From UHGV virus genome UHGV-1558314: DNA of 64,000 nucleotides; one strand, given 5' to 3'. The translations under genes were made by a program, and so were the position numbers. The stretch comes from a virus. Shown here in pieces: positions 1 to 64,000 of this stretch; within the stretch, counting starts at the first letter, position 1, and every line of letters starts with the position of its first letter. The notes beneath the pieces were generated by a model, which ran no database searches, was not told where the DNA came from, and was given only the letters and a program-made list of their open reading frames with translations.

Positions 1-47
1 TTGCAGAAATTCCGATTTTGCAATATCATCTGAAATGACTACTTTTA

Positions 48-1031
48 ATGTCAATTTATACAAACCTTAAAAACGCAGTTATGATTAAAAAGATGATTTG
101 CATTGCGGTATGTACTTGGATGTGTGCATGCTGTGAGAAAAATGACGGGGGAGGGGTATTCGATGAGCCGGTAGAACCTCCTGTTGAAAAGCCGACTACT
201 CCGCCGTCAACCGAAGATTTAAGAACAATCAATATTAACGATGAGATTATGGCAGTAGTTGGTACAAAAACTTGGAGAAGCATTGCATATGGTAATGGCA
301 TATATGTAGTAGTTGGTTTAGACGGTTATACTGCATATTCTACGGATGGAGAAAATTGGACAAGAAAAACTGTTGGAACAGAGTCTTGGTATGCTATTGC
401 GTTCGGTAATGGCAAATTCGTTGCCGTAGGTAAATCGAGAAAGATTACAACCACTACCGATGGTAAAACATGGACTACAGTTAAACAAGTAGGAACAAGC
501 GCAGTTGGGAACTGGCTGGCTATTACGTATGCTGATGGCAAATTTATCACATCCAGTTCTAAAGGGTATGGCGCAATATCCATCGATGGTGTGAATTGGA
601 CAAATATGCGAATAGCTTCAGATTATACTTGGTCTTTATCTACTATTGCATATGGAAATGGTAGATTCATTGCGTCTGGTATGTCTAATACTTATAAATC
701 TACAGATGGTGAAACATGGGTAAAGTGTGCTAATCATGTGGCGTGTAATGCCATGACATATGGGGCTGGCAAATTTGTTTCAGTCCATATTGAGAGCGGA
801 GCTTATTCAACCGATAACGGTGAAACATGGACTGACGTGCCAATTACCGGTGGCTCTTATAATTGGCTCGGAATAACATATGCCAACGGTTTATTTGTGG
901 CTGGTGGCCAAGATGGTTACATAACTACTTCCATAGATGGAGTTACATGGAGTCAGCCAGTACAAGTAATACCGAAAGGAACGGGGACTACTAATGACAA
1001 TGCGATATATGACATTGTAAAGATGAATTAG
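48..1031 (+). CDS. BNR/Asp-box repeat lipoprotein (predicted beta-propeller)
   Basis: N-terminal hydrophobic stretch with Cys cluster (CTWMCACC) suggests a lipoprotein signal; six Asp-box-like repeats S/T-x-D-G-x-x-W-T (STDGENWT, TTDGKTWT, SIDGVNWT, STDGETWV, TDNGETWT, SIDGVTWS). One of very few plus-strand genes. Confidence 0.6.
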   Translation: MSIYTNLKNAVMIKKMICIAVCTWMCACCEKNDGGGVFDEPVEPPVEKPTTPPSTEDLRTININDEIMAVVGTKTWRSIAYGNGIYVVVGLDGYTAYSTDGENWTRKTVGTESWYAIAFGNGKFVAVGKSRKITTTTDGKTWTTVKQVGTSAVGNWLAITYADGKFITSSSKGYGAISIDGVNWTNMRIASDYTWSLSTIAYGNGRFIASGMSNTYKSTDGETWVKCANHVACNAMTYGAGKFVSVHIESGAYSTDNGETWTDVPITGGSYNWLGITYANGLFVAGGQDGYITTSIDGVTWSQPVQVIPKGTGTTNDNAIYDIVKMN

Positions 1032-1110
1032 GGGAATGTTGTAACAAGTACATTATATGCTATTATAGCAGCCCAATAATTTCCAAAAATATAAAAACGA
1101 AATAATATGA

Positions 1111-1140
1111 AAAGCAGCATGAATTTCATGCTGCTTTTAT
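1111..1140. terminator. bidirectional rho-independent terminator hairpin
   Basis: Perfect inverted repeat aaagcagcatga / tcatgctgcttt flanked by A-run and T-run, between convergent genes. Confidence 0.55.
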
Positions 1141-1187
1141 TGTATAAATACTTAAAATTCTTATATTTGCATATGAGACATCCTATT

Positions 1188-1802
1188 CTAAGTTTGGTAC
1201 ATTAAAGTATATAGATGTCTGCCAAATTTGTTGCCATATCGTTTCTGTTTAGTTTCAAGTGCTTTGTCAATATTTATGATGCCTCTTGTACCATGTTCTT
1301 TTTCACGTTTAGCTAAAATTGTTTGCATGTCGCCAAGTTTGTTGCCATATCGTTGCAATTTAGTTTCATGCATTTTTGCAATATTTGTCCAACTATCACC
1401 ATAATGTTGTCTATGTGTTGCAGCGCAACGTGCTTTGTCACCAAACATGTGTCCAAACTTTGCTAAACGACGCTCAACAAATTTTTGCATGTCACCCATG
1501 CCATTACCATATCGTTTCTGCTTAGTTGCAACAGCCTTTTGCATATTGACACCTCGATAGCCATAACGCATTTCTATTGTTGTAGTAATTTTATCACTGA
1601 TGACTTTTGATTGCTGAGCATACTCAAAACCATATTTACGCAAGCAGCCAATTCGCTTATTATATTTCAAACGAATTTTACCATGAGATGTTTGCTTTGG
1701 GGCATACCATTCATATGGCGTTTCTGCAATCAATTTATCGCGTTCAGCTTCAAGTTCTTTTATTCGAGCTTCAAGAGCATCGCCAGTTAGTCGTTCAGCC
1801 AT
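1188..1802 (-). CDS. paralog family member A (tandem basic repeat protein, lacks the C-terminal domain)
   Basis: N-terminus MAERLTGDALEARIKELEAERDKL is near-identical to the ORF at 14031..15398; repeats K-x-x-RYGN-x-x-GDMQ; start taken at internal Met to avoid overlap with terminase. Confidence 0.5.
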   Translation of the reverse strand: MAERLTGDALEARIKELEAERDKLIAETPYEWYAPKQTSHGKIRLKYNKRIGCLRKYGFEYAQQSKVISDKITTTIEMRYGYRGVNMQKAVATKQKRYGNGMGDMQKFVERRLAKFGHMFGDKARCAATHRQHYGDSWTNIAKMHETKLQRYGNKLGDMQTILAKREKEHGTRGIINIDKALETKQKRYGNKFGRHLYTLMYQT

Positions 1803-1869
1803 TGTGTATGAATGTTCAGAATGTAAATTCACTATATGTACATATAACACGAATATTCAAGTTAGATGC

Positions 1870-3861
1870 ATGGCTGAAGTCAAGAATCAAGTGTTTAATC
1901 CAGTAGCACAATTCAAATCTGCTGAAGAAAAAGAAGCTGCGAAAGTTATATGGTGCAGTGAATCAGTCGCAATGGCATATGCTGCAGTTGACCAAGGCTT
2001 GCCACTTAGAGCAAATCCGTGGTTCTTTGGCAATATTGCACTGCGTAAGCCCGGATTGCTATACAGATACACTGACATAGAATTGCGTGAATGGCTTAGA
2101 TGCAAGTATGACATATTATATTTTGCTGACACATGGTGTCAGATTTTAACTCCAGATGGCACAAGAAAGCATTTTAATTTGAGACCATATCAACGCAAAA
2201 TGCTGCGTGCATATCAACGACAAAAGTATACGATAGTTCTTACTGGGCGACAAGTAGGCAAAACGGTCGTTACATCAGTATTTCTTGCTTGGGCTGTCAT
2301 TTTCAATCGTGAGCTCAACATAGCAGTACTTGGCGACCGCTTGGCTACATCAAGCGAAAACCTGAACAAAACAAAAGACATCATAAACAATCTACCATTC
2401 TTTATGAAGCCTGGTGTATTTGTTTGGAATGGGGGAATGGTTGCATTTGACAATGGTTGCAAAATTATCACAGGCACTGCTCAAAAGTCATCACTTGTCG
2501 GTAAAACAATTCACATCTTGTATCTTGATGAGCTCGCAATTCCGCCTGCTCAGCAATCAAAGACTCTTGTAGACTATGCATTACCAACAATTGCATCATT
2601 GCCAACTGGCAAAGTTATTGTAACATCTACGCCATCTGGTGATAATGTGTTCAAGACTTTGTGGCTTGGCGCAATTAACAAAACAAATGGCTTCTTTCCA
2701 ATTCAAGTAAACTGGTGGGACATACCAGGTCGTGATGAAAAATGGAAAGCTGAACAAATTGCAATTCTTGGTGAAGACGCTTTCAATGAGCAATACAACT
2801 GTGTGTTCTTGTCAGGTGCAACATCAATCTTCAATTCAAGAGCAATTGATGATATTGCAAGACGGCAGCAAAAGTACGAATTTGTTGCTGATGAGCATCT
2901 TGAATCGCTGCTCAGATTTTTCATTGCTGATTCAGATGTTGGCACTGAACCTGAGCCGCATTCATTTATGACTTGGCGTGCAGATATTGACCCAGCAACA
3001 CTTAAAAATGAAACATGCATCATCAACATCGACATTGCTGAAGGTTTATCTGGCGACTTTTCTGTCATACATGTGCATCGTATAGTTGACATTGCAAAAG
3101 ACACTGAACTTGAGCTTGATGCAAGCAATCTGTACGATATGTTTGATGACGACAAAAAATCACTATTTGCAAAAGCTGTTGAAATGCAACGTCAAATGTC
3201 AGCAACGCAAACTCAAGATGATGACGATGATGACGATGACGATTGGTTTGGTGCAGACGATGATGTTGCTCAAGGCGTCGATGCATATCAAGATTATGCA
3301 AATGCTGCAGTAGAAGAGATTGGCTTGTGGCGTTCAAATGTGACATCAATCAAAGTCATGGCTCTATATTTGCAGTTCTTAATGACATATGTGTTTGACG
3401 CAAACAAAACAAAGATTATCTATGAACGCAACAAATATGGCGGAGAGTTTCGTTCATATTGTTTGTCTGAACGTGCACGCAATATTGCAATTGATGAAGA
3501 GAGCTTCGTAAGCTTCCAACGAACGCTTGGTTCAGAACAACTTGCACCAGGCTGTTCAATTACACCGGGCACAAAGCCAGTGTATGTAAGACAGCTCAAA
3601 GACCTTGTTGAAACTGGTAAGATTCTTGAAAACAATGCAGACACACAAAGAGAGCTTACATATTTTGGCGGTGTCAAAGGCAAGAATGGGCACGTGTCAT
3701 ATCAGGCGTCGCCTGGCTTCCATGATGACATTGCAATGACTCTTGTATCTCTTGCAGCGTTTATGGACACTCGATGCAATGACTGGCTTGAACTGCTTGA
3801 TGTGTTCTACAATGGAAGCAGCCAAACAAGTTCTGATGATGACGATGACGATTGGATTTGA
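1870..3861 (+). CDS. terminase large subunit
   Basis: Walker A-like VLTGRQVGKT and Walker B-like HILYLDE as in T4 gp17-type terminases; two poly-Asp tracts (DDDDDDDDD internal, DDDDDD near C-terminus). Confidence 0.85.
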   Translation: MAEVKNQVFNPVAQFKSAEEKEAAKVIWCSESVAMAYAAVDQGLPLRANPWFFGNIALRKPGLLYRYTDIELREWLRCKYDILYFADTWCQILTPDGTRKHFNLRPYQRKMLRAYQRQKYTIVLTGRQVGKTVVTSVFLAWAVIFNRELNIAVLGDRLATSSENLNKTKDIINNLPFFMKPGVFVWNGGMVAFDNGCKIITGTAQKSSLVGKTIHILYLDELAIPPAQQSKTLVDYALPTIASLPTGKVIVTSTPSGDNVFKTLWLGAINKTNGFFPIQVNWWDIPGRDEKWKAEQIAILGEDAFNEQYNCVFLSGATSIFNSRAIDDIARRQQKYEFVADEHLESLLRFFIADSDVGTEPEPHSFMTWRADIDPATLKNETCIINIDIAEGLSGDFSVIHVHRIVDIAKDTELELDASNLYDMFDDDKKSLFAKAVEMQRQMSATQTQDDDDDDDDDWFGADDDVAQGVDAYQDYANAAVEEIGLWRSNVTSIKVMALYLQFLMTYVFDANKTKIIYERNKYGGEFRSYCLSERARNIAIDEESFVSFQRTLGSEQLAPGCSITPGTKPVYVRQLKDLVETGKILENNADTQRELTYFGGVKGKNGHVSYQASPGFHDDIAMTLVSLAAFMDTRCNDWLELLDVFYNGSSQTSSDDDDDDWI

Positions 3862-3927
3862 TTTGACACGTCATCACAAAACAAGCCAGCAGACAATTCT
3901 GCTGGCTTGTTTTGTGATGCCTTGCTG

Positions 3928-4431
3928 TCATCGTTTTCGATGGAAGACTTTGAATTTGTATCGCAATGTTCTGTCATTATCTGTGTATGTGTACAGAGCA
4001 GACTCAGATTTTTTAGTCCACATTCGCCAATTGACTGCAGGAAATCGAACGTCGCCTTCAACATAATTGTCAATCATCGTCAAGTACATTCTGTCTGCAT
4101 AAATCATTGCTTCTTCAAACAACTTAGAACCACCGATGATAAACATATTAGATGCAAATGCAGACTTGCAATATGCTATTGCATTGGCTAGCGTGCTAAA
4201 TACGAAATAGTCGCTTGTTGGCTGCAATGTAGAACTTATAATAATGTTAATTCTATCTGGCAAGGGCTTGCAATTCATCGACTCAAAAGTCTTACGACCC
4301 ATGATGACAATGTGATTCTTTGTGAGTTTCTTGAAGTGCTGCAAGTCATGTGGAATATGCCAGGGCAAATCACCATTGCGACCTATGACATTGTTATTTG
4401 ATACTGCTGCTATGATATTGATGTATTGCAT
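3928..4431 (-). CDS. dihydrofolate reductase
   Basis: IAAVSNNNVIGRNGDLPWHIPHDLQHFKKLT...IMGRKTFES matches the DHFR N-terminal signature. Confidence 0.85.
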   Translation of the reverse strand: MQYINIIAAVSNNNVIGRNGDLPWHIPHDLQHFKKLTKNHIVIMGRKTFESMNCKPLPDRINIIISSTLQPTSDYFVFSTLANAIAYCKSAFASNMFIIGGSKLFEEAMIYADRMYLTMIDNYVEGDVRFPAVNWRMWTKKSESALYTYTDNDRTLRYKFKVFHRKR

Positions 4432-4446
4432 TGTTGATGAAGTTGT

Positions 4447-4755
4447 TTATAATGAGTCAGACACTACAGATGCATATTGCAAGACCTGTTTGCGAATATC
4501 ACTGCCAATCAGTCGTTCATATTGCAGACGCAGTTCTGTAACTGTCATATTATCTGGCAGCTCTTTGACTTTGATAAAGATGCCTGCAGTGTCGCCTTTA
4601 GCAATGTAGCCGCTTTTCTCGCACATGTTACGCAAACAGTCAATATATGAATGTCGCTCAGATTTGACTGCGCATAGCATTTGCTGTCTGCTAAATGACT
4701 CGCCTACTGCAATGCCTGCAATGAACTGCTTAAACGCATACCAACGTGTCATCAC
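4447..4755 (-). CDS. hypothetical protein
   Basis: ORF in minus-strand gene array; no recognisable motif. Confidence 0.4.
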   Translation of the reverse strand: MMTRWYAFKQFIAGIAVGESFSRQQMLCAVKSERHSYIDCLRNMCEKSGYIAKGDTAGIFIKVKELPDNMTVTELRLQYERLIGSDIRKQVLQYASVVSDSL

Positions 4756-5207
4756 AGATTTGATTTGTATGTTTCACAACGTTTCCAATCTGTTGCAGCT
4801 TTAAGACCCTTCAAGTATTCTACATACATTGGATGTTCCCATGCAGGGTCATCAGTTACAGCAACATAACCTTTGCTGTGCTTATCTTTGTCAATAAGCA
4901 TCTCTGCATATTTTGGCGCAAGCAGTCGTTTGTTTGCAGCCCAAGCAAAATGACATTTGATAAAGTGTCGCGTAATTCTTGTGTATGCCGCTTTGACAGA
5001 CTTTAGCATATCAAGGTCTGCAATAACATCTGCCAAATTCTGTGGCGCTGCTGCAATGAAAACTGCTTCACAATCTTTGTGCTTTGCAGCAATTTGCTGC
5101 AGCAAATCTTCATGCGAATTAAGATGCAGAATTGTTGAACAGATGACTACAATGTCTGTTGCAGGTTCTATTCGCTTTGCTTGTTCTTTAAGAGATGGTT
5201 GTTCCAT
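4752..5207 (-). CDS. hypothetical protein
   Basis: ORF tightly packed with neighbours; no recognisable motif. Confidence 0.4.
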   Translation of the reverse strand: MEQPSLKEQAKRIEPATDIVVICSTILHLNSHEDLLQQIAAKHKDCEAVFIAAAPQNLADVIADLDMLKSVKAAYTRITRHFIKCHFAWAANKRLLAPKYAEMLIDKDKHSKGYVAVTDDPAWEHPMYVEYLKGLKAATDWKRCETYKSNL

Positions 5208-5213
5208 GTTGTG

Positions 5214-5483
5214 TCAGATTTTGATATGTCGTAGCAAAATTTTATGCAAATTCAACAATGATTGCGCTGCATATGCTGTATTTGGTTGAAGCTCTTTGCA
5301 GTTGTCGCATTTCAATGACTGCTCAGTTATTTGAGCATCTGTGTCAATGTTAATTGCAGTTTGGCAAACTACACATTGCCATTTAAGCGTATGTGTATGC
5401 AAGTTGTCTACGAACAATGTAGAGCCAAACTTATCTTGCCAGTCTTCTGCGCATTTTGGATGAAACATTGTCAATGAGCCCAA
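5214..5483 (-). CDS. hypothetical zinc-ribbon protein
   Basis: Cys pairs CxxC ... CxxC. Confidence 0.35.
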   Translation of the reverse strand: MGSLTMFHPKCAEDWQDKFGSTLFVDNLHTHTLKWQCVVCQTAINIDTDAQITEQSLKCDNCKELQPNTAYAAQSLLNLHKILLRHIKI

Positions 5484-6472
5484 TTAAGCCATACGTCATC
5501 AATTGATTGCGTAGTATATTCACAATCATACAAGAAATCTACAAGAGCATCATAATTGCGTCTGCCCCACAATTTGTGCTTCAGACTGCCGATTTCTTCG
5601 TCTTTCTTGTAATTGTTGTAGATTCGTTCAAGCATTGCTGAAGAGCCTGCTTTTGTGTCGTACTCTGCCTCAAACAAACAGCCACAACTTGCTTTCTTAA
5701 CAATTATGCGGTCATACATTGACACTACTGCTCGTAAAATGCTCTTTGACTGTAATCGTAGTGTGTCAAGTTTATTGCATTGAGACTCCCATTTTTTGTA
5801 CAATGTGTTGAATGATGGATTGTCAAGTAGCTTGTCTGCAATTGCATACGCAAATGACATTGCATGCCAATCATCTGTTCTGAAGTCCTCTGTATTATGC
5901 TTGTTGTAATATGCGCCAGTCGGTGCACAGCCAATAAATGCTTCAAGCTGTCCAGAATCATTTCGTAATATGCGCAATGAATGCTTATTAAAAAATGACA
6001 CCCATATGCGATTATGCGCAACTATCACAGAATACTTGTTTTCACATTTTGCTGCAGCATCGCTTATTGAACGACAATCAATCTGCTTGCAAATTGATGT
6101 TATGAATGCTGCAAACTCTTCATGCTTCTTGAGCTTGTTTTGTGTGACGTCATACAGATGCAACAGACCATTGACAACAGAGTCAAGCTTAGCTTCATCA
6201 GACTCAAAACTGCCAAATGTTTCAAAGACTCGCATCTCTTTGTCAACAAGCGTTTCTACAATTGCATCAATATCTTTGCTAAGTAGTGTTTTGGGTTCTA
6301 ACGTTGCATGCATAAATGTCAATTGAAGCAATGCATTTGCAGTTTGCTCAGACAACACGTCATTTGCGCGTGCAATGTCGATTGCAGCTTTAAGTTCTGT
6401 TCGTTTGACTTCAAAATATCGTTGCAGCTGTAGTTTAAGTTGCTGAGAGTAGACGTTATTTGGTCTGAGCAT
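5471..6472 (-). CDS. hypothetical protein
   Basis: 333-aa ORF; no recognisable motif. Confidence 0.5.
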   Translation of the reverse strand: MLRPNNVYSQQLKLQLQRYFEVKRTELKAAIDIARANDVLSEQTANALLQLTFMHATLEPKTLLSKDIDAIVETLVDKEMRVFETFGSFESDEAKLDSVVNGLLHLYDVTQNKLKKHEEFAAFITSICKQIDCRSISDAAAKCENKYSVIVAHNRIWVSFFNKHSLRILRNDSGQLEAFIGCAPTGAYYNKHNTEDFRTDDWHAMSFAYAIADKLLDNPSFNTLYKKWESQCNKLDTLRLQSKSILRAVVSMYDRIIVKKASCGCLFEAEYDTKAGSSAMLERIYNNYKKDEEIGSLKHKLWGRRNYDALVDFLYDCEYTTQSIDDVWLNWAH

Positions 6473-6575
6473 ATTTGGGATGGACTCTTACGTTTATTTA
6501 AGAATAAAGTACCACAAGTTGTCAAGTTTTGCTAACTTTGACGATTTGTGGTACGTCTGTTTTGTGCATGCGCAG

Positions 6576-6944
6576 TTATTTGATTGCACGTTCAAACATT
6601 CTGCAGCACCAGTCTTTATATGCAGGATTGCCCTTAACATCTGCTCGGAATGCACAGTTGATAAGAGTCTTCTCTTCATCAACAAAGCATGCATAACGAC
6701 AGTTTGCACAGCAACGAGCATCTTCATGTTTCATACAGAATGCTGCGCATGTCATGTCATCTTCTGTGTTGCGAATTGTTTTTGTTGGCGTGTATTCATA
6801 AGTGCACTGACAAATGCCATTATGCTCACGATGAAAGAAGCAATTTTTGCAAACATGTGCAACTTCTTCAACTGGCGCTGATGCTGCATATGTTTGTTCT
6901 TGCTCTACTGCAGGCTGTGCAGCAGCTTTAGTCTTTTTTGCCAT
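6576..6944 (-). CDS. cysteine-rich small protein (possible metal-binding regulator)
   Basis: Start taken at MAKKTKAAA; the longer ORF-track N-terminus translates the intergenic tandem repeat. About 16 Cys in 123 aa. Confidence 0.5.
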   Translation of the reverse strand: MAKKTKAAAQPAVEQEQTYAASAPVEEVAHVCKNCFFHREHNGICQCTYEYTPTKTIRNTEDDMTCAAFCMKHEDARCCANCRYACFVDEEKTLINCAFRADVKGNPAYKDWCCRMFERAIK

Positions 6945-6975
6945 TGTATCAAATGTTTGTATTTGTATTTGTAAG

Positions 6976-7080
6976 TTGTTTTGATGCAAAATGCAAAACA
7001 ATATAAAATTGTTTTGATGCAAAATGCAAAACAATATAAAATTGTTTTGATGCAAAATGCAAAACAATATGTTGTTTTGA
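6976..7080. repeat. 33-bp direct repeat array (about 3.3 copies)
   Basis: ttgttttgatgcaaaatgcaaaacaatataaaa repeated head to tail; unit is partly palindromic (ttgttttg...caaaacaa); immediately upstream of the Cys-rich gene. Confidence 0.8.
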
Positions 7081-7083
7081 TAT

Positions 7084-8988
7084 CTACAAAGATTTGAACA
7101 ATTCCTCGTACGTTACAATTTTCTTGTCTTTTGCAAGTGCAGCTTTCATTTTATTCGACAGTTTGTTGGGGTCATTTGTAACAACATAGTCGCATGCATC
7201 AATGTTTGCACCGACATCTTCAAGCTTACCATTTGCAGCGTCAATAAATGCACCCTTTGTTGCCCAAGTAGGCTTAGGCGAGCCTGTCATGACAACCTTG
7301 ATTGTATCAGCGTTCGTAGATGCTTCTTTGTGCATTTCATTGAACATTACGAAGCATTGCGGGTATTGTTTGAGCAATCTTTGAATGACATTCAACTTTA
7401 TGAGCTTATCAATGGGTTCCATGCTCAAGCCCTTAAAGTCATATTGACAATTGCTGAAGTACGCAGATAACTGATACGCTGCTTTGCTGCCAAGACCAGG
7501 AATCTGCATGCATTCAATGAAATGCGATAAGTGAATGCTATTGAAGCGTTCACGTAAGCCTGTAATGACTGTACGGTCATTTTTGCTGTTCATGTCAAAC
7601 TGTAGCAGCTCAAACAATCGTTCATTGTCAACTTCTTGCACAATGCAGAACAAGTCTTCAATTGTTGGCGCATCAGAGAATGTCAACATGACATCAAGAT
7701 TGTCTTGTGCAATAAGCAAAGCCTCGCAAATTTTCGTAGCATAAACCCAACCAAGCCCATCGATGTTAAGCTTGCAAACGCCTTTGATAAACCTCGTGCA
7801 TCTTGCAAATTCCTCAGGCATCATCAAGTGAATGCCATCGACATATGCATGCACAGGAATGTCAGCTTTGCTGATATCACCAGGTTCAATACATTCTTGA
7901 ATGTCTGGAATAATGTCACCACCCTTTTCAATACGAACAAGAGCACCTGGCCAGATACCATTTGCATGCAAAAAGCCGTAGTGAAATGCAGATGCAGCCT
8001 TGACTGTAGTGCCATCAAGCTCAACAGGCTCAAGTTCAACTCTGGGAAAGAGTTCACCATTGATTCGTTGACGCCAATCAATTCGAATCACTCGAGTTAC
8101 AGCAGACATTGCGTCAAGCTTCAATGCAACCATGTTTGCATATTCTGCTGCATTTGCAAACTGCTGCTCAATCCACAAGTCATCTGCAAAAGGCTTGACT
8201 ACAATGCCATCAATGCGATATTTGAATTCTGAGCGCTCATTGGCAATTTTTGTGCAAGTTTCTGCAAACTCATTGTAATCAGTGACTTCAAAGACTTCTG
8301 CAATAAATTCTGCGGGCCAGCCAACTTTTGCAAGAGCATCTGCAGGATTGGTTTGCTCATATATTTTGTCATCAAGTGTGTCAGTTAGCATGTATGCCAT
8401 AGGGTCAATGTCTTCCATACCACACATATCTAATGACTTCACAAATGCCGCAGCAGTATTGCGCTCATTTTTGTATTTGACTGAGCCATCAGAGTTGAAG
8501 TGATATTTTTGCGCAAAAACGTCTTTTGCAATGACAGCTTCAAAGCGAATCTGATATGGCTGTTCTGCTGCAGCAAGCTGCATCGGCACTTTGCCTGCTA
8601 CGACAAATTTGCGTGTGACATCATAGCCCGTGTAGCCATCACCACGAGTAACAACTTTCAGCAATCTGCCATCAGTGTCGTAATGTGCTTCACAGCCCAT
8701 GCCGTCATACTTGTGCATAAGCAGCATTTCATGACCAACAATGTTGCACACAGTATCATGCAACGCAGTCGTAAACTGTGATTTTGTATGAATTGCAGCA
8801 AGACTCAATGCAGGTGTAAGATGCTTAACTTCTTGCTTATTTGACTCTTCAAAGCGAATCTTATGTTTGATGTCGCTATTTGCAAGAAGCTGCTGTTCAA
8901 GAGCATCAAATGCCTCATCAGACATTATCGGATTGCCTGCATAATACGCAGCTATTGCGTCATGGTACATATTGAGTGTATCAGTCAT
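7084..8988 (-). CDS. ligA: NAD-dependent DNA ligase
   Basis: Adenylation motif HKYDGMG followed by TRGDGYTGYDVT (LigA K-x-D-G ... TRGDG..GEDVT pattern); helix-hairpin-helix-like IPGLGSKAAYQL. Confidence 0.8.
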   Translation of the reverse strand: MTDTLNMYHDAIAAYYAGNPIMSDEAFDALEQQLLANSDIKHKIRFEESNKQEVKHLTPALSLAAIHTKSQFTTALHDTVCNIVGHEMLLMHKYDGMGCEAHYDTDGRLLKVVTRGDGYTGYDVTRKFVVAGKVPMQLAAAEQPYQIRFEAVIAKDVFAQKYHFNSDGSVKYKNERNTAAAFVKSLDMCGMEDIDPMAYMLTDTLDDKIYEQTNPADALAKVGWPAEFIAEVFEVTDYNEFAETCTKIANERSEFKYRIDGIVVKPFADDLWIEQQFANAAEYANMVALKLDAMSAVTRVIRIDWRQRINGELFPRVELEPVELDGTTVKAASAFHYGFLHANGIWPGALVRIEKGGDIIPDIQECIEPGDISKADIPVHAYVDGIHLMMPEEFARCTRFIKGVCKLNIDGLGWVYATKICEALLIAQDNLDVMLTFSDAPTIEDLFCIVQEVDNERLFELLQFDMNSKNDRTVITGLRERFNSIHLSHFIECMQIPGLGSKAAYQLSAYFSNCQYDFKGLSMEPIDKLIKLNVIQRLLKQYPQCFVMFNEMHKEASTNADTIKVVMTGSPKPTWATKGAFIDAANGKLEDVGANIDACDYVVTNDPNKLSNKMKAALAKDKKIVTYEELFKSL

Positions 8989-9220
8989 CGTCTTCTTCTG
9001 TTAAATCATTTTCTTCTACCAATGTGTCAGTTGTGTCAATATCTGGAAATTCGTAGTTATTAGGTCGTTTTACGCTAATGTTATGCAAATGCTTCATAAG
9101 TTCATCACGAGTCATAAAGAACGTGTTATTATTGTCATTTGCATACATTAAGGGTTTTGCTGTAGATTCATATGTAGTTGCCGTGCACACATACAACGGC
9201 GAGCCATTTAGTGTTGGCAT
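8981..9220 (-). CDS. hypothetical protein, acidic C-terminus
   Basis: Short ORF in operon context. Confidence 0.3.
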   Translation of the reverse strand: MPTLNGSPLYVCTATTYESTAKPLMYANDNNNTFFMTRDELMKHLHNISVKRPNNYEFPDIDTTDTLVEENDLTEEDDD

Positions 9221-9221
9221 T

Positions 9222-9665
9222 TCATTGCAATTGTTTTTGATACGCTATTAATTCATTAAGCAATTCATCTGCATGACATTGAACAAGCAGTTGCCACGTT
9301 TTTGAATCAATGTCTTCAGTTTGCATGTACAAGTCTACTACTCGTTTGTCAAACTTATTTATTGCATCTACAGTAGCATTACTTGCAGGTTTGTCAACTT
9401 TCTTACCGCTGATAAAAGACCATTTTGGTTGTCTTGCGTTGCCAAGTTCTCTATGATAAGCATTCATAACTTGTGTCATGTCCATACCGAGTTTGTTGAA
9501 TGCTTGAGCAATCTGCGGAAAGGCTATGGCAACATTGCGATTTGTCATGAATGCATTGTCTGCTTTTTGTTTTGCAGTCAACTTATCATAATCGCTATCA
9601 CGAACATACAGCAACTCCTTGAATTTGAAGAAGTCTACTTTTTGTGTGATGAATTGTTCTGCCAT
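9222..9665 (-). CDS. hypothetical protein
   Basis: ORF preceded by the promoter-like motif. Confidence 0.45.
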   Translation of the reverse strand: MAEQFITQKVDFFKFKELLYVRDSDYDKLTAKQKADNAFMTNRNVAIAFPQIAQAFNKLGMDMTQVMNAYHRELGNARQPKWSFISGKKVDKPASNATVDAINKFDKRVVDLYMQTEDIDSKTWQLLVQCHADELLNELIAYQKQLQ

Positions 9666-9688
9666 TGAAGTTTATTGTTATATAATGA

Positions 9689-9717
9689 TATAGTACAACA
9701 AAGTTCCCAAATTTGCA
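9689..9717 (-). promoter_or_regulatory. recurrent bipartite promoter-like motif
   Basis: atagtacaacaaagttcccaaatttgcac; gene-sense reading GTGCAAA then ~13 nt then TTGTTGTACTAT, about 20 nt upstream of the start codon. Confidence 0.5.
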
Positions 9718-9719
9718 CC

Positions 9720-10217
9720 CTATGATGGCTTTTTGTCATCAAATTTGAAAATGACTGGCATTGCAGAATCAGGTTTTATGTCGCCTTTGTTAACTGCGTC
9801 ATTTAAGCATTCTACAATCTTTTTGCCAAAATCTTTTACTTCTGCAGGAATTTTCTCGTATGGCACATTTGACGATAATTGAGGTTCATTTTGCTGAGGC
9901 TCGTTTTGTTGAAGCTCTGCTGTTTCAGATAGCTGCTTATCAATTCGAGTAAACATCAATTCATCATGTGCATCAATGAATTCTTGAATTGCTTGCAGCT
10001 GCTCAATGCTGCATATTACAATGCATTGCAACAAATTTGACGCGTCATAGAATGACATGCCAACAATTCGTGTAGTATCATAATCGATGTCTTTCAATGT
10101 GTCCATAAACGACATTGATAAGTCTTCAATGCTTGATACATCTGCAATGCTGAATACAAATTGTGTGCTGCCGACACATTCATGCTTGTCTGAAAATATG
10201 AGCTTATCTACTGTCAT
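9720..10217 (-). CDS. hypothetical protein
   Basis: ORF; no recognisable motif. Confidence 0.45.
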   Translation of the reverse strand: MTVDKLIFSDKHECVGSTQFVFSIADVSSIEDLSMSFMDTLKDIDYDTTRIVGMSFYDASNLLQCIVICSIEQLQAIQEFIDAHDELMFTRIDKQLSETAELQQNEPQQNEPQLSSNVPYEKIPAEVKDFGKKIVECLNDAVNKGDIKPDSAMPVIFKFDDKKPS

Positions 10218-10429
10218 TTCGTAGTTGCTTTTGTAATGATGCCCTTTGCAAGCATCTTTTTGTATGTGTCATAGCCGATAATGTCAATTGTTATGTCGTT
10301 TACTCGCCGAACAATCAACTCTGCTTTATCTGCAGCAGACATGATGTTATCTGCAGCTTCTTTGTTTGCAGTGATAGCAGACCACTTACCATTACCGAGC
10401 TTAGTTATGTTTGCTTTGATTGATGCCAT
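10214..10429 (-). CDS. hypothetical protein
   Basis: Short ORF overlapping neighbours by 4 nt. Confidence 0.35.
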   Translation of the reverse strand: MASIKANITKLGNGKWSAITANKEAADNIMSAADKAELIVRRVNDITIDIIGYDTYKKMLAKGIITKATTK

Positions 10430-10434
10430 TGTTG

Positions 10435-11778
10435 TCAGAATTGAAACATGTTGTTGATAAACGTATCGCCAAACTGCGCATCTGCAGCTTTTGACGTTAT
10501 GTCATACGTTGCTGCATTGATGCCAAGCGCAGTTATTGTTGATTGCGCATCTACAAGTTCATACACTTTGCAGCTTGGCTTTGTAATGTCTGTAAATGAC
10601 ATTGTGTACATGAAGTTTTCAAAGATATGTCTTGGTACTTCACGTGCATTTAAGCATGCAAGCTGTCTATTTTCTGCAAATCGTGCTTTGAGCCATTCAA
10701 AGTCATCTGCAGGTACTGAGTCAACATTCATGAATGTCTTATATGCTGCAGTCAAAAACATTGTAATGACTTCGTCATCATACAAATCTTCACCAAGCAT
10801 ATATCGCATGCCAGGTTCCAACTGTTTTGCATTGTTAGTTTCAATGCCAAGAGACTTCAATGCATCGTAGATTTGGCCTACAGATAAATGCGACCAATTG
10901 TTGCCACGTTTCTTGAGCATGCCAAACAATTCTGGGATGTTGTCGCCAGCGTCGCCAAGTACAATCTTATAAAACAAGAAACTTGGTACATGCTCACGAA
11001 TCTCAGCGTCAACATACTCAAGCAGTGCTGCATATGGGTTGTCAAGTATACGAGTTTTGACTTGGGCGCCAGCAAAGCTGTCGAAGATACTGCTGCCAAC
11101 ATTCTGTGACTTTTCACCAGCAAGTTCTTTGATGTGTTCAAGCACAAACTTGTCGCCCATCAATACTCGAGACTTCTGCCAGCCATTTGCTTTGCAGCCA
11201 TTTTTGATGATTGCATATGCTGAACATGCGCCAGTATAAGTATCGACACAAACACATTGAGTCAAGTCTTTATCAGTGCCTTGATACAGCACATTGCGGC
11301 CTTTTGACGTTGCATATCTGCTAAGCATGAAGATGACATCATCAGCTTCTGCTTCAGAAAGCTTAATGTGACGAATGCCATGCGCTTCTTGCATCAACTT
11401 CAACCATTCAAAGTATACACCATAAACTTTGAGCCAGTTGATTGTCTGGTCATACGTTCGAGTGCCTTTGTAACCAGCATCTTCACCTTGTTCAAAGCCC
11501 TCTCTTGTCAAGTATTGATGCTTTGAGCGCCACAAATTCGACTTTTTGTCATCGACAGCAATGATGACATCATCAACGACATCTTCAAGTCTACGAAGCT
11601 CATTACAAAGGTCGAGTGTTAGCTTGGATATCAAAGACAGTCTTGATGCATTCTCATTCTTTTCAAATGACAAGTCTGTACCTGATTTTGCTAATACTGG
11701 CACTCTGCTCTTCAACCACCAGCTTCCATCAATTACGTAGATGAACTTGTGATTATGAGTATTGTCAAGCTTTGTCAT
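10435..11778 (-). CDS. 5'-3' exonuclease / flap endonuclease (RNase H-like)
   Basis: FIYVIDGSWWL near N-terminus and GDAGDNIPELFG (GDxxDNIPGV-type motif of the FEN / 5' nuclease family). Confidence 0.7.
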   Translation of the reverse strand: MTKLDNTHNHKFIYVIDGSWWLKSRVPVLAKSGTDLSFEKNENASRLSLISKLTLDLCNELRRLEDVVDDVIIAVDDKKSNLWRSKHQYLTREGFEQGEDAGYKGTRTYDQTINWLKVYGVYFEWLKLMQEAHGIRHIKLSEAEADDVIFMLSRYATSKGRNVLYQGTDKDLTQCVCVDTYTGACSAYAIIKNGCKANGWQKSRVLMGDKFVLEHIKELAGEKSQNVGSSIFDSFAGAQVKTRILDNPYAALLEYVDAEIREHVPSFLFYKIVLGDAGDNIPELFGMLKKRGNNWSHLSVGQIYDALKSLGIETNNAKQLEPGMRYMLGEDLYDDEVITMFLTAAYKTFMNVDSVPADDFEWLKARFAENRQLACLNAREVPRHIFENFMYTMSFTDITKPSCKVYELVDAQSTITALGINAATYDITSKAADAQFGDTFINNMFQF

Positions 11779-12027
11779 TGTCTGAATGCTTTTGCAATTA
11801 CTGATGTTGAGAGCATTGGCACACTACCATTTTTGAAGCGAGGCTTTTTGTTTGACAACGACCACTTTTGTTTATGCCACTTCGAGCAACTTGTGCCACG
11901 ATTTGTTACATCTGCGCCGGACCTTGAGCATTTGAGTCGAAAGTCTTGTGCAGATGTACCATGCTTCTTTATTGAATGCTGACAATTATAGCAGCATTTA
12001 TCGTGCGGTTCTACTGGATATCTCATG

Positions 12028-12495
12028 TCATTCAATGATAAGTGTATGACCGACTTCTTTCGCAAATGACACAATGCAACCAAACAATTGCGGGTCACAC
12101 CAAGGCTTGATGAACTGCTGCCACCAGTGAACATCAGATGATACCATCATTTCTTTGACAAGGTCTTCCTTTTCCCTGTCAAGATATGCAATGTCGCCCA
12201 ACGCAAACATTGACTTCAAGATGTTATCATCACTCATGTCAAACTTGCCAAGCCCTTGTTCGTCAACTTTTCGTGCAACCTTGATTGCATCAGGCAGCTT
12301 ACATGCACCATTTGCGCATAAACATGCTGCAAGAATTACAAATGCAGGCTTTTTGTCCTGTGCAAGTCTGTATGCCCAATTGCGTGTTGCAGGAAAGTTT
12401 GGTACCCTGATGTCTACACCTTGAGGCAGATTTGATTCTTTAACTGCTTTGAGCTTGGCATCACTGCCAACCATGCCCATCTTTATTTGTGTCAT
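12028..12495 (-). CDS. hypothetical protein
   Basis: ORF; no recognisable motif. Confidence 0.4.
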   Translation of the reverse strand: MTQIKMGMVGSDAKLKAVKESNLPQGVDIRVPNFPATRNWAYRLAQDKKPAFVILAACLCANGACKLPDAIKVARKVDEQGLGKFDMSDDNILKSMFALGDIAYLDREKEDLVKEMMVSSDVHWWQQFIKPWCDPQLFGCIVSFAKEVGHTLIIE

Positions 12496-12622
12496 ATGTC
12501 AATCTTGGTCAAGAAATTGTTCTTCGTCATTTGGCTGTTTCTTTGTCGACTCATCGACATTGTCTGCATCAAGCCACTGGTCATCTTGCTTGACTGTTCC
12601 AGTATCTGGTACGTTCATATCG

Positions 12623-13018
12623 TTATCGATTCTTTGAAAATGAAACTTGTGTTGATTGCTGTGGTCGTATGTCAACAAACACTGAATCTACTGCATCAAA
12701 CTTAAGCGTAGCAAGTGAATCAATTGTTTGTCTTGCTTTTTGCAAATTGCGTGCTTTGATGCCTGATACTGTTGCAGACTTTTCAAGCAGATATGCATCA
12801 CGAGGCGTCCAGTAACGAGCTTGCCAACGCATATGCATAGAGTCGACAATCAGATTTTCTGCTGCAGCATCAATAATTGCTGCAGTTGATTGCTGAGTTG
12901 CATCAAGTCGTTGCTGTAACACCGCCAATTGTTTTGTGTGCTGTTGCTGTTGTTTGAACACTACGCTGATTGCGCCAAATAAAAGAAACCACGCAATAAA
13001 ATGCAAAAATGACTTCAT
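12623..13018 (-). CDS. hypothetical membrane-anchored protein
   Basis: N-terminal hydrophobic segment FIAWFLLFGAISVVF followed by Q-rich region. Confidence 0.4.
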   Translation of the reverse strand: MKSFLHFIAWFLLFGAISVVFKQQQQHTKQLAVLQQRLDATQQSTAAIIDAAAENLIVDSMHMRWQARYWTPRDAYLLEKSATVSGIKARNLQKARQTIDSLATLKFDAVDSVFVDIRPQQSTQVSFSKNR

Positions 13019-13989
13019 GATTGCTGCACGAATTTTGAGAGCTCGAATGATAATGCGAGCATTGTTATGAATTGGTCAATTGATTGTTTCGACTCTACGC
13101 CATATTTGTGAGCTGCAATGACAATGTCTCCAAGTCGTGCAACAAAACCAGGCGTGTTCTTTGATAGCTTTGCATAGCACCAATTTGCAAAGTCAGTTGA
13201 GAGAGCATTGATGACTTCGGTTTCACGACCTTTGTATTGTGACAGTGTTTTGTAAAATTCACGTGGGTCTTTGCATGCAACAATGAAATCATACAGCTCT
13301 TCAAACTTTGCTGACATGCCCTTTGTGACATGCTCAAGCGTTATATGACGCTCACCTTGATTGAAGACAAAGTAGCAAATGTTCAGAATTTTACGGAAGT
13401 CTGGGTAGTTATCTTGAATAAGCTTGATGAGCGCTTCTTTTTCAATGGTACATTCATTTTCCTTCAAGATATTGTAGACGCGAACCATGCATTTCTTCAT
13501 CAACTGTTCTGCGACATCATCAGAAAAGTCGAATGATAACATTTTGAGACGAGATTGAGCAATTGATGCATCAATGCGGTCTGGATAGTTGCAAGTTGCA
13601 ATGAAAAACGCAATGCCTGCAAACTCTTCAATGGTGCCTCTTAAAGCCATCTGACTTTGCGTCGATAAAAAATCCATCTCATCAAGCAGTACCACCTTTA
13701 CGCCACTTGACGACAATGACATATGCTGACAGAATTCTGAAATTGTGTTGCGAACTGTGTCAATGCCAGAATTCTTTGAGCAGTTGATTTGCAGAATTGA
13801 ACGTCTATCAGTCCACTTCAATGCCAATGCTCTTGCTGCGGTTGTTTTTCCACTTCCTGGTGCTCCTGCGAACAAATAATTTTGCGGTTGACCATTAAAT
13901 GCTGCAGCATAATCATCAGGCACAATTAACTCTTCGACTTTTGTTGGCCTGTAGCGTTCTAACCAAGTTCTATCTTTAAGGGATGTCAT
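13015..13989 (-). CDS. sliding clamp loader subunit (gp44 / RFC-like AAA+)
   Basis: WLERYRPTKVEEL, Walker A GAPGSGKTT, Walker B VVLLDEMD, and NYPDFRKILN resembling T4 gp44. Confidence 0.85.
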   Translation of the reverse strand: MTSLKDRTWLERYRPTKVEELIVPDDYAAAFNGQPQNYLFAGAPGSGKTTAARALALKWTDRRSILQINCSKNSGIDTVRNTISEFCQHMSLSSSGVKVVLLDEMDFLSTQSQMALRGTIEEFAGIAFFIATCNYPDRIDASIAQSRLKMLSFDFSDDVAEQLMKKCMVRVYNILKENECTIEKEALIKLIQDNYPDFRKILNICYFVFNQGERHITLEHVTKGMSAKFEELYDFIVACKDPREFYKTLSQYKGRETEVINALSTDFANWCYAKLSKNTPGFVARLGDIVIAAHKYGVESKQSIDQFITMLALSFELSKFVQQS

Positions 13990-14014
13990 TTGTTGTTTGT
14001 TAAATATGAGTATA

Positions 14015-14043
14015 TAATACTACTGACTTGTCAATTTTGCACA
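14015..14043 (-). promoter_or_regulatory. recurrent bipartite promoter-like motif
   Basis: ataatactactgacttgtcaattttgcac upstream of the clamp loader start. Confidence 0.45.
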
Positions 14044-15398
14044 GCATGACCACAGTCATAAACTGCAACATAGCCAGCATCAATCATCTCTTGCTCATCT
14101 TGTCCGCAGTCTTCAATATGTTTGCCTGTCTTGTAATTATGCCAATGCTTATGTATTACATAGTCTTTTGCAAAGTGGGGATTTTTTGACATATCTGTAC
14201 TATCAATTGGTAAATGTTCGATATGTCTACGAATAATATCAATAACGTAGTCTACATTATCCCAATCCCATATTGATACGCAAACAAAACCGTGCTGCAA
14301 TGCAACTAATGTTTTTGTTAAATGATATGTTGGCTGCTTTAGATGCAATGGATTATTGTAATTTGTGCGACCCACACTATATTGAAATGTATATGTGCTA
14401 TTATGTGTAAATGACGGATTGACTTCTATTAACAATTTGCATGTCTGTGTAATATATGACAAATCATATGTGTATGCGTTTATATGAAAGCTGTCAAGTT
14501 CAAATGTAATGCCAAGCGCTTGCTGTAATTTTGATTGCCACCATTTGTTAATTGCAGAAGTCATGCGCCCATTATGTTTAATGCATTGAGGCAATTGGCA
14601 TGCCCAATCAACGCCATACAATGTTTTACATGTCTGTGTAGCTGTACGCATATTAAATGCTCTATAGCCATACAATTTGTGTCGTGTTTGACAACCCTGT
14701 TCATGGTTTACATATAATGGGTTGCCATAACGTTCAAGTTTTGTTTGCTCAATTTTGTGTTTATCGCCAAACGCATTGCCATATTTGCGCAATTTTGTAT
14801 GAATTTGTTTATCTACAGGGCCTTGCGGATAGCCATGTCGCTCAATGTTTGTTTTACGACACTTGTCGACATTGTATTTAGACTTACCATATCGTTCAAG
14901 CTTTGTTTGCTGAATTTTATCAATGTCGCCAAACGCATTGCCGTATTTTTGCTGCTTTGTTTGCAACATTTGTTTAACATTGCCTTGCGGATAGCCATAC
15001 TTTAGCATATTCTTTTGTCTAATCTTAGATTTATCACCAAAGATTGAGCCATCATACAATACGCGTTTAGTTGCCATCATTTGTTGCACATTGCCGCTTT
15101 TATTGCCATACTTTTCAATCTTCGTATTAAGCATTTTTTGAACATTGCCATGTCCGCTGCCATAACGCGCTTTTCGTGTATCAATCATTTGCACTTTAAC
15201 TGTGTCAATTTGCAATGGATTTTCAACACCGTGTTTGCGCAAGCAGCCAATACGTTTGTTGAAAGCTAAACGAATTTTGCCATGCGACGTTTTACATGGC
15301 GCATATCTCACAAAGGGTGTTTCTGCAAGCAATCTGTCTCTTTCCTCTTCAAGTTCTTTTATGCGAGCTTCAAGAGCTTCTCCAGTTAATGGTTCCAT
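14031..15398 (-). CDS. paralog family member B (repeat array plus conserved C-terminal domain)
   Basis: About ten ~19-aa repeats K-x-x-(R/K)YGN-x-x-G-(D/N); C-terminal motifs LLIEVNPSFTHNST, VSIWDWD, VYDCGH shared with the ORFs at 55475..56494, 56599..57621 and 59771..61060. Confidence 0.6.
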   Translation of the reverse strand: MEPLTGEALEARIKELEEERDRLLAETPFVRYAPCKTSHGKIRLAFNKRIGCLRKHGVENPLQIDTVKVQMIDTRKARYGSGHGNVQKMLNTKIEKYGNKSGNVQQMMATKRVLYDGSIFGDKSKIRQKNMLKYGYPQGNVKQMLQTKQQKYGNAFGDIDKIQQTKLERYGKSKYNVDKCRKTNIERHGYPQGPVDKQIHTKLRKYGNAFGDKHKIEQTKLERYGNPLYVNHEQGCQTRHKLYGYRAFNMRTATQTCKTLYGVDWACQLPQCIKHNGRMTSAINKWWQSKLQQALGITFELDSFHINAYTYDLSYITQTCKLLIEVNPSFTHNSTYTFQYSVGRTNYNNPLHLKQPTYHLTKTLVALQHGFVCVSIWDWDNVDYVIDIIRRHIEHLPIDSTDMSKNPHFAKDYVIHKHWHNYKTGKHIEDCGQDEQEMIDAGYVAVYDCGHAVQN

Positions 15399-15632
15399 AT
15401 GTCATTTGTGTAAATATCAACAAAAATAGCGCAGCAGTATAATCTCACGACTAACTGCTGCGCTTGAACATTGTGCTATGAAAGAATGACCATCCCAAAC
15501 ACCCAAACAAGCACAAATGTTCCGACACAAGAAAACGGAAGAACCCGAAAGAAGCGAGGAGCACGCTTTGTTTGTGACTGGATTGTTATCAATGTATGTA
15601 CTTATAGGGTGTTTGTTCGTGGGTTCTTGTCA

Positions 15633-18600
15633 TCAAAAGCCTCGATTCATCAGTTCATCAGCAAGTCGTTCAAGTTCAGTAGCAGCCTTTTGTCGCTTGG
15701 CTTCTCTTTCAGCTTCAACATCTGCTTTGCTAACTGGCGATTCCAAGTCTTTTGCAGGCGCATCTTCAATAACAGTCAAATTGCTGTCATCAAACTTGTT
15801 GTCAATGTCAACTCGTTTGAATGATATGATGCCTGATGACACCTGAGCTTCTGCTTGCTGTTTGTCAAATACAAGACTGCTAATCGTTGATTGCAGTTTT
15901 GCAGATGCCAGCAATCGTTCTGTGTTATCTGCAAAAATGTCATCAGTAAACAATACATGCAGCATTTGAGCAATTGAATCACGACTTCTACTGTAACCAC
16001 TGTCAAATGCTGGCAGCTGCTTAATTGCGTAGATATCGCCATCATGTACTGTAATTGCATTGAACATACGTCTTGCAATTGATGCCACAGAATCAAGTAC
16101 GTCTGGTGATTGTGGCGTGTAGCCTCGTGAATCGAAGTATATGAGTGCAGAGTTCTTAACAATTTGGTCGACAACTTCTGATGCAATTGAAACTGCATCT
16201 TTGCTATTGTTGAAGACATCATTCAGCATATATGACACAATCTTGATGTTTGATTCATGCATTGTGCCACTTGAGCCTGCATCAAATATTGACACTGCGT
16301 CTTTGATTGATTTGAGTCTTGCAAGTCGATACATGTCTTTGTTGTCAATGACATACATATCGATAGTCTTCATGATTGTGTCAAACAAGTAATGATGCGA
16401 TAATGTTCGCAATGCATGTCGCCAATCATCAAATACTCGTCTGTCTTCTACAAGATATGTAAGCTTGCCATTTTTCTTGACAAGTTCAAATCTGTCTGAT
16501 TCTTGAACTTGCTCTGCTGGCAAATTCATGATAACTTCGAATGTAGCCTGATTGACAAATGATGCAAACATTTTGCCAATCTTGCTGTTCTTTTCTTGAC
16601 GGTACTCTGCTCGAGCTTCTTTTGCAGCATTGAGAACTTGAGCAATCATCATGTCATCTGCAACAACATCTTGCACGACTTTGCATTCATAGCCATACGA
16701 TGACAATGTGTTCTGAATGATGACAAGCTGAGTAGCCCATTGTCGCCATTTCTGCTCAAACATATTGAGCTTATACGCAGTCAAGTGAATCTTGATTTCA
16801 CCTGTGTACGGGTCACGATAAAAGTACGGTGCATTGAATGCCCATTCAAAGAAATCAAAGAGACTTCTTGAGTCATTGCGCTTTGTCTGCATTTGCAAAA
16901 TGTCCCAGAATGTCAACTTTTCAACATTTGTTAATGTCAAGTCAAGCTCGTCATATGCAGTAATGTTTCGCGGGTCACCATTCGCTTTTGTCATGCTGAA
17001 ATACACATATGACTGAATGGATATTTTGCGAAGCCGTGAATTGAACTGTTCGATTTCTTGACCTGTGAATGCCTCGTCATAAATGACATCAAATTCATAG
17101 CTGTCATTGATATCAATGCCAACTGACAAGTAATTTGTGCAGAATAGCAGTTCAATATCACCGATTGTGCCAGATTCATTGATTGACTGAACAAAGTCAT
17201 GCATTGCATTGTCACGCTTGTAGTACTTGACTTTTGGATTTCTGCCAAGCATCATTCGAACTGCACCAACAATTGCATGAGTAAATGCGTCGCCTTTGTT
17301 TGTTGGGAACAGAATTCGTTTGCCTGCTTTAATTGCTGTTGAGATATGTGATGCAAGTTTTGTAATCTTGTCGCCGTCATGTTTGCAGCAGACAAATCTG
17401 ACACCTTTGTTGTAATTAAGCGGCTTGTCGCAGAATATGACAGTGTCAAAATGACAGAACATGTGTTCAGCTACAGGTGTGCCTGTCATCAAAATGACTT
17501 TTGTCTGCAACTTTGTTAAGTTGTCAATTACATTTGCAGGCACAACATCACGATATGCAGACATTGTCAACAAGTGTGACTCGTCGACGACAACGTAGTC
17601 ATATAAAATTGATACTTCCTCTGGGTCAGCTAATGTAAACTTATCGAATGTCAAAGCTACATTGACATGCTTAGACAATTCAAGACCGCGCTGACCAAAT
17701 GAGCAATACATGCCAAGGTCTGACATCTCAATCTTTGATTGCAAGATTGATGTGTATGGTTCAATCAGCATGACTCGTTTTCCATCACGAGTAAGCTGCT
17801 TGATAAATTCTGTCTTGCCTGAGCCTGGCCGTGCAATCAAGTAATTGATGCCAGTTACAAATGCTTCTTCAAGTTCATGCTTGTATGTTGACAAGTATTC
17901 ATTTTCTGCAAGTTTGAAGACATGCGTATGTCGAAGTTCAAAGTCTTTTTGCTGTGCAACTTTCGACATAATGTACTGACTGATTGCATCTTCTGTATTG
18001 TGTTCAGCAATCAGTTCATTGACAGTTACAGATGACTTGTTAGCAAACTTAAATTTGAAGCCATGCTTTTCACGAAGTTCTTTGACAGATGACCATACGC
18101 ACGGACAAGTACCTGCTGCATTACGTTCAACTGCAGACCTGAATGAGTTTGCCCAGCTGTTATGCTCTGCATTGAACTTTGGATTGCCCGAACACATTTG
18201 CAAGAACATTTGCAACACATGTTCATATTGACCACCTGTAGTTGACTTCAAATCATATAGCCATGCAAGTGTATAGGCCAAGCGATATCTACCAGTGTTA
18301 TCGTAGTTTTGTGGAGTGATTGTGAGCATTGTGCCCTCTTCAATCATTGTGATGTCGTCACGTTGAGTAAAGACTTGCTCGCCGTCAGTCATTGCAGTCA
18401 TATGAGACTTCGGTGCATAATCAAAACGACCTCGAAGTCTATCAAACATTGTCTTTAGTTTGTCGATGCAGAATTTTGCATCAACTGAAGCATAGATGCT
18501 AACATCAAACTCTGGTTGCTCAATGAATTGCGCGTTTTGATTGATGATGACATCTTTATCTCGTGCAACAAACAGTGGCTGACTAATTTTGCAAACGGAT

Positions 18601-19232
18601 GCATCGACTACTCGAGATTCAGACATTTGTCCAGACTTTTCAAGTCGTCTTGACAACGTGTTATTTACAGGATGCACTTCTCGAGCCATGTCATGATTGC
18701 CCTCTGATTCAAGCTGGTCACTCAGCAACACAAGGCATTTCCAAATGACATACAGTTTTGCTTCATATGCATCAAGATATGTTTTCTTTGCTGCAGAAGC
18801 ATTTTCAGATGACACAAATACAGCGTCTTCAGTTTGAATTGACAGAGGCTTTGAGATTGTGTAGACGTGCAAGCCTGAACCAGAAGTTGACTTAAGCACA
18901 GCAACACACCACGGATATTTGCAAAGCATTGCAGCCAAACGTGGTTTGATGACTTCTACAAGTTCTTTTGAGTGAAAGTCCAAATCGACTGGTTGTAGAC
19001 CTGACCAAGTCAAGTAGTCATGAACTTGCTGTTTTGGTCGAGCAAACATTGTCGATTGCGACACAAAGGGACGATGCGCTTTATCTACTGTGTCAAGTGA
19101 CTCATCATTTGCAACTTTCATGATGAGGTCATACAATGAAATTTGTTGCTTATTGACAGTGTCTTCTGTTTTACGAACACTGTCGCCCATCATGAACTTT
19201 ATGCCACTGAGCAAATCTTTGACGTTTGACAT
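15633..19232 (-). CDS. large SF2 helicase-domain protein (possible replicative helicase/primase)
   Basis: Walker A LIARPGSGKTEF, DExH box VVVDESHLL, motif III-like LMTGTP; about 480-aa N-terminal domain of unknown function. Confidence 0.6.
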   Translation of the reverse strand: MSNVKDLLSGIKFMMGDSVRKTEDTVNKQQISLYDLIMKVANDESLDTVDKAHRPFVSQSTMFARPKQQVHDYLTWSGLQPVDLDFHSKELVEVIKPRLAAMLCKYPWCVAVLKSTSGSGLHVYTISKPLSIQTEDAVFVSSENASAAKKTYLDAYEAKLYVIWKCLVLLSDQLESEGNHDMAREVHPVNNTLSRRLEKSGQMSESRVVDASVCKISQPLFVARDKDVIINQNAQFIEQPEFDVSIYASVDAKFCIDKLKTMFDRLRGRFDYAPKSHMTAMTDGEQVFTQRDDITMIEEGTMLTITPQNYDNTGRYRLAYTLAWLYDLKSTTGGQYEHVLQMFLQMCSGNPKFNAEHNSWANSFRSAVERNAAGTCPCVWSSVKELREKHGFKFKFANKSSVTVNELIAEHNTEDAISQYIMSKVAQQKDFELRHTHVFKLAENEYLSTYKHELEEAFVTGINYLIARPGSGKTEFIKQLTRDGKRVMLIEPYTSILQSKIEMSDLGMYCSFGQRGLELSKHVNVALTFDKFTLADPEEVSILYDYVVVDESHLLTMSAYRDVVPANVIDNLTKLQTKVILMTGTPVAEHMFCHFDTVIFCDKPLNYNKGVRFVCCKHDGDKITKLASHISTAIKAGKRILFPTNKGDAFTHAIVGAVRMMLGRNPKVKYYKRDNAMHDFVQSINESGTIGDIELLFCTNYLSVGIDINDSYEFDVIYDEAFTGQEIEQFNSRLRKISIQSYVYFSMTKANGDPRNITAYDELDLTLTNVEKLTFWDILQMQTKRNDSRSLFDFFEWAFNAPYFYRDPYTGEIKIHLTAYKLNMFEQKWRQWATQLVIIQNTLSSYGYECKVVQDVVADDMMIAQVLNAAKEARAEYRQEKNSKIGKMFASFVNQATFEVIMNLPAEQVQESDRFELVKKNGKLTYLVEDRRVFDDWRHALRTLSHHYLFDTIMKTIDMYVIDNKDMYRLARLKSIKDAVSIFDAGSSGTMHESNIKIVSYMLNDVFNNSKDAVSIASEVVDQIVKNSALIYFDSRGYTPQSPDVLDSVASIARRMFNAITVHDGDIYAIKQLPAFDSGYSRSRDSIAQMLHVLFTDDIFADNTERLLASAKLQSTISSLVFDKQQAEAQVSSGIISFKRVDIDNKFDDSNLTVIEDAPAKDLESPVSKADVEAEREAKRQKAATELERLADELMNRGF

Positions 19233-19259
19233 ATTTTGTTGTTGCTTTTTGTTTGGTCA

Positions 19260-19314
19260 AAATTATATTGAATATGATGCAAAATGCATATTCAAATTAT
19301 ATTGAATATGATAC
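19260..19314. repeat. direct repeats aattatattgaatatgat (2 copies) flanking tgcaaaatgca
   Basis: Seen in the intergenic region upstream of the helicase gene. Confidence 0.6.
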
Positions 19315-19334
19315 AACACTTGTGACATTTTTGC

Positions 19335-19976
19335 TTAGAATGCGACACCGACATGTGCGCCAATCATAGCAGCTTTTGAGTCAACTTGCTTCATGCAGCC
19401 TGCATCAAGACCGATACGCCATTGTAAACTACCCTGGCCAAATTGACGAGTGTATGATAGCCAATACATGTCAATTGATTGCTTGTTAAATGTTCCAAAT
19501 GCATAGTGAAAGTCTACATTATTTCGTGGCGCATCATGGTCAATGACTTTGATTGTCGTAGTTTGCACTTCACGAATAACTGTGTCTGCTTTGAACATTA
19601 AAACGTCCCAATCACGTTGCTTGATTGTGTTTTGCGTAATGTAGTCTTTTATTGCTATTTGCAGTTTGTCTGACTTCAATGTGTCTGCGTACTCATATTG
19701 CGCAAAGTAGTCATTGACATATTGCATGAGCATTGTTGTATCGATGTCAACTACAAGTGTAGTGTCACGATACACTGGCACTGGCACAGTTTTGCCTGGC
19801 AATCTTATTGTGTCATGCTTAATGAACGTATCTACTTTGAATGTTGGTTCTGCATTTATAGCGTCTTGATATGTTTGCCAGTCTTTTGGACTAACAAAAT
19901 GCCAATCTTTGAAAATCATGACAGCAGTCAATACAATGACTGTTGTCATGACTATGATTTTGAGTGTCTTCAACAT
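19335..19976 (-). CDS. hypothetical membrane-anchored protein
   Basis: N-terminal TM helix IIVMTTVIVLTAVMIF. Confidence 0.45.
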   Translation of the reverse strand: MLKTLKIIVMTTVIVLTAVMIFKDWHFVSPKDWQTYQDAINAEPTFKVDTFIKHDTIRLPGKTVPVPVYRDTTLVVDIDTTMLMQYVNDYFAQYEYADTLKSDKLQIAIKDYITQNTIKQRDWDVLMFKADTVIREVQTTTIKVIDHDAPRNNVDFHYAFGTFNKQSIDMYWLSYTRQFGQGSLQWRIGLDAGCMKQVDSKAAMIGAHVGVAF

Positions 19977-19982
19977 GGTTGC

Positions 19983-21578
19983 TTATGCTTTTGCAGTTAC
20001 AGATGATAAGACAATTCGCTGTAGGAAATTGCCCGTGGTGTCCATGATGTCCCAAGTAGTACTTGAGCCCTCATTGTTTGACAATGTAAATCTGATGTAA
20101 TTCGATGTTCTTGTCAATTCATCGCAAATGATATTGTTGCCTGAACGTGCAATGTAACTACCAAATTTCTGCAATGCAATTTGAGCATTGTCTGTGTCAA
20201 GCAATGCAATTGATATGTCTACAGAAGAGCCTTTTGGACAGTTAATTGTCTTGACAACGAACAATGATTGAGCATCATCATTTATCACAAGCTTGCTAAT
20301 AAGCGTAGGCACTGGTCTGTCAATCTGCAAGACTCTATCTACGCCCGCTTTTGCATTGCCAATGACTGTCTTTTGATTGATGACTTTATGCACAATGTCA
20401 TATGATTCAAATTTGACTTGAGGCTTACGATGCCAGCAAAGCATTGCAATGTCGTCTTCAGACAGAATCAATTGCATTGAACGACTTATGCGTACTTGTC
20501 CAAGAGTCGACACGTAATCAAGCACAGCAGTAACATATACAAGAGCCATTTTTGGCTTGTTATCTGGATTGTCATCATCTACAATGATGGGCGACCATTC
20601 AACTGCTTGTGTCGCATTGTCAACATTTGCAAACTGCATGTGTCGTATGCTTGAGTCTATGAGAGCGCCCTCTGCATTGTACGCTTGCAAGATGACGTCA
20701 TACGTGACATTCGCATCATCAATCAACTCAAGTCTTGAAATCCAATCTGACAGTTGCATTGTGCGATGCTTCATCTGCATTTCAATGCATGCAGGCGCAA
20801 ATTCGGATTCTTGTCGCAGTACTACATCTGCATACAAAGTCTCATCTTCATTGCCAGTCAATAGCAATGCTTGTTTGATTTCTCGAAGAGCAAACTGAGT
20901 AAATGTTCTGACTGCGCCAGATACAAGTGACTGCTCAAATGAGTAAACTTTGTCATCATACACAAGGCCAATCTCCACATTGATATTTGATTGCAGTGCT
21001 CGTCTTGTAGACGTGCCAAACACAAACTCACGAACTTTAGACATTTCATCACTGTTCATTGAACATAAGAAGTCAATATCGACAATCTTGAATTCAATTT
21101 CAGTAGTGAATTGCTCATTGTCAATGACGACAATCTTGTTTTTGACAGGTGTAAACAATGAACGTGCTTTGATGTCAAACAATGACATCAAACTGTACTT
21201 GACATCATCAATGTCAATTGACAGTCGAAGCCAAACGCCGACAACATTTGATGCATAACGAAATCCACTGACTGCATATAATCTGCATGTCAGATATTGC
21301 AGTTTGTCAAGTGATGTCGTCTTATATGCTGAATCTGCAAAATTTGCAACAATTGTGTCTGTGTATGAGTCTGGTGTCAGATATGTCGGCACCTGATATA
21401 TAGTGTTTTGTGCAACTGAACTATATTCACGAACATTGTGTGTTTCTGCACCATCGGCATTCAATAAATGCACAACACCACCACTTGCAATCTTATGCAA
21501 GGGCACGTCTGTCATGTCGTAGACACTTGAATCACCAATCTCAAGTGCAAAGTCTTCAGTCAGTCTCAGTCGTTGCAT
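19983..21578 (-). CDS. hypothetical protein
   Basis: 531-aa ORF; no recognisable motif. Confidence 0.5.
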   Translation of the reverse strand: MQRLRLTEDFALEIGDSSVYDMTDVPLHKIASGGVVHLLNADGAETHNVREYSSVAQNTIYQVPTYLTPDSYTDTIVANFADSAYKTTSLDKLQYLTCRLYAVSGFRYASNVVGVWLRLSIDIDDVKYSLMSLFDIKARSLFTPVKNKIVVIDNEQFTTEIEFKIVDIDFLCSMNSDEMSKVREFVFGTSTRRALQSNINVEIGLVYDDKVYSFEQSLVSGAVRTFTQFALREIKQALLLTGNEDETLYADVVLRQESEFAPACIEMQMKHRTMQLSDWISRLELIDDANVTYDVILQAYNAEGALIDSSIRHMQFANVDNATQAVEWSPIIVDDDNPDNKPKMALVYVTAVLDYVSTLGQVRISRSMQLILSEDDIAMLCWHRKPQVKFESYDIVHKVINQKTVIGNAKAGVDRVLQIDRPVPTLISKLVINDDAQSLFVVKTINCPKGSSVDISIALLDTDNAQIALQKFGSYIARSGNNIICDELTRTSNYIRFTLSNNEGSSTTWDIMDTTGNFLQRIVLSSVTAKA

Positions 21579-21645
21579 ATTGTCGAAATCTTGTTTGTGT
21601 TATATGTACACAAAACTGCACCAGCAAAATTGCTGGTGCAGCTGG

Positions 21646-21903
21646 TTAATTGTTGAGATACTGTTGAAGTTCTACTTCTGTTGCAAGTCTGCATTGCTTA
21701 ACATTGAACACTGTCACAGCATTGCAACACTTACATTTATGCCAAATTTCAGCTACAGCAGTTTGTTCGTTCTTTGGCAATGAATGTCTGTACTTGACAA
21801 TGTCTGTAGTGCCGCAGCATTTACATGTGCCAAGCACTACATACAATTTTGAGTTAGTCGCGCTCAATTGTGACATGTCTAACTTTTGCTTCTTCATAGC
21901 CAT
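21646..21903 (-). CDS. hypothetical zinc-ribbon protein
   Basis: CKCCG ... CKCCN Cys clusters. Confidence 0.35.
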   Translation of the reverse strand: MAMKKQKLDMSQLSATNSKLYVVLGTCKCCGTTDIVKYRHSLPKNEQTAVAEIWHKCKCCNAVTVFNVKQCRLATEVELQQYLNN

Positions 21904-23275
21904 GCTCTCTTAGCTTTTCAATGAGTGCTTCAACATCTGCTCGATAAGTGTCACGATTGTCAGAACGTTCAACTACTTTGTACTCTTTCTTAAGTTCTAC
22001 AATCTTTGCTTTAAGCTTTTTCTGCTCATCTTGAGTCAATCTGCTGACTGCAATTTCAAGAACTTTGTGATTGATTGAATGCTCATCAAGAATAGACTTG
22101 ACTTGTTTAGTAGTCATCTTATGCAGTACAATGACTTCGTCAAGCACAAGTTGAATGAACTTCATGATGTCTTCATACCACTGAATTGTAGTACGAATGT
22201 CTTCAAGTCGTTTTTGCTTGCGAATTTCATAGAATTGCAAACGCCACTCGACAAATCGCATAATGAGTGAACCGACTGTTTTGTATCGACGAATCTTGTC
22301 ATCGAAGTCAATAACAGTCAAGTTGTCACGTTCAATTCTGCAGAACATTGCAAGAGTCCAGTATAATGAATCTTTTGCAAGCAGTTCAGCAAGTTTTGCT
22401 TTCGTGAACTTTATTTCATACAGAATCTTATCTTTATGCGAGTAGTTTGTCCATGCTTCAATAATGTCGCGGTCAAGCAACATATTGAGATGATTTTCAT
22501 AGCCATCGAATGTGTTGTTGTATGGGATTGCAGTTACATTGACTGTAGTGTCATCAACAACTTCCATTCGACCATGATGCTCATATACACCGTTGACAAG
22601 TTGCCATTCTCCTTGCAAGCCTTTGACATATGGCGTAATTTTACGTTCAGAAATATCTTCGCCATCAAGAGCATCAATAACAGCATTGCAAACTTCAATT
22701 GGATTACGATTGATAATTGTGCTTGAATAGCCAACCGCGATGCCCATAATTGAGTTTAGCAAAATTGTGGGCACAATTGGCAGATAAAATTGCGGCTCAA
22801 CTTCAATGCCCTCTTGCCAACGATTTGTAAGCAGCTCATTGTCTTTCATGAGCAGCTCAAATGCATCTGATAATCGAACAAAGATGTATCGAGGCGCACC
22901 TGCATATGGGCTGTAGAACGTACCAAATTGGCCTTCACCAATGAAATATGGAATGTTCTGCTTAAAGTCCTGAGACATGATTGTTATATTGCCCTCAAGA
23001 CTTGTCTGGCCATGTTCATAGCCGCCCTCTGCTTTCACATAACCCGCAAATGCACCTACAGTTTGCTTAACGCCACCTTTAAGACGCTTAAGTGCAACAT
23101 ACATGATTTTTCGTGCAGTAGGCTTAAAGCCATCACGAACATCAGGTATTGCACGTTCAAATGCTGTGTGTAATGCGTACTCTTTATATCGAGTGTTCAA
23201 AAATTCCGCAATGGAAATTTGAATATCTTGTTCTGTCAATGGTTCTGTATAGACTTCTTGTTTTCGTCGTGCCAT
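21854..23275 (-). CDS. DNA topoisomerase II, DNA-cleavage subunit (GyrA / gp52-like)
   Basis: AIPDVRDGFKPTARKIMYVA matches the GyrA-type signature around the active site; start taken at MARRKQ (ATG at 23275). Confidence 0.85.
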   Translation of the reverse strand: MARRKQEVYTEPLTEQDIQISIAEFLNTRYKEYALHTAFERAIPDVRDGFKPTARKIMYVALKRLKGGVKQTVGAFAGYVKAEGGYEHGQTSLEGNITIMSQDFKQNIPYFIGEGQFGTFYSPYAGAPRYIFVRLSDAFELLMKDNELLTNRWQEGIEVEPQFYLPIVPTILLNSIMGIAVGYSSTIINRNPIEVCNAVIDALDGEDISERKITPYVKGLQGEWQLVNGVYEHHGRMEVVDDTTVNVTAIPYNNTFDGYENHLNMLLDRDIIEAWTNYSHKDKILYEIKFTKAKLAELLAKDSLYWTLAMFCRIERDNLTVIDFDDKIRRYKTVGSLIMRFVEWRLQFYEIRKQKRLEDIRTTIQWYEDIMKFIQLVLDEVIVLHKMTTKQVKSILDEHSINHKVLEIAVSRLTQDEQKKLKAKIVELKKEYKVVERSDNRDTYRADVEALIEKLREHGYEEAKVRHVTIERD

Positions 23276-23305
23276 TGTAGCTAATTTGATTTTATTTCCT
23301 ATATT

Positions 23306-23334
23306 ATTGTACAACATGCAAAACGAGTTTGCAC
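23306..23334 (-). promoter_or_regulatory. recurrent bipartite promoter-like motif
   Basis: attgtacaacatgcaaaacgagtttgcac upstream of the topo II gene. Confidence 0.5.
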
Positions 23335-23544
23335 TGTTTTGATACAACGATGTTATCAGATTTGCACCATTTGAATATCTTCAAATCTGCAAAGCTGTGC
23401 AGTAGACTGAATACGGAATACTAAGAACACACCGCAATCAGTGACACGTTTAACAAGTGCATCTTCATTTGTAGGCGTATACAGTACAACATCCCAAGGT
23501 TCGAGTTGTTTTGCTTCTTCTGCTGTCATATTTGTAGTAATGTT

Positions 23545-24513
23545 TTAGTCGAGCCAATGCAGCATATTCTCGTCATCAAAACGAGATTCAAGCTCAGCAG
23601 TTGTAATGAATGCAAGTTTGTTCAGCATATACTGCTGCAATTCACGTTTGCGAATTGATTCAAATCTGACAAATGTTTCAGGCACTTCAAGTTCACCATC
23701 AGCATCATATGTTGCAACAGAAGTGTCAACATTGATATTGTGAATCTTTTCACATGAAACTCTGTACTTTGTCAAGTCAAAGCCTGGCATGCCATCATTA
23801 CGAGGCAGCAAACTCCACATAGCAAAGTTTTCTACAGCTTCAGCAACAAATGCAAGAGCTTCATGCATGTCAACACTGTAGTCTTCTATAAGATTTGCGT
23901 ATAGTGTAGCTACAATGTTTTGATGTGTTGCAAGGTCAAGCTTATTGCTAATTGCATGCTCAAAAATGTCTTTGAAGTTCTCATACATAGTAAAGTTCTT
24001 CAAGACAAGTCGCTGTAATGCTGTGCGGTCTTCAAGAGCTGCATATGCAGCATCATCATGCATTGCAGAAGCTGCTGCTTGCTGAGCATTCAGTACAACT
24101 GATACATCATGAATGACAAATTTTGAGTCAATCAGCACTGACACTGCAATAAACGGCGCAACAGACTTTGAGTCTTTTTGAGCAAAATCAATTTCAATGT
24201 GAAACGAATTGCCTTGCCGTGACTGCACTGAATGATAAATTTCGTAGTCATTGACGTACAGCTTAAAGTGCTGTTTGATTGCATCATTGACTGCGGTAAT
24301 GCCTGCGTCATAAATGTTGCCGATCACTTCAAGTGCACGAGTGTTAAGTGTATGCGCAAGAAATGCTACATTTTGATAATTGACAAGTTTGTAAGACAAA
24401 TCAGTCGTGTTGTTAAGTTGTCTCATCAAATCATGCAGTGCATCATATGACAATTTGATGTCATCTAATGTGTTGCACTCATGTATTGCGTTAATTTGCT
24501 GTGTCAGAGTCAT
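23545..24513 (-). CDS. hypothetical protein
   Basis: 322-aa ORF. Confidence 0.5.
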   Translation of the reverse strand: MTLTQQINAIHECNTLDDIKLSYDALHDLMRQLNNTTDLSYKLVNYQNVAFLAHTLNTRALEVIGNIYDAGITAVNDAIKQHFKLYVNDYEIYHSVQSRQGNSFHIEIDFAQKDSKSVAPFIAVSVLIDSKFVIHDVSVVLNAQQAAASAMHDDAAYAALEDRTALQRLVLKNFTMYENFKDIFEHAISNKLDLATHQNIVATLYANLIEDYSVDMHEALAFVAEAVENFAMWSLLPRNDGMPGFDLTKYRVSCEKIHNINVDTSVATYDADGELEVPETFVRFESIRKRELQQYMLNKLAFITTAELESRFDDENMLHWLD

Positions 24514-24757
24514 TTTGTGTATGTTGTTGATTTGCTTGTTCTGCTAAGTTGTTTATGAATGCTTTGAGCAATGTAATGATTGTTGTTAGCAACTGAATTT
24601 GAAACAATACAATGCTAAACACGACAATTGCTACAACGCAAAATGAAATGAAGAGCATATTGATGTCAAATTTGTTTGCTATCAATGTTTGCAGCCAAGT
24701 TATGACTGCAAACATTGAAATCAGTATGAATACTTTGTGCTGTGATAACGATTTCAT
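24491..24757 (-). CDS. small hydrophobic membrane protein
   Basis: Two predicted TM segments (FILISMFAVITWL; FISFCVVAIVVFSIVLF). Confidence 0.35.
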   Translation of the reverse strand: MKSLSQHKVFILISMFAVITWLQTLIANKFDINMLFISFCVVAIVVFSIVLFQIQLLTTIITLLKAFINNLAEQANQQHTQNDSDTAN

Positions 24758-25473
24758 TTGAAATGTGCGGATGTCGGATTAGTGTCGGTCATTCTAATGT
24801 GCCAGTCATAAATGAACCATCTTGCGAGGTCATCATTTTTGATGTTATGAGTTTTGACATACTGTTCAGGACCTAATGCCTCGCCGGTTTCAGGATTGAC
24901 TGCGAAGTGGGATTCATCTACATTAGTAGACTTGTTTTTGATGTTTGAGATTCGGAGCTTTGTATGCAGTTCAGTGCCATCAGATTGCAGTGTTTTGACA
25001 TAGAATGCAGTTTTTGTCGTTGCTTCATTGTCAAGCCATACTCCAAACTTAACTCCGTGTGATTTCCAATATGCATTGTCAGCATCCCTGATTGCTTTGA
25101 AGTTCGGGTCATCAAGCCAAAGCTTGAAGACATATACAGCATGTTGTTCCTTTCGAGTGATTTCGCCTTTGCCTTCACAAACTGTATGATACAGCCGCAT
25201 TGCAGTTTCTTCATCGAAATAGTAAGTCAGATTGCCTGGCTTATCGAATGTGCCAAACTGCTGACCATCGATTACGAGAATGAATGTGTAATGTGAATCC
25301 TTGAAGAACTCTACTCGTACAGGTTGTTTGTGCTGTCTGCTGTTAAGCAGTCTGTCAATTGTAATTACTGCCCAGTTGGTGCCTGTCTTTGTTTTGTTGC
25401 CGTGAAACAGTTCAGGATATGAAACTGTGTAAGGCAATGCTTTGTACTTCCAATGTTCATTAAAGCTTTTCAT
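24754..25473 (-). CDS. hypothetical protein
   Basis: 239-aa ORF directly downstream of the 16-bp repeat array. Confidence 0.5.
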   Translation of the reverse strand: MKSFNEHWKYKALPYTVSYPELFHGNKTKTGTNWAVITIDRLLNSRQHKQPVRVEFFKDSHYTFILVIDGQQFGTFDKPGNLTYYFDEETAMRLYHTVCEGKGEITRKEQHAVYVFKLWLDDPNFKAIRDADNAYWKSHGVKFGVWLDNEATTKTAFYVKTLQSDGTELHTKLRISNIKNKSTNVDESHFAVNPETGEALGPEQYVKTHNIKNDDLARWFIYDWHIRMTDTNPTSAHFK

Positions 25474-25496
25474 ATGTAGAGATTTTTGTAGTTTGT

Positions 25497-25592
25497 ATCA
25501 ATTGCATTCTATATCAATTGCATTCTATATCAATTGCATTCTATATCAATTGCATTCTATATCAATTGCATTCTATATCAATTGTATCTTGT
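25497..25592. repeat. 16-bp tandem repeat array (5 perfect plus degenerate copies)
   Basis: atcaattgcattctat repeated head to tail; unit contains the palindrome caattg. Confidence 0.85.
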
Positions 25593-25820
25593 ATCAAATA
25601 CATTATATTGATATATGATAATTGTACTACAAAAATCCCAAATTTGCACACTTTGATAATCAAAAGTGCAAACAAAATTCAAAGTTATATTGTACATCAT
25701 AAAGTGCAAATTTGCACTTTATGATGCTAAAATGCCACAATTTATAACTCTGCAAAATGTCTGCATAAAATAAGCAGCTTAGATTGCTAAGCTGCTGTCA
25801 TTGTATGCATGCAGTCACTG

Positions 25821-26306
25821 TCATTTGTAGTGTTCAGTTATGTATGCAGAGCATAGCAAAACAACTGATACGCAAATGACAATGTATGTTGGCGTAATCA
25901 GTGTCACATTGAATAGCAATGCAGTCAATGCGCATACTGTTACTGATATGAGTGTTGAAATGAATGCAGCATATGCACTAAATTCGCCTTTTAACAAACG
26001 TTCGATGATATATGTTGTCGCAACAGACAGTAAGACTACGCATGCAAATAACAACAGCCAAGTTGAGTTTGACGTTGTCGGCTCTTCAATAAATTGCAAT
26101 GTTGCTGATGGCACTTCAATGTTGTTTGGCGCTTGTAATGTGCCACTCACTGCATCTGCATACATCACAGTTAAGTAGTGTCGTTGAATTTCTGCTGCGT
26201 CTACTTTATAGATTCTATGCCATGCAACATCTGATATGATGTATGTTGCAACCATAAATGCGGCAATGCATAGCATATAAGAGCCAAACTTTGCAATCGG
26301 TTTCAT
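25821..26306 (-). CDS. hypothetical polytopic membrane protein
   Basis: Several hydrophobic segments; start uncertain. Confidence 0.4.
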   Translation of the reverse strand: MKPIAKFGSYMLCIAAFMVATYIISDVAWHRIYKVDAAEIQRHYLTVMYADAVSGTLQAPNNIEVPSATLQFIEEPTTSNSTWLLLFACVVLLSVATTYIIERLLKGEFSAYAAFISTLISVTVCALTALLFNVTLITPTYIVICVSVVLLCSAYITEHYK

Positions 26307-26340
26307 GCAAATATATTTTTGTTTGTATATGTACATAAAA

Positions 26341-26370
26341 GAGCAAGTTCTCAATGTGGAGAACTTGCTC
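26341..26370 (-). terminator. hairpin terminator at the end of the tRNA cluster
   Basis: Perfect 12-bp stem gagcaagttctc / gagaacttgctc with 6-nt loop; T-run follows on the minus strand. Confidence 0.5.
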
Positions 26371-26759
26371 AGCTGACCTGTTGCCAGGTGAAAGCGTGGT
26401 GCAGCACCTTGTGCTGCAATGGCTATGCTGCCATCGCCATAACGGGCTGAGCATTGCCCAGCATCATTACACGACCAGCTGCGTTAAGCGTACGCTTTGC
26501 TTTGTTGAAAAATTTGCCAGTTATTGGCTATACACATCTGTTCGTACACGTTCATAAGCCGTCAAATACCTGTCACCCCCAATGCTTGGACAGTTGTCAG
26601 TCAGTTGTCCAGCTGACTGCAGTCTTTCTGAGTGTATCAAGTTCAGCGATTCTGCATCTAAAATGACAATGGTTCAAAATGTGGAGGTGCCGCCATCGAA
26701 GGCGGGTCCGTGCAAACTACGTTACGACTTCTTGCTTTCGCAACTTGTCGACATGCATT

Positions 26760-26830
26760 GCAATACGACAGGACTCGAACCTGCGACCTCGGATTGGACG
26801 TCCGCGCTCTTACCGCTGAGCTACGTATTC
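26760..26830 (-). tRNA. tRNA-like, possibly Gly(TCC); non-canonical anticodon arm
   Basis: Canonical D-arm TAGCTCAGCGGTAAGAGC and T-arm GCAGG-TTCGAGT-CCTGT, but the anticodon stem pairs poorly (loop CGTCCAA) and there is a G-G at 1:72. May be a degenerate tRNA. Confidence 0.4.
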
Positions 26831-26920
26831 TTATCAATTGACTGCACTGCAATGCAATCAATCGCGCCAATGACACCTGACGCATAATTGCAGTTATGCG
26901 TAACAATTCAAATGTCATTG

Positions 26921-26993
26921 AGCCAACTGCAGGAATCGAACCTGTAACCTGCTGATTACAAATCAGCTGCTCTGCCAATTGAGCTAAGTTGGC
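26921..26993 (-). tRNA. tRNA-Thr (anticodon TGT)
   Basis: Folded by hand: acceptor GCCAACT/AGTTGGC, D-arm GCTC-AATTGGCA-GAGC, anticodon stem GCTGA/TCAGC with loop TTTGTAA, T-loop TTCGATT. Confidence 0.8.
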
Positions 26994-27075
26994 ATAAAGT
27001 CGTTGGGCCATTGCAACCCAAACCTATCATCTTTGCATAGCCAAAGATGCAAGCGCTCTCTTACACCACGACTTG

Positions 27076-27147
27076 TAGCCGAACTTGGAGTCGAACCAAG
27101 CTTTCGAGAATGAAAATCTCGCGTCCTAACCGATAGACGAAACGGCC
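27076..27147 (-). tRNA. tRNA-Glu (anticodon TTC)
   Basis: D-arm TTCGTCTATCGGTTAGGAC resembles bacterial tRNA-Glu; anticodon stem CGAGA/TCTCG with loop TTTTCAT; T-arm CTTGG-TTCGACT-CCAAG; two T-T mismatches at the base of the acceptor stem. Confidence 0.6.
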
Positions 27148-27330
27148 AAGAGCAGTTCAAGTCTGCAGCATTGAACTGCGGAAGCAATGCCTGTACGGGC
27201 AACCAATTGTGCAGATACAGCGACATTGCAAAATCACACCGAACCAAGTTTGTGGCTCTTCTGTCTCATAAAAACAGTAATCATTACACTTGGCACCAAT
27301 GATTCTGATGTAAAAATCGGTGTGTTATGC

Positions 27331-27413
27331 GGAAAGCGGAGGTGTCGATCCCCATACGCGAACGTACTCACGGTTTTCAAGACCGGATTTGCAGCCGTGC
27401 AAATTCACTTTCC
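27331..27413 (-). tRNA. tRNA-Ser-like (anticodon TGA), long variable arm, atypical D-arm and T-loop
   Basis: Acceptor GGAAAGT/GCTTTCC; anticodon arm CCGGTCTTGAAAACCG identical to E. coli tRNA-Ser(UGA); variable-arm hairpin GTACG-TTCG-CGTAT; T-loop ATCGACA. Confidence 0.45.
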
Positions 27414-27608
27414 ATAAAACATTGCATAAGCATTCTTATCTCTTGATGAGACCAAGTAGCTAATTTGGCAAGTTTGTTATATCTATCGTGACTGTTGCAG
27501 TTTATTTGTCACTCAATACACAAAATTTTCGAACATTCATTGACAGCACTGCAATATCGCTTTTTTAAGCTCAGCCATCAATGTATTTATGCAATGTATA
27601 ACAATTCG

Positions 27609-27690
27609 TAGCCAAACCGGGACTTGAACCCAGACTCCTAATGGAACAACATTTTGAGTGTTGCGTGTCTACCAATTCCACCATTTGGCC
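27609..27690 (-). tRNA. tRNA-Leu (anticodon CAA)
   Basis: Acceptor GGCCAAA/TTTGGCT, D-arm GTG-GAATTGGTAGA-CAC typical of tRNA-Leu, anticodon stem CAACA/TGTTG with loop CTCAAAA, long variable arm, T-loop TTCAAGT. Confidence 0.8.
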
Positions 27691-27794
27691 ATTTGCAAAT
27701 GCAAGCTGTTTCATAACTGTTTGCATTTGCTGTCGTAAATTTGTATTGTTTAGCCTCTAAAACATGATTCAACTAATCAAAAACCAGAGAATTG

Positions 27795-27867
27795 TCGAGA
27801 ATGTGCGATTTGAACGCCAATTATACGTCCCAAACGTATCGTGTTACCGGATTACACTACATTCTCG
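27795..27867 (-). tRNA. tRNA-Pro (anticodon TGG)
   Basis: Perfect anticodon stem ATACG/CGTAT with loop TTTGGGA; D-loop AATCCGGTAA; T-loop TTCAAAT; ends uncertain by 1 nt. Confidence 0.65.
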
Positions 27868-27874
27868 TTAATTG

Positions 27875-27946
27875 TTGAACCGTCTGGACTCGAACCAGAA
27901 ATGGCTGAACCAAAATCAGCTGTGTTACCGATTACACCACGATTCA
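27875..27946 (-). tRNA. tRNA-Gln (anticodon TTG)
   Basis: Acceptor TGAATCG/CGGTTCA (one G-T), D-arm GTGT-AATCGGTA-ACAC, anticodon stem GCTGA/TCAGC with loop TTTTGGT, T-arm TCTGG-TTCGAGT-CCAGA. Confidence 0.75.
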
Positions 27947-28077
27947 ATCGATGCAAATCTTTGTAAGGCGTTTGCAATCCTGTAATTTGTTTATGTATTT
28001 TTGTTTGTTTAGTAATTATATGAATATATTACTACAAACATTTATGATTTGCACCATATACTGCAACTTTGTATCAC

Positions 28078-28440
28078 TTAGTTGTACAATGTGACTTTGT
28101 CTTTGATTTTGTGCATATGCAACGTACTTGCAATGTCTACAGGCAGTTTATATGACCCATCAGATATTGCAAATGCAGCAAGTTGCATAACTAAATCAGC
28201 ATTGTCTGTAAGAACTTCTGCAAATTTACTGGCATCACAGCATGCACAATATTTGCGTATTGTTGCAGTGTGTTTCTGTATGATGATTCGTACATACACA
28301 GTTTGAGCAATGATTGCACGTCGTAAATCGACTTTGACAATACACATAGTGTCATCGTGGTCATTTATGACATGTCGCCATACGCCGTCATTGCAAATGC
28401 CATGCTGCGCTATAAGTGATTTTGTGATATCAGACATCAT
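28078..28440 (-). CDS. hypothetical protein
   Basis: 120-aa ORF. Confidence 0.4.
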   Translation of the reverse strand: MMSDITKSLIAQHGICNDGVWRHVINDHDDTMCIVKVDLRRAIIAQTVYVRIIIQKHTATIRKYCACCDASKFAEVLTDNADLVMQLAAFAISDGSYKLPVDIASTLHMHKIKDKVTLYN

Positions 28441-28485
28441 CTCTGCTCAAATATAATTTTTTGATAATAAAATTCCATACAAACA

Positions 28486-28986
28486 TCATTCGATGTTACC
28501 AGATAGTATCTGAATGGCATCCAATGCATTTTCGCGTATTAAGCCAAACTTACCTATAACTTGAACAAAATGTTTGTCATTTTCAAATGCTGAGTCATCA
28601 AGAATGACATATTGTTTGATGTCATATTTCTCAACAAGTGCAGGCACTGCATCAAATCTGTCATAAAAGCCCTCAGCGTAAATTGATGGCAACAAATAGC
28701 CTGGCATATTACGCTTAAGCCACATTGTCTTGCAGTCATCAAGAATAGCCCAACTACTTATCAAGCATATTGCACCAACATCTGACATCTGACAAATGTA
28801 TCTCAACCAGCCAACACATCGTTCATCAAACAATTGGCCAAACTCATCTCTTGACTGCACATCCATGTTTGCACGATGCTTTGACATGTGCAACATATTG
28901 AGATTATCTTGGCTATTCAGAACACCATCAATGTCCAAGAATATCACTTTGTCAGGCCAAATCACTTTGCTTGTTGTGTTGTTCAT
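28486..28986 (-). CDS. HAD-superfamily phosphatase (possible 5'(3')-deoxyribonucleotidase-like)
   Basis: HAD motif I FLDIDGVL, Ser/Thr motif ISSW, acidic motif ILDD. Confidence 0.5.
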   Translation of the reverse strand: MNNTTSKVIWPDKVIFLDIDGVLNSQDNLNMLHMSKHRANMDVQSRDEFGQLFDERCVGWLRYICQMSDVGAICLISSWAILDDCKTMWLKRNMPGYLLPSIYAEGFYDRFDAVPALVEKYDIKQYVILDDSAFENDKHFVQVIGKFGLIRENALDAIQILSGNIE

Positions 28987-29851
28987 TACGATGTTTTGTT
29001 ATGTCTTCTACTGTTAGCTTGAGTTCAGGCCAAGTGTCAAAAATCTTTTGCAGCTGCTCATCTGACTTGTTAAGAAGCTTCTTATATGTAGTGCTCAATG
29101 ACTGATAATTAGCATCAATAGCTTTGCTGATGTGCACAAGTGGTATTTGCAAATGCACAACGCAATGCAGTATGAATGCTTGTTTACGAAGTCTTTGAAT
29201 GCCGCCATCTAAGCGCCATTGTTGCAATATGCCAGCATTCAATGCATCTTCATACAATGACTGTACAACTTGTATGTTATGCTCTGCTGTAGCACGTCTG
29301 TTATCGCGCTTTGCTATTGCAAGCGACTTACGTGAATCTGGCGCGTTGTCTTGTGTGCTTAGTAGTCTGTACTGTGACATTATTGATATGACTATGAGTT
29401 TCTCAACATCAATGAATTCAGTACGATGTTCTTTTGCTGCAGTTTTTCGTCTGCCAAGTATATGTTTGTCATACACTTGTTCTTGCAGTCGTTCAGACAA
29501 CTCTGCTTGCAAATCTGCAACTTGTTTGCGTAATGTAACATTCTGCGCAGATTGCTGTGCTGCAATATCTGCAACAGACATAATATCAAAGACGGTGTTG
29601 AGCTGCAGCCATACGTTATATGCGCATTCTACAATATGACGTTTGGCTGCATCAATTGTTGCAAATTGCTCACGGGTCTTAAATGCATCAAGCATTGTGC
29701 TTATGACATACACATGCTCACGTTGAATTATTGTGATATTGATGCCGCCAATTGTTGCAGTCCATTGCATTGGCGCAGATAACTGCACATTGACAGATGC
29801 ATCAATAGACTTGCGTAATGAATCAAACATGGTTGCTTGGGGGGTCATCAT
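28952..29851 (-). CDS. hypothetical protein
   Basis: 299-aa ORF. Confidence 0.45.
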   Translation of the reverse strand: MMTPQATMFDSLRKSIDASVNVQLSAPMQWTATIGGINITIIQREHVYVISTMLDAFKTREQFATIDAAKRHIVECAYNVWLQLNTVFDIMSVADIAAQQSAQNVTLRKQVADLQAELSERLQEQVYDKHILGRRKTAAKEHRTEFIDVEKLIVISIMSQYRLLSTQDNAPDSRKSLAIAKRDNRRATAEHNIQVVQSLYEDALNAGILQQWRLDGGIQRLRKQAFILHCVVHLQIPLVHISKAIDANYQSLSTTYKKLLNKSDEQLQKIFDTWPELKLTVEDITKHRNEQHNKQSDLA

Positions 29852-30357
29852 AACATTATGTGTTGTTGACGTGCTTGCATCTGCTCAATGCAATCATCAC
29901 CTGTTATGCACAAATACTGAGGCAACTTGTCAAGTGAAATGAGCGTGCAAATGTATGGGTCAAAGAACTTATTTGTTGATGCAAGCAAATCGTAAAATAG
30001 ACATGCTTGTTCTGCGTCAAGTCGAGTAACAACAAGTCTATTGTATCCAGGCGCGTCAAACCCGCATTTGAGCAAATGTCTACCGACATGTATGTCATTA
30101 CCCATTGTCAATGTGGCTGCAAGCATGCTGTTACATTCTACTGCAGGTTCTGAGTAATGCCAGTTAATCGATGCATATGCTGTTAACACATACATGCCAG
30201 CAACAACATCATATTCAGACTCTGCAATAATTGCCCATGTGCGCTTGCCATTATGTTCAATTTCGACAAAGTCACCTCTTGTGAATGAATCTACAAGCTT
30301 TGCAGTTATCAGATATTGCAGTTGTTCTGTGCTATTGTATTTGATGCAAGTTTTCAT
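29848..30357 (-). CDS. hypothetical protein
   Basis: 169-aa ORF. Confidence 0.4.
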   Translation of the reverse strand: MKTCIKYNSTEQLQYLITAKLVDSFTRGDFVEIEHNGKRTWAIIAESEYDVVAGMYVLTAYASINWHYSEPAVECNSMLAATLTMGNDIHVGRHLLKCGFDAPGYNRLVVTRLDAEQACLFYDLLASTNKFFDPYICTLISLDKLPQYLCITGDDCIEQMQARQQHIML

Positions 30358-30652
30358 AATCTGTCAATATAAAGCATCGTACAAGTCTTGAAATGAGTCG
30401 TTTATGACCCGTCTCAACTCGTATCATATGCTTGGTGAATAGTGGACCTGCTGCTGTTGCACAATGTCTGTCAAGGGCATTTAATACTTTGTTCATTGCA
30501 ATCAATGGGTGCAAATGACTATTCGGCCAGCATTCTTCTGCAATGTATGTCAAAATGCCATCGCCATATGACACGACTGCGCATTTATCTGCAATAAGAC
30601 GCTTCTTAGCAATCTCTGCAACTTTCTGTGTAGAACAACGCATAGCAATCAA
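30332..30652 (-). CDS. hypothetical protein
   Basis: 106-aa ORF. Confidence 0.35.
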   Translation of the reverse strand: MIAMRCSTQKVAEIAKKRLIADKCAVVSYGDGILTYIAEECWPNSHLHPLIAMNKVLNALDRHCATAAGPLFTKHMIRVETGHKRLISRLVRCFILTDYENLHQIQ

Positions 30653-32643
30653 TCATCTGCAGCATCGCCATCGAAGCCCATAAGTACTTTGCGTACATGT
30701 GCATTGCCGCCAAGCCATGCATTGATTGCATCCCATGAGTCTTCTTTAGCGACTACTTGTTCGAGTACAGGTGCAGACATAATGTCTTCAAACTCTGTAG
30801 AAGTCAATGATGCAAGACCCTTCTTATGATTGACTTCCCAGTCTTTGCTGCCGTTGAATTTGTCTGCGACTTTATTGTAATCATCATAGAAGTAGAACTT
30901 TCGTTCTTCACCAGTTTTGCGATTGTTGCAGATGATGATTGGCGTGACTACATTGTACACAAGACCCATGTCAAACAACTCAGGCCAGAACTTGTAGAAG
31001 AACAGCTGCAACAATGATGAAATGCTGTAGCCATCAACATCAGCATCGGTCAAAATGCAAATCTTGCCATAGCGCAATTTACGTGGGTCTGCTTTTTCAT
31101 TGAATCGCAAGCCAAGTGACTGCATCAAACCAGCAATTTCAGGCTTTTCTATGAGTTTCTTTGGATTGTCATAGTAGCAATTGCCGATTGACTTACCACG
31201 AATACAGTAGAAGCCTTGTGTAAGCGCGTTTCGATTGACTCGAATACCTTGTGATGCAGAATCACCTTCTACAATGAACAGCATGCATTCATTACGATTT
31301 GTCTTTTGTGCAGCATCTACAAGTTTATTGACGTGAAACTGCTTTGTCTTGACTTCAAGTTTCTTATTGAGCTCCTTGGCTTCTTTGGCTTTCTCTTTCT
31401 CTTCTTCAATCTGTTTCTTGATTTTGCAGTCCATCAAGATGCGGTCAAGAATTTCAGTTTTTGTCAAGTATTTCTTGAGCTTATCTGAAATGAGAATTGG
31501 AAAGCCGAACTTTTGCGTCTTTGTAGCTAATTTGTCTTTGACCTGCGCATCGAATTCAGGATTAGGAATTTTCCACATTGACAAGATTGACATGTGCTTG
31601 AACACGTCTTTCTTTGCTGGTTCAAATCCATATTTGTTTTTGATGTGGCCAATCAAAAAGTCTGCACATACATTCGCAATGAAGTCCATATGCGTGCCAT
31701 AGTCACATCTAATTGAGTTGACTATTGCAAAGCTTTCAAAGAAGCCTGCTCTGCTTGGGCCAATCTCGAAACTGTAGTTCTCGTTTTCATCACCACGAAA
31801 TTCTTTGGTGTGTTCCCACAAGTCTTTGTACTCCCAGAAGTGTTTGAACTTGAACTCATAGTTTTCACCAGTGACTTCATTGTGCCATTCAACTACAAGT
31901 GGATTGTTCACATCACAACCCATGACTGCGACTTCAATTGCTCGTGACAACCACTTGTCTACAGTGTCATCTGGAATATGGTCAAGCGGCGCTGCGTTAA
32001 TCCACTCCCATCTACCAAGGTCAAGATGCGCCTCGATGTATGTAAAGTGTTCAGACTTACGACATTTGCTGACTTTTGCATCATCATGTCGACCCATATT
32101 GTCATACCAGCAAATTTCAAGTTTTTTGCCATCTTTTGCTGTGATGACTTTGAATGACTTAGACATCACATTGACAAGTGATGCACCAAGCCCATTAGTG
32201 CCAGACAATGCGCCGCGGTCAGCAACAAAATTTGAACCAGACCTCAATGAGCCAAACACCATCTGCGGTATGTACTCATTGTACTCTGGATGCATCACTA
32301 CAGGAATACCACCGTTGTCCCATACTGCAAGCTTGCCTGTTTTAGGATTGACTGTGACTGATATGCGATTGACTACTTCTTGTGCATGACTTTGAATGTT
32401 ACGTTGACGCTCATCAAAACTGTTATTTATGCACTCATTAAACATTGTGTTCAAGCCAATTGACTGATATGTGTCATAGACACGTCGAATCGGTCTTTCA
32501 GCATCTTCATATGGACGATACAACTCACATTCTTGTTCCGCAAGAAATTCAAGCGAACCTATGTACATGCCAGGCTTCAGTAGACAATGCTCGCGCGATG
32601 AAAGTTTTTTGAATTTTTCTGTCAGATTGTTTATGTCAGACAT
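30649..32643 (-). CDS. DNA topoisomerase II, ATPase/TOPRIM subunit (GyrB / gp39-like)
   Basis: GHKL ATPase-like N-terminus, GLGASLVNVMS, TOPRIM motif MLFIVEGDSASQG; start taken at MSDINNL (ATG at 32643), downstream of the promoter-like motif at about 32680. Confidence 0.85.
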   Translation of the reverse strand: MSDINNLTEKFKKLSSREHCLLKPGMYIGSLEFLAEQECELYRPYEDAERPIRRVYDTYQSIGLNTMFNECINNSFDERQRNIQSHAQEVVNRISVTVNPKTGKLAVWDNGGIPVVMHPEYNEYIPQMVFGSLRSGSNFVADRGALSGTNGLGASLVNVMSKSFKVITAKDGKKLEICWYDNMGRHDDAKVSKCRKSEHFTYIEAHLDLGRWEWINAAPLDHIPDDTVDKWLSRAIEVAVMGCDVNNPLVVEWHNEVTGENYEFKFKHFWEYKDLWEHTKEFRGDENENYSFEIGPSRAGFFESFAIVNSIRCDYGTHMDFIANVCADFLIGHIKNKYGFEPAKKDVFKHMSILSMWKIPNPEFDAQVKDKLATKTQKFGFPILISDKLKKYLTKTEILDRILMDCKIKKQIEEEKEKAKEAKELNKKLEVKTKQFHVNKLVDAAQKTNRNECMLFIVEGDSASQGIRVNRNALTQGFYCIRGKSIGNCYYDNPKKLIEKPEIAGLMQSLGLRFNEKADPRKLRYGKICILTDADVDGYSISSLLQLFFYKFWPELFDMGLVYNVVTPIIICNNRKTGEERKFYFYDDYNKVADKFNGSKDWEVNHKKGLASLTSTEFEDIMSAPVLEQVVAKEDSWDAINAWLGGNAHVRKVLMGFDGDAADD

Positions 32644-32830
32644 ATCTGTAAATTGAGATGTTTGTATATGTATATTGTACAACAAGAATGCAAAACTTGC
32701 ACTGAAAATATACACATTTTCACATAACAGCAAGCATAATGCCAAGCACTACTGCAAGACATATCAAACCTATGCCAAGAACAATAAAGTCCAGTATAGA
32801 ATACGTGTCATTAGACTGTTTCATAAGTAG

Positions 32831-33757
32831 TTATCGCAATTGATTCTTTGCAATGAATGCATTGATGTGCTCTGGCTTGCATACAGCACGATAGTAGAGT
32901 TCAAATACTCGTTTAGCAGATGGCAATTTGCATGCAGTCAAATCTTTATCTTGCATTACAACACCAGTAATGTACTTAATGTCATGCAGCTCAATGTCTG
33001 AACAATGATGCTTTGCTGCAAACTCAAATGCTTGCTTAACAATTTTTGAGCATTCTGCTGTAGTACATTGCTGAAATGCTGCACAAAACTCTGCATAAGT
33101 GCTGCAGTCATTTTGCAGATGTAATGTAACAGATGATTTCAACATTGCTTCTGTTAAGTACTTTGGCAGCTTGCACAAAAATTTGACATATCTGCACTTG
33201 TCATCTGTCACATGCACATAGCCAGACACTGCAAGCATTCTAACATATCGAACAAGTTCTCTATGCTGTAGCACTGTGCGCAATATGACATTGTTTTGCA
33301 GCAAAATCTCATTGTCAACTGTGCAGTTAAGTGGCAATGTATTGTATGCTACTTTAAGATATGATAGCTTCGTTAATTGTTGTAAGCCATCATAGCCAAC
33401 AAAATCTGCTGGCACAATCAGTGGCAGACTGGCAACAACTTGTCGATTATTTCTGTCAACAATTGTGATTGCTGGGTTTTGCAAGTCAAGCACAGATTTT
33501 GAGCAAAACACTTGCATTGTGTCTTGAACTATGACAAATCCGAAGTTCTTGCACAATTGCATATTGCATGTACGAGCTTCTGCTGCGCTAATTGTTGCAA
33601 TGGGCAATCGTTTGTCGCTACACACATGCATTGGAGTTGGCCATATTGGGTCTGCTCTCAATACAAACACGTGTTTATTGCGGTCATATATTGCAGCAAA
33701 ATCTGCAAGATTGCTGATGTATCTTAAAGTAGTGTTACAAATCCCATTCATATGCAT
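32831..33757 (-). CDS. hypothetical protein
   Basis: ORF track gives 32831..33973 but that overlaps the upstream gene by about 240 nt; internal start more likely. Confidence 0.4.
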   Translation of the reverse strand: MHMNGICNTTLRYISNLADFAAIYDRNKHVFVLRADPIWPTPMHVCSDKRLPIATISAAEARTCNMQLCKNFGFVIVQDTMQVFCSKSVLDLQNPAITIVDRNNRQVVASLPLIVPADFVGYDGLQQLTKLSYLKVAYNTLPLNCTVDNEILLQNNVILRTVLQHRELVRYVRMLAVSGYVHVTDDKCRYVKFLCKLPKYLTEAMLKSSVTLHLQNDCSTYAEFCAAFQQCTTAECSKIVKQAFEFAAKHHCSDIELHDIKYITGVVMQDKDLTACKLPSAKRVFELYYRAVCKPEHINAFIAKNQLR

Positions 33758-34568
33758 TGTCTTGTACAGGTCCGCTAATTTGAACATCGAGGCCAAAGCG
33801 CTCAAGATAGCCATCGCAGAAATCAAGCCCATATTTGTTGCACTGTCTGAATGCATACTGGAACTTATCCAAGATTGCCCATAGATAAGGCTTTGAGCCT
33901 TCTGTGGGATATCCACCCTTTCTGTAATGCCACCAGCGCATGATATCATGAAACTCCCAATCTTCTGCTTCACATTCTACTGTAAAGCAGTCATGATATT
34001 TTGCCATCTGAGGCCAGAGTTCAGTATTGATGCGTTGACGAGTTGCTGCGCAGTCATCAAGCAACTCAAGAAACTCTTCAGGCGCATCAATCATGGGCAG
34101 ATTTGCTTCATTGACATCGATTTCTGCATCATTCGACAGCAGCTTTGTGATACGACCATTGTGCTCCGCGATGTCCTCGTAGACTTTTTTGCGTGTTGCA
34201 TCCATAGTCGCAGTCCACTTCGTGCCCTCTTCAATTTTCGGAAGTTGCTTGTCTTTGTTTTCGTTCCATTCAGGTGACTGGTCGAATATCGCCTTGCGAC
34301 GAATGTCTACAAGCTCCAAAAAGAAGGGCTTCGTCAACATAACAGCGTCACCCAGAATTTCTTTTGCTTGTTCAAAGCCCTCAATTTTGATTGAGTCTGC
34401 TGCAGCACAAATCTGCTCCTGAATTTTGTCTGCAGCTTCAAGAATGATGCGAGCTTTTGTTTTGATGTCATAAGATGCAGAATGTAAGCCAAGCTGCTCT
34501 GCGATTTCTACGGAATTTTGAAGACGAGCCTGCATGGCTTCTTCATTGTTCTTCTTTCCTCGTGCCAT
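33735..34568 (-). CDS. hypothetical protein
   Basis: 277-aa ORF. Confidence 0.5.
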   Translation of the reverse strand: MARGKKNNEEAMQARLQNSVEIAEQLGLHSASYDIKTKARIILEAADKIQEQICAAADSIKIEGFEQAKEILGDAVMLTKPFFLELVDIRRKAIFDQSPEWNENKDKQLPKIEEGTKWTATMDATRKKVYEDIAEHNGRITKLLSNDAEIDVNEANLPMIDAPEEFLELLDDCAATRQRINTELWPQMAKYHDCFTVECEAEDWEFHDIMRWWHYRKGGYPTEGSKPYLWAILDKFQYAFRQCNKYGLDFCDGYLERFGLDVQISGPVQDNAYEWDL

Positions 34569-35111
34569 AATATTGTTGTTTTGCTATATGAGACTTGTTA
34601 TGACTTCAAGCACATGTTCTTTTGAATAGCACTTATCAAACTTATGCTTGAAGTCAATTAGTGACTCAAGCTTTGTTAAGTACCATTGATTGTCATACTT
34701 GAACCAGACTCGAGCATTTGCCGAACATATTGCATGCATTGCAGCATTCTGGTCTTCTTCAGGATTACGTCACTTAGACCCAAAGTAATATTGCAATGTA
34801 ATGCCACATTTATGAATTTCGTGCAATTTCATTTTTATGCTTACTAAAATGTTAACTGTAATGACTTGATATTGACGCATTCAATTTTTAACATGACAAG
34901 CTTATCATGTGCAGCCATTGCGTCATATTTGATGTTTGCAATTTCAAGCTTCTGTGCAATTTTGTATGCAGAGACGCCATCAGTAGATATGCAGATACAG
35001 TTGCCAATGACTACATTTGCTGCATCTGTTATGTTAACTTTGCATGCATTATCATTGTTATCAATGACTTCTATGCATTTGATTGAGCTAAAGTCCATAT
35101 TGCGAATGCTT

Positions 35112-35342
35112 TTATTGTGCTGATTTTGCTACATTTGCATATACCATGCCATGACAGCATGGGCATGTCCAATATGCTTCGGGTTCTTCATATGCAGGAC
35201 CTGGTATAGGATTGCCAAGCGTCATGTGTAAATCAGAAGCTTCGATTTCTATAATAGAATTGCACATATAGCAGACCTTTCTGCCAAGTCGTTTATCTAT
35301 TTGTTGCGTAGGTGCTTTGTAGTTGTTTTCAATGATTTTCAT
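35112..35342 (-). CDS. hypothetical zinc-finger protein
   Basis: CYMC ... CPCC Cys pairs. Confidence 0.35.
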   Translation of the reverse strand: MKIIENNYKAPTQQIDKRLGRKVCYMCNSIIEIEASDLHMTLGNPIPGPAYEEPEAYWTCPCCHGMVYANVAKSAQ

Positions 35343-35574
35343 AGATGTAGAGGTTTAGTATATTTGATAGTATATTATTTATAGATATATAATACTACAC
35401 ACTTGCAGATTTTGCACTTAGTTGATAAATAATTTGTAAACATTTTCACAAACTTTTAACAGCTCTTTCGCTTATGAAAACTACTCAACTCTGGTTTGAA
35501 CGCCAGCAGTCAATCGCGGGTGGGCTCTTCGTGCTCCTATCACTACTATTGATGTCAGACTGTATGACTATGAT

Positions 35575-36225
35575 ATGCCGACAAAGGCATACACGACTGG
35601 GACTCATAGCATCGTAGTATACTATGATGGCGGAATTGTTGCAAATGGCAACACACAAAATGGGCGTTGGTACTCATCTCGACTTCAGCTTCAGCAATCA
35701 AAGGGCGCAGTTATCACTATAGCATTGCAAGATGCAAGCATTAGCGGCGTTGGTTGTGCTACTGTGTCATTTTACGCAGATGATGCAAAGATACAAAATG
35801 GCACTATGCATGTCAAACTATATTGTCGTACACAATATGAGTTTGTATGGCCACAAGCATACATGACTCAGTATGTGAATGATTTAATGTATGCTGTTTA
35901 TGTAGAGCCAAGTGACGTAAGATTTAATACAAGAGCTTTTGTCAATTGTTGCGGTTGTGGTCAAGCATTGACTGACAACTTTAATGGAGAACTCTGGGAT
36001 AATGGCTATTCAATTGAAGACACTGACATTATGCAAGCTGACGCAGACGAATGGTGGCCAATGATTAGTAATGCCTATGCAGAATTTCCATACACTGTCA
36101 TAGCATCAAACATTCCGGAAGAGTCTATGGCATCTGGACTTGCAGCTTTTCTGCAAAGTGCTGGTGTTGGCAGTGTTTTCTATGTACAAGCATTGCAGCT
36201 TGGTGAACTTGTAAGTTCATTTTAG
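35575..36225 (+). CDS. hypothetical protein (isolated plus-strand gene)
   Basis: 216-aa ORF on the opposite strand to all neighbours, followed directly by a strong bidirectional terminator. Confidence 0.5.
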   Translation: MPTKAYTTGTHSIVVYYDGGIVANGNTQNGRWYSSRLQLQQSKGAVITIALQDASISGVGCATVSFYADDAKIQNGTMHVKLYCRTQYEFVWPQAYMTQYVNDLMYAVYVEPSDVRFNTRAFVNCCGCGQALTDNFNGELWDNGYSIEDTDIMQADADEWWPMISNAYAEFPYTVIASNIPEESMASGLAAFLQSAGVGSVFYVQALQLGELVSSF

Positions 36226-36242
36226 ACTGTAGCATGATACAA

Positions 36243-36287
36243 AAAGAAAGCCGAACTGAATTTCAGTTCGGCTTTCTTTTTTGCATA
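36243..36287. terminator. bidirectional rho-independent terminator
   Basis: About 15-bp perfect stem agaaagccgaactgaa / ttcagttcggctttct flanked by A-run and T-run between convergent genes. Confidence 0.65.
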
Positions 36288-36300
36288 CGCTTATGCTATG

Positions 36301-39300
36301 TTAGAACAGAGCAATGATGTTGTCAACAAACATAAAGCACTTTTGCAGCAATTCAGCTGTCGGCGTCATCTCATATGCTTTGCCATCATACATAAATCGC
36401 ACAGTGACAATGGGTGACACTTCGTCTTTGAATGCAAGCACAGGAACATCTACACCTGCAGTCAATTGCACTTCAACATCCTTGTCAGCTGCTACATCTT
36501 TAGCAATCACTGCAATATCTTGACAACGACCAGCAGCTACTGCATATCTAACGTTTGTCAATGTAGCAGACATGTCAGCAAGAGCTTGCATGATTTGCTG
36601 TTGAGTAAATTGCTCAACCGACTTCTTTGCAGCCTTGACAGCTTCGATATCTTGCGTATTTGCAAGAATCAATGCTACCACTGCAGGGTCAGAAGTAGTC
36701 CACCAACGACCATCAATTGCAAGCCACAGTCGATTGCCATTGACGTCAATTGCATATGCATATTGAGTGTTTGGCGCCAATGTGACTTTTCGAGTGTTCT
36801 TTAAGAACTCTGCTGCATCAGGTGCTGCAACAATGTTCTTGACAAATGACGGCAGCATTTCAGCTTCAAATGTTTGTGTAGCTTCAAAGACACCGCCACG
36901 TGCATCGTCATCAATTCTGCCTGCAAAGCGTTTGCAGATTTGAATGATTGTAGCCATGCCTACTGTTGGAACGACTTGACGTTTCATTGCAGGCATTTGC
37001 AGAGGCATTGTATCTTGCGCAATGTACAATGATGTCGCATCAACAGTGTCAAGTACTCGTGCAATGTCTGCAGTATCAACAATTACAAACCAGTCGCCAT
37101 CATGGCAGACAATGAGTTGCTTGCTGTCATTTGCATATGTCAGCAATACTGCAATGTCATTTTTGATTGAGATTGCAGGAATCCATGCTTGTTGCAGAGG
37201 TAAGTCAAGATTTGGTGTGCCGCATGGATAAAGCGCAGATGGCTGCATAATTGAGCGGCAATCAAAACCTATTGAACTTACAAGCTGCAGAACTTCGCCA
37301 CGAATGCAAGCATTACTTTGATTCTGTGTCATGTCATATGCAAGCCAACTGCAAATTGCTTTGATTGATGACACTGGAAATGCTACGCCAATTGTGCTGT
37401 ATGCAATCTTGCCGTCTGCTGACAATGACTCATCAACTGCAATGCCAGCATCATTGAACAATGACATATCAATTGAACAATGGAATTCGCCACCAGGCAT
37501 TGGACCTGCAGCAATGCCATAGCCATGACCAAGTGACAGCCATTCTTTCATTGCATCTGAATTGTATGACGAGAACTTGTACAGCACATATGACTTATGC
37601 GGGTCACTAACTGACTTGCGAATCTCCATCTTGGCGCCTGCTTTCTTTGCAATTGCTTTAATGTTATCGGCATGCTTTTTTGCCTCAGACTTGTCAAATT
37701 TGCCTTCATCAAGTTGAGCAATCTTGCCAAGCGCATAAGCAGTCCATGCAATTAACAATTGATTCAGTGCACCAACTTCTGACCACGACTTTTCTGCAAA
37801 CCATGAGCCAAGACCAGATTTGTCAAGGGTTTCTTTGCGTTCAGCTTTTGTTGTGCTGTCCCACCACTTGCCAGTCGCAGGCAATACAATGTCTTTGATT
37901 TGCTCCTTACGAAGCTCATTGACACCAATTTTGCCCTCATGAACATGCGCATTTGCATGATATGCTCTAAGAGCAGCCAACGCAGCATCATATGAGTCAT
38001 AGTCTTGCGGCCAGAATTCCCCATTCTTGCCAATGATGCCCCATACACCCTTTGACTTTTCTTGGATGACAGAGTCTTTGTCACCGGCAGCTTCATTGAC
38101 AAATGCCGTGTTAAGATATGCAATGACATGCTGAAGCTCTTTGTCGTCTGCAGACTCATTGACGTTCTTAGCGTAATCACCAAGAATTGATTCAACTTTG
38201 CCACGCAAATTGCTTGGCATATCATCAAGGTCAAGATTGCCGTACTTCGTAACTTCTGGTTGAGACAATCCAAGCAATTTCAACACCTTATCGCGGTACT
38301 TATTTGCAAGCTTCTTCCAAATCCAGCGGAATGTTACAGCGCCAATCAAGAATTTGATGAGGCCCTCATCAAGTACATGTTGTTCACGCAAATATGCTGT
38401 AATGCATGAACGTTGACCATCAGTCAAGTCAACCCACATTTTATCAAGCAATATTGAATCTGGGTTGCTTGCAATGCCAGCGCCGCTGCGGTTGTACACA
38501 TTCATTCTGTCAATTGCTGGTGTTGCGTCATTGTCCCACCAAGCTTGTGCATATGAACATCCAGCAGGATTTGAGATTGCTTCATTAATGTACATGACAT
38601 TGAAGATTTCGCAAAGACGCTTGCGACATTCAGGTGACATAACTTGCCATTGTGTTGCAATTTTGTCTTCTGACCACTGCAACAGCATGTCTGCAAATTC
38701 TTTACCTGCGCATTGCTCAACTGCACCATGTTTCGAACGCCAATAATTGTCAGGCTCAATTTGTGCAATTGCATGAACAAATGAAGTCAGATTGTATGAC
38801 GCAGATTCGCAAATGCAATGCTGTTCAATGTAGCTACGAACAGCAAGTGCAGTGTCTTCCGGCAAGTTGCTATATGGTGACTCATAGATGTTTGCTTGCT
38901 GATTGAGCATATGTGGAGCAACTTCTGCAATGATTTGTTTGCGAACATTCAATGGCCATGCATTCCATGAAGATTCTACAGATTCATCAAGATGCATGCC
39001 AATTGCATCCATAACTGCATCAGCATCTTTGCCCGACAGTTCGTCAAACAATTTGTCTACTACTGCATAATCATATCGCAAATTTGGCTGAGCCTTTGCA
39101 AGAGCGTCCATCATTGCTTTGCGTTCTTGTTTTGACGCATTATTCCATGTGCCAGCATACAATTCTGCTGTCGCGCTTTCACAGACAATATCTGCAGCAG
39201 CATATGCTTGCTTCATAATGTCCATGAAGATTGACTTCATTTTTGGATGCATCACATGATACTTTTCATTGTAGATGTCAAGTACGCCATAAACATCTTT

Positions 39301-39507
39301 CAATGGTCGAATGCTTTCTGATGAGCCGAATGATGGCTTCAAAATTGAATTGCATACACGTTCAACGGTGCCACGCATAAACTTGACATCACTTCGCTTG
39401 TCACTGATAGACATAAATGCATCAATGACAGACTTGATGTTGTCATCTGCAGCTTCATTGACAAAGCCTACTGGTCGACCGCCAAACTTGTTTGTTTGTG
39501 TTGTCAT
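36301..39507 (-). CDS. large hypothetical protein (1068 aa)
   Basis: Long uninterrupted ORF; no recognisable catalytic motif by eye. Confidence 0.55.
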   Translation of the reverse strand: MTTQTNKFGGRPVGFVNEAADDNIKSVIDAFMSISDKRSDVKFMRGTVERVCNSILKPSFGSSESIRPLKDVYGVLDIYNEKYHVMHPKMKSIFMDIMKQAYAAADIVCESATAELYAGTWNNASKQERKAMMDALAKAQPNLRYDYAVVDKLFDELSGKDADAVMDAIGMHLDESVESSWNAWPLNVRKQIIAEVAPHMLNQQANIYESPYSNLPEDTALAVRSYIEQHCICESASYNLTSFVHAIAQIEPDNYWRSKHGAVEQCAGKEFADMLLQWSEDKIATQWQVMSPECRKRLCEIFNVMYINEAISNPAGCSYAQAWWDNDATPAIDRMNVYNRSGAGIASNPDSILLDKMWVDLTDGQRSCITAYLREQHVLDEGLIKFLIGAVTFRWIWKKLANKYRDKVLKLLGLSQPEVTKYGNLDLDDMPSNLRGKVESILGDYAKNVNESADDKELQHVIAYLNTAFVNEAAGDKDSVIQEKSKGVWGIIGKNGEFWPQDYDSYDAALAALRAYHANAHVHEGKIGVNELRKEQIKDIVLPATGKWWDSTTKAERKETLDKSGLGSWFAEKSWSEVGALNQLLIAWTAYALGKIAQLDEGKFDKSEAKKHADNIKAIAKKAGAKMEIRKSVSDPHKSYVLYKFSSYNSDAMKEWLSLGHGYGIAAGPMPGGEFHCSIDMSLFNDAGIAVDESLSADGKIAYSTIGVAFPVSSIKAICSWLAYDMTQNQSNACIRGEVLQLVSSIGFDCRSIMQPSALYPCGTPNLDLPLQQAWIPAISIKNDIAVLLTYANDSKQLIVCHDGDWFVIVDTADIARVLDTVDATSLYIAQDTMPLQMPAMKRQVVPTVGMATIIQICKRFAGRIDDDARGGVFEATQTFEAEMLPSFVKNIVAAPDAAEFLKNTRKVTLAPNTQYAYAIDVNGNRLWLAIDGRWWTTSDPAVVALILANTQDIEAVKAAKKSVEQFTQQQIMQALADMSATLTNVRYAVAAGRCQDIAVIAKDVAADKDVEVQLTAGVDVPVLAFKDEVSPIVTVRFMYDGKAYEMTPTAELLQKCFMFVDNIIALF

Positions 39508-39570
39508 ATATCAACTATTTTGATTGTCAATCAATTGATTTGTTTGTTATATGTATGCAACAATGCAAAA

Positions 39571-39605
39571 TGAACCTGCAAATTTCTTCGCAGGTTCATT
39601 TTGAG
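39571..39605 (-). terminator. hairpin terminator downstream of the ribonucleotide reductase gene
   Basis: Stem aatgaacctgc / gcaggttcatt with about 10-nt loop, T-rich tail on the minus strand. Confidence 0.5.
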
Positions 39606-39619
39606 TGTGTCATGCAACA

Positions 39620-42600
39620 TCAATTGCATGCTGAATGTCCGCAGTTGGTGCATCGAACACAGCCGTCAAACTTGACCATGTCACCACCGCATTCAGGGCA
39701 CTTTGCATACATTTTTGAGCCATCTTGAATATGCAGTTTCAATGCACGACCAATTGCTTTGCAGAATGTTCCGACAGATGCAAAGCTTTTTGCAGTTTGG
39801 TCGACAATTTCGCCAAGGTCAATACCATTGCGAAGCATCGTTGAGTATAGTCGAGTAATTGTTTGTTGCTCATCTGAACCAAGACGTTCTGATATATTGT
39901 CATAGTGCTGCAAGAATGACAAATTGTCACCAAGCTTGTAGTGCTTCTTATCAGTCTTTGTGATTGTCGTTTGTTCAATGCCTTGCAACTTGTCGAATTC
40001 ATCTTTGTCAAGTTCAAATGCAAAGATTTCATAAGGTCGACCGTCATCACAGCCTACAAGAATACACCACTTGCGCTTATACACTGACACGCAATACACT
40101 GCAGCAGGCAATACTGGTTTTCGTTTTGAGCGATGACCAGATTGCAAGATGTGCGACTTGTCTTTTGACTGCTTGTCATCTTTTACGAGAACACCTGCAC
40201 GTGAGCCGTCTCGATAAATTGTGCAGCCCTTGCAGCCAGATTTCCATGCAGTCATATAAATTTCACGAACGAGTTCTTTTGTTGCAGAGTTTGGAATGTT
40301 GACCGTTACAGAAATTGACGAGTCAATGTATTTTTGCAATGCACCTTGCAGTTTCACCTTGCCAATCCAGTCAACATCTTCAGTAGTTGCCTTGTAGTAT
40401 GGTGATTGAACAAGCAACTCATCAATGACTGCTTGTGGAGCATTTGATAGCCAAGCTTTGATACGAGACATTTCTGCTTCTGACCATTCAATGCCAGTAT
40501 CTTTGACAAGAGTAAATTTGCCATCGCCAAGCTGCAATCGTTTACAAATCCACTGCATCAATGGGTAGTGAACTACAGCATATTCAATGAACTTGTCACC
40601 AGTAGTCTCATCAATGAAGTTGATGTCAGCTTCATTATCAACTGCAGTAGGCTTGCGACGACGTTTATGCAGCGGCATAAAGACAGGTTCAATGCCAGAC
40701 GTTGTCTGAGTCATCAAAGCTGTAGTGCCTGTTGGCGCAATTGTGGTCGTGTTAATGTTTCGACGGCCAAATTGCTGATAAGTTTTGATATGCTCATCAT
40801 CAATCGGTTCAGATAGCATACGCTGTACGAACTTTGACTGCACATCTGTGTCATAGTCGAATATTGCAAATGCGCCACGAATCTTTGCTAAGTCAATCGA
40901 TGCTTCATAAGTAGCCTTTACAAGCCATTGTTGCATAGTGACTGCGAAGTCAATTGACTCTTGTGAACCATAGCGCAAGCCAAGCATTGCCATTGCATCG
41001 CCAAGTGCAAGGAAGCCCATGCCATATCTACGAGTATTTGTCAATTTGTCATAGACTTTGTGCCACAAGTCAAGTTCAGTCTTTTTGATGTCAAAGTCTT
41101 CTTTGTCTGACTGTACCTTTGCAATGATTCGTTGCACTGCTTCAATTTCAAGCTGTACAAGGTCATCCATGATGACTGCACAATCATACGTGTCTTTATA
41201 GAATGTCTCAAAGTCAAATGACGCATCAGCAGTCCAAGGATTAAGCACGTATGCAGTCAAATTGCGATGTGACAAAATGCAGCTTGCATATGCTGCAAGA
41301 GGTTGTTCACCACAATTTAATGTATTGACTACTTGCTTGTCATTGACTGCAATAAAGAAATTGTGGAAGTCTTCTACTGTACCATTGTACACATCTGCTT
41401 TGTTCATGTGACGTGTTGCAACGACTTTGACAATTGTATCACCAGTAGTGTCAATGTCTGCATATTTGCTGCAGCCACCTAATGCTGCACAAGCTTCACA
41501 GCAATATGACTGTTCACGATTGTCATAAGAGATTTCGAATTCTTTACCACAGCACTCGCATTGTTTGATAACTGTATTTCGTTCTGTTTTTACAAGCTCA
41601 TCAGTCTTCAATGCAATTGATAGCTTATCTGCGCTTGGCATATCAATTGCCCACAACGTGTCATTTGTCGCAAGGTCAATTGCATACTTGAAATCACCAT
41701 TAGCAAGTCTGAACTCATGATTTGCTGTGCAATTGATGACATGACCATCATCAAGCACAATCTGAATGATTTGTGCATTGTGTGCAGTCAATCTTGGTCG
41801 ACGCATTGTACGCACAACAAGCTTGCCATTAGCGTCAAGACAATACACTGGAATGTCTTCGCCGTTATCAGCAAGCTCTTTGAATGTCTTCAAGCCTGAG
41901 CCATCAGCAACAAGCACTTTTGTGTCACCAGTGAAGCATGGATTTGTTGAGCGCTCTTCATACATTTTGCCGTATGCTTTCGAGTTCGACTCTTCCATAA
42001 TGCGGTCCCAAAAGAATACACCAGGTTCTGCAGATGCCCATACATTATCAACAATTTTGTCAAACAATGCTTTTGCATCTGATGTCTTATGCAGCTCTTG
42101 ACCATTAGAGCCACGCCAAACATGCTCAAACTGTTGTTCTGCAAGCACTGCACGCATAAATGCATCAGTAAGCTTGATGGAAATGTTTGCGCATGTGATT
42201 TTCGTCAAGTCCTTTTTTGCATCAATGAACTTATCTGCATCAGGATGCTCAATTGACAATGACAACATCAATGCGCCACGCCTGCCATTTTGTGCAACTT
42301 CTTTTGTCGATGTTGAAAAACGTTCCATAAATGACACTACACCAGACGTCGTAACAGCACTGTTATGCACTTCTACGCCTTCTGGACGAATATGTGACAA
42401 ATCATGGCCGACACCACCACGACGTTTCATCAACTGAACTTGTTCTTCATCTATTTTGAAGATGCCGCCATATGAGTCTGCATCATTGCCTATTACATAG
42501 CAATTTGACATTGATGTGTAACCGCCAAGACCAATACCAGCCATTGGAGAACCACCAAGTACAAATCGCTTAAATGGCTCAAGCAAATATGCAAGTCGCT

Positions 42601-42841
42601 CTTTTGACAATACACGTTTGCCTGTCTGTTCTTCAAATTGTGATTCTATACGGTCAAATTCATTGACCCAGCGTTCATGCATATCAGACAATGAGTGTTC
42701 ATACAGATTGTCTTTGTCATGATGCAAGTATTTTGACATGCATATGTCAGCAGCCATTGAGTCGCCTGTAAATTCATGTGTCAGTGTAGTGTGCACTTCA
42801 GCATATTCAGGCGACCCAATTTGAATAGGACGTTTTGTCAT
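39620..42841 (-). CDS. ribonucleotide reductase catalytic subunit (probably class II NrdJ-like), intein-containing
   Basis: Active-site NPCGE is split (…ERSTNP | intein | CGEQPL…); C-terminal zinc ribbon CPECGG...CVRCTNCGH; start taken at MTKRP (ATG at 42841). Confidence 0.8.
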   Translation of the reverse strand: MTKRPIQIGSPEYAEVHTTLTHEFTGDSMAADICMSKYLHHDKDNLYEHSLSDMHERWVNEFDRIESQFEEQTGKRVLSKERLAYLLEPFKRFVLGGSPMAGIGLGGYTSMSNCYVIGNDADSYGGIFKIDEEQVQLMKRRGGVGHDLSHIRPEGVEVHNSAVTTSGVVSFMERFSTSTKEVAQNGRRGALMLSLSIEHPDADKFIDAKKDLTKITCANISIKLTDAFMRAVLAEQQFEHVWRGSNGQELHKTSDAKALFDKIVDNVWASAEPGVFFWDRIMEESNSKAYGKMYEERSTNPCFTGDTKVLVADGSGLKTFKELADNGEDIPVYCLDANGKLVVRTMRRPRLTAHNAQIIQIVLDDGHVINCTANHEFRLANGDFKYAIDLATNDTLWAIDMPSADKLSIALKTDELVKTERNTVIKQCECCGKEFEISYDNREQSYCCEACAALGGCSKYADIDTTGDTIVKVVATRHMNKADVYNGTVEDFHNFFIAVNDKQVVNTLNCGEQPLAAYASCILSHRNLTAYVLNPWTADASFDFETFYKDTYDCAVIMDDLVQLEIEAVQRIIAKVQSDKEDFDIKKTELDLWHKVYDKLTNTRRYGMGFLALGDAMAMLGLRYGSQESIDFAVTMQQWLVKATYEASIDLAKIRGAFAIFDYDTDVQSKFVQRMLSEPIDDEHIKTYQQFGRRNINTTTIAPTGTTALMTQTTSGIEPVFMPLHKRRRKPTAVDNEADINFIDETTGDKFIEYAVVHYPLMQWICKRLQLGDGKFTLVKDTGIEWSEAEMSRIKAWLSNAPQAVIDELLVQSPYYKATTEDVDWIGKVKLQGALQKYIDSSISVTVNIPNSATKELVREIYMTAWKSGCKGCTIYRDGSRAGVLVKDDKQSKDKSHILQSGHRSKRKPVLPAAVYCVSVYKRKWCILVGCDDGRPYEIFAFELDKDEFDKLQGIEQTTITKTDKKHYKLGDNLSFLQHYDNISERLGSDEQQTITRLYSTMLRNGIDLGEIVDQTAKSFASVGTFCKAIGRALKLHIQDGSKMYAKCPECGGDMVKFDGCVRCTNCGHSACN
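41315..41938 (-). mobile_element. mini-intein (208 aa) inside the ribonucleotide reductase gene
   Basis: Begins CFTGDTKVLV (block A), contains NCTANHEF (block B) and VYNGTVEDFHNFF (block G-like), ends ...VVNTLN followed by extein Cys; precise excision restores NPCGE. No LAGLIDADG or HNH domain; carries a Cys-rich insert CECCGKEF...CCEACAALGGC. Confidence 0.75.
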
Positions 42842-42908
42842 TGTAACAGTGCATTTAAGTGTTTTAACAGTTTTATGTATAAATTGTACAACAATGGGCA
42901 AAATTTTG

Positions 42909-42958
42909 CATCAACTCAAAACAGCCAAGCAATGAATTGCTTGGCTGTTTTGAGTTGA
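42909..42958 (-). terminator. long perfect hairpin (about 22-bp stem)
   Basis: tcaactcaaaacagccaagcaa / ttgcttggctgttttgagttga with loop tgaa, upstream of the ribonucleotide reductase promoter-like motif. Confidence 0.5.
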
Positions 42959-43149
42959 TGCGCACCTGCTATTTTACTTGAACAGCTTCTGCAAGAATGA
43001 AACTGCAATCTACTACATCATCTTCTTCGCATTTAGAATTGAAGTACTGCTGAGCATCCTTGGCATTGTCAAATGCTTCATACCATCGATGGTCAATGTA
43101 GTCTACTAATACAAGATAGTGTTTCATAGTTAGTTGCAGTTAGTTGTAG

Positions 43150-43605
43150 TTATTGTGCTTTGCCAGTATAATAAGTGATTGCGTCAATGTAAGGCTGTTC
43201 TTTAGACATTAGCCAATCAATGCCAAATACTGTATCTTGGCGAAATCTTCGTTGTGCAATCATTTGAACTTCTATAGGCATATCTACGTCCTTGCCAAAT
43301 CTTATTGTATTTGCAAGTTCTGTGATTGCATATCTGAGAATTTTATCAGTGCTCATTGTTAATGTACTTTCCGGCAATTGCCAGTAGCGTTCTTGGAATG
43401 CTCGATTTGCTGAGTAAGTCCAAAGTTCAAGTCTTGCATTTCTGCAATCATATGAAACAATCAGACTTAATCCTTTTGTCCAGCAATGTGCTATCTTAAT
43501 GATAGGGTTGTTGTCATTGATTGATGACATTGCTTGCAGTTTTTCGAAATCTTTAACATATCTGTTATCATTCGAAAGCTGTTCCATTATTTCACCGTAA
43601 GTCAT
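43150..43605 (-). CDS. hypothetical protein
   Basis: 151-aa ORF. Confidence 0.45.
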   Translation of the reverse strand: MTYGEIMEQLSNDNRYVKDFEKLQAMSSINDNNPIIKIAHCWTKGLSLIVSYDCRNARLELWTYSANRAFQERYWQLPESTLTMSTDKILRYAITELANTIRFGKDVDMPIEVQMIAQRRFRQDTVFGIDWLMSKEQPYIDAITYYTGKAQ

Positions 43606-43639
43606 TGTAGTAGAGGTTAAAATATATTAATATATAATA

Positions 43640-43667
43640 ATTATACTACAAAGTTGCCAGATTTGCA
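43640..43667 (-). promoter_or_regulatory. recurrent bipartite promoter-like motif
   Basis: ttatactacaaagttgccagatttgcac upstream of the 43150..43605 gene. Confidence 0.45.
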
Positions 43668-43780
43668 CCAGAATGTATAACAAGTTCACACAAAATTACA
43701 AACAAAAACAAGCAGACTGCAATTACAGCCTGCTTGCACCAAAACAGAAAAAGATGATAACTTAACCCAAAAACCTAACT

Positions 43781-45322
43781 TTATCTACTTACAGAATCTC
43801 GCATTGAAATCATAACTTGCTCTTGAATTGACATAGGTATGATGTTGAAGTCTGACACTTCAGCAACGTCATCAACATCAAGTGCTCTTAATGTGTCTGT
43901 GTTACAGCAAGTCACTATGATTGACTTGCGAACATACTCATCAGCAACATTCCACAACAGCTGACAAATTGCTCGATTGTCAAGACAAATTTCATTGACT
44001 GTGCGGACAAGGCTGTACCATGCAGTCACATTATTGCGCTTCAGAGTTTCAAGCATATATCGTGCAAGCCCAAAACCTGCTACATATGACCCAGTCTGCT
44101 TATTGAATGACTCAATTGCGTATGCATCAAACAATGCTTCTGTCATCAAGGGCATTGCAGCGGTCATTCGGTAGTATCGATAGTCAACACATACAATCAA
44201 CCAGTTAACATATGAATTGACTGCGTATGCATGCGCTTTGAACCCAAGGTCATTCAAGATTTTGCAGATGGCATTGTAAGTCGATTCATCAGCATTGCCA
44301 AAGTTTGCAAGCAGCTTAACTTTAAGAATGTCTTCACCAATTGCATTTCTTGTAGCAGTGAATGATGGTATGCATGCAAAGCTTCTTTTGCAGATGTCTG
44401 TGATAAGTTGCTGTGCATCATTCACAAGCTGTCTTGCAGCCTCAGCACGCTTTTCAGACTGTGCTTGATATTTTGGCCGCAACTGTGATGAGCCAGTTGC
44501 AGCACCATATCGCATAGCAGCTTGCCAGTCCTTGAGATTATTTTGCAATTCACGAACATAGTCTGCAGCGACCATTGCAGATGGAGTTCTTTGCTGTTCG
44601 ATGAGTTTGTTGATGTTTGCAAGCACATCTGATGCAAACATATCTTTTGGTTTGACTTTCGCAATTTCAGCAAGCACTGCAGGTACACGAGCAATGCCAC
44701 GAGGCTCATTTGAAACTACTACTGCATAATCTACAAGTGCCTCACATACAAGCTGTTCATCGACAAAGTACTCAGGATTCTGCACAGCGTCTTCAACAAC
44801 TGCAATCAATGTTGCTATACGATTGCCGTCAGGCTTATTGCCAAACAGCTCAATGTACAACATATCTGCTTGTTGGTCTGTCATTGAACCTGCAATGTCA
44901 ATTGACTTTGCCAGCTTATTAAGCAGTTCAGCTTGCTTACTCGACAATCTGACTTTGTATGATGACTCTACAGCTTCTTTGACTGCTTTGAGTTTTCTAT
45001 CAATGTCAAGACTACTTTCATTGACATTCATACCAACAATGCCAGCAGCGTCAGTGTTAAATTGCTCAACAGTTTCTGCTGCAGTTATTGGCGATGACAC
45101 AATAGATTGTTTTGCATTTGCTGCAAGCTGATTGAGTCGAGTGACTGCTTCAGAATCTTGCGCAACTGCAAGATATCTTACGCACAGCTCATCAATCTGT
45201 GAAAGATAACTTTGGGTCATGTTTATCGAAAAATTGTTGTTTCTTGACGAATAGCTGTTGGATGCAATTTGCAGAAACACTTCGACATTTCTAAGTTCCG
45301 ATGATGACAACAATGTTTCCAT
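43781..45322 (-). CDS. hypothetical protein
   Basis: 513-aa ORF. Confidence 0.5.
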   Translation of the reverse strand: METLLSSSELRNVEVFLQIASNSYSSRNNNFSINMTQSYLSQIDELCVRYLAVAQDSEAVTRLNQLAANAKQSIVSSPITAAETVEQFNTDAAGIVGMNVNESSLDIDRKLKAVKEAVESSYKVRLSSKQAELLNKLAKSIDIAGSMTDQQADMLYIELFGNKPDGNRIATLIAVVEDAVQNPEYFVDEQLVCEALVDYAVVVSNEPRGIARVPAVLAEIAKVKPKDMFASDVLANINKLIEQQRTPSAMVAADYVRELQNNLKDWQAAMRYGAATGSSQLRPKYQAQSEKRAEAARQLVNDAQQLITDICKRSFACIPSFTATRNAIGEDILKVKLLANFGNADESTYNAICKILNDLGFKAHAYAVNSYVNWLIVCVDYRYYRMTAAMPLMTEALFDAYAIESFNKQTGSYVAGFGLARYMLETLKRNNVTAWYSLVRTVNEICLDNRAICQLLWNVADEYVRKSIIVTCCNTDTLRALDVDDVAEVSDFNIIPMSIQEQVMISMRDSVSR

Positions 45323-45334
45323 GTGATATGTATT

Positions 45335-45943
45335 TTAGCCTGCAAACTCATTGATTTTTAGGTCATTTGTCGTAACTGCAAAGCAATCAATGTGCAGCCA
45401 TGTGACGTCTTTTTCTATACGACAACGATGCGGCAATTCATCTGCATGTTCTTTAATGAGCTTTCGCATTTCTGCAGCAGTCATATCTGCAGACTGACAA
45501 TCAATTGCTGCACCATTACAATGTGCACTCAAATAAAGCTTGTTTGCAAGTGTCTTGTCTTTTGGGATTTGACAGATATTGCATCGTAAGCCACGTTGAC
45601 TCATTGTGCCGCCTTTAGCCCAATTATTGACACATAACGGCACTTTCAGCACAAATTTGCGTAATGCAAGCAGCAAGTCAAGCAGTTCTCTGTCAAGAAA
45701 CTGCCAAGAATTATCGCCAAACTTGTCATAGCAATGTTTGCATACAAGTTCTTTTATGCTGAAATATTGCTTAAGCTCTGCAATGACAGAGTCTCTTGAA
45801 GCACTTGCAATATCTGCAATGTTAGCTATGCTGTTGTTGCTGTTGTTCATGTTGTCTATCAAGTTCTTTGCATTTGCACTCATTTCGTTCACCCATGACT
45901 TTTGTAATGCCCGCAGTTGCAAACATGCCTGCGACTGCGCCAA
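45335..45943 (-). CDS. endolysin, peptidase M15 family (L-alanyl-D-glutamate peptidase-like)
   Basis: Zn-binding signature SAHCNGAAID (S-x-H-x-x-G-x-A-x-D) and downstream WLHID; start uncertain, probably an internal Met. Confidence 0.65.
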   Translation of the reverse strand: MAQSQACLQLRALQKSWVNEMSANAKNLIDNMNNSNNSIANIADIASASRDSVIAELKQYFSIKELVCKHCYDKFGDNSWQFLDRELLDLLLALRKFVLKVPLCVNNWAKGGTMSQRGLRCNICQIPKDKTLANKLYLSAHCNGAAIDCQSADMTAAEMRKLIKEHADELPHRCRIEKDVTWLHIDCFAVTTNDLKINEFAG

Positions 45944-46133
45944 TTATGCCTGCAACTGCGCCAAGTTGCTCAGTTGTTTTGCCAGTTGCTACGACTTCCC
46001 ATATGATAGCAAAACAAACAACGAGCAATATAAAGATGCCTATAAAAGTCACAGCTACAACAAAAAATGATTTGACTGACACACCAGTGTCATTCGTCAC
46101 TAAGTTGCGCATTGTAAATTTGTTGTTATTCAT
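45822..46133 (-). CDS. holin-like small membrane protein
   Basis: Two hydrophobic helices (FFVVAVTFIGIFILLVVCFAII; LGAVAGIIGAVAGMFATAGI), charged Q-rich C-terminus, immediately upstream of and overlapping the endolysin. Confidence 0.45.
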   Translation of the reverse strand: MNNNKFTMRNLVTNDTGVSVKSFFVVAVTFIGIFILLVVCFAIIWEVVATGKTTEQLGAVAGIIGAVAGMFATAGITKVMGERNECKCKELDRQHEQQQQQHS

Positions 46134-46145
46134 ATGGATGGCGAA

Positions 46146-46175
46146 CTGTACACATTGTACACATTGTACACACTT
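46146..46175. repeat. 9-bp tandem repeat tgtacacat x3
   Basis: ctgtacacattgtacacattgtacacac upstream of the holin-like gene. Confidence 0.7.
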
Positions 46176-46293
46176 ATATTGTATGTGTTTGTATATGTAT
46201 TTTAACAGGCATTAGCAAACAATACAAAAATGCAAAATGAAAGTGGCTCAGATGTATATCTGAGCCACTTTCATTTGTCATATGAGTTGTCTA

Positions 46294-47949
46294 TTATGCA
46301 AGCAATGTTTGCAGCATGTAGCAGCCTTTTGCATATGCGACAATTGCTTTTGCAGGATTGTTCTTGATGTATGCAGGCAACTTGAGCCAAATCAGTGCTA
46401 CAAGAACTTTCTGTCGCAGCGTTAAATCAAGTTCATCAATGTTGTAGCCAATGACTTTTGCTCTGACATCGCCATCAACATAATCGAATTGCTGATATGC
46501 TGACTGATTGAATGCATCATAGCCAGACAAGCCATATGCAAACTTTGCAATGTCATAATCGATGTCACCAGTCATCTTGACGTCACCAAAGTAGCCTCTT
46601 GGGTCAATGAACATGCATTTTGATGAATCTGCACTGAACATTGTATTTGACGTATTCGGGTCACCATGAATGAATGACCAATTTTCGCATGCATAGTCAA
46701 TTGAATCTTCTTGTGACAAGAAGAATCTTAACTTGCTCATCAGTTCATCGAATGGCATCAATGCAATACCATTGAATGATTTGATGCCTGCTACAAGTGA
46801 CTTGACTTCAGCATATCTTGCAATAGTAGTCTCAATGTACTCTTTGCGCATTGCGTCAATCATTTGCTGTCTGCTAACTGGCCAAATCTCGTCATTGTCA
46901 AGATTACTTGCATGCAATTCATTGATTGACTGTTTGAATGTTGTCATGCAGCCACGAGCAATTGCAGCATATCTACGCTCAATATCAACTTTGTTGAGGA
47001 ACTGATGTACAGTCACTCCGTTAATTTTCGACATTTTGATGAAGTCTTCACCAGTTTCAAATATCGATGGAATGACTGTCGATTCTGCATTCATAGCATG
47101 ACGATACCATTCTTGTTCTTTCTGAATGAGTGCCAAACCACGAGCATTTGTAGCAGATTTCGTAACAATATCGCCATCAATGCTAATGCTATTGAAATAC
47201 CGCACTTCATTATCACGTGCAGCCTTGACTGCTTCACTGACAAATGCTCCGCGTTCGCCATATGAATGACAGCCAGCAATTTCATATCTGTCTACAAATG
47301 TAACGTTGGTCATTAAATCAGCAAAATCAGCATTGTTATCATTATGCTGCATATCAATGACATTGTTATGAAACGCTGCAGGTACATAATATGCGCCAAC
47401 AATGCCACTATGATATGTAGACTCATACAAATGGTCGAGCACATATGCTTCTGCATCTGCATAAGACCCTACTTTGTAGAATGCATCAGTAGGAATGAGA
47501 TGCAGTCTGCAATCAATGTCATTTGACGTGCAACAAGTTATGCAGCCATTTTTGAATTCTGCAAACGGCAATTCAATATCGCCAAGCCACACATCAGACC
47601 AATGATAGAATACATTGCAATCACCAATGTTGTTAGCAACAAACATTGCTACATCTGCGCATGCTTTTGCTGAGCCATCAGCTTTGTCATGCACAATAGT
47701 TGATAACTTGATATCTGGTGCAAATGCTGCAGCATGTTCATGAATCATTGCTACATGAGTGTCATTTGCACATGCAACAATGACTTCATCAAACTGTCGA
47801 GCATAGGATGTCAAAATCTTTGCAAGCACTGTTTGTTTGCCTGCATTTACAAGAGTTTTAGGGATGTAATTGTTGCCGGTCATTGTTGACATGCGAGTGC
47901 CCAACCCACATGCAATGATTGCTAACACATTTGGATATTGATGAGACAT
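46294..47949 (-). CDS. bifunctional sugar-phosphate nucleotidyltransferase / APH-choline-kinase-fold kinase
   Basis: N-terminal AIIACGLGTRM...IPKTL (G-x-G-T-R nucleotidyltransferase signature); C-terminal FIHGDPNTSN and FIDPRGY (kinase H-x-D...N and D-x-x-G-type motifs). Confidence 0.6.
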   Translation of the reverse strand: MSHQYPNVLAIIACGLGTRMSTMTGNNYIPKTLVNAGKQTVLAKILTSYARQFDEVIVACANDTHVAMIHEHAAAFAPDIKLSTIVHDKADGSAKACADVAMFVANNIGDCNVFYHWSDVWLGDIELPFAEFKNGCITCCTSNDIDCRLHLIPTDAFYKVGSYADAEAYVLDHLYESTYHSGIVGAYYVPAAFHNNVIDMQHNDNNADFADLMTNVTFVDRYEIAGCHSYGERGAFVSEAVKAARDNEVRYFNSISIDGDIVTKSATNARGLALIQKEQEWYRHAMNAESTVIPSIFETGEDFIKMSKINGVTVHQFLNKVDIERRYAAIARGCMTTFKQSINELHASNLDNDEIWPVSRQQMIDAMRKEYIETTIARYAEVKSLVAGIKSFNGIALMPFDELMSKLRFFLSQEDSIDYACENWSFIHGDPNTSNTMFSADSSKCMFIDPRGYFGDVKMTGDIDYDIAKFAYGLSGYDAFNQSAYQQFDYVDGDVRAKVIGYNIDELDLTLRQKVLVALIWLKLPAYIKNNPAKAIVAYAKGCYMLQTLLA

Positions 47950-47990
47950 TGTGTAGTATTGTTTATATGAATATTGTACAATATGCATTG

Positions 47991-48248
47991 CTATTTTGCA
48001 AGATGACAATGCTTACGCCATACTGCAATTTCAACATCTGTAGCAAAATCAAAGTGCAAGCCATGCAATTGTTTCATGTCATATTGACGTCTTGCAATAT
48101 ACTTATTGCCAACTCGCTCAACAACAGAACCAATTTCTACTACATTTTTAGAATGTCGTGGCTCATGTAATGGCACTCTGAATATGTATCTGCCATCTAA
48201 TGTTGACATTATGTCACCATTGTCAATTATGCCTGTTTGCCTGCTCAT
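47991..48248 (-). CDS. hypothetical protein
   Basis: 85-aa ORF. Confidence 0.3.
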   Translation of the reverse strand: MSRQTGIIDNGDIMSTLDGRYIFRVPLHEPRHSKNVVEIGSVVERVGNKYIARRQYDMKQLHGLHFDFATDVEIAVWRKHCHLAK

Positions 48249-48263
48249 TGTTAAAGCATCAAG

Positions 48264-48938
48264 TTATTTTTGAATGTCTACAAGTTCTGCTGCAATTCTA
48301 TCATATGCTAGCATGTGCTTAATTGCGTCATCAAGCAGCTTGTTAAATTCAAGATACTGCTGCAGCACTTTGTCATTCTGCAATGACTGCTCAAGCGCAG
48401 CATAATCACCTGCAAACGGGCGATTCATTGACAGGCCAAAGTTCTTCGCACATTTAGCATAAAATGCATTGTACTCTGCAGCATCAATTGGTGTCGCGTC
48501 ATGAGCTTTAAGCGCACTTTCACTGAGCAACGGGATGGTTTGCTTTCTGCAACGAGTAAACTCGTCTTTGTCAACATACAACACAGAACAACGAACGACA
48601 TTGTCTTCTGCATTCATACCACCTGTCAACAAATCCATTTCCCAATCGAAGCAAATGTTGTAGATGTACAGCATCACAGTTCGATGCTTGTTATCAACAA
48701 ACTTCCAATATCGAGACTTTTTGCAGATAGCTTTGATATGCTGCAAGTCATGCATAAACTTATCATGCGATATCGCATCAAAGCGAGGCAATGATTTGTT
48801 GTCAATGAATGTGTTTGCTGCATCTGCACAACGTTTGAATTCTGCTTGATGCATATTCAGCTCTTCTATGCGCTTTGCTACAAGCGCTTCATATTCTGCT
48901 TTTGCAAGAGCAAGTCTTGCTTCATACAAACTTTGCAT
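48264..48938 (-). CDS. hypothetical protein
   Basis: 224-aa ORF. Confidence 0.45.
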   Translation of the reverse strand: MQSLYEARLALAKAEYEALVAKRIEELNMHQAEFKRCADAANTFIDNKSLPRFDAISHDKFMHDLQHIKAICKKSRYWKFVDNKHRTVMLYIYNICFDWEMDLLTGGMNAEDNVVRCSVLYVDKDEFTRCRKQTIPLLSESALKAHDATPIDAAEYNAFYAKCAKNFGLSMNRPFAGDYAALEQSLQNDKVLQQYLEFNKLLDDAIKHMLAYDRIAAELVDIQK

Positions 48939-48963
48939 ATTTGTGTATGTTTATGAGTTTCTG

Positions 48964-49420
48964 TTAAAATTTGCCATCTGCTACTTGAAAACATTGATAG
49001 CCAAGCTCTCGCCATTTAGCGACCATGGAATCGCGGTCTTCAAGCACAAATGCAATTTGTTGCAGTTCGTCTTCAGACAATGTTTCTACAAGCAATTCAG
49101 GTTTGACAAGCGTATCATGACGTTTATCACCATCTTTTCGCATAAGAATTTGCGGATTGACGATTCTGCCATCTGTATGCTGTGCAAGCCAAACTTCTGT
49201 CATCTGTCTGCAGCTTTCACGACGACCTGTGCAGAATATGATTCTGTAGCCAACTTGCTGCAAATCGCAAAGCAAGTCAAGCACAGTCATAATAGGCTTG
49301 TCTTCATAACAGTGTGCATAAAATGCATCCCCAATCTTTGTTTGATTGTTGAAGATATTTTAGACGGTCGCCAACTTTTGAAATTGTTCCGTCAATGTCG
49401 CATATGATGATATTTGCCAT
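48964..49420 (-). pseudogene. HAD-superfamily phosphatase interrupted by a +1 frameshift
   Basis: ATG at 49420 opens MANIIICDIDGTISKVGDRLKYLQQSNKDW (HAD motif I) and stops after 38 codons; the rest (DAFYAHCYEDKPI...IIFCTGRRE...) continues in the +1 frame; removing one base from the cccc run at 49329..49332 fuses both parts. Confidence 0.5.
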
Positions 49421-49444
49421 GATATGTATGCTTATGAAAGGAAG

Positions 49445-49470
49445 AGCTCAATTGAGCTCTTCCTGATAGT
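49445..49470 (-). terminator. perfect palindromic hairpin
   Basis: aggaagagctcaa / ttgagctcttcct downstream of the 49495..50367 gene. Confidence 0.5.
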
Positions 49471-49494
49471 CAACTTGATAAACCTCTACGAAAA

Positions 49495-50367
49495 TCAAGC
49501 CTGACTACTTTTGTTGATTACGAGATACTTGTATCGTTCTTTGATTGTGATGTTCTTTGATTTTGCTGCCTCGAGTTCTTTACGTTCCTTGGAGGAATAG
49601 TTGAACTTGATGTAGTCGGAGAACAATTCGGGCTTATCTGCTACTTCATTGTTCTTGACTTCTTTTACAAGAGTTTGCTGAAACTCATTGATTGTAGTGA
49701 AACCAAGGAATGACTGGAACTTGTTAAGCGGAAACAACTTATCTGTGTTGTCCTCGAATGTCGGGAATTCGTCGGAATACGTAATTTCGATTTGGTCTAC
49801 GAAATATCTAAGTTTTTCCCAAGGTTCCTTGCCAATGAGGAGAATGTTCTGATGGTCAAGTTTTTCCTCGAACATTTCCAGGAGGCATTCGTATGATTTT
49901 ACGAGACGAACTCCAGGATATGTAATTGATGCAATTGAACGAGGTTTGTGAGTTGTCTTGACTTCTTTATTGTACGTTTCCTCATCAATGCAATAGATGT
50001 ATCGCTTGACCTTGTCGTATTCTTTCGGAAGATAGTTGTTGTCAAGGAATTGCTTGTCAACTACAATGAAACTGAAAGGATAGAGTTCATTGAATCGTTG
50101 ACGAAGCTGTTCTGTTGCAAGGAAGAAATGCGAGCCATCTTTTGCTGCAAATTCCATATTTGAATTGCATCCTGCATATGCAATGTATCTGTTTCGCTTC
50201 CATTTAAGGAATCGACTTACCAGATTCTTTTCGAAGATATCCTTGTATTTGAAGTTAGTGTCCCAGTACTCCTTAACAATTCCATCTTGCATTTTTCTTG
50301 ACAATTTTGAATTGTCTACCGGCCTATCAGTAAAAACTGAAGGTTTGTTTGCATTGTATAATCCCAT
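49495..50367 (-). CDS. hypothetical protein with atypical nucleotide composition
   Basis: Start taken at MGLYNANK (ATG at 50367) just downstream of a promoter-like motif; sequence visibly richer in gg/tcgg/ggaa than neighbouring genes. Confidence 0.5.
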   Translation of the reverse strand: MGLYNANKPSVFTDRPVDNSKLSRKMQDGIVKEYWDTNFKYKDIFEKNLVSRFLKWKRNRYIAYAGCNSNMEFAAKDGSHFFLATEQLRQRFNELYPFSFIVVDKQFLDNNYLPKEYDKVKRYIYCIDEETYNKEVKTTHKPRSIASITYPGVRLVKSYECLLEMFEEKLDHQNILLIGKEPWEKLRYFVDQIEITYSDEFPTFEDNTDKLFPLNKFQSFLGFTTINEFQQTLVKEVKNNEVADKPELFSDYIKFNYSSKERKELEAAKSKNITIKERYKYLVINKSSQA

Positions 50368-50407
50368 TGTAGTAGAGGTTTTTGTTAAATTTATTATATA
50401 TGTATAT

Positions 50408-50434
50408 ATTACAACGACAGTGCAAAATTTGCAC
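50408..50434 (-). promoter_or_regulatory. recurrent bipartite promoter-like motif
   Basis: attacaacgacagtgcaaaatttgcac (contains the palindrome cagtgcaaaatttgcactg). Confidence 0.5.
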
Positions 50435-50461
50435 TGTCGTAGCATAAAAGTTTACACATTT

Positions 50462-50812
50462 TTACAAATATGAGTACAGTTTGTTCATAACTCGTTCAAT
50501 TGCAAATTCAACACCATATTGCAACAACTGTTCAGTGCTAAATGTCTTTGCTGCATGTGCATGCGCAACAATATGCTTTGTCTGTGCATATAATATCCAA
50601 GTATCAGTTGGCCTGTCATAAGTTACTGTCAGTCTACATGTTTGCAACACAAACTCTTGACTAAAGTATTCTCTTCGCCAAAACTCTGGTTCTGCAATAT
50701 GCAAATCAAGCCAAGCAAACTCAAACAGAATTTGTTTAAGTTGACGTTGATGCTTACGTTCAGCACGATATGAGTTGCTGAATAGCCATTTAATGATGTT
50801 CATCATTTGCAA
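50462..50812 (-). CDS. hypothetical protein
   Basis: 116-aa ORF. Confidence 0.4.
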   Translation of the reverse strand: MQMMNIIKWLFSNSYRAERKHQRQLKQILFEFAWLDLHIAEPEFWRREYFSQEFVLQTCRLTVTYDRPTDTWILYAQTKHIVAHAHAAKTFSTEQLLQYGVEFAIERVMNKLYSYL

Positions 50813-51519
50813 TCATTATGCTGAGTATGAATTGCGTTGCCCTGTGAATCCAAGCGAATCGCAGTTTGCATTGCGACTTCAGATTGTGTTTGTTCTGCTT
50901 GACGAGCTCTTTGAAGTCCACCTCCAGGGTGACATGTGTAAAATCTATCAAAGTCAGTGCCAAGCTGTTCAGCAACAGACAACATGATGTTATCACCAAT
51001 GAGCTGAGATGCTAGCAGAGAATTCGTCGGAATTCGTGGATTGCGTGAGTCCTCGTCAATTGCTGGCAATGATACAAGCAAGTCTGCCCAAGCATTCATA
51101 TCAGTGACCTTGCCACCAGCAAAGTTAATGCCGATGATTTGGCAATTCGGTGCAAGCAATTCACGATGTTCACGAAGATATGTCATTGCAGTTGCAAGTT
51201 CAGATGTGTTGCCTGTTTTGCTGAATGCTACAATAACATCATTGTTTCGAATCATACCAAAGTCACCATGCATTGCATGTACTGCATCAAAGAACGCAGC
51301 ATCAAGTGAAATTGAATAGCATGTTGCAGCAAGTTTTTCACAGCAATGCACATTTTTGCCAATGCCAGTGAACAATACTTTGCCATCAGACTTCAATGCA
51401 TTTGCAATAATGTCTGCTGCAATGCCAAGAACATCATATTGCGCATCTGAAATGTTGTTGTGCCATGCTACAAGCGACTCGACTGATGCAGCAATGCCTT
51501 TGTGTACAAGTGTTTTCAT
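50803..51519 (-). CDS. SIS-domain sugar-phosphate isomerase (arabinose-5-phosphate isomerase-like)
   Basis: DGKVLFTGIGKNVHCCEKLAAT and VIVAFSKTGNTSEL match the KdsD/KpsF-type SIS signature; no CBS domains. Confidence 0.7.
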   Translation of the reverse strand: MKTLVHKGIAASVESLVAWHNNISDAQYDVLGIAADIIANALKSDGKVLFTGIGKNVHCCEKLAATCYSISLDAAFFDAVHAMHGDFGMIRNNDVIVAFSKTGNTSELATAMTYLREHRELLAPNCQIIGINFAGGKVTDMNAWADLLVSLPAIDEDSRNPRIPTNSLLASQLIGDNIMLSVAEQLGTDFDRFYTCHPGGGLQRARQAEQTQSEVAMQTAIRLDSQGNAIHTQHNDCK

Positions 51520-51537
51520 TTTGTGATGTTTGAAGGT

Positions 51538-52221
51538 TCAAAGAAACTTGAGTTTTGACAGCATTTCAGTGTCTTGTTCTGTGTTGATGCCAAGCTCTTG
51601 CATGACATCAAGCAACGCAGACCATAATTGCTCATATGATTGCCCACCCCCATTCATGACAACTGCATCAACGAACAACTCGTCGATGTGCTGCTCACTT
51701 GAATGATTGATGTTTTGCATGACATCATCATTAACAATCTTTATGAGTTTGAAGCCTCTTGAGCGCAATGCGGTCGCTTCATTTGGATATCGACAGTCAC
51801 CAACACAAATGAGAGCTTCATTATGACAGTTGTCAAGTCGATACAACAAACTATTGACAAAGAAGTCTTCACCATACAGTTTCTTGAGCACATCTGAAAC
51901 ATCAAGATGCACATTGCGAATCGATGAACCTGCAAACTCTACAAAGTGTTTTTGTTTGAATGCATTGTTATGCAAGTCTTGCAAATTGTAGCCCAGTGTA
52001 CTTGCAATAAATGCTTTCAGTGGCTTTGCAAAGCACTCATATGCAAGATTGCAGCCACATGACCAGTATGGATTTGCTTCAATTTGCTGCAAAGTTGATG
52101 TGTAAATGCTATCAATTACAGTGAACTTGCATTTAGTCATGACTCGAATCATCGCCCAAGCCAAATCTTTGCCTACGCCTGCATGACCAACAAGCGCAAT
52201 TTTTGTTATGTCATCATTCAT
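51538..52221 (-). CDS. deoxynucleoside monophosphate kinase (T4 gene 1-like)
   Basis: P-loop ALVGHAGVGKD (G-x-x-G-K-D variant typical of phage dNMP kinases). Confidence 0.55.
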   Translation of the reverse strand: MNDDITKIALVGHAGVGKDLAWAMIRVMTKCKFTVIDSIYTSTLQQIEANPYWSCGCNLAYECFAKPLKAFIASTLGYNLQDLHNNAFKQKHFVEFAGSSIRNVHLDVSDVLKKLYGEDFFVNSLLYRLDNCHNEALICVGDCRYPNEATALRSRGFKLIKIVNDDVMQNINHSSEQHIDELFVDAVVMNGGGQSYEQLWSALLDVMQELGINTEQDTEMLSKLKFL

Positions 52222-52696
52222 TGCACCACTGTTTAAGAGTCACAAAATTGTTGAAGTCTGCATAAAAGTCATCGCCACCGTTAAGCATTGCGACATTCTC
52301 AAGTTCATTGAGAATGATTTGCTTATCAATGACTATTGCAAGAGCGTCAAAGTCTTCTTTTGATTGCAAATCAAGTAGCACAGGATGACCTTTGAGTCTT
52401 GTAGTTAATGTTGTTGGCAGTCTATGCACAGACTTCTTTTTCTTTGACTGCGTAGGATGTTTTGAGCGCTTTCTTGTAGCAGTCAGCTGAATATCATAGT
52501 CAATTTCAAGCAAACCTGCATCTTGCATTACAAAGTTGAGATTGACATACACAGGATGCTTTTGCTGAATGTCTATGAATTCTTGTAATTTGTCGTTTAT
52601 CATTTGAAATGCATTTGTATATGATAATTGTACCACGTATGCATCAACTTTGCACACAAAACAAGACCAACTCAATTGAGCTGGTCTTGCGGTCAT
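52214..52696 (-). CDS. hypothetical protein
   Basis: 160-aa ORF. Confidence 0.4.
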   Translation of the reverse strand: MTARPAQLSWSCFVCKVDAYVVQLSYTNAFQMINDKLQEFIDIQQKHPVYVNLNFVMQDAGLLEIDYDIQLTATRKRSKHPTQSKKKKSVHRLPTTLTTRLKGHPVLLDLQSKEDFDALAIVIDKQIILNELENVAMLNGGDDFYADFNNFVTLKQWCNE

Positions 52697-52707
52697 ATGT
52701 AGACTTC

Positions 52708-53265
52708 TTAAAATTTGGATAGACTCGTAGTTGAATCAATGCGCAAAGAATCTGCTATAGGTGCGCAATCATCAATTGGGCGACTTGCAGGCTTAACTTT
52801 GAGCATGTACATTCTGCAGTTGCCAATATCTATAAGGGAACCAGAACGTGTCATATAATCACAACCCAAAATGCCAACAACTTCATGACCAAGTGCTTTG
52901 CTAAGCTGAACTAAAATAGGCGAAATGTCGTCAATAAACATGTCCAGCTGTACAGAACCATTTGCGATAGTAATGTCTGCATCTATTGCATGAGATACTT
53001 GAAGAGCTCCTGTGACATATGATAGTCGCTTAACTGAACGCTCTTTGCCAACCATGTCATGAGTTGCAACAAATGTGCTGTCAATCAATGACAATGATGC
53101 GCCAGTGTCAAGCAAAAGCCATGTGTCGACACCATTGACATTTGCATGCACAAATGGCAGGCTCTTCAAAACAATCGGTGACTGTGATTGCTGCAATGCT
53201 TCATTACACATTGTCAGCGTCATAATCGCAAGTAGCGATATAAGAAACAATTTGAATGTTTTCAT
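52708..53265 (-). CDS. secreted/lipoprotein retropepsin-like aspartic protease
   Basis: Signal peptide with LTMC lipobox-like cleavage site; active-site signature LLLDTGAS (hydrophobic-D-T-G-A-S). Confidence 0.6.
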   Translation of the reverse strand: MKTFKLFLISLLAIMTLTMCNEALQQSQSPIVLKSLPFVHANVNGVDTWLLLDTGASLSLIDSTFVATHDMVGKERSVKRLSYVTGALQVSHAIDADITIANGSVQLDMFIDDISPILVQLSKALGHEVVGILGCDYMTRSGSLIDIGNCRMYMLKVKPASRPIDDCAPIADSLRIDSTTSLSKF

Positions 53266-53269
53266 AAGG

Positions 53270-55222
53270 CTACTCTGCTTTTGTTGCTTGCATCAGTTCA
53301 GCAAAGCTTACAGTGTAAGCATCTTCACCAACAGTCACATATGCTGCATCAACATTGGAGTCATTGCCTGTGTATGTAACCAAGGTGCCTGCAGGAATTT
53401 CTACACCGTCAATTGTTCGCATCGAATTGACAAGCTTATATGTCTTGTTGTCTTCGAAGTTCTCATTGACATATGCGGCAGCAATCATTGTTGAACGCTT
53501 ACGAGATGCAGACTCATTGACAAAGCTTGCGCCAACAAGTTCTGACAGCTTCTTCTTTGTTGCTGCAGAACACTTGTCATATGCAATGTCAATTGCAAGG
53601 TCTACATCGCCAAGTTCCTTTGCAATGAGTTCATCAATCTGAGACAGCTTCTTGTCATCTTTGACAGCGACAAAATTCATTGCAAACTTGCGAGCGTTGT
53701 CTGACAATGATTCATCAATGTTCCACTGTTTCATCAATGTCTGCTTCAGTACCTTGTCAAGTTCCGACCAGTCCTTATCTGCAAGAGTAGTTGCATCAAA
53801 GTCTTCATTGCTGAACTGCTTCAGCACTTTGACTTTGTCATCATGTGACAATGCTGACCACTTGTTTGCAGCGTCTTCAGCAGATTCAAGCAGAGGCTTG
53901 ATTGCATCTTTGAGTTCTTGCGGCCAAGTTTCAGGCGCTTTGAGCAGCATCTCAGATGAGTTGTACTTAAGCATGTCGGTCATGATTGCAAGCTTAACAT
54001 TGTTAGCTTTCTCCTCAGGTGACAGAGCTTTGAACTTTTCAGCCCAGTCTTCAGATTCAGTCACGATTGATACTGGCTTTGCAAAACCAGCGACAAAGAC
54101 AAGCTTATACATGATGTTCGTCATGAATGAACAAACTGCATCAATATCAGACTGAGTTGCTGCAGATTGAGCATCACGAATGTTAAGCAATGCTTGACGA
54201 AGAGACATAATGCCTACAACAGGGTCAGACCATGTCAATACAACTGAACTATCGATTGTGATGCCCTTGTCAAATCGCATATTTTCTGCAATGCGGTCAG
54301 CAAGTTCAGGCAGTTCAGTGTAGTACTGCTCAAGTGCTGCATGTGTAGCAGGAATAGAAACTTTTGCAGCATCAAATGGGTTATTGATGTGCATAACATG
54401 TGCAGTTTGAATTGACTGCATCAGCATCGACACTACTGCAGATTCTATTGCAACATCATCTGCAGCAGCTTCATCAAGATTTGCAATTTTTAGCAATGCC
54501 TTTTTGTCTGCATCTGACAATCGCAGCCAAATGTATTCCCATTGACTGTTTGCATCATAGCCACGGTCAGTAGCAAACTTGGTGAGTTCTGCAGATTTCT
54601 TTGCTGCGTCATCGTCATCAAGCCAATCCAAGAATGCTTTCAGTTTGTCGTCAAATGCTTCATTGACAAATGACGCCATCGCATTTTGCAACAAATATTG
54701 ATGGTCTCGTACTGGTGACTCAACAATTTCAAAGCCTTCAAGAGACTTTGGCGAGTCAGTTGCTGAACCAGCTTCAAGACACTTCTTTGATGCATTGTCA
54801 ATGACAAACCACATCTTTTGTGCTTTGAGTGCAATGTAAGTCTTGTCTTTTGATTGCTGAACAGTCATGTTGTCAAGAGCCAATGCACTGATTGGCAAAT
54901 TCTTGACTGCTGACTTGTCAAGTGCTTCATTGACTGCTACATTGTCATCACTCATTAACTGAGTATTTGCAGCAAATGTTGCAGAATCAATGCTAAGCTC
55001 TTTGCCATCGGGCATAGCGAACTTAACTGCATCTGCAACATCAAGCACTTGCACCATGGTGCCTGCTTCGACTTTGTCGTCACCAACAGCGAACTCAGTT
55101 ACAACCTGATATGCTTTGTTAGCTTCAACAGTCTCAACAGACTCCATAATGAACTTTGCTGTGCTGCAAGAGATTTTGTGCTTTTTCATGTTCATGTATG
55201 AATTTGAGTGTTTGTTGTTCAT
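53270..55222 (-). CDS. hypothetical acidic protein (possible prohead scaffold or other virion protein)
   Basis: 650-aa D/E/K/A-rich ORF located in the capsid gene neighbourhood. Confidence 0.45.
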   Translation of the reverse strand: MNNKHSNSYMNMKKHKISCSTAKFIMESVETVEANKAYQVVTEFAVGDDKVEAGTMVQVLDVADAVKFAMPDGKELSIDSATFAANTQLMSDDNVAVNEALDKSAVKNLPISALALDNMTVQQSKDKTYIALKAQKMWFVIDNASKKCLEAGSATDSPKSLEGFEIVESPVRDHQYLLQNAMASFVNEAFDDKLKAFLDWLDDDDAAKKSAELTKFATDRGYDANSQWEYIWLRLSDADKKALLKIANLDEAAADDVAIESAVVSMLMQSIQTAHVMHINNPFDAAKVSIPATHAALEQYYTELPELADRIAENMRFDKGITIDSSVVLTWSDPVVGIMSLRQALLNIRDAQSAATQSDIDAVCSFMTNIMYKLVFVAGFAKPVSIVTESEDWAEKFKALSPEEKANNVKLAIMTDMLKYNSSEMLLKAPETWPQELKDAIKPLLESAEDAANKWSALSHDDKVKVLKQFSNEDFDATTLADKDWSELDKVLKQTLMKQWNIDESLSDNARKFAMNFVAVKDDKKLSQIDELIAKELGDVDLAIDIAYDKCSAATKKKLSELVGASFVNESASRKRSTMIAAAYVNENFEDNKTYKLVNSMRTIDGVEIPAGTLVTYTGNDSNVDAAYVTVGEDAYTVSFAELMQATKAE

Positions 55223-55277
55223 ATGATATGATATATATCAAGTGCAGCAATTGAACAGATTGCAAAAACAATGCTCA

Positions 55278-55307
55278 GACTGTAAAGTCTGAGCATTGAA
55301 CGACTAA
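55278..55307 (-). terminator. hairpin terminator
   Basis: caatgctcagact / gtctgagcattg with T-run on the minus strand. Confidence 0.5.
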
Positions 55308-55474
55308 ATTGTGCATCTTCCACAATGATATAGAATCATTGTTAATATTGTATTGATATTGTACAACATGCATTGCATATTTGCAATGATACAACATGCA
55401 AAATGCGCTTGCACTTTGATGCAAAGTGCTGCGTATACAACATGCATCGCGTATTCGCATTTGATGCAATGTCA

Positions 55475-56494
55475 CTATTGCTTATGCCAGCCATATGATG
55501 CCTGACCAGCATCATACACTTCTACAAAACCATGGTCGTACATAAAATCTTCATTACGAGTGCCCTTGCCCCCATTAGTACCAAGAATACGGTCTGCACC
55601 ATGCATAAGCAGCATATTATTTGTGATATGTTGCTTTGTCAGCATATTGAACCAATGTTTGCTATATGACAAGCCAAGACCATCAAAGCCCAGCTTTGTG
55701 TACACGCCACCATCAAACTTGCTCAAATCACAATACGACAACACAGATTCAGGGTCATATGTCTTGATAAAGTGCTTGAATATGCGTTCGGCGCCACCTA
55801 CGACTTTTGTTGCTGCACAAAGACGCAGTAGTTCATACTGATATCGCTTATTGTATCGTGGACGACCAAATGTCATAAGCTGATGTATGACATAGCCGCC
55901 AAGCAATTCAAGTGGATGGCCTTCAATCAACGCAAGATTGATAAAATTGCCTGAGCACTTGCCTTGCAAATGATGTTCAATCAAAAATTGATTTGCAGTA
56001 TACTTGTCAATTTCAACAACTTTAAGCTTGCGAGCATATACAATCTTTGATTTGTCTACGATTTGATGCTTGATGTGATTGATAACTTTCTTGGCGTCAT
56101 CCCAATCCCACACATGAATGCAATGAAAGCCTGCAGCTTTTGCAATGTCTGTTTTCTTTGCATGAATATCACAAGGCAAATGCGAATCTTTTGCAGCATG
56201 CATAAATAGATGCTCAAATGAATGCGTGCTATTATGTGAAAATGTGGGATTGATGTTGATGACGATGTTGTCATGTCTAAAATCGAAGACTTCATCACCA
56301 ATAACAAAGTTGCGCTCAAAATCTATACCGACATGTTTGAGTAATACTTGATGCCACACATCTTTATAGGCTGATTCAAGATTGCTTAGCTCATCACAGT
56401 TTGCAATATTTTTGTAACGTTGAATAGCAGCATCAAAGTCAAGATTGACTTCAGCGTAGTCTGCATTTTTATCGTAGTGAAATTTTGAGCTCAT
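55475..56494 (-). CDS. paralog family member C (conserved domain without the repeat array, extra inserted region)
   Basis: NINPTFSHNST, CIHVWDWDD, FVEVYDAGQ; FLIEHHLQG region between them; start taken at MSSKFHYD (ATG at 56494). Confidence 0.55.
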   Translation of the reverse strand: MSSKFHYDKNADYAEVNLDFDAAIQRYKNIANCDELSNLESAYKDVWHQVLLKHVGIDFERNFVIGDEVFDFRHDNIVININPTFSHNSTHSFEHLFMHAAKDSHLPCDIHAKKTDIAKAAGFHCIHVWDWDDAKKVINHIKHQIVDKSKIVYARKLKVVEIDKYTANQFLIEHHLQGKCSGNFINLALIEGHPLELLGGYVIHQLMTFGRPRYNKRYQYELLRLCAATKVVGGAERIFKHFIKTYDPESVLSYCDLSKFDGGVYTKLGFDGLGLSYSKHWFNMLTKQHITNNMLLMHGADRILGTNGGKGTRNEDFMYDHGFVEVYDAGQASYGWHKQ

Positions 56495-56598
56495 GTGTAT
56501 AATTTGTATGAGATTATTGTACAACATGCAAATGCATGTTGCATTTGATGCAAAGTACTGCGTACACAACATAAAGTACAAGTTTGCTTTTGACAGAC

Positions 56599-57621
56599 TT
56601 ACTTTGTATTGCTACGCGTCATTGTTAAATGACCGCAATCATACACATCAACTTCTGTTTTGCCAAGCATGCATGTATGACAATTTATTTTGAAATCTAC
56701 TGCAGTGTAGTCAGGATAGTTTAGCGGAGATTCTTTTGACAAATCAATTTCAATTGTGTCAGTAGTTTTAAGTTGTTCAGTGCCTGCAATGATATCTGCA
56801 ATGAGATTGATAACATCTTCTTGTGAATCCCAGTCAAACACAGTTATGCAACGATAGCCTGCATCAAGCGCAAGTTTTGTTTTGTTGTAATGGTATTGCG
56901 CATCAAGTGGCTCATTTTTGTCAGACAATTTTGTTGCATATCGAAACCCAAGCGTGCTGTTATGCGATACGGTAGGATTGATTTCTACAAGCAATTTATG
57001 TGTGCCATCAATATCATATGACAAATCATATGAATAACGTTGAATTCTAACTGCGTCAAGCTGCATGTCAATGTGTAAATGACGCAATATTATTGCATGC
57101 CAATGCTTGTTGATGCCCGATATTATATTTGCAGCTTCCATGCATTTTGGATGCATTACAAAATACGGCACGCCAAAGCGTTCTTGTATTGTTTTGTATG
57201 CTTTTGCATTAGAATCTTTACCATAAATGCTGCCATAACGCTTAAGCTTTGTAGCAATCAACTTGTCTATGTCACCCATAGCATTGCCAAAGCGCTCAAT
57301 CTTATGCTGTTTAATGGCATCTTTGTCGCCAAACATATGACCATATCGAGACATCTTTGTTGCTTTGACTGCATTGATGTTGCAACCTGCACCATATCGA
57401 GCATGCATAGTTTGCATGCGTTTAGCAATGTGCTCTTGTGATTGCTTAATTTGTTCGGTGCCAAATTTGCGCAAATTATTGATACGCTTAGTAACATCTT
57501 GTTTAATGACTGAATGCGTGGTTGTTCGCTTGCCAAGTCTTACACATTCTGTAGTTTTGAGCAATGTATCTCGTTCAAACTCAATTTGTGCAATTCGTGC
57601 AACAATTTCTTTAGATGTCAT
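56599..57621 (-). CDS. paralog family member D
   Basis: Repeats KxxRYG...GD plus LLVEINPTVSHNST, CITVFDWD, VDVYDCGH; start taken at MTSKEIVARI (ATG at 57621). Confidence 0.6.
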   Translation of the reverse strand: MTSKEIVARIAQIEFERDTLLKTTECVRLGKRTTTHSVIKQDVTKRINNLRKFGTEQIKQSQEHIAKRMQTMHARYGAGCNINAVKATKMSRYGHMFGDKDAIKQHKIERFGNAMGDIDKLIATKLKRYGSIYGKDSNAKAYKTIQERFGVPYFVMHPKCMEAANIISGINKHWHAIILRHLHIDMQLDAVRIQRYSYDLSYDIDGTHKLLVEINPTVSHNSTLGFRYATKLSDKNEPLDAQYHYNKTKLALDAGYRCITVFDWDSQEDVINLIADIIAGTEQLKTTDTIEIDLSKESPLNYPDYTAVDFKINCHTCMLGKTEVDVYDCGHLTMTRSNTK

Positions 57622-57706
57622 TTTTAATAGCATATTGATAATTATACAACATACAAATGAGTTTTGCATTTTTGATGTAGCAATTGCTTGCACAGTTTGC
57701 AAAAAA

Positions 57707-57738
57707 GAACCGCTTGCAATCTAATTGCAAGCGGTTCA
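57707..57738 (-). terminator. rho-independent terminator
   Basis: gaaccgcttgcaat / attgcaagcggttc followed by T6 on the minus strand. Confidence 0.6.
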
Positions 57739-57966
57739 ATGAATACGTTTGTCAGAAACTGTCAATGGTGCAATCGCTTGAAGAGTTAACTGAACAACTT
57801 GTTGATGCGATTGCTGCATTGGTGACTACCAAGCAGCCCATTGAACATTGGATTCGACATCAACGTCTTTGTGGTTGTTGTTGAACTCCCCAAGCCAGCA
57901 AGTATCATTTAGCAAGTTTCCAAACTTAACGTACTTGTCGTTCCCCGGCTTGGGTGGTGCAGGTTG

Positions 57967-59682
57967 TCAAATCCAGCCGTAGTCGCTGTGGATAGCGAAG
58001 GTGAGGTAAGCCAACTCGGGATACATACCCGTCTCCGCGAGAGCGTAATCCGACTCAATCAGCAACTTTGGCGCTGCTGTTCCTTCGGCTGTTAATTCCA
58101 CACTTGATGCAAGGTCATATGGCATGAATACACATCCCTGGTTGACATTCTCTACGTCAACACCGTCAGCAGTCTTGTTCGTACGAAGAACGAGAACAGT
58201 GTTGTCGTTCAGCGGCTGCTTAGGATTGCAATAGATTTTAATGCCAGCAAGGTCACCTGCGTAATACAGGTTTTTGTTGTCCTGTACCAGCGTATTGTCA
58301 AGAGCTGCAACAAAGTTTTTCTGAGCCTTAATTGCAACCAAGGCAATCGTATTGACCACAGCAGCATCACCAGCACCGAAACGCGACAGGTTGCCAATGA
58401 TTGCCGAAGCAGCCAGGATACGCGTTGCGATACGAGCCTGACGGGTAATCTGGTTCTCAGCCGAGCTGTTCGATTCAGCGTTCGGAACCATGCCGAATTC
58501 AGCCGTACGGTCTACACCCATCTTGTCGACAAATGCAGGAGCTTGGAATTCCGAGAATGCCTTGGCAGTCGAACCAGCGTAGCCAATGTACAAGTTCAGG
58601 TTGTAGCCCTGAGCAGCCAACAGCTGAGCATGTGTCGTAACACCAAGTGCACGCATGCGCTTCAGACCATTGTCATTGATTGACTGCGTGATTTCATTCT
58701 GCATTGCATTCTTGATGATTGCAACTGCATCCAAACCGCGAGCACGGAGGTCCTTAACCTGGCGACGAGTCAGAGCGCCCCAAGTCTGGTACGTCTTAAC
58801 TTCGATAGCCTTTGAGAAGGTGCGGAGCTCCAGCATGTTCGGGTTGCCAGCCTCAGCCTCAGAACGAGACATTGGGTTGCCGTCAAGGTCATCCATTGCA
58901 GCGAAGCCGTGGATGTGTTCGTCACCAGCCGAAACCAGGTCGAACATAACCTCAGTCATACCAGTCAGCAAGTCAGTTACAGCACCTGCAGCGTCAACCG
59001 AGTAGATTTTCGATGCAGCCATTGCAACATCAGCCAACGACTTGTCAGGAGCAACAGTCATTGCGCCACCTGCGCCTACAGTGTACACGCCCTCATTGCG
59101 AACTACGAGGTAGCCTGCAACACGCGATACCTGTACAAACGTTACTTTGGCAGCAAGCTCACCAGCAGCTGAACCGCCGATGTACAGAACTTGACCCTTC
59201 TTGAGGCCACGAACCATTGTCTGCGAAGCAACATTGTACAGTTCCTTCCACTTGATGAGGAAGTAGCGAGGACCCTTGGCAACATTCAGCTTGCCGCCAC
59301 CATACACGTAGTCTACATAGTCCAGCTGAACCAGCGGGCTGTAAACAGGAATGGTCGGGAGCAGGTCGAACAGAATCGTGTTGGCTGCGATGTTCATGTT
59401 CAGAGCCAGAACATTGGCAGCTACATCGATTGAACCACGCTTACGCGACGGGTCATGGAACTGTGCTTGCGTGCCTGGGTCAGCAGGGAAAGCGACCGGA
59501 CCTACGCCATTGAGATTCTGCGAATACGTCGACTCAAACGACTCGTTCATATACTGAACGTTCTGAGCGATTGATGCGAGCAGATACTTCTTAGCGGGCG
59601 AGAGCTTGGAGTCAAACGACTCATCAAGAACAGGGCCCCACTTTTTCAGCAATGCATCAATCTGTGTACGTTTTGCGTTCAT
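57967..59682 (-). CDS. major capsid protein (T4 gp23-like)
   Basis: Several segments resemble T4 gp23 as recalled from memory (DALLKKWGPVLDES vs ELLNKWKPLLEGEG; ...IPVYSPLVQLDYVDYVYG; FSKAIEVKTYQ...AVAIIKNAMQNEI); nucleotide composition visibly more GC-rich than neighbours, consistent with a highly expressed gene. Confidence 0.8.
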   Translation of the reverse strand: MNAKRTQIDALLKKWGPVLDESFDSKLSPAKKYLLASIAQNVQYMNESFESTYSQNLNGVGPVAFPADPGTQAQFHDPSRKRGSIDVAANVLALNMNIAANTILFDLLPTIPVYSPLVQLDYVDYVYGGGKLNVAKGPRYFLIKWKELYNVASQTMVRGLKKGQVLYIGGSAAGELAAKVTFVQVSRVAGYLVVRNEGVYTVGAGGAMTVAPDKSLADVAMAASKIYSVDAAGAVTDLLTGMTEVMFDLVSAGDEHIHGFAAMDDLDGNPMSRSEAEAGNPNMLELRTFSKAIEVKTYQTWGALTRRQVKDLRARGLDAVAIIKNAMQNEITQSINDNGLKRMRALGVTTHAQLLAAQGYNLNLYIGYAGSTAKAFSEFQAPAFVDKMGVDRTAEFGMVPNAESNSSAENQITRQARIATRILAASAIIGNLSRFGAGDAAVVNTIALVAIKAQKNFVAALDNTLVQDNKNLYYAGDLAGIKIYCNPKQPLNDNTVLVLRTNKTADGVDVENVNQGCVFMPYDLASSVELTAEGTAAPKLLIESDYALAETGMYPELAYLTFAIHSDYGWI

Positions 59683-59770
59683 GATTGAATTTGTTTGTTA
59701 TTGAAAGTGAAACATATATTTCTGTATAATATGTATAGAACTACTGATATTGATTGAATTGTGAAAATGG

Positions 59771-61060
59771 TCATTTTTCAATCTTTTTGAGCAATGCATG
59801 ACCGCAATCATAGACTTCGACGAAGCCTGAAGCAATCAATGAGTCAACATCTATAGAAGACGTTCGTATAATATGTTCGTGTGTCTTGATATTGTATAGA
59901 TGACACTGAACCCATGTTTTGACGACTTCATAATTTGGATACAATCGAGGGTCTTCTTTTGACAAATCAAGTTCTATGACATCATCAGTTTTGAGCTGCT
60001 CAGTTTTGTTTATGACATCTCTAATGTGCAGCAACATATCATATCTACAATCCCAGTCAAATATTGTTATACATCGATAGCCATTGCGTGCTGCAACATC
60101 TGTTTTGAATTTGTGAGCATACGCAGGTTTGGCGTCATTATCAACAGAATGCCCAGTTATGTAACCAAAGCCCTTTGTTGCATTGTGTGTAACAGTTGGA
60201 TTGATTTCAATTACAACAGCATCTTTTCGCAAATCATATAACAAGTTCTCAATAGGATGCTCAGTAACAAAATCAAGATTGCAAGAATGTTTCAAATCCC
60301 ATTGCCACGACATATTGATGTTTGATGTCAACCTTGCAGATGCTTGCGGCAATTGCAATGCATGTTCTACACCATAGCGTTCACGTAATGTTGCATGAGC
60401 CCTTTGCATATTTTGCATTGCGGGACCCCAATGCTCAAATTTTGTAGCATTTATCTTTGCAATTTTGTCTGGTAGCTTATTTGTACTATCTACACCATAT
60501 TTAATAAGACAACTGATGCGAATATTGTATTGTCGTTTTATTCGAGAATGTGACGTAGCACATCTACTAAATCGTTCAAATGGTGTTGATGCAATCAATG
60601 CATCTCGTTCTGACTCAAGAGCTTTGACATGTTCAAGCACTTCTGCTGGTACATTATCATAGTCAATCACATATTGCTGACGTGGTTGCGTTACATGAGT
60701 TTTGCCGTGTGTCTTAAGCTTATTGATTTGTATGCTATACTTTCTGCGTATATGTGGATGTCTTGATGCATCAGATTGCGCAATTTCATGCTCTCGTTGC
60801 TCTTCAAGTTTAGCTATTTGCTCAACAATAGCTGGTTCAATGTCTGGTTTGTCTGATATGACTATGTTTTTAAGCTCATCAAGACGCTTGTTGAGATATT
60901 TGACACGTCTTGTATATGTTATCTTTGCAACTTGATGGTTTGTATGATGCTTGCCTACTTGCTGTTCTGGTTGATTCAGCGTGTCATCAAGGCGTTGCTT
61001 AGCGAGCTCAAATTCATTATCAAGCCATGCTTTATGCGCATCAAATTCATCTTGTGTCAT
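59771..61060 (-). CDS. paralog family member E
   Basis: N-terminal coiled segment plus VIEINPTVTHNAT, CITIFDWD, FVEVYDCGH. Confidence 0.6.
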   Translation of the reverse strand: MTQDEFDAHKAWLDNEFELAKQRLDDTLNQPEQQVGKHHTNHQVAKITYTRRVKYLNKRLDELKNIVISDKPDIEPAIVEQIAKLEEQREHEIAQSDASRHPHIRRKYSIQINKLKTHGKTHVTQPRQQYVIDYDNVPAEVLEHVKALESERDALIASTPFERFSRCATSHSRIKRQYNIRISCLIKYGVDSTNKLPDKIAKINATKFEHWGPAMQNMQRAHATLRERYGVEHALQLPQASARLTSNINMSWQWDLKHSCNLDFVTEHPIENLLYDLRKDAVVIEINPTVTHNATKGFGYITGHSVDNDAKPAYAHKFKTDVAARNGYRCITIFDWDCRYDMLLHIRDVINKTEQLKTDDVIELDLSKEDPRLYPNYEVVKTWVQCHLYNIKTHEHIIRTSSIDVDSLIASGFVEVYDCGHALLKKIEK

Positions 61061-61127
61061 ATGTGTGTGTAGTGCTTGTTAATCATGTTATATATCATAT
61101 GACAAATTACTACTTTGCATATAACAA

Positions 61128-61154
61128 AAAAGAAGCCAAGTCGTTTTGACTTGG
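61128..61154 (-). terminator. rho-independent terminator
   Basis: gaagccaagtc / gacttggcttc preceded by a6 on the plus strand (T-run on minus). Confidence 0.55.
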
Positions 61155-61189
61155 CTTCAAATTATTCTAACTTATTGATAGTTAATAAG

Positions 61190-61765
61190 TTAAAATTGAG
61201 AACCTACGACACGTGGCACTGCAAGTTCGCTGGTAAGAACGGCTTGACAAGTGTAAATGTCGTCACTATTCTTGTCATGTGAATCGACTGCGCTGATAGG
61301 ACCCTTAGGGAATCCATTCTTGTACGACGTTACTCTCCAGGCTGTTCCAACCTGATTATTTTCAACGAGAATCCAAGAACCCACATAGTTTTTCTTGAGA
61401 CCCATGGCTCCCGTGAGAGGATTCCTGCGTTTCGCATTCCAACTTTGGAATGCATTGTAAATCACAGGGTCATTGGTGTCTGGTCCATGCAAGTTCAGAT
61501 TCATTGTGATAGTCAGGTTGTGAATGTTGCTGACTGTCAATGCTGAGAACTGACGAGACTGATTTTGCGCAACTTTTTGTGAAACCACATCAGGCGCATT
61601 GTCAAGTGTGCCCAAACCTGAAATTGACTGAATTTGCTCATCAATTGTATCTGGAATCACAACGCCTGCAGGTGGCATAAGTGTGAGCTCGAACAATGAA
61701 CTGAACACGGGTTCAGCATATTCGGCAGTCACTTCGCTGTTTTTGATATGCGGTAACTTCGGCAT
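61190..61765 (-). CDS. hypothetical virion-associated protein
   Basis: 191-aa ORF in the structural neighbourhood; no confident match. Confidence 0.45.
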   Translation of the reverse strand: MPKLPHIKNSEVTAEYAEPVFSSLFELTLMPPAGVVIPDTIDEQIQSISGLGTLDNAPDVVSQKVAQNQSRQFSALTVSNIHNLTITMNLNLHGPDTNDPVIYNAFQSWNAKRRNPLTGAMGLKKNYVGSWILVENNQVGTAWRVTSYKNGFPKGPISAVDSHDKNSDDIYTCQAVLTSELAVPRVVGSQF

Positions 61766-61806
61766 GATTGTAATGTGTTATTAAATTGTTCTTGTTTTGT
61801 TATGCG

Positions 61807-62556
61807 TCATCGTACAGTGAATGACTTATCATCATCTTCTGTAGTAGTCGGGTCATCAATTACATCGTGGCCAATGCCTGACTCTGGTTCTGGTTCTGGT
61901 TCCGGTTCCGGTTCCGGTTCTGGTTCTGGTTCCGGTTCTGGTTCCGGTTCTGGTTCCGGTTCTGGTTCCGGTTCTGGTTCCGGTTCTGGTTCAGGTTCTG
62001 GTTCCGGTTCCGGTTCTGGTTCTGGTTCCGGTTCTGGTTCCGGCTTGGGCTCTGGCTTGGGCTCTGGCTTGGGCTTCGATGAATAATCAAACATCTTATG
62101 AATCCATTTGCACCACCATTTGCGACATACATGTGTGCCATCATGATAATACGCTTGCAGCTCCATTGGAATTGCATGATATGCTTTGTCATGTGACATA
62201 CCTTTGAATACTCGCAAGTACACATAGCACAAGCAATATGCAATGTAGTACATAAGCGGTGATGCAAGCAGCCACCACCAGCTAAGCACATTGCATGCTG
62301 CAAGCACAATAAGTACAAGCAACGTCGCAAGTGTTACGAAGATGAATTGCTTTGCATGCACAGCTTCATGCTTCAATGTCTCAGAATATCTACTAAGTGT
62401 GTCATCATATGACTTATCACTTCTTATGAAGCACATTGCACACAACGACATTGCATAATAATGTGAAAATGGAATGTATGGCTGGTCGATGACAAGCATT
62501 GGTCCAGCAAACCACAGTCGCCACTGAGATTTCTTTGGCAGTGTTGCAGTTTTCAT
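61807..62556 (-). CDS. membrane protein with HExxH metallopeptidase-like motif and C-terminal (EP)n repeat
   Basis: HEAVHAKQ motif, hydrophobic segments, and about 60 residues of KPEPEPEP... encoded by a hexanucleotide repeat. Confidence 0.5.
61883..62085. repeat. hexanucleotide simple-sequence repeat (ggttc[ct])n inside a CDS
   Basis: About 200 bp of ggttctggttccggttcc... encoding (EP)n on the minus strand; the plus-strand GS-repeat ORF is its frame artefact. Confidence 0.85.
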
Positions 62557-62619
62557 AAAATGATGTTTATTGTTGATGATGAAGACTGAAGAGCTTTGGC
62601 TCTTCAGTCTATCAATTTG

Positions 62620-64000
62620 CTACTCTGCAGATGCGCCTTGCAGTGACAATGTTGTACGATGTACACCAATTCGAATGCCTTGAGCATTGATAATTTCAGT
62701 GTCAAGTACAATGAATCCGCGAGCAATCGTTTCATCATCATTGTTGCTGCTATCACAGACATTCGTGTACGAAACTGCGCCACCGGCTGCAACGATGCCA
62801 TCCATGAAATTGTCTGCTTTAGTCTTAACCTGCAAACGAACATTTGCAGTGTTTCGCTTGTACTGGGCAGACTTCAAGTATGGCTCGATGTTGTCAGCGA
62901 CGTAGATGAGCAACTCGAGATTTTCGATGTAGCTGAATGCGCTGGTGTAAGCTACTTGTGCAGAACGAGATGTCAGCATTGTGATGACGCCTTGGTCTGA
63001 ACGAGCAAGCATATTCCAACCTGCAGGTTCAAGGTCATCCATATCAGACCCTTCACCTTGTGAGACAATCATGTCAATGTCGGTTACGCCAACACCAGAC
63101 AGTGGCCACTCATCACCAGCAACGACGTCAAAGACATGCTTGCCTGCTTCTATATGCTTTCTCATGAAGACATTCGACAAGATACCTGTTGCAGGAATCG
63201 TCATATCATCAATGCCATCATTGTAGCGAACATTGGCTACATATGTGATGAACGGTGCGCCATCAGTTTGACCTGCGAAGCTGAACAACTTGCTGTATGG
63301 TTTATCGGTGTTACCACCTGCAGCACAGTACTTAGACTCAATTGGGTCACCTGCATTGTCCTTGAAGTACGGGTCAGTTGAGCGGAACAAGTCATACTTG
63401 GTTGGCAGAGCAGAGAATGCGATTGCACGTTTTGAATCATTGCAAATCTTTGCAAACTCGTACTTTTGATTTGCTGCAATGTATGTCTTGAATGGGTCAA
63501 CTACGTAACGCCATTGACATTGATTGTGGTCCATCAAGCTACGATAAACGCCGCCTGAAATGAGAGCTTGCAGTACTTCTGTCTGACGTGCAGATGTGCC
63601 ATCAACAAATTGAGTTGCACGAAGAGCTACGCCATGCAGATATGCGCCCTTGAAGAACTTAACTTGGTCAACAAGCTTCGTCAATGACCAAACAGACGCC
63701 TGCGAGGCGTACTTCATCATTGAGCCATCTGCAAGTTCAAATTCGCCTTCAGCACCCGCAGCTTTGTATGCCAATGCACCAGTGAATTGATATTCAATCA
63801 ACACTTTGTTTTCTGCAAATGCATCGTAGACATTCTTCTTCTCAAGTGGCGACAAATCAGCTTCAGTGATTGTGATTGGCATGCCACCATACTTGAGCGG
63901 CTTATCCAACGGCAGACCATTAGAATCATATTCAACAAGGTCACCACCATATGAAATTGTCTCACCTGCAGCTCTTGCTTTACGAGCTTTCGTTGATGAA
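62620..64000 (-). CDS. hypothetical structural protein, 5'-partial at window edge
   Basis: ORF-track start at 63909 is a TTG codon and the reading frame stays open upstream to the window end. Confidence 0.5.
   Translation of the reverse strand, partial: SSTKARKARAAGETISYGGDLVEYDSNGLPLDKPLKYGGMPITITEADLSPLEKKNVYDAFAENKVLIEYQFTGALAYKAAGAEGEFELADGSMMKYASQASVWSLTKLVDQVKFFKGAYLHGVALRATQFVDGTSARQTEVLQALISGGVYRSLMDHNQCQWRYVVDPFKTYIAANQKYEFAKICNDSKRAIAFSALPTKYDLFRSTDPYFKDNAGDPIESKYCAAGGNTDKPYSKLFSFAGQTDGAPFITYVANVRYNDGIDDMTIPATGILSNVFMRKHIEAGKHVFDVVAGDEWPLSGVGVTDIDMIVSQGEGSDMDDLEPAGWNMLARSDQGVITMLTSRSAQVAYTSAFSYIENLELLIYVADNIEPYLKSAQYKRNTANVRLQVKTKADNFMDGIVAAGGAVSYTNVCDSSNNDDETIARGFIVLDTEIINAQGIRIGVHRTTLSLQGASAE

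What the first reader, a model, noticed from the sequence alone, without database searches (positions are those of the whole stretch)
48..1031. Plus-strand Asp-box (BNR) beta-propeller lipoprotein
Six SxDxGxTW-type repeats behind a lipoprotein-like signal peptide predict a sialidase-like propeller. It is one of only three plus-strand genes in the window and is followed by its own terminator, which is typical of an accessory gene (moron). It could be a glycan-binding or depolymerase-like factor, or a host-surface modifier.
Basis: partly seen in the sequence, partly recalled or inferred. Interest (0 to 1): 0.5.

Follow-up and report, generated by a model that had tools for sequence, protein, structure and literature searches.

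The report
Transposon-borne switchable propeller lipoprotein in phage
The gene is real, but it is the cargo of an Alistipes jumping gene (IS1595 family) that landed in a giant gut phage; it encodes a highly variable beta-propeller lipoprotein, probably surface-exposed, behind a poly-G frame switch that is almost always off in bacteria and is on in both phage copies.

Summary
The ORF at 48..1031 is real; its likely start is ATG 81. It encodes a lipoprotein signal peptide, a Pro-rich tether and six 36-42-residue repeats that model confidently as a probably seven-bladed beta-propeller. Only one of the six repeats is a canonical Asp-box, and nothing supports a sialidase.

The main result is context. 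Window 1..1219 is the right half of a ~2.57-kb IS1595-family element of Alistipes (transposase, 39-aa ORF, this gene, hairpin terminator, ~66-bp inverted repeats). Elsewhere it has perfect 8-bp target duplications at 16 distinct sites. Here it truncates a homing-endonuclease-like phage gene beside terL. A 94%-identical relative has that gene intact and carries another allele of the IS elsewhere.

The same backbone (transposase 96-100% identical) carries at least 9 cargo alleles only 38-52% identical. A poly-G tract four codons after the lipid-anchor Cys puts the signal peptide out of frame in 60 of 61 scorable gut-metagenome copies, although the propeller ORF stays open (dN/dS ~0.4). Both phage copies are in frame, and the window's tract is interrupted (G5AG4).

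The propeller is also found in phage tail-module proteins. Function is inferred, not shown: surface binding, possibly receptor masking.

The parts
1..1219 (+). Right-hand (cargo) half of a ~2.57-kb IS1595-family element. The window and its source contig begin inside the element.
   Evidence: 96.5-99.3% nucleotide identity to IS copies in unrelated bacterial contexts. In every locus the identity stops at window 1219/1220. The ends were defined.
1..80 (+). Conserved upstream region of the cargo gene, with a candidate Bacteroidetes-type promoter (TTTG at 17-20, TACTTTTA at 41-48).
   Evidence: A 60-nt block is invariant in 7 full IS copies. The promoter assignment is inference from the known TTTG/TAnnTTTG consensus and was not tested.
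81..1031 (+). Cargo CDS of 316 aa: signal peptide, lipobox Cys18 (132-134), Pro-rich tether (residues 26-45) and beta-propeller (residues ~46-316).
   Evidence: AlphaFold model with pLDDT 85.2 and pTM 0.82.
147..156 (+). Poly-G frame switch, here interrupted (GGGGGAGGGG, A at 152) and in frame.
   Evidence: Other copies carry G6-G11 with G9 as the mode. No other copy is interrupted. The 64-kb window has no other G or C run longer than 6.
1110..1138 (.). Bidirectional hairpin terminator inside the IS.
   Evidence: 13-bp stem flanked by an A-run and a T-run; -19.8 kcal/mol.
1154..1219 (+). Right terminal inverted repeat (~66 bp, ends ...GTATATAGATGTC). It carries 5 private substitutions (1165, 1175, 1176, 1188, 1190).
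   Evidence: Reverse-complement match to the left ends of other copies. Substitutions were scored against 12 same-allele copies.
1220..1227 (.). Expected 8-bp target site (TGCCAAAT). The left-hand duplicate lies outside the window.
   Evidence: By analogy with 8-bp duplications at 16 distinct other sites. Not verified here.
1188..1802 (-). Phage homing-endonuclease-like gene (DUF7487 repeats), truncated by the IS. Its last 10 codons and its stop come from the IS inverted repeat.
   Evidence: It aligns to residues 1-212 of the 431-aa homologue in the related phage L013. That homologue hits PHROG 3339, homing endonuclease, E 2.5e-7.
1870..3861 (+). Phage large terminase, which marks the flanking DNA as phage.
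   Evidence: Pfam Terminase_6N. 40% identity to Chryseobacterium jumbo phage MA9V-1.

Best explanation
Shown: the ORF is the passenger gene of an IS1595-family transposon native to Alistipes (Rikenellaceae). The element reads left inverted repeat, 306-aa Zn-ribbon/DDE transposase, 39-aa ORF, conserved upstream block, cargo gene, hairpin terminator, right inverted repeat. It makes 8-bp target duplications. One copy sits in this ~175-kb jumbo phage, where it cuts a homing-endonuclease-like gene next to terL.

Shown or modelled: the cargo has a lipoprotein signal peptide. Two acidic residues follow the lipid-anchor Cys, which is the Bacteroidetes rule for surface export. A Pro-rich tether and a compact propeller follow, with six clear repeats plus a closing blade.

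Shown: a poly-G tract four codons after the Cys decides whether the signal peptide and the propeller share a frame. Bacterial copies are almost all out of frame, yet their propeller ORF is kept open and under purifying selection. Both phage-borne copies are in frame, and this one has a G-to-A change that breaks the tract.

Inferred: the tract is a slipped-strand on/off switch (a contingency locus). The propeller is a ligand-binding surface module under diversifying pressure, since at least 9 alleles at ~40% identity ride one backbone and the same propeller type occurs in phage tail-module proteins.

Inferred with low confidence (~0.25): in the phage it is expressed in infected cells and masks or occupies a surface receptor, in the manner of T5 Llp, giving superinfection exclusion or protecting progeny.
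For: IS identity:
- In all 8 loci retrieved with P0002 the cargo lies downstream of an IS1595 transposase or its 3' end.
- The transposase scores NCBIfam NF033547 197 bits (cut-off 75), Pfam DDE_Tnp_IS1595 128 bits and Zn_ribbon_IS1595 54.5 bits.
- It is WP_337436009.1, 'MULTISPECIES: IS1595 family transposase [Alistipes]'.
- A full-length transposase (96-100% identity) is present in nearly every locus with enough upstream DNA.
- Perfect 8-bp duplications occur at 14 distinct sites among the 63 metagenome loci, plus two further sites in L003 and L004-6.

Insertion in the phage:
- Identity to bacterial IS copies ends at window 1219 in every locus.
- Two contigs of 50-200 kb carry the exact protein.
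- The related phage L013 is 94% identical from window 1712 onward, has no IS there and has an intact 431-aa gene.
- The same related phage has another allele of the IS at a different site.

Protein:

Switch:
- G-run lengths among 63 loci are 6 (1), 7 (1), 8 (6), 9 (54) and 11 (1). Of 61 scorable loci, 60 are out of frame (binomial P 6e-10 against one-third in frame).
- The propeller ORF is at least 280 aa in 53 of 63 loci. dN/dS is ~0.37-0.50.
- Phage copies are 2 of 2 in frame, Fisher P 0.0015-0.003.

Diversity: 9 allele clusters at 38-52% identity, with a conserved backbone and a divergent cargo.

Link to phage tails.
Against: - The transposase half and the left junction are not on the available phage contigs. 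Both contigs break inside the IS, and a transposase 41-mer is absent from the IMG/VR relative. Completeness of the IS in the phage and its duplication are therefore inferred.
- There is no exact empty site. Beyond the first ~46 residues the related phage's gene is only ~35% identical.
- 'On in phages' rests on n = 2.
- Frame states come from assemblies, not reads.
- G9 is so strongly modal, in both wrong frames, that programmed slippage rather than heritable switching could explain it.
- The lipobox in this copy is atypical (C-A-C|C), and no dedicated signal-peptide predictor was run.
- No ligand, no enzymatic site and no defence-family match were found (PADLOC nothing).
Confidence: 0.78

Rival explanations
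1. G9 is not an on/off switch. It is a programmed slippage site: RNA polymerase or the ribosome slips on the G9 run and gives constant low-level in-frame product from nominally out-of-frame copies.
For: G9 is the mode in 54 of 63 loci across four different downstream contexts. Those contexts sit in both wrong frames, so the length rather than the frame looks conserved. The propeller ORF is under purifying selection despite the frame break.
Against: Length variants G6, G7, G8, G10 and G11 exist among near-identical copies. A 1-nt difference (G8 against G9 before ATTTGATGAG) is exactly what separates the in-frame phage copy L027 from out-of-frame bacterial copies. The window copy gained an interrupting A that would abolish slippage yet stays in frame.
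Confidence: 0.2
2. This is a classical phage moron encoding a sialidase-like glycan depolymerase or host-surface modifier.
For: The gene is accessory, has a terminator, and contains one true Asp-box. It has distant Ycf48-type (BNR-like) propeller ancestry.
Against: It lies inside a transposon shared at 96-99% identity with bacterial loci. There is no FRIP motif, the Pfam and NCBIfam hits are sub-threshold, and no sialidase appears among the top fold matches. The blades are short, at ~40 residues.
Confidence: 0.04
3. The IS-phage junction is an assembly chimera, and the gene is really bacterial DNA stitched to a phage contig end.
For: The gene lies at the very start of the source contig. The IS is a multi-copy repeat in gut metagenomes.
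Against: Two large contigs share the junction. The phage-linked copy has private changes, namely the interrupted tract and 5 inverted-repeat substitutions, found in none of 12 same-allele bacterial copies. The adjacent phage gene ends exactly at the IS boundary. An independent IMG/VR assembly of a related phage also carries the IS.
Confidence: 0.04
4. The cargo is a decaying pseudogene in most copies, and the frame breaks are ordinary inactivating mutations.
For: 60 of 61 scorable copies are out of frame. 6 of 63 have additional premature stops.
Against: 53 of 63 keep an ORF of at least 280 aa downstream of the tract. dN/dS is ~0.4 at all divergence levels. Alleles that differ by 60% still preserve all the repeat motifs. 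The breaks occur only at the homopolymer.
Confidence: 0.05
5. The protein is a mobile paralogue of BamH (DUF6242) that plugs into the Bacteroidetes BAM surface dome.
For: The best Pfam hit is DUF6242 (E 1e-5). Homologues carry precomputed DUF6242_C hits. BamH is a surface lipoprotein with a C-terminal propeller (bioRxiv 10.1101/2025.01.31.636011).
Against: The score is below the gathering threshold (25.9 against 29 bits). The family profile matches the solved BamH chain 9hjm_H only at E 0.11. The conserved N-terminal Ig-like domain that docks BamH to BamI is absent. The fold matches favour seven blades, whereas BamH has six.
Confidence: 0.04

Closest known systems
IS1595-family insertion sequences carrying passenger genes ('transporter IS'; Siguier, Gagnevin & Chandler 2009, cited from my own knowledge)
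   Same: N-terminal Zn-ribbon plus DDE transposase, terminal inverted repeats, 8-bp target duplication, and an extra non-transposition gene inside the ends.
   Different: The cargo here is one dedicated lipoprotein family found beside IS1595 transposases of very different sequence. It is hypervariable on a single backbone and gated by a poly-G tract. The inverted repeats are long (~66 bp).
Simple-sequence-repeat contingency loci (poly-G tracts of Campylobacter; Neisseria and Haemophilus surface genes)
   Same: A homopolymer early in the coding region of a surface protein, length polymorphism between near-identical copies, and an intact ORF in off states.
   Different: The locus rides on a transposon. 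It is strongly skewed to off (60 of 61). Its host belongs to the Bacteroidales, where phase variation is usually attributed to DNA inversions (my own knowledge; my literature searches found no description).
Ycf48/HCF136 (PSII assembly lipoprotein, seven-bladed propeller)
   Same: It is the best sequence-profile match (E 1.4e-9) and the best Foldseek match (E 2e-13, TM 0.6). It is also a lipoprotein with short blades and degenerate Asp-box turns.
   Different: 16-19% identity, and the Pfam PSII_BNR model is not hit. The organism is non-photosynthetic, so this is remote homology, not orthology.
BtuG, B. thetaiotaomicron surface lipoprotein (seven-bladed propeller that captures vitamin B12)
   Different: 13-14% identity, no btuB neighbour, and no evidence of corrinoid binding.
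BamH (Bt3727, DUF6242)
   Same: A surface lipoprotein with a propeller, and the nearest Pfam family.
   Different: The match is sub-threshold, the Ig-like docking domain is absent, and the blade number probably differs.
Propeller domains of phage fibre, baseplate and tail-module proteins
   Same: 36-40% identity over the propeller to 450-550-aa proteins located in phage tail modules. BFVD matches reach E 3e-19 and include tail fibre, baseplate wedge and chaperone-processed fibre proteins.
   Different: Here the propeller hangs on a lipid anchor and tether instead of a fibre shaft.
Phage-encoded receptor-blocking lipoproteins (T5 Llp; Cor of phi80/N15), cited from my own knowledge
   Same: A phage-carried outer-membrane lipoprotein expressed in the infected cell.
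   Different: No sequence or fold relation, and the function here is only hypothesised.

Membership tests
Sialidase / BNR (Asp-box) propeller | Several canonical S-x-D-x-G-x-T-W Asp-boxes, with Pfam BNR or BNR_2 above threshold | tested here: not met
   1 of 6 repeats is canonical. BNR scores 14 bits against a cut-off of 27, and BNR_2 is not hit.
Sialidase / BNR (Asp-box) propeller | Catalytic FRIP motif with the Arg triad, and a six-bladed sialidase fold | tested here: not met
DUF6242 / BamH | Pfam PF19755 at or above its gathering score | tested here: not met
   25.9 bits against 29. The family profile matches 9hjm_H at E 0.11.
DUF6242 / BamH | Conserved N-terminal Ig-like domain preceding the propeller | tested here: not met
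   The propeller strands start at residue ~47, directly after a disordered tether.
Ycf48-like propeller | Significant sequence and fold similarity over the whole propeller | tested here: inconclusive
   Profile E 1.4e-9 and Foldseek E 2e-13 at TM 0.60. A single-sequence search gives only E 0.14, and PF14870 is not hit.
IS1595 family (the element) | Transposase with an N-terminal Zn ribbon and an ISXO2-like DDE domain | tested here: met
   NF033547 197 bits against 75; PF12762 128 bits; PF12760 54.5 bits.
IS1595 family (the element) | Terminal inverted repeats and 8-bp direct target duplications | tested here: met
   ~66-bp inverted repeats at ~90% identity. Perfect 8-bp duplications at 16 distinct sites. 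Neither the duplication nor the left end could be checked for the phage copy.
Bacteroidetes surface lipoprotein | Signal peptide with a lipobox Cys, and at least 2 acidic residues within 6 residues after the Cys | tested here: met
   The sequence reads MIKKMICIAVCTWMCAC|CEKND. The criterion is the one stated in bioRxiv 10.1101/2025.01.31.636011. The -3 to -1 positions (C-A-C) are atypical, and no predictor was run.
Bacteroidetes surface lipoprotein | Experimental lipidation and surface exposure | not testable with these tools
   Needs fractionation or protease shaving.
Simple-sequence contingency locus | Homopolymer of at least 8 in the 5' coding region, length polymorphism, and both on and off states with an intact ORF | tested here: met
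Simple-sequence contingency locus | Reversible switching within a clonal population | not testable with these tools
   Needs read-level or culture data.
Phage moron | An autonomous transcription unit inserted between conserved phage genes and absent from close relatives | tested here: inconclusive
   It is absent from this site in L013 and has its own terminator. However, the unit is delivered by a transposon and interrupts a gene rather than lying between genes.

The most novel reading that the evidence does not exclude
The propeller lipoproteins are a dedicated, transposon-disseminated, hypervariable and phase-switched surface-shield family in gut Bacteroidales. They use the same receptor-binding propeller as phage tail proteins to occupy or mimic phage receptors. 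Bacteria keep them silent except under attack. Jumbo phages that capture the IS lock the gene on, to exclude rival phages or to protect their progeny.
Probability: 0.15. Interest if true: 0.85.

Novelty: new variant of a known kind. Interest (0 to 1): 0.62.

Why it matters
If the reading holds, it ties together three things that are usually studied apart: transposons with cargo, phase variation and phage-host surface conflict. A single Alistipes IS backbone distributes at least nine very different versions of one surface-protein family, keeps them silent through a homopolymer, and has twice entered one jumbo-phage lineage, where the gene is switched on.

This would be a concrete example of homopolymer-based phase variation in Bacteroidales. 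It also shows an IS moving a host surface gene into a lytic-type jumbo phage, and points to Alistipes as that phage's likely host. The hypothesis is testable, because the propeller shared with phage tail proteins suggests a role in adsorption.

For annotation, most database entries for this family are mis-called ORFs. They start at TTG or at an internal Met in the wrong frame and lack the signal peptide.

Tried and rejected
- DNA search of window 1-1200 against GenBank phages found nothing.
- PHROGs and PADLOC gave nothing for the cargo.
- A genome-contig scan with the family alignment failed for lack of a conserved block.
- I tried to reach the far end of a phage contig to see the transposase and left junction. 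A transposase 41-mer and the inverted-repeat pattern are absent from the rest of the IMG/VR relative. This stays an unverified hint.
- The left flank of L012 does not match the expected duplication, so it is not the phage's left junction.
- Of 80 other viral contigs with IS1595-like transposases, none except the known near-identical one carries a propeller cargo.
- The sialidase, BamH-paralogue, pseudogene and chimera readings were considered and rejected, as set out under the rival explanations.
- Literature searches for IS1595 passengers, DUF6242, homopolymer phase variation in Bacteroidales or Alistipes, and IS in jumbo phages found no description of this element.

Full report
**1. The observation**

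The ORF 48..1031 (+) is present. ATG 48 is in frame only in some copies of the element. The start conserved in all copies is ATG 81 (MIKKMICIAVC...).

The 316-aa product has four parts:
- a positively charged, then hydrophobic, signal peptide ending in C-A-C|C;
- the sequence C-E-K-N-D after the putative lipid-anchor Cys18;
- a Pro-rich tether (residues 26-45);
- six repeats spaced 36-42 residues apart.

Each repeat pairs a Y-G-N-G-x-F-V strand with an S/T-x-D-G-x-x-W turn. Only 9 of 20,000 shuffles of the mature protein gave two or more such turns. Only one turn (STDNGETW) is a canonical Asp-box. Pfam BNR reaches E 0.05, 14 bits against a cut-off of 27.

The hairpin at 1110-1138 is real: a 13-bp stem, -19.8 kcal/mol. 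It is flanked by an A-run and a T-run, and it serves two convergent genes.

**2. What the window is**

The flanking genes are phage genes. They include a large terminase 40% identical to that of Chryseobacterium jumbo phage MA9V-1, together with DHFR, an NAD-type ligase and a 5'-3' exonuclease. The source contig is 175,395 bp, and the gene lies at its very start.

**3. The gene is transposon cargo**

The nearest homologues (94-100% identity) lie in unrelated bacterial settings such as capsule glycosyltransferase loci and a type I restriction-modification locus. In all 8 loci retrieved with P0002 the gene lies just downstream of an IS1595-family transposase (or its 3' end) and a 39-aa ORF.

Window 1..1219 matches these loci at 96.5-99.3% identity, and the match ends at 1219/1220 in every one. 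Window 1154..1219 is the reverse complement of a segment upstream of the transposase, so it is a ~66-bp terminal inverted repeat.

Full copies are 2.54-2.61 kb. Perfect 8-bp target duplications flank 14 distinct AT-rich sites among 63 metagenome loci, plus two further sites in L003 and L004-6.

The transposase passes the NCBIfam IS1595 model (197 bits against 75) and both Pfam domains. It is WP_337436009.1, 'MULTISPECIES: IS1595 family transposase [Alistipes]'. Its cluster has 1,238 members, and this exact sequence was seen on 743 contigs. One full copy lies in Alistipes timonensis JC136.

More distant members of the lipoprotein family (74%, 41% and 34% identity) also sit beside IS1595-type transposases, one of them only 58% identical to this transposase. 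The association is therefore old, not a one-off.

**4. The insertion in the phage**

On the minus strand, a phage ORF (1188..1802) runs into the IS. Its last 10 codons and its stop are encoded by the inverted repeat.

The closest related phage is IMGVR_UViG_3300045988_152288 (174,628 bp), which is 94% identical from window 1712 onward. It has no IS at this site. In its place it has a 431-aa gene that hits the PHROG homing-endonuclease family (E 2.5e-7). The window ORF aligns to residues 1-212 of that gene and stops exactly at the IS boundary.

The same related phage carries a different allele of the IS about 35 kb away, at its contig end. That makes two independent insertions in one phage lineage.

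Both phage contigs break inside the IS, between the transposase and the cargo. This is where the sequence becomes a multi-copy repeat shared with bacterial copies, so I infer that the transposase half is present. I could not see it.

The window copy has private changes found in no other copy: an interrupted G tract and five substitutions clustered in the sub-terminal right inverted repeat. These argue against a chimeric join.

**5. Fold**

The model was built with a 51-sequence alignment and is confident (pLDDT 85.2, pTM 0.82).
- Foldseek against the PDB puts Ycf48 first (E 2e-13, TM 0.6), followed by WD40 propellers.
- A family profile finds Ycf48 at E 1.4e-9 and the solved BamH chain (DUF6242) only at E 0.11.

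The strand count is six four-strand repeats, plus two N-terminal strands and one C-terminal strand. This fits a seventh, closing blade, which is inference. There is no FRIP motif. The only glycosylhydrolase hit scores 26 bits against a cut-off of 175.

DUF6242 is BamH (Bt3727), a surface lipoprotein of the Bacteroidetes BAM complex. It has an Ig-like domain followed by a six-bladed propeller (bioRxiv 10.1101/2025.01.31.636011). The present protein lacks that Ig-like domain and scores below threshold, so I do not file it there.

**6. Hypervariable cargo on one backbone**

In an alignment of full IS copies, the backbone from the left end through the signal peptide is 90-98% identical. The last ~60 bp are 85-92% identical. 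The propeller region drops to 40-57% nucleotide identity between alleles.

Sixty-six full-length cargo proteins fall into 9 clusters that are 38-52% identical to each other (one pair reaches 75%). Their transposases are 96-100% identical.

**7. A poly-G switch**

Four codons after Cys18 lies a G tract. In an unbiased pattern scan of gut metagenomes (63 loci) the run lengths were:

| G-run length | Loci |
|---|---|
| 6 | 1 |
| 7 | 1 |
| 8 | 6 |
| 9 | 54 |
| 11 | 1 |

- In 60 of 61 scorable loci the signal peptide is out of frame with the propeller. Both wrong frames occur. The binomial P is 6e-10 against one-third in frame, and 3e-8 after removing duplicate flanks.
- The propeller ORF stays open for at least 280 aa in 53 of 63 loci. 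Pairwise dN/dS is 0.37-0.50 at all divergence levels. These are therefore not decaying pseudogenes.
- The same flanking sequence occurs with G9 (out of frame, bacterial) and with G8 (in frame, related phage L027).
- A second signal-peptide lineage (CDPNAGGG...) shows the same pattern in database ORF calls.

Both phage-borne copies are in frame. The window's tract reads GGGGGAGGGG, which is unique among all copies (Fisher P 0.0015-0.003 for phage against non-phage, with n = 2 phage copies). The 64-kb window has no other G or C run longer than 6.

I read this as a slipped-strand contingency switch that is held off in bacteria and fixed on in this phage. Programmed slippage on G9 remains a live alternative.

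**8. Link to phage tails**

Homologues of 450-550 aa share 36-40% identity over the propeller.
- P0101 lies 3.6 kb downstream of a minor tail protein (PHROG 6211, E 3e-71).
- P0016 carries a Pfam phage tail tip domain.
- The BFVD structure matches (E down to 3e-19, 23-29% identity) include tail fibre, baseplate wedge and chaperone-processed fibre proteins.
- tblastn against GenBank phages gave weak hits of the same kinds.

The propeller is therefore a module that phages also use in tail proteins, and it presumably binds something on the cell surface.

**9. Mechanism and verdict**

*Shown:* IS1595 cargo, insertion into the phage, truncation of the endonuclease-like gene, the propeller model, allele diversity, and the frame-state distribution.

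*Inferred:* surface export, phase variation and ligand binding.

*Speculative (~0.25):* a receptor-masking or superinfection-exclusion role in the phage, analogous to T5 Llp.

It is neither sialidase-like nor a conventional moron. It is a new variant of known kinds (an IS with a passenger gene, and a homopolymer contingency locus) in an unusual combination and host.

Noticed in passing
window 1165, 1175, 1176, 1188, 1190: Five substitutions private to the phage copy cluster within 26 nt of the sub-terminal right inverted repeat, while the ~950-nt coding region is identical to the consensus. Two of them (1188, 1190) create the TAG that ends the truncated phage ORF. They might immobilise the IS.
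   Followed up: partly
L027 10379-11716 (IMGVR_UViG_3300045988_152288, contig end): The 94%-identical related phage carries a different cargo allele (48% identity, G8, in frame) of the same IS at another site. This indicates repeated capture of the IS by this phage lineage.
   Followed up: partly
L001 8558-10954; L175-L177; L174: Distant relatives of the lipoprotein (34-74% identity), some with no poly-G tract and an ordinary in-frame signal peptide, also sit beside IS1595-type transposases. In L175-L177 a 582-aa AAA_15/SMC_N ATPase follows the cargo and may be further cargo.
   Followed up: partly
P0019, P0027, P0032, P0034, P0036, P0051 and others: A second signal-peptide lineage (MRKQILCMMLCACVYASCDPNAGGGVFDEP) has its own G tract. 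Most database entries for it are wrong-frame ORF calls (MRLCMCIMR.KCWGGVF...), so public annotation of this family is systematically off.
   Followed up: partly
L092-L171: IS1595-like transposases (40-62% identical) occur in 236 stretches of IMG/VR viral contigs, including many contigs of ~90 kb and ~150 kb. None of the 80 fetched, apart from the known copy, has a propeller cargo.
   Followed up: partly
window 1188-1850 (-); direct repeat 1215-1275 / 1327-1386: The truncated phage gene is built of R-Y-G-N-x-F-G repeats (weak Pfam DUF7487). Its intact relative in L013 has an extra N-terminal repeat block and a C-terminal nuclease-like domain. It looks like a fast-evolving homing-endonuclease gene beside terL.
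   Followed up: partly
window 1870-3861 (+): The large terminase contains two poly-Asp runs (DDDDDDDD in the middle and DDDDDD near the C-terminus), which is unusual for TerL.
   Followed up: no
L012 1321-1440 (39-aa ORF; the window starts just after it): A 39-aa ORF between the transposase and the cargo is 90-97% conserved in all IS copies. Its function is unknown, and both phage contigs break in or next to it.
   Followed up: no
L025 (IMGVR_UViG_3300029580_000250): This 'viral' contig, which carries an IS end, looks like a Bacteroidales mobilisable element (a relaxase-like 485-aa protein, a resolvase and a C39-ABC exporter) rather than a phage.
   Followed up: no
P0126: One transposase variant is recorded on a 174,593-bp contig, the size of these phage genomes. 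It may be an assembly in which the whole IS lies inside the phage. It could not be fetched.
   Followed up: no

What the first reader, a model, noticed from the sequence alone, without database searches (positions are those of the whole stretch)
3170..3861. Poly-aspartate insertions in the terminase large subunit
Runs of 9 and 6 consecutive Asp residues (DDDDDDDDDWFGADDD and SSDDDDDDWI) occur in the C-terminal nuclease half of the terminase. Homopolymeric acidic tracts are unusual in terminases and may mediate interaction with portal or small-terminase basic surfaces.
Basis: seen in the sequence. Interest (0 to 1): 0.4.

Follow-up and report, generated by a model that had tools for sequence, protein, structure and literature searches.

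The report
Acidic flexible tethers on a phage terminase
The DNA-packaging enzyme of this large T4-like phage really does carry two aspartate runs, and they are the local form of two floppy, acidic segments kept by one clade of related phages, probably used to dock the motor on a positively charged partner such as the portal: a modest variation on a known theme.

Summary
The large terminase (TerL, window 1870-3861, 663 aa) contains D9 (nt 3217-3243) and D6 (nt 3835-3852). Both exceed chance, and they are the only acidic runs of 5 or more residues in the 64-kb window. Thirteen independently assembled strain variants carry them (D9 in 12, D10 in 1; D6 in all).

The protein is an intact T4 gp17-type TerL. 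D9 lies in a 74-residue insertion between strands β2 and β3 of the RNase-H-like nuclease core, where T4 has a 3-residue turn. The model shows a helical arm followed by a disordered acidic loop. D6-W-I is the end of the disordered C-terminal tail, not an insertion.

Acidic character, not sequence, is conserved at both sites down to about 32% identity (about 11 clusters at 50% identity), including cultured Chryseobacterium phage MA9V-1. Pure Asp runs of 6 or more are rare (4 of 261 homologues). Acidic, aromatic C-termini also occur in T7 gp19 and in an unrelated TerL ending DDDDDDDF.

Best reading: electrostatic docking or regulatory tethers, most likely binding the portal. Binding is untested. 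This is a new variant of a known kind, of modest interest.

The parts
1870..3861 (+). Large terminase (TerL) CDS, 663 aa, T4 gp17 type (ATG at 1870; the ORF listing extends it to a GTG at 1804)
   Evidence: Pfam Terminase_6N, 78 bits against a cut-off of 22. PHROG terminase large subunit, 4e-51. T4 gp17 in the PDB by sequence, 1e-45, and by fold, 1.6e-36. The exact 663-aa sequence is present in public assemblies.
2245..2265 (+). Walker A motif G126-RQVGK-T132
   Evidence: R127, Q128 and K131 are invariant in the 65-sequence alignment. The motif aligns to T4 SRQLGKT.
2527..2532 (+). Walker B Asp and catalytic Glu (D220, E221)
   Evidence: Invariant columns. They align to T4 IDE.
2170..2229 (+). 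Helix before Walker A (aa 101-120, HFNLRPYQRKMLRAYQRQKY), unusually basic in the acidic-insert clades
   Evidence: Mean charge is +6.0 in the acidic-insert clades against +0.4 in other homologues. Spearman rho between insert charge and helix charge is -0.52 (n=122), and -0.49 within long-insert sequences (n=28). No phylogenetic correction was applied.
3031..3033 (+). Nuclease catalytic Asp D388 (T4 D401), at the C-terminal end of β1
   Evidence: Alignment with T4 gp17. Invariant column.
3088..3309 (+). Clade-specific 74-aa insertion (aa 407-480) between β2 (HVHRIV) and β3 (VEEIGLWRSN) of the RNase-H-like core; net charge -19
   Evidence: T4 has 3 residues here. An intermediate clade has 21-25 neutral residues. 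The query clade has 74-98 residues with charge -17 to -24.
3091..3216 (+). Helical arm of the insertion (helices at aa 408-416, 421-424 and 427-449)
   Evidence: AlphaFold2 model, DSSP helices, pLDDT 61-80.
3217..3279 (+). Disordered acidic loop (aa 450-470), DDDDDDDDDWFGADDDVAQGV; the D9 tract is 3217-3243
   Evidence: pLDDT below 50 for aa 454-470. It is the local version of a conserved acidic-hydrophobic motif, for example DDEFSDLVDDD, EDDMFDAMVDDE and DDPMDAFVDDD. TRF finds a 9-nt unit, GATGATGAC x2.6.
3424..3426 (+). Nuclease catalytic Glu E519 (T4 E458)
3727..3729 (+). Nuclease catalytic Asp D620 (T4 D542)
3766..3858 (+). C-terminal tail after the nuclease core (aa 633-663, net charge -9), ending SSDDDDDDWI; the D6 tract is 3835-3852 and W-I is 3853-3858
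   Evidence: aa 651-663 have pLDDT below 50. Short acidic tails, mostly ending in aromatic or hydrophobic residues, are conserved across the clade. The position aligns with T4 ...SDDYAPV... in the tail that is dispensable in vitro (PMC3074133).
3226..3246 (+). First copy of the exact 21-nt string GATGATGACGATGACGATTGG (DDDDDDW)
   Evidence: None of 100 shuffles gave 2 matches.
3835..3855 (+). Second copy of the same 21-nt string (DDDDDDW)

Best explanation
The two Asp runs are this lineage's homopolymeric form of two conserved, intrinsically disordered, acidic-plus-hydrophobic segments on the nuclease domain of a T4-type large terminase. One is the ordinary C-terminal tail, here Asp6-Trp-Ile-COOH. 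The other is a clade-specific addition: a helical arm inserted in the β2-β3 connection next to the interdomain hinge, carrying an acidic loop, here Asp9-Trp-Phe.

I propose that both act as flexible electrostatic tethers. The carboxylate run steers the segment to a basic surface, and the aromatic or hydrophobic residues that follow anchor it. The most likely target is the portal/prohead vertex, as described for TerL C-terminal tails in other phages. Each motor subunit would then have two docking points.

Shown: the position of the segments, predicted disorder, an intact enzyme, clade-wide conservation of charge but not sequence, near-fixed tract length among strains, and recurrence of poly-Asp plus a terminal aromatic in another TerL lineage. 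Inferred: the binding partner and the docking role. The homopolymer itself probably arose by slippage of a 9-nt GATGATGAC unit inside a loop where only charge is under selection.
For: The enzyme is intact. Walker A and B are present, the D388/E519/D620 triad is conserved, and the fold matches T4 gp17.

Both tracts lie in segments with pLDDT below 50. The internal one follows a helical arm.

Insert length and charge are graded across clades: 1-4 aa in T4-like proteins, 21-25 neutral residues in an intermediate clade, 38-65 aa with charge mostly -10 to -19 in closer relatives (two members have only -3), and 74-98 aa with charge -17 to -24 in the query clade. A long acidic insert always comes with a short tail of charge -7 to -13, mostly ending in aromatic or hydrophobic residues.

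The loop contains a conserved acidic-hydrophobic motif.

The cultured relative MA9V-1 has the same two elements without homopolymers.

Tract length is nearly invariant in 13 strain variants while flanking residues vary.

A TerL from a different subclade (P0157, neutral 21-aa insert) independently ends ...YDDDDDDDF. T7 gp19 ends ...SEDDEGYGTSFIEW and λ gpA ends ...SGEDE.

Literature: the TerL C-terminal tail is thought to bind the portal (PMC5389665). The T4 C-terminal domain docks on the portal clip (PMC10893049). HK97 nuclease domains sit directly below the portal (PMC10359639).

The query's two tracts share an exact 21-nt / DDDDDDW string.
Against: No binding partner was tested, and no portal or small terminase could be identified in the window.

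In T4, removing the last 33 residues leaves all known in vitro enzymatic functions intact (PMC3074133), so the tail is not essential for catalysis there. The orientation of T4 TerL on the portal is still disputed (PMC9958956).

One close homologue (P0002) ends ...DYDEDDD with no terminal hydrophobic residue.

The resemblance between internal and C-terminal motifs within the same protein is only marginal across the clade (permutation p about 0.03, driven by a few lineages).

Codon-level evidence for selection on the tracts is not significant: 0 of 15 codons changed against 5 of 40 outside, p about 0.13.

The extra positive charge sits in TerL's own ATPase domain, which points to an intramolecular partner instead.
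Confidence: 0.42

Rival explanations
1. Intramolecular or inter-subunit regulator. The acidic loop, and possibly the tail, folds back as a DNA-like polyanion onto basic DNA-gripping or interdomain surfaces of TerL itself. This would tune the electrostatic ATPase-nuclease coupling or hold the motor or nuclease off until it is assembled on DNA and the portal.
For: The insert leaves the core at the end of β2, next to where the chain enters the nuclease domain from the hinge. This follows from strand topology: β1 383-388, β2 398-407.

The ATPase part carries net charge +9.4 in the query clade and +5.7 in the mid acidic clade, against -4.0 and -1.1 in clades without the acidic insert. The difference is concentrated in the helix before Walker A (+6.0 against +0.4) and at K212, K231 and K262.

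Insert charge correlates with helix charge: rho -0.52 overall and -0.49 within long-insert sequences.

In T4, interdomain charge pairs contribute to force generation, and a hinge/β-hairpin track regulates the nuclease (PMC9958956; PMC3074133). The ATPase domain is the main DNA-gripping surface in P74-26 TerL (PMC5389665).
Against: The correlations are not corrected for phylogeny and rest on essentially two related clades. The query itself has an ATPase charge of only +4, and T4's helix is also +4. No coordinates or contact predictions were available, so proximity of the loop to the basic residues is not shown. The base of the insert is at the end of the sheet far from the nuclease active site.
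Confidence: 0.27
2. Functionally neutral low-complexity expansion. A surface loop and a disordered tail tolerate slippage-driven GAT/GAC expansion, and the acidity merely keeps them soluble (an entropic bristle) without a specific partner.
For: TRF detects a 9-nt unit x2.6 and a 3-nt periodicity in the tract. A D10 variant exists. Sequence and length of the insert vary widely between homologues. T4's tail is dispensable in vitro. Two members of the long-insert group (P0014, P0136) have inserts with charge of only -2 to -3.
Against: Strong negative charge is retained over roughly 11 clusters at 50% identity, down to about 32% identity. Hydrophobic or aromatic positions inside the acidic loop are conserved. 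Length is nearly fixed in 13 strain variants. Nothing comparable occurs in any other ORF of the window, so this is not a genome-wide mutational bias. Poly-Asp with a terminal aromatic recurs independently.
Confidence: 0.2
3. Immune evasion. The bulky acidic arm on the nuclease domain hinders recognition of TerL by bacterial sensors that read its native shape and charge (Avs1/Avs3-type).
For: SeAvs3 binds the folded nuclease domain extensively, and the interfaces rely on shape and charge complementarity (PMC13601566). The Avs3-terminase complex 8dgc is among the fold matches.
Against: This is purely circumstantial. Nothing here shows that the hosts carry such sensors or that the β2-β3 end of the domain lies in the sensor interface. 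It does not explain the acidic C-terminal tail, which is also found in phages without the insert.
Confidence: 0.05
4. Artefact or mis-annotation: a sequencing or assembly error in a repeat, or an intein or other mobile insertion rather than part of the mature protein.
For: Low-complexity GAT/GAC DNA can be error-prone.
Against: The tracts are identical in independent assemblies from many samples. The reading frame is intact and the catalytic residues lie downstream of the first tract. There is no intein or endonuclease domain: only Terminase_6N is found at E up to 0.1. At 74 aa the insert is too short for an intein.
Confidence: 0.01

Closest known systems
Bacteriophage T4 gp17 (T4-type large terminase; PDB 3CPE/3EZK)
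   Same: Same two-domain enzyme. Pfam Terminase_6N, Walker A/B and the D-E-D nuclease triad are present, and T4 gp17 is the best sequence and fold match. T4 also has a flexible, net-negative post-core tail containing ...SDDYAPV....
   Different: T4 has a 3-residue β2-β3 turn where this protein has a 74-aa helical arm plus acidic loop. T4's tail is longer (56 aa after the aligned core), ends non-acidic (…SHGMSMV) and has no homopolymer.
Prohead/portal-binding C-terminal tails of other TerLs (T7/T3 gp19, λ gpA, P74-26, HK97)
   Same: A disordered segment after the nuclease core. T7 gp19 ends SEDDEGYGTSFIEW and λ gpA ends SGEDE, which resemble DDDDDDWI here and DDGYGL/DDDGFGI in clade members. 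The literature assigns portal contact to this tail or domain.
   Different: Those proteins belong to other TerL lineages. None is reported to have a second, internal acidic element. Binding by this tail is untested.
Chryseobacterium phage MA9V-1 'terminase family protein' (OR050627, MA9V1_262)
   Same: Closest cultured relative, 40% identity over 95% of the protein. It has an acidic insert of about 50 aa at the same site (…DSLDYMVDGDDDFQMGDDLFEDYD…) and an acidic aromatic tail (…DDFYGDGFDEWVG).
   Different: It has no Asp homopolymer and a shorter insert. The record annotates it only generically.
Acidic C-terminal tails with a terminal aromatic residue in phage replication proteins (T7 gp2.5 and gp4; bacterial SSB tip). 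Recalled from general knowledge, not tested here.
   Same: The same design principle: a disordered run of carboxylates ending in an aromatic or hydrophobic residue that plugs into a basic pocket of a partner.
   Different: These are unrelated proteins and processes. The resemblance is only in motif style and is a lead, not a membership claim.

Membership tests
T4-type large terminase (Pfam Terminase_6N / gp17-like) | Profile match above the curated threshold | tested here: met
   PF03237: 78.3 bits against a cut-off of 22, E 8e-22. phrog_5989 terminase large subunit, 3.7e-51.
T4-type large terminase (Pfam Terminase_6N / gp17-like) | ASCE ATPase motifs: Walker A (RQxGKT) and Walker B Asp plus catalytic Glu | tested here: met
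   R127, Q128, K131, D220 and E221 are invariant in 65 homologues and align with T4.
T4-type large terminase (Pfam Terminase_6N / gp17-like) | RNase-H-like nuclease domain with the Asp-Glu-Asp metal-binding triad (T4 D401/E458/D542) | tested here: met
   D388, E519 and D620 align to the T4 triad and are invariant.
T4-type large terminase (Pfam Terminase_6N / gp17-like) | Overall two-domain fold like gp17 | tested here: met
   The model has pLDDT 88. The top Foldseek hits in the PDB are 3ezk/3cpe at E 1e-36.
T4-type large terminase (Pfam Terminase_6N / gp17-like) | ATP-driven DNA packaging and headful cleavage activity | not testable with these tools
   Requires biochemistry.
TerL C-terminal portal/prohead-binding tail | Flexible segment following the last core helix of the nuclease domain | tested here: met
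   aa 651-663 have pLDDT below 50. The tail begins after helix 637-649.
TerL C-terminal portal/prohead-binding tail | Composition similar to tails of TerLs with documented prohead binding | tested here: met
   T7 gp19 ends …SEDDEGYGTSFIEW and λ gpA ends …SGEDE, against DDDDDDWI here. This is a resemblance only.
TerL C-terminal portal/prohead-binding tail | Physical binding to the portal clip or prohead | not testable with these tools
   The portal gene was not found in the window, and no multimer modelling was available.
Intein or homing-endonuclease insertion in TerL | Hint/intein or endonuclease domain in the inserted segment, more than about 130 aa | tested here: not met
   Only Terminase_6N is found at E up to 0.1. 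The insert is 74 aa, helical plus disordered. Some distant relatives do carry PF14890 inteins, but elsewhere in the protein.
Structured DNA-mimic proteins (Ocr/ArdA-like) | Rigid fold displaying carboxylates with DNA-like spacing | tested here: not met
   The acidic segments are predicted disordered. A disordered polyanion acting like DNA remains possible but is not membership of that class.
TerL-specific auxiliary β-hairpin (autoregulatory element of the literature) | Hairpin immediately before the last catalytic Asp | tested here: not met
   That hairpin corresponds to aa ~599-613 here (strands 599-603 and 609-613; PMC5389665). The Asp9 insert is in the β2-β3 connection, a different element.

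The most novel reading that the evidence does not exclude
Each TerL subunit carries two copies of the same 'Asp-run plus aromatic' docking motif, one internal on a helical arm and one C-terminal. A pentameric motor would then present ten tethers to the twelve-fold portal, giving bivalent, symmetry-mismatch-tolerant docking. Alternatively, the internal copy competes with DNA or with the tail for a basic site on TerL's own ATPase domain. It would then act as a built-in polyanionic switch coupling portal docking to nuclease and ATPase activity, and might incidentally mask TerL from Avs-type sensors.
Probability: 0.12. Interest if true: 0.6.

Novelty: new variant of a known kind. Interest (0 to 1): 0.3.

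Why it matters
How the five-fold terminase motor attaches to the twelve-fold portal is still unsettled, and so is how its nuclease is kept silent during translocation. Even the orientation of T4 gp17 on the portal is disputed. This clade of large Bacteroidota-type myoviruses has added a second, internal acidic tether beside the interdomain hinge, apparently with compensating positive charge in the ATPase domain. It offers a natural variant in which electrostatic docking or autoregulation could be dissected. A cultured relative (MA9V-1) is available for genetics. If the segments are only tolerated low-complexity sequence, the finding is merely a useful annotation note: poly-Asp in TerL is real, not an artefact.

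Tried and rejected
1. I looked for the binding partners in the window. PHROG, Pfam and PDB searches of 20 large ORFs found topoisomerase II, RNR, DHFR, exonuclease, major head protein, tail sheath and an HNH endonuclease, but no portal or small terminase. Partner charge could therefore not be examined.

2. Codon-level test of selection. The 94% relative has 95 synonymous differences in the gene but none in the 15 tract codons. The expectation is only about 1.9, so p is about 0.13 and not significant.

3. Test that the internal and C-terminal motifs co-vary within proteins. The result is marginal: self 28.5 against cross 26.3, permutation p 0.034, with low-complexity caveats. I did not rely on it.

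4. I first suspected the insert lay in the TerL-specific 'autoregulatory β-hairpin'. I rejected this after reading PMC5389665: that hairpin sits just before the last catalytic Asp.

5. The megaphage hit LR745206 could not be translated with table 11, giving a 13-aa ORF, possibly because of an alternative genetic code (not checked). I dropped it.

6. An intein or mobile-element origin of the insert is rejected.

7. A genome-wide acidic-run bias is rejected.

8. Dixit et al. 2013 (PMC3903156) is not held in the library. I cite it only through the review PMC10893049.

9. A literature search for terminase + aspartate-rich + insertion returned no papers.

10. Model coordinates are not exposed by the tools, so distances between the loop, the basic helix and the active site could not be measured.
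Full report
**Observation.** The + strand ORF ending at 3861 (ATG at 1870, 663 aa) reads ...MSATQTQDDDDDDDDDWFGADDDVAQG... and ends ...NGSSQTSSDDDDDDWI*.
- The Asp9 run is aa 450-458 (nt 3217-3243). The Asp6 run is aa 656-661 (nt 3835-3852). Two further DDD triplets flank the first run.
- Asp makes up 8.9% of the protein. In 20,000 shuffles a run of 6 or more appeared four times and a run of 9 never.
- No other open frame of 100 codons or more in the 64-kb window has a D/E run of 5 or more, so this is not a genome-wide compositional habit.
- The exact protein is in public collections, in a 90%-identity cluster of 41 members. Of the 13 full-length variants listed, 12 have Asp9, one has Asp10 and all have Asp6, while neighbouring residues vary. 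One of these variants occurs on 39 contigs.
- The tracts are therefore real and nearly fixed in length.

**Identity of the gene.** The protein is a T4 gp17-type large terminase.
- Pfam Terminase_6N scores 78 bits against a cut-off of 22. PHROG families for terminase large subunit match. T4 gp17 is the best PDB match by sequence (1e-45).
- The AlphaFold2 model (mean pLDDT 88) has T4 gp17 as its best fold match (E 1.6e-36).
- Walker A (R127, Q128, K131) and Walker B with the catalytic Glu (D220, E221) are invariant in a 65-sequence alignment. The nuclease triad D388/E519/D620 aligns with T4 D401/E458/D542.
- The enzyme looks fully functional.
- The window belongs to a T4-like myovirus with topoisomerase II, ribonucleotide reductase, DHFR, NAD-ligase, major head protein and tail sheath genes.
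- Its nearest cultured relatives are Chryseobacterium phage MA9V-1 (40% identity), Sphingomonas phage PAU and Tenacibaculum phages, all with genomes above 200 kb.

**Where the tracts sit.**
- Asp9 lies in a 74-residue insertion between strand β2 (…SVIHVHRIV) and strand β3 (VEEIGLWRSN…) of the RNase-H-like core. T4 has only three residues there.
- In the model the insertion forms a helical arm (helices 408-416, 421-424 and 427-449; pLDDT 61-80). A segment with pLDDT below 50 (454-470) follows and holds the Asp run. A short helix then leads back into β3.
- D388 is at the C-terminal end of β1 (383-388), and β2 (398-407) runs antiparallel to it. The insertion therefore leaves the sheet at the end away from the active site, beside the point where the chain enters the domain from the interdomain hinge. 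This is an inference from the model's strand topology.
- This is not the TerL-specific β-hairpin discussed as an autoregulatory element. That hairpin lies just before the last catalytic Asp, here about aa 599-613.
- The Asp6-Trp-Ile run is not an insertion. It is the end of the 31-residue tail that follows the last core helix, and its last 13 residues have pLDDT below 50.

**Comparative picture.** The same two positions were measured in 120 homologues (90%-identity clusters) and 150 representatives of 50%-identity clusters from 1.84 billion proteins.
- The β2-β3 connection falls into classes:

| Group | Insert length | Insert charge |
|---|---|---|
| T4-like proteins | 1-4 residues | about 0 |
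| Large intermediate group | 21-25 residues | about neutral |
| Closer relatives (about 32-45% identity) | 38-65 residues | mostly -10 to -19 |
| Query's own clade (54% identity or more) | 74-98 residues | -17 to -24 |

- Two members of the closer-relative group, P0014 and P0015, have insert charges of only -3.
- About 11 of 141 representative clusters with an aligned triad have a long acidic insert.
- Every one of them also has a short tail (22-49 residues after the aligned core, charge -7 to -13). These tails mostly end in aromatic or hydrophobic residues: DDGFGI, DDGYGL, EDDYW, DDMPW, DEFDDF.
- Sequence and length vary, but the acidic loop contains a recurrent acidic-hydrophobic pattern: DDEFSDLVDDD, EDDMFDAMVDDE, DDPMDAFVDDD, and here DDDWFGADDDV.
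- MA9V-1 has both elements without homopolymers. PAU gp87 lacks the acidic insert.
- Pure Asp runs of 6 or more occur in only 4 of 261 homologues, and Asp9 only in this cluster.
- One of those four, P0157, belongs to a different subclade with a neutral 21-residue insert and ends ...KRYDDDDDDDF. This is an independent appearance of 'poly-Asp plus terminal aromatic' at a TerL C-terminus.
- T7 gp19 ends ...SEDDEGYGTSFIEW and λ gpA ends ...SGEDE.
- Acidity at both sites is therefore a conserved, selected property. The homopolymer is a lineage-specific extreme of it.

**DNA level.**
- The two tracts share an exact 21-nt string, GATGATGACGATGACGATTGG (DDDDDDW), at 3226 and 3835. None of 100 shuffles gave two matches.
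- Tandem Repeats Finder sees a 9-nt unit (GATGATGAC x2.6) in the first tract. With the Asp10 variant, this points to slippage as the source of the homopolymer.
- Against the 94%-identical relative (90.9% nucleotide identity, 95 synonymous differences), none of the 15 tract codons differ. The expectation is only about 1.9, so this is not significant.
- A test of whether the internal and C-terminal motifs resemble each other more within a protein than between proteins was marginal (p about 0.03).

**An unexpected correlate.**
- In the acidic-insert clades the N-terminal ATPase part of TerL is net positive: +9.4 ± 3.3 in the query clade and +5.7 in the next clade. Clades without the acidic insert have -4.0 and -1.1.
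- The difference is concentrated in the helix just before Walker A (aa 101-120, HFNLRPYQRKMLRAYQRQKY; +6.0 against +0.4) and at K212, K231 and K262.
- Insert charge and helix charge correlate: rho -0.52 for n=122, and -0.49 within the 28 long-insert sequences.
- These figures are not corrected for shared ancestry. The query itself is only +4 overall. I treat the correlation as suggestive only.

**Mechanism.** What is shown: two disordered, strongly acidic segments with hydrophobic anchor residues, attached to an intact nuclease domain and conserved in character across a clade.
- The published function of TerL C-terminal tails and domains is contact with the portal or prohead (PMC5389665; T4 FRET and suppressor genetics summarised in PMC10893049; HK97 motor cryo-EM in PMC10359639).
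- On that basis my preferred reading (0.42) is that both segments are electrostatic docking tethers for a basic surface of the portal vertex. The internal copy would be a clade-specific second tether.
- The main rival (0.27) is an intramolecular or inter-subunit role. The polyanionic loop, emerging beside the hinge, would pair with the extra basic residues of the ATPase domain. It would then modulate the electrostatic interdomain coupling known from T4 (PMC9958956) or compete with DNA on the ATPase domain, the main DNA-gripping surface in P74-26 TerL.
- A neutral low-complexity expansion (0.20) would fit the slippage signature and T4's dispensable tail (PMC3074133). It fits poorly with the clade-wide retention of charge and anchors and with the fixed tract length.
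- Shielding from Avs-type sensors that read the native nuclease domain (PMC13601566) cannot be excluded but has no direct support (0.05).
- An artefact is excluded.

**Comparison and novelty.**
- The gene is a member of the T4-type large terminase family. All sequence and fold criteria tested were met.
- The C-terminal acidic, aromatic tail is a known kind of element in an extreme form.
- The helical-arm-plus-acidic-loop insertion in the β2-β3 connection is, as far as the searched literature goes, undescribed (no hits). It is present but unremarked in a deposited cultured phage genome.
- I rate it a new variant of a known kind, of modest interest (0.3).
- It would become more interesting if the bivalent-tether or built-in polyanionic-switch idea were borne out.

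Noticed in passing
window 1188-1850 (-): A 220-aa ORF immediately upstream of TerL on the opposite strand consists largely of tandem 'T-K-Q-K-R-Y-G-N-x-x-G' type repeats, with a weak sub-threshold DUF7487 match. In the 94% relative (L005) the gene at this position is 424 aa, so this neighbour of TerL is variable and possibly mobile. Faint DUF7487 matches also occur in 14031-15398 (-) and 59771-61060 (-).
   Followed up: partly
window 1870-3861 and flanks: TerL is an isolated + strand gene among - strand genes, with no small-terminase-like ORF directly upstream. T4 has g16-g17, and MA9V-1 has a 117-aa ORF overlapping the TerL start (L002 43-396). No portal or TerS was recognisable anywhere in the 64 kb.
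   Followed up: partly
window 48-1031 (+): A 327-aa ORF has a lipoprotein-like N-terminus and repeated 'YGNGKFVAVG / W..I.YGNG.F' units that look like β-propeller blades. It has only a weak DUF6242 match.
   Followed up: no
window 55475-56581 (-): An HNH/homing-endonuclease gene (phrog_3339, 7e-42) lies close to the major head protein gene (57967-59682, -).
   Followed up: no
window ~6990-7067 (-), start of ORF 6576-7067: The predicted N-terminus reads FCILHQNNFILFCILHQNNFILFCILHQNN, which implies a perfect ~33-nt tandem DNA repeat just downstream of the NAD-ligase gene (7084-8988, -). It is possibly regulatory rather than coding.
   Followed up: no
homologues P0100, P0102-P0104 and long representatives (800-1070 aa, e.g. 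P0174, P0243): Several related TerLs carry intein domains (PF14890) or match the query in 3-4 separate stretches, indicating intein or other insertions in the ATPase domain. This window's TerL has none.
   Followed up: no
L004 (LR745206.1 176778-181709): The TerL-homologous region of this 635-kb uncultured megaphage does not give a long ORF with genetic code 11 (a 13-aa ORF at the match). Stop-codon reassignment is one possible reason, but this was not checked.
   Followed up: no
P0157 (667-aa TerL homologue, 33% identity): It ends ...FKRYDDDDDDDF and has an upstream DDDDD, although its β2-β3 insert is short and neutral. This is an independent poly-Asp C-terminus in another TerL subclade.
   Followed up: partly

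What the first reader, a model, noticed from the sequence alone, without database searches (positions are those of the whole stretch)
7084..8988. NAD-dependent (LigA-type) ligase in an otherwise T4-like replication gene set
T4 itself encodes an ATP-dependent ligase. Here the ligase shows the KxDG...TRGDG..DVT signature of bacterial NAD-dependent LigA, suggesting acquisition from a bacterial lineage or a distinct phage clade.
Basis: partly seen in the sequence, partly recalled or inferred. Interest (0 to 1): 0.4.

Follow-up and report, generated by a model that had tools for sequence, protein, structure and literature searches.

The report
Zinc-finger-less NAD-type ligase of jumbo phage
The gene is a real, intact NAD-type (LigA-family) DNA ligase, but it is the usual ligase of a known group of giant T4-related phages (relatives of Sphingomonas phage PAU) rather than a recent bacterial acquisition, so the finding is correct but ordinary.

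Summary
The ORF at 7084..8988 (minus strand, 634 aa) is real and is a LigA-family ligase. Pfam adenylation and OB domains score above their cut-offs. PHROG 3869 matches full-length (3.6e-84). An AlphaFold model (pLDDT 90) matches LigA structures at E 1e-27 to 1e-38, against 4e-9 for T4 ATP-ligase. The adenylated lysine (K93), the other nucleotidyltransferase residues and the five NMN-binding residues of domain Ia are conserved. dN/dS against a 94%-identical relative is 0.10.

The window is not a close T4 relative. Capsid, clamp loader and ligase all hit the same jumbo myoviruses best: Chryseobacterium MA9V-1/2, Sphingomonas PAU, Tenacibaculum PTm1/pT24 and Lak. These belong, or are close, to the published T4-related jumbo-phage subgroup 2.2, where NAD and ATP ligases are already known to replace one another.

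The ligase falls in a phage/metagenome-only clade, and gene order is conserved on a 177-kb relative contig. It is therefore inherited within a phage lineage, not recently taken from bacteria.

One small peculiarity: this protein and its PAU-like relatives lack all four zinc-finger cysteines of bacterial LigA.

Verdict: correct observation, known kind, low interest.

The parts
7084..8988 (-). Complete ligase gene (634 codons plus stop codon at 7084-7086)
   Evidence: ORF list. Pfam, PHROG and NCBIfam hits. dN/dS 0.097 against the 94%-identical gene on L015.
8839..8988 (-). Domain Ia (aa 1-50), the NMN/NAD+-specificity module. It is shortened relative to E. coli (aa 1-69).
   Evidence: Y15, Y16, D24, F27 and D28 align with E. 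coli Y22, H23, D32, Y35 and D36. Y15, D24 and D28 are invariant, Y16 is conserved in at least 90%, and position 27 is aromatic (mostly F) across phage and bacterial sequences. The model shows two helices at 2-16 and 24-36. The Pfam Nlig-Ia hit is only weak (13.9 bits against a cut-off of 27).
8113..8838 (-). Nucleotidyltransferase (adenylation) domain, aa 51-292, with motifs I-V
   Evidence: PF01653 covers residues 51-276. K93, D95, G96, R115, E150, R176, R252, D260, G261, K265 and K290 align with E. coli K115, D117, G118, R136, E173, R200, R277, D285, G286, K290 and K314.
8710..8712 (-). Codon of K93, the predicted AMP-accepting lysine of motif I (KYDG)
   Evidence: Aligns with E. coli K115 and is invariant in all 53 and 63 aligned sequences. 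The role of Lys115 is taken from PMC4797296.
7873..8112 (-). OB-fold domain, aa 293-372
   Evidence: PF03120 covers residues 298-368. The model is all beta-strand over 295-368. K355, I359 and I360 align with E. coli R379, V383 and I384. I309 and N310 replace R333 and T334.
7813..7872 (-). Cysteine-free remnant (aa 373-392) at the position of the LigA tetracysteine zinc finger
   Evidence: E. coli C408, C411, C426 and C432 align with A381, a gap, M390 and a gap. The model shows a short beta-hairpin at 382-384 and 387-389. No PF03119 hit.
7354..7812 (-). Helix-hairpin-helix domain, aa 393-545 (divergent)
   Evidence: The phmmer alignment to E. coli LigA extends to residue 533, which corresponds to E. 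coli 553. The model is all-helical over 392-541 with pLDDT above 90. G413 and G500 align with E. coli G455 and G521. No Pfam HhH hit.
7087..7308 (-). C-terminal BRCT-like domain, aa 561-634
   Evidence: The Pfam BRCT hit is sub-threshold (16.8 bits against 21.3, residues 588-634). The model has the beta-alpha-beta-beta-alpha-beta-alpha order. T568-G569, K613 and A617 are conserved with bacterial LigA.
10435..11778 (-). Context: FEN/RNase H-like 5'-3' exonuclease, upstream in the same transcription direction
   Evidence: PF02739 at 34.6 bits and PHROG 107. The position relative to the ligase is conserved on L002 and L016.
13015..13989 (-). Context: T4 gp44-type clamp-loader subunit
   Evidence: PHROG 168 at E 2e-58. 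The best phage hits are PTm1, MA9V-1/2 and PAU, followed by T4-like cyanophages and coliphages.

Best explanation
The gene encodes the replicative and repair nick-sealing DNA ligase of an uncultured large myovirus of the PAU / MA9V / Tenacibaculum-phage / Lak lineage, which lies within or near the T4-related jumbo-phage subgroup 2.2. By homology it works like bacterial LigA. Domain Ia positions the NMN moiety of NAD+. K93 attacks the adenylyl phosphate to form ligase-AMP and release NMN. The AMP is then passed to the 5'-phosphate of a nick, and the 3'-OH attacks to seal it. The nucleotidyltransferase, OB and HhH domains clamp the DNA. With the neighbouring FEN/RNase H-like nuclease and the clamp loader, it would finish Okazaki fragments. 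Shown here: family membership, the fold, conservation of the catalytic and NMN-binding residues, purifying selection, and inheritance within a phage lineage. Inferred: NAD+ use, nick sealing, and the role in lagging-strand maturation. It differs from bacterial LigA in lacking the four zinc-binding cysteines. This trait is shared with its cultured PAU-like and Lak relatives, so zinc is presumably not needed.
For: Family: PF01653 and PF03120 score above their gathering cut-offs. PHROG 3869 matches full-length at 3.6e-84. E. coli, T. filiformis and M. tuberculosis LigA structures are hit at 1e-17 to 1e-9. Fold: the AF2 model has pLDDT 90.3. Foldseek top hits are all LigA (8.5e-38 to 5e-27 for full-length chains), and T4 ATP-ligase 6dt1 scores only 3.7e-9. 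Residues: the table shows the catalytic core conserved and the Ia positions conserved (invariant Y15, D24, D28; Y16 in at least 90%; aromatic at 27). Selection: dN/dS is 0.097 over 147 nucleotide differences. Lineage: ligase, capsid and clamp loader share the same best phage hits. The NJ tree places the ligase in a phage-only group. Synteny holds on L002, L015 and L016. Literature: the complementary distribution of ATP and NAD ligases in jumbo phages, group 2 being T4-related, and subgroup 2.2 containing Lak and PTm1 come from PMC7824862. NAD-ligases occur in more than half of gut 'NAD-jumbo phages', whose hosts are mainly Bacteroidota (PMC11662467). Domain roles in EcoLigA are from PMC4797296.
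Against: No biochemistry exists for this protein or for any close relative. Scores against the bacterial LigA equivalog models are far below cut-off (TIGR00575: 175 bits against 444). The Pfam Ia, HhH and BRCT models do not reach their thresholds. Some residues that are invariant in the sampled bacteria are changed: E113 to M91, R333 to I309 and T334 to N310. Close relatives vary even at R136 (K) and K290 (Y or R). Only 64 kb of the genome is visible, so a second, ATP-type ligase elsewhere cannot be excluded. The tree is a neighbour-joining tree on very divergent sequences (75-80% differences) and is open to long-branch artefacts.
Confidence: 0.88

Rival explanations
1. The phage recently captured a bacterial (host) ligA gene, replacing a T4-type ATP-ligase.
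For: NAD-ligases outside bacteria are generally thought to derive ultimately from horizontal transfer (PMC4797296 introduction). Some phage LigAs are clearly host-like: the record note for Clostridium phage c-st gives 39% identity to C. tetani LigA, and c-st, phage G and RSL2 fall outside the phage group in the tree.
Against: Identity to bacterial LigAs, including Bacteroidota MAG proteins, is only 20-23%. The best bacterial hit scores 119 bits, against 248-1374 bits for the metagenomic clade. There is a phage-only clade with 100% NJ support. The best-hit phages agree with those of the capsid and clamp loader. Synteny is conserved. The loss of the zinc finger is shared with PAU, MA9V-2, pT24 and Lak, whereas all sampled bacteria keep it. 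GC content is uniform across the gene.
Confidence: 0.04
2. The protein is LigA-shaped but no longer a standard NAD+-dependent DNA nick-sealer. It might use ATP or another nucleotide, act on RNA, or be a catalytically dead binder or NAD+ sensor used in phage-host conflict.
For: The zinc finger is lost. E113, R333 and T334 are replaced. Motif IV Lys and R136 vary in close relatives. The bacterial equivalog cut-offs are missed by a wide margin. NAD+ is a known battleground in phage defence (PMC7824862).
Against: All residues of the adenylyl-transfer chemistry are intact: K93, D95, G96, E150, R176, R252, D260, K265 and K290. The NMN-binding Ia residues are conserved. Purifying selection is strong. 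The protein is encoded among replication genes. The same substitutions at the E113 and K290 positions are common among the other phage LigAs sampled in the tree.
Confidence: 0.05
3. The ligase's main job is not Okazaki-fragment joining but a specialised one, such as sealing site-specific nicks in injected or packaged genome DNA (as discussed for T5-like phages) or repairing DNA cut by host defences.
For: T5-family phages carry an NAD-ligase, and a PR1 phage ligase was crystallised on a 'phage nick sequence' (PDB 9hu3, listed). The gene lies only about 3 kb from the large terminase gene.
Against: There is no evidence of nicked genomes in PAU-like phages. The gene sits in one co-oriented block with the FEN-like nuclease and the clamp loader. 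This is a sub-function of the same enzyme rather than a different identity.
Confidence: 0.03

Closest known systems
NAD-dependent DNA ligases of PAU-like jumbo myoviruses (Chryseobacterium phage MA9V-2 MA9V2_154, Sphingomonas phage PAU gp206, Tenacibaculum phage pT24 gp006, Prevotella Lak megaphages)
   Same: Full-length homology at 25-30% identity, with E 3e-56 to 1e-26. The length is similar, about 625-640 aa for the three annotated phage ligases. The domain order is the same. The zinc-finger cysteines are absent in the same way. The capsid and clamp-loader genes are also each other's best matches.
   Different: Identity is below 30%, there is no nucleotide similarity, and the local gene neighbourhood differs in the cultured phages. 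The window belongs to a separate, so far uncultured subclade: P0001-P0024 at 43-94% identity, on contigs up to 177 kb.
Bacterial LigA (E. coli LigA; PDB 2owo, 5tt5)
   Same: The Ia-NTase-OB-HhH-BRCT order, the catalytic motif residues and the NMN-binding residues are shared.
   Different: There is no tetracysteine zinc finger and domain Ia is about 19 residues shorter. E113 becomes M, R333 becomes I and T334 becomes N. Identity is 20%. The score is far below the NCBIfam equivalog cut-offs.
T4 gp30 ATP-dependent DNA ligase (PDB 6dt1)
   Same: It has the same presumed job in a related replication apparatus, and shares the nucleotidyltransferase plus OB core of the covalent nucleotidyltransferase superfamily (Foldseek E 3.7e-9, 11% identity).
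   Different: The cofactor module differs, since gp30 has no domain Ia. gp30 also has no HhH or BRCT domain. No ATP-ligase Pfam family is hit.
Other viral NAD-ligases: the split LigA of T5-like phages, phiKZ-like phage ligases, and mimivirus and entomopoxvirus ligases
   Same: They are virus-encoded LigA-family enzymes (PMC1684257; PMC2806865). The mimivirus enzyme has a functionally important BRCT domain (PMC10386641). From my own recollection, not verified here, the mimivirus and entomopoxvirus enzymes also lack the tetracysteine module (Benarroch & Shuman 2006; Sriskanda et al. 2001).
   Different: T5-type enzymes are split into two subunits (PHROGs 3359 and 3498 hit only at 2.8e-24 and 7.8e-07) and lie outside the PAU-like supergroup. 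The entomopoxvirus ligase lacks BRCT.

Membership tests
NAD+-dependent DNA ligase (LigA family) | NAD-ligase adenylation (nucleotidyltransferase) domain above the Pfam gathering score | tested here: met
   PF01653 scores 89.1 bits against a cut-off of 27, over residues 51-276.
NAD+-dependent DNA ligase (LigA family) | Motif I KxDG with the adenylated lysine, plus motif III Glu, motif IV Asp/Lys and motif V Lys | tested here: met
   K93, D95, G96, E150, D260, K265 and K290 align with E. coli K115, D117, G118, E173, D285, K290 and K314.
NAD+-dependent DNA ligase (LigA family) | N-terminal domain Ia with the NMN-contacting residues (E. coli Y22, H23, D32, Y35, D36) that confer NAD+ specificity | tested here: met
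   Y15, Y16, D24, F27 and D28 align with them. Y, D and D are invariant, and Y and F are the majority residues in the sampled bacteria too. The model shows two N-terminal helices. Caveat: the Pfam Nlig-Ia hit is sub-threshold (13.9 against 27). The identity of the five E. coli residues is from my own knowledge (Sriskanda & Shuman 2002, cited in PMC4797296).
NAD+-dependent DNA ligase (LigA family) | LigA-type OB-fold domain | tested here: met
   PF03120 scores 45.9 bits against a cut-off of 32.9.
NAD+-dependent DNA ligase (LigA family) | Tetracysteine zinc finger between the OB and HhH domains (E. coli aa 405-432) | tested here: not met
   All four Cys positions are non-Cys or gaps and there is no PF03119 hit. 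This is a feature of canonical bacterial LigA. It is also absent in the annotated NAD-ligases of PAU, MA9V-2 and pT24 and in the Lak-B6 ligase ORF that I translated from an unannotated record.
NAD+-dependent DNA ligase (LigA family) | Helix-hairpin-helix DNA-binding domain | tested here: inconclusive
   There is no Pfam HhH hit. However, the phmmer alignment to E. coli LigA runs through the HhH region up to E. coli residue 553. The model is confidently all-helical over 392-541. Foldseek aligns more than 600 columns to full-length LigA chains.
NAD+-dependent DNA ligase (LigA family) | C-terminal BRCT domain | tested here: inconclusive
   The Pfam BRCT hit scores 16.8 bits against a cut-off of 21.3. 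The secondary-structure order and the conserved TG, K and A positions fit a BRCT domain.
NAD+-dependent DNA ligase (LigA family) | NAD+ (not ATP) as the adenylyl donor; nick-sealing activity | not testable with these tools
   This needs an enzyme assay.
Bacterial LigA equivalog (NCBIfam TIGR00575 / NF005932) | Whole-protein score above the curated equivalog cut-off | tested here: not met
   The scores are 175.4 against 444.45 and 157.7 against 369. The protein is a divergent viral family member, not a bacterial-type orthologue.
ATP-dependent DNA ligase (T4 gp30 type) | ATP-ligase adenylation domain, and a better fit to ATP-ligases than to LigA | tested here: not met
   No ATP-ligase Pfam family is hit at E<=1. 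Foldseek gives 3.7e-9 for T4 ligase against 1e-27 to 1e-38 for LigA.
T4-related jumbo phages (group 2.2 of Iyer et al. 2021) | gp23-type capsid, T4-type replication and packaging proteins, and nearest relatives among named members (Lak, Tenacibaculum PTm1) | tested here: inconclusive
   The window carries a gp44-type clamp loader, gp39- and gp52-type topoisomerase II subunits, TerL, a gp23-type MCP (weak PHROG 138 hit, 2e-15) and a tail sheath. Best hits include PTm1 and Lak. The group's defining family B polymerase, UvsW helicase and sigma factor are not in this 64-kb window, so they could not be checked.

The most novel reading that the evidence does not exclude
The whole PAU / MA9V / Tenacibaculum-phage / Lak lineage, including this uncultured subclade, carries a natural full-length LigA in which the zinc finger has been replaced by a cysteine-free hairpin, while sister phage ligases (P0026, P0027, P0029, LR756500) keep it. 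Contacts that are invariant in the sampled bacterial LigAs are also relaxed (E113, R333/T334; motif IV Lys and R136 in relatives). If these enzymes are active, they would be zinc-independent LigA variants. They could show how the OB-HhH hinge is held without metal, and they may be insensitive to host zinc limitation.
Probability: 0.6. Interest if true: 0.25.

Novelty: new member of a known kind. Interest (0 to 1): 0.15.

Why it matters
It matters little beyond annotation. It confirms that the phage in this window belongs to the PAU-like branch of T4-related large myoviruses, and that this branch uses an NAD-type ligase. That fits the published picture that ATP and NAD ligases substitute for one another among jumbo phages, and that many gut and environmental jumbo phages depend on NAD+. 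The only mildly useful by-product is a set of more than 25 diverse, full-length, zinc-finger-less LigA sequences under purifying selection. These could serve enzymologists interested in what the zinc module of LigA is for.

Tried and rejected
1. A megablast of 24 kb of the window against 50,697 phage records found nothing. Relatives had to be found at the protein level.
2. ATP-ligase reading: rejected by Pfam and by the fold search.
3. Recent bacterial origin: rejected by identities, tree, synteny and the shared zinc-finger loss.
4. I tested whether all zinc-finger-less ligases form one clade. They do not in the NJ tree (0% support), because Lak groups with the zinc-bearing P0026-type sequences and P0028 was not in the tested set. 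Single versus multiple loss of the finger therefore stays open.
5. The first MAFFT alignment placed Y15/Y16 one column off E. coli Y22/H23. L-INS-i with more sequences resolved this as a one-residue deletion after the YY pair.
6. A literature search for the Ia residues with the term 'LigA' returned only irrelevant 'ligand' papers. Two Shuman-lab mutagenesis papers (PMC2516987, PMC2659207) are not held. Statements on which E. coli residues are essential therefore rest partly on my own knowledge.
7. The promoter/terminator scan around the gene gave no more sites than shuffled sequence.
8. The 1199-aa and 1068-aa neighbouring ORFs gave no PHROG or PDB-sequence hits and at most one sub-threshold Pfam hit.
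Full report
**Observation.** The window contains an ATG-initiated ORF at exactly 7084..8988 on the minus strand, encoding 634 aa. It carries the quoted motifs: K93-Y-D-G96, T114-R-G-D-G118 and D122-V-T124. Pfam places the NAD-ligase adenylation domain at residues 51-276 (PF01653, 89.1 bits, cut-off 27). It places the NAD-ligase OB domain at 298-368 (PF03120, 45.9 bits, cut-off 32.9). There are sub-threshold hits to BRCT (588-634) and to the N-terminal NAD-binding domain Ia (14-46). There are no hits to the LigA zinc finger, to HhH models or to any ATP-ligase family, even at E<=1. PHROG 3869 ('NAD-dependent DNA ligase') matches end to end at 3.6e-84. The NCBIfam LigA equivalog models match, but far below their cut-offs (175 bits against 444). 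The best solved structures by sequence are E. coli LigA entries (1e-17, aligned over residues 53-533).

**Fold and the NAD-versus-ATP question.** An AlphaFold2 model built on a 63-sequence alignment has mean pLDDT 90.3. Against the PDB, every top Foldseek hit is an NAD-dependent ligase. Full-length LigA chains score 8.5e-38 to 5e-27, and adenylation-domain fragments about 1e-16. The best ATP-dependent ligases, including T4 ligase 6dt1, score 1e-9 to 4e-9 at 11-15% identity.

**Residue-level check against E. coli LigA.**
- The adenylyl-transfer residues are all present. K93, D95, G96, R115, E150, R176, R252, D260, G261, K265 and K290 align with E. coli K115, D117, G118, R136, E173, R200, R277, D285, G286, K290 and K314.
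- Domain Ia confers NAD+ specificity in EcoLigA (PMC4797296). Y15, Y16, D24, F27 and D28 align with E. coli Y22, H23, D32, Y35 and D36. Y15, D24 and D28 are invariant across all phage and bacterial sequences aligned. Y and F are also the majority residues in the sampled bacteria at the second and fourth positions.
- The differences are as follows. Domain Ia is about 19 residues shorter. E113 becomes M91, R208 becomes K184 (K also occurs in bacteria), R333 becomes I309 and T334 becomes N310. All four zinc-finger cysteines (C408, C411, C426, C432) are missing. They are replaced by a shorter cysteine-free segment that the model folds as a small beta-hairpin (residues 382-389).
- The region 392-541 is confidently all-helical, as expected for the HhH domain. 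Residues 561-634 have the strand and helix order of a BRCT domain.
- Compared with the gene of a 94%-identical relative, dN/dS is 0.097 (147 nucleotide differences). The gene is under strong purifying selection.

**What genome this is.** The window is a myovirus fragment with nearly all genes on the minus strand and about 40% GC. It encodes:
- the large terminase (1870-3861, plus strand) and DHFR (3928-4431);
- the ligase, a FEN/RNase H-like nuclease (10435-11778) and a gp44-type clamp loader (13015-13989);
- the two T4-type topoisomerase II subunits (21854-23317 and 30649-32643);
- the ribonucleotide reductase large subunit (39620-42841), an endolysin, an arabinose-5-phosphate isomerase and a dNMP kinase;
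- an HNH/homing endonuclease, a major capsid protein (57967-59682) and a tail sheath (62620-63882).

There is no nucleotide-level match to any of 50,697 deposited phage records. At the protein level, the capsid protein (33-37% identity), the clamp loader (35-36%) and the ligase (24-30%) all have the same best hits. These are Chryseobacterium phages MA9V-1/2, Sphingomonas phage PAU and the Tenacibaculum phages, with PTm1/PTm5 hit by the capsid and clamp loader and pT24 by the capsid and ligase. The Prevotella Lak megaphages follow for the capsid and the ligase. T4-like coliphages and cyanophages appear only further down the clamp-loader list. Iyer et al. (PMC7824862) classify Lak and Tenacibaculum PTm1 in jumbo-phage subgroup 2.2 and describe group 2 as the jumbo phages related to T4. 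'T4-like replication gene set' is therefore true only in this distant sense. No polymerase, helicase or primase was identified in the window.

**Origin of the ligase.** The large protein database holds a tight, purely metagenomic clade around the window protein. P0001 is 94% identical, P0002 62%, and about twenty more are 43-53% identical, on contigs up to 177 kb. There is then a sharp drop to 27-31% (P0025-P0029) and to bacterial LigAs at 119 bits or less. On the 177-kb relative contig the order is large ORF, clamp loader, FEN-like nuclease, ligase, terminase, the same as in the window. Shorter contigs show the same immediate neighbours. I built a neighbour-joining tree of 53 sequences on 591 trimmed columns. 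The bipartition separating 32 phage and metagenome sequences from all bacterial LigAs (plus the host-like ligases of phages c-st, G and RSL2) has 100% support in 200 bootstrap replicates. The PAU-like supergroup that contains the window has 72% support. The metagenomic clade without P0025 had 100% in the 100-replicate run. On that trimmed alignment, identity to bacterial LigAs, including Bacteroidota ones, is 20-23%, against 25-28% to PAU-like phage ligases. These results, and the shared loss of the zinc finger in the window clade, MA9V-2, PAU, pT24 and Lak-B6, argue for long residence in a phage lineage rather than recent capture from a host. The tree is a distance tree on very divergent sequences and should not be over-read. 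In particular, the zinc-less ligases were not recovered as one clade, so the number of loss events is open.

**Comparison with what is known.** Phage-encoded NAD-ligases have been known since the T5 and phiKZ/EL genomes, and also occur in entomopoxviruses and mimivirus (PMC1684257; PMC2806865). In the phage collection, 455 records match this protein. They include T5-like, phiKZ-like, Erwinia, Ralstonia, Bacillus G and Lak phages. [quoted passage not shown] The NAD type occurs in group 1 and in those group 2 and 3 members that lack the ATP type. A 2024 survey reports NAD-ligases in more than half of NAD+-synthesising gut jumbo phages, many with Bacteroidota hosts (PMC11662467). PAU gp206, MA9V2_154 and pT24 gp006 are already annotated as NAD-dependent ligases. 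An NAD-ligase alongside T4-type replication genes is therefore a described pattern.

**Mechanism.** By homology with EcoLigA (PMC4797296), the steps are as follows. K93 reacts with NAD+, which domain Ia holds through its NMN moiety, giving ligase-AMP and NMN. AMP is then transferred to the 5'-phosphate at a nick. The 3'-OH then attacks to seal the nick. [quoted passage not shown] The gene is co-oriented with the FEN/RNase H-like nuclease and the clamp loader, which points to Okazaki-fragment maturation and repair. These steps are inferred, not shown.

**Verdict.** The 'bacterial acquisition' reading is not supported as a recent event, while the 'distinct phage clade' reading is supported. The feature is a new, divergent member of a known kind. 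The only mildly novel aspect is that it documents a sizeable clade of full-length, zinc-finger-less LigA enzymes. To my recollection, not verified here, that architecture is already known from mimivirus. Interest is low.

Noticed in passing
window 6976-7070: A perfect 33-bp tandem repeat (2.9 copies, unit TTGTTTTGATGCAAAATGCAAAACAATATAAAA) lies 13 bp downstream of the ligase stop codon and upstream of the next minus-strand gene. Each unit holds an 8-bp inverted repeat (TTGTTTTG...CAAAACAA). The repeat is unique in the window. The 94%-identical relative (L015) has the same element with one unit fewer. It may be a regulatory or terminator-like element. Function is unknown.
   Followed up: partly
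window 6576-6941 (-): A cysteine-rich 121-aa ORF (MAKKTKAAAQ..., many CxxC-like pairs) lies directly downstream of the repeat. It has no PHROG hit. It is conserved in position on L015 as a 137-aa ORF.
   Followed up: no
window 15633-19232 (-) and 36301-39507 (-): Two very large ORFs (1199 and 1068 aa) have no PHROG or PDB-sequence match above noise and no Pfam match above threshold. The 1199-aa ORF corresponds in position to a 1225-aa ORF directly upstream of the clamp loader on the 177-kb relative contig L002. It may therefore be a conserved replication-module protein of unknown type.
   Followed up: partly
window 14031-15398 (-): A 455-aa ORF (weak DUF7487 hit) sits between the 1199-aa ORF and the clamp loader. 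In relative L002 those two genes are adjacent, and TnsA-like endonuclease ORFs are inserted elsewhere instead. This suggests mobile, homing-type insertions in the replication module.
   Followed up: no
window 55475-56572 (-): An HNH/homing-endonuclease gene (PHROG 3339 at 8e-42, PHROG 559 at 4e-35) lies in the structural region near the major capsid gene.
   Followed up: no
L008 (LR756500.1, uncultured 462-kb phage), about 1900-3100 of the locus: The homologous ligase gene of this megaphage is interrupted between motif IV and motif V by about 1.2 kb that carries its own ORF in another frame. This looks like an intron or homing-endonuclease insertion. This ligase keeps the four zinc-finger cysteines.
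   Followed up: partly
alignment of relatives (P0004, P0006, P0008, P0013, P0019, P0020, P0022, P0023; MA9V-2, PAU, pT24): Close relatives of the window ligase vary at positions that are invariant in the sampled bacterial LigAs. R136 is K in 8 of 11 clade members. Motif IV Lys (E. coli K290) is Y, R or S in many. The E. coli E113 position is M, S or T across phage LigAs. The window protein itself has R and K at the first two positions.
   Followed up: partly
window 21854-23317 (-) and 30649-32643 (-): The two T4-type topoisomerase II subunit genes (gp52-like and gp39-like) are separated by about 7 kb of mostly unannotated small ORFs.
   Followed up: no
window 50803-51519 (-): An arabinose-5-phosphate isomerase-like gene (PHROG 5670) is also present in Sphingomonas phage PAU as gp212, a few kb from its ligase. 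It is another marker shared with the PAU lineage.
   Followed up: no
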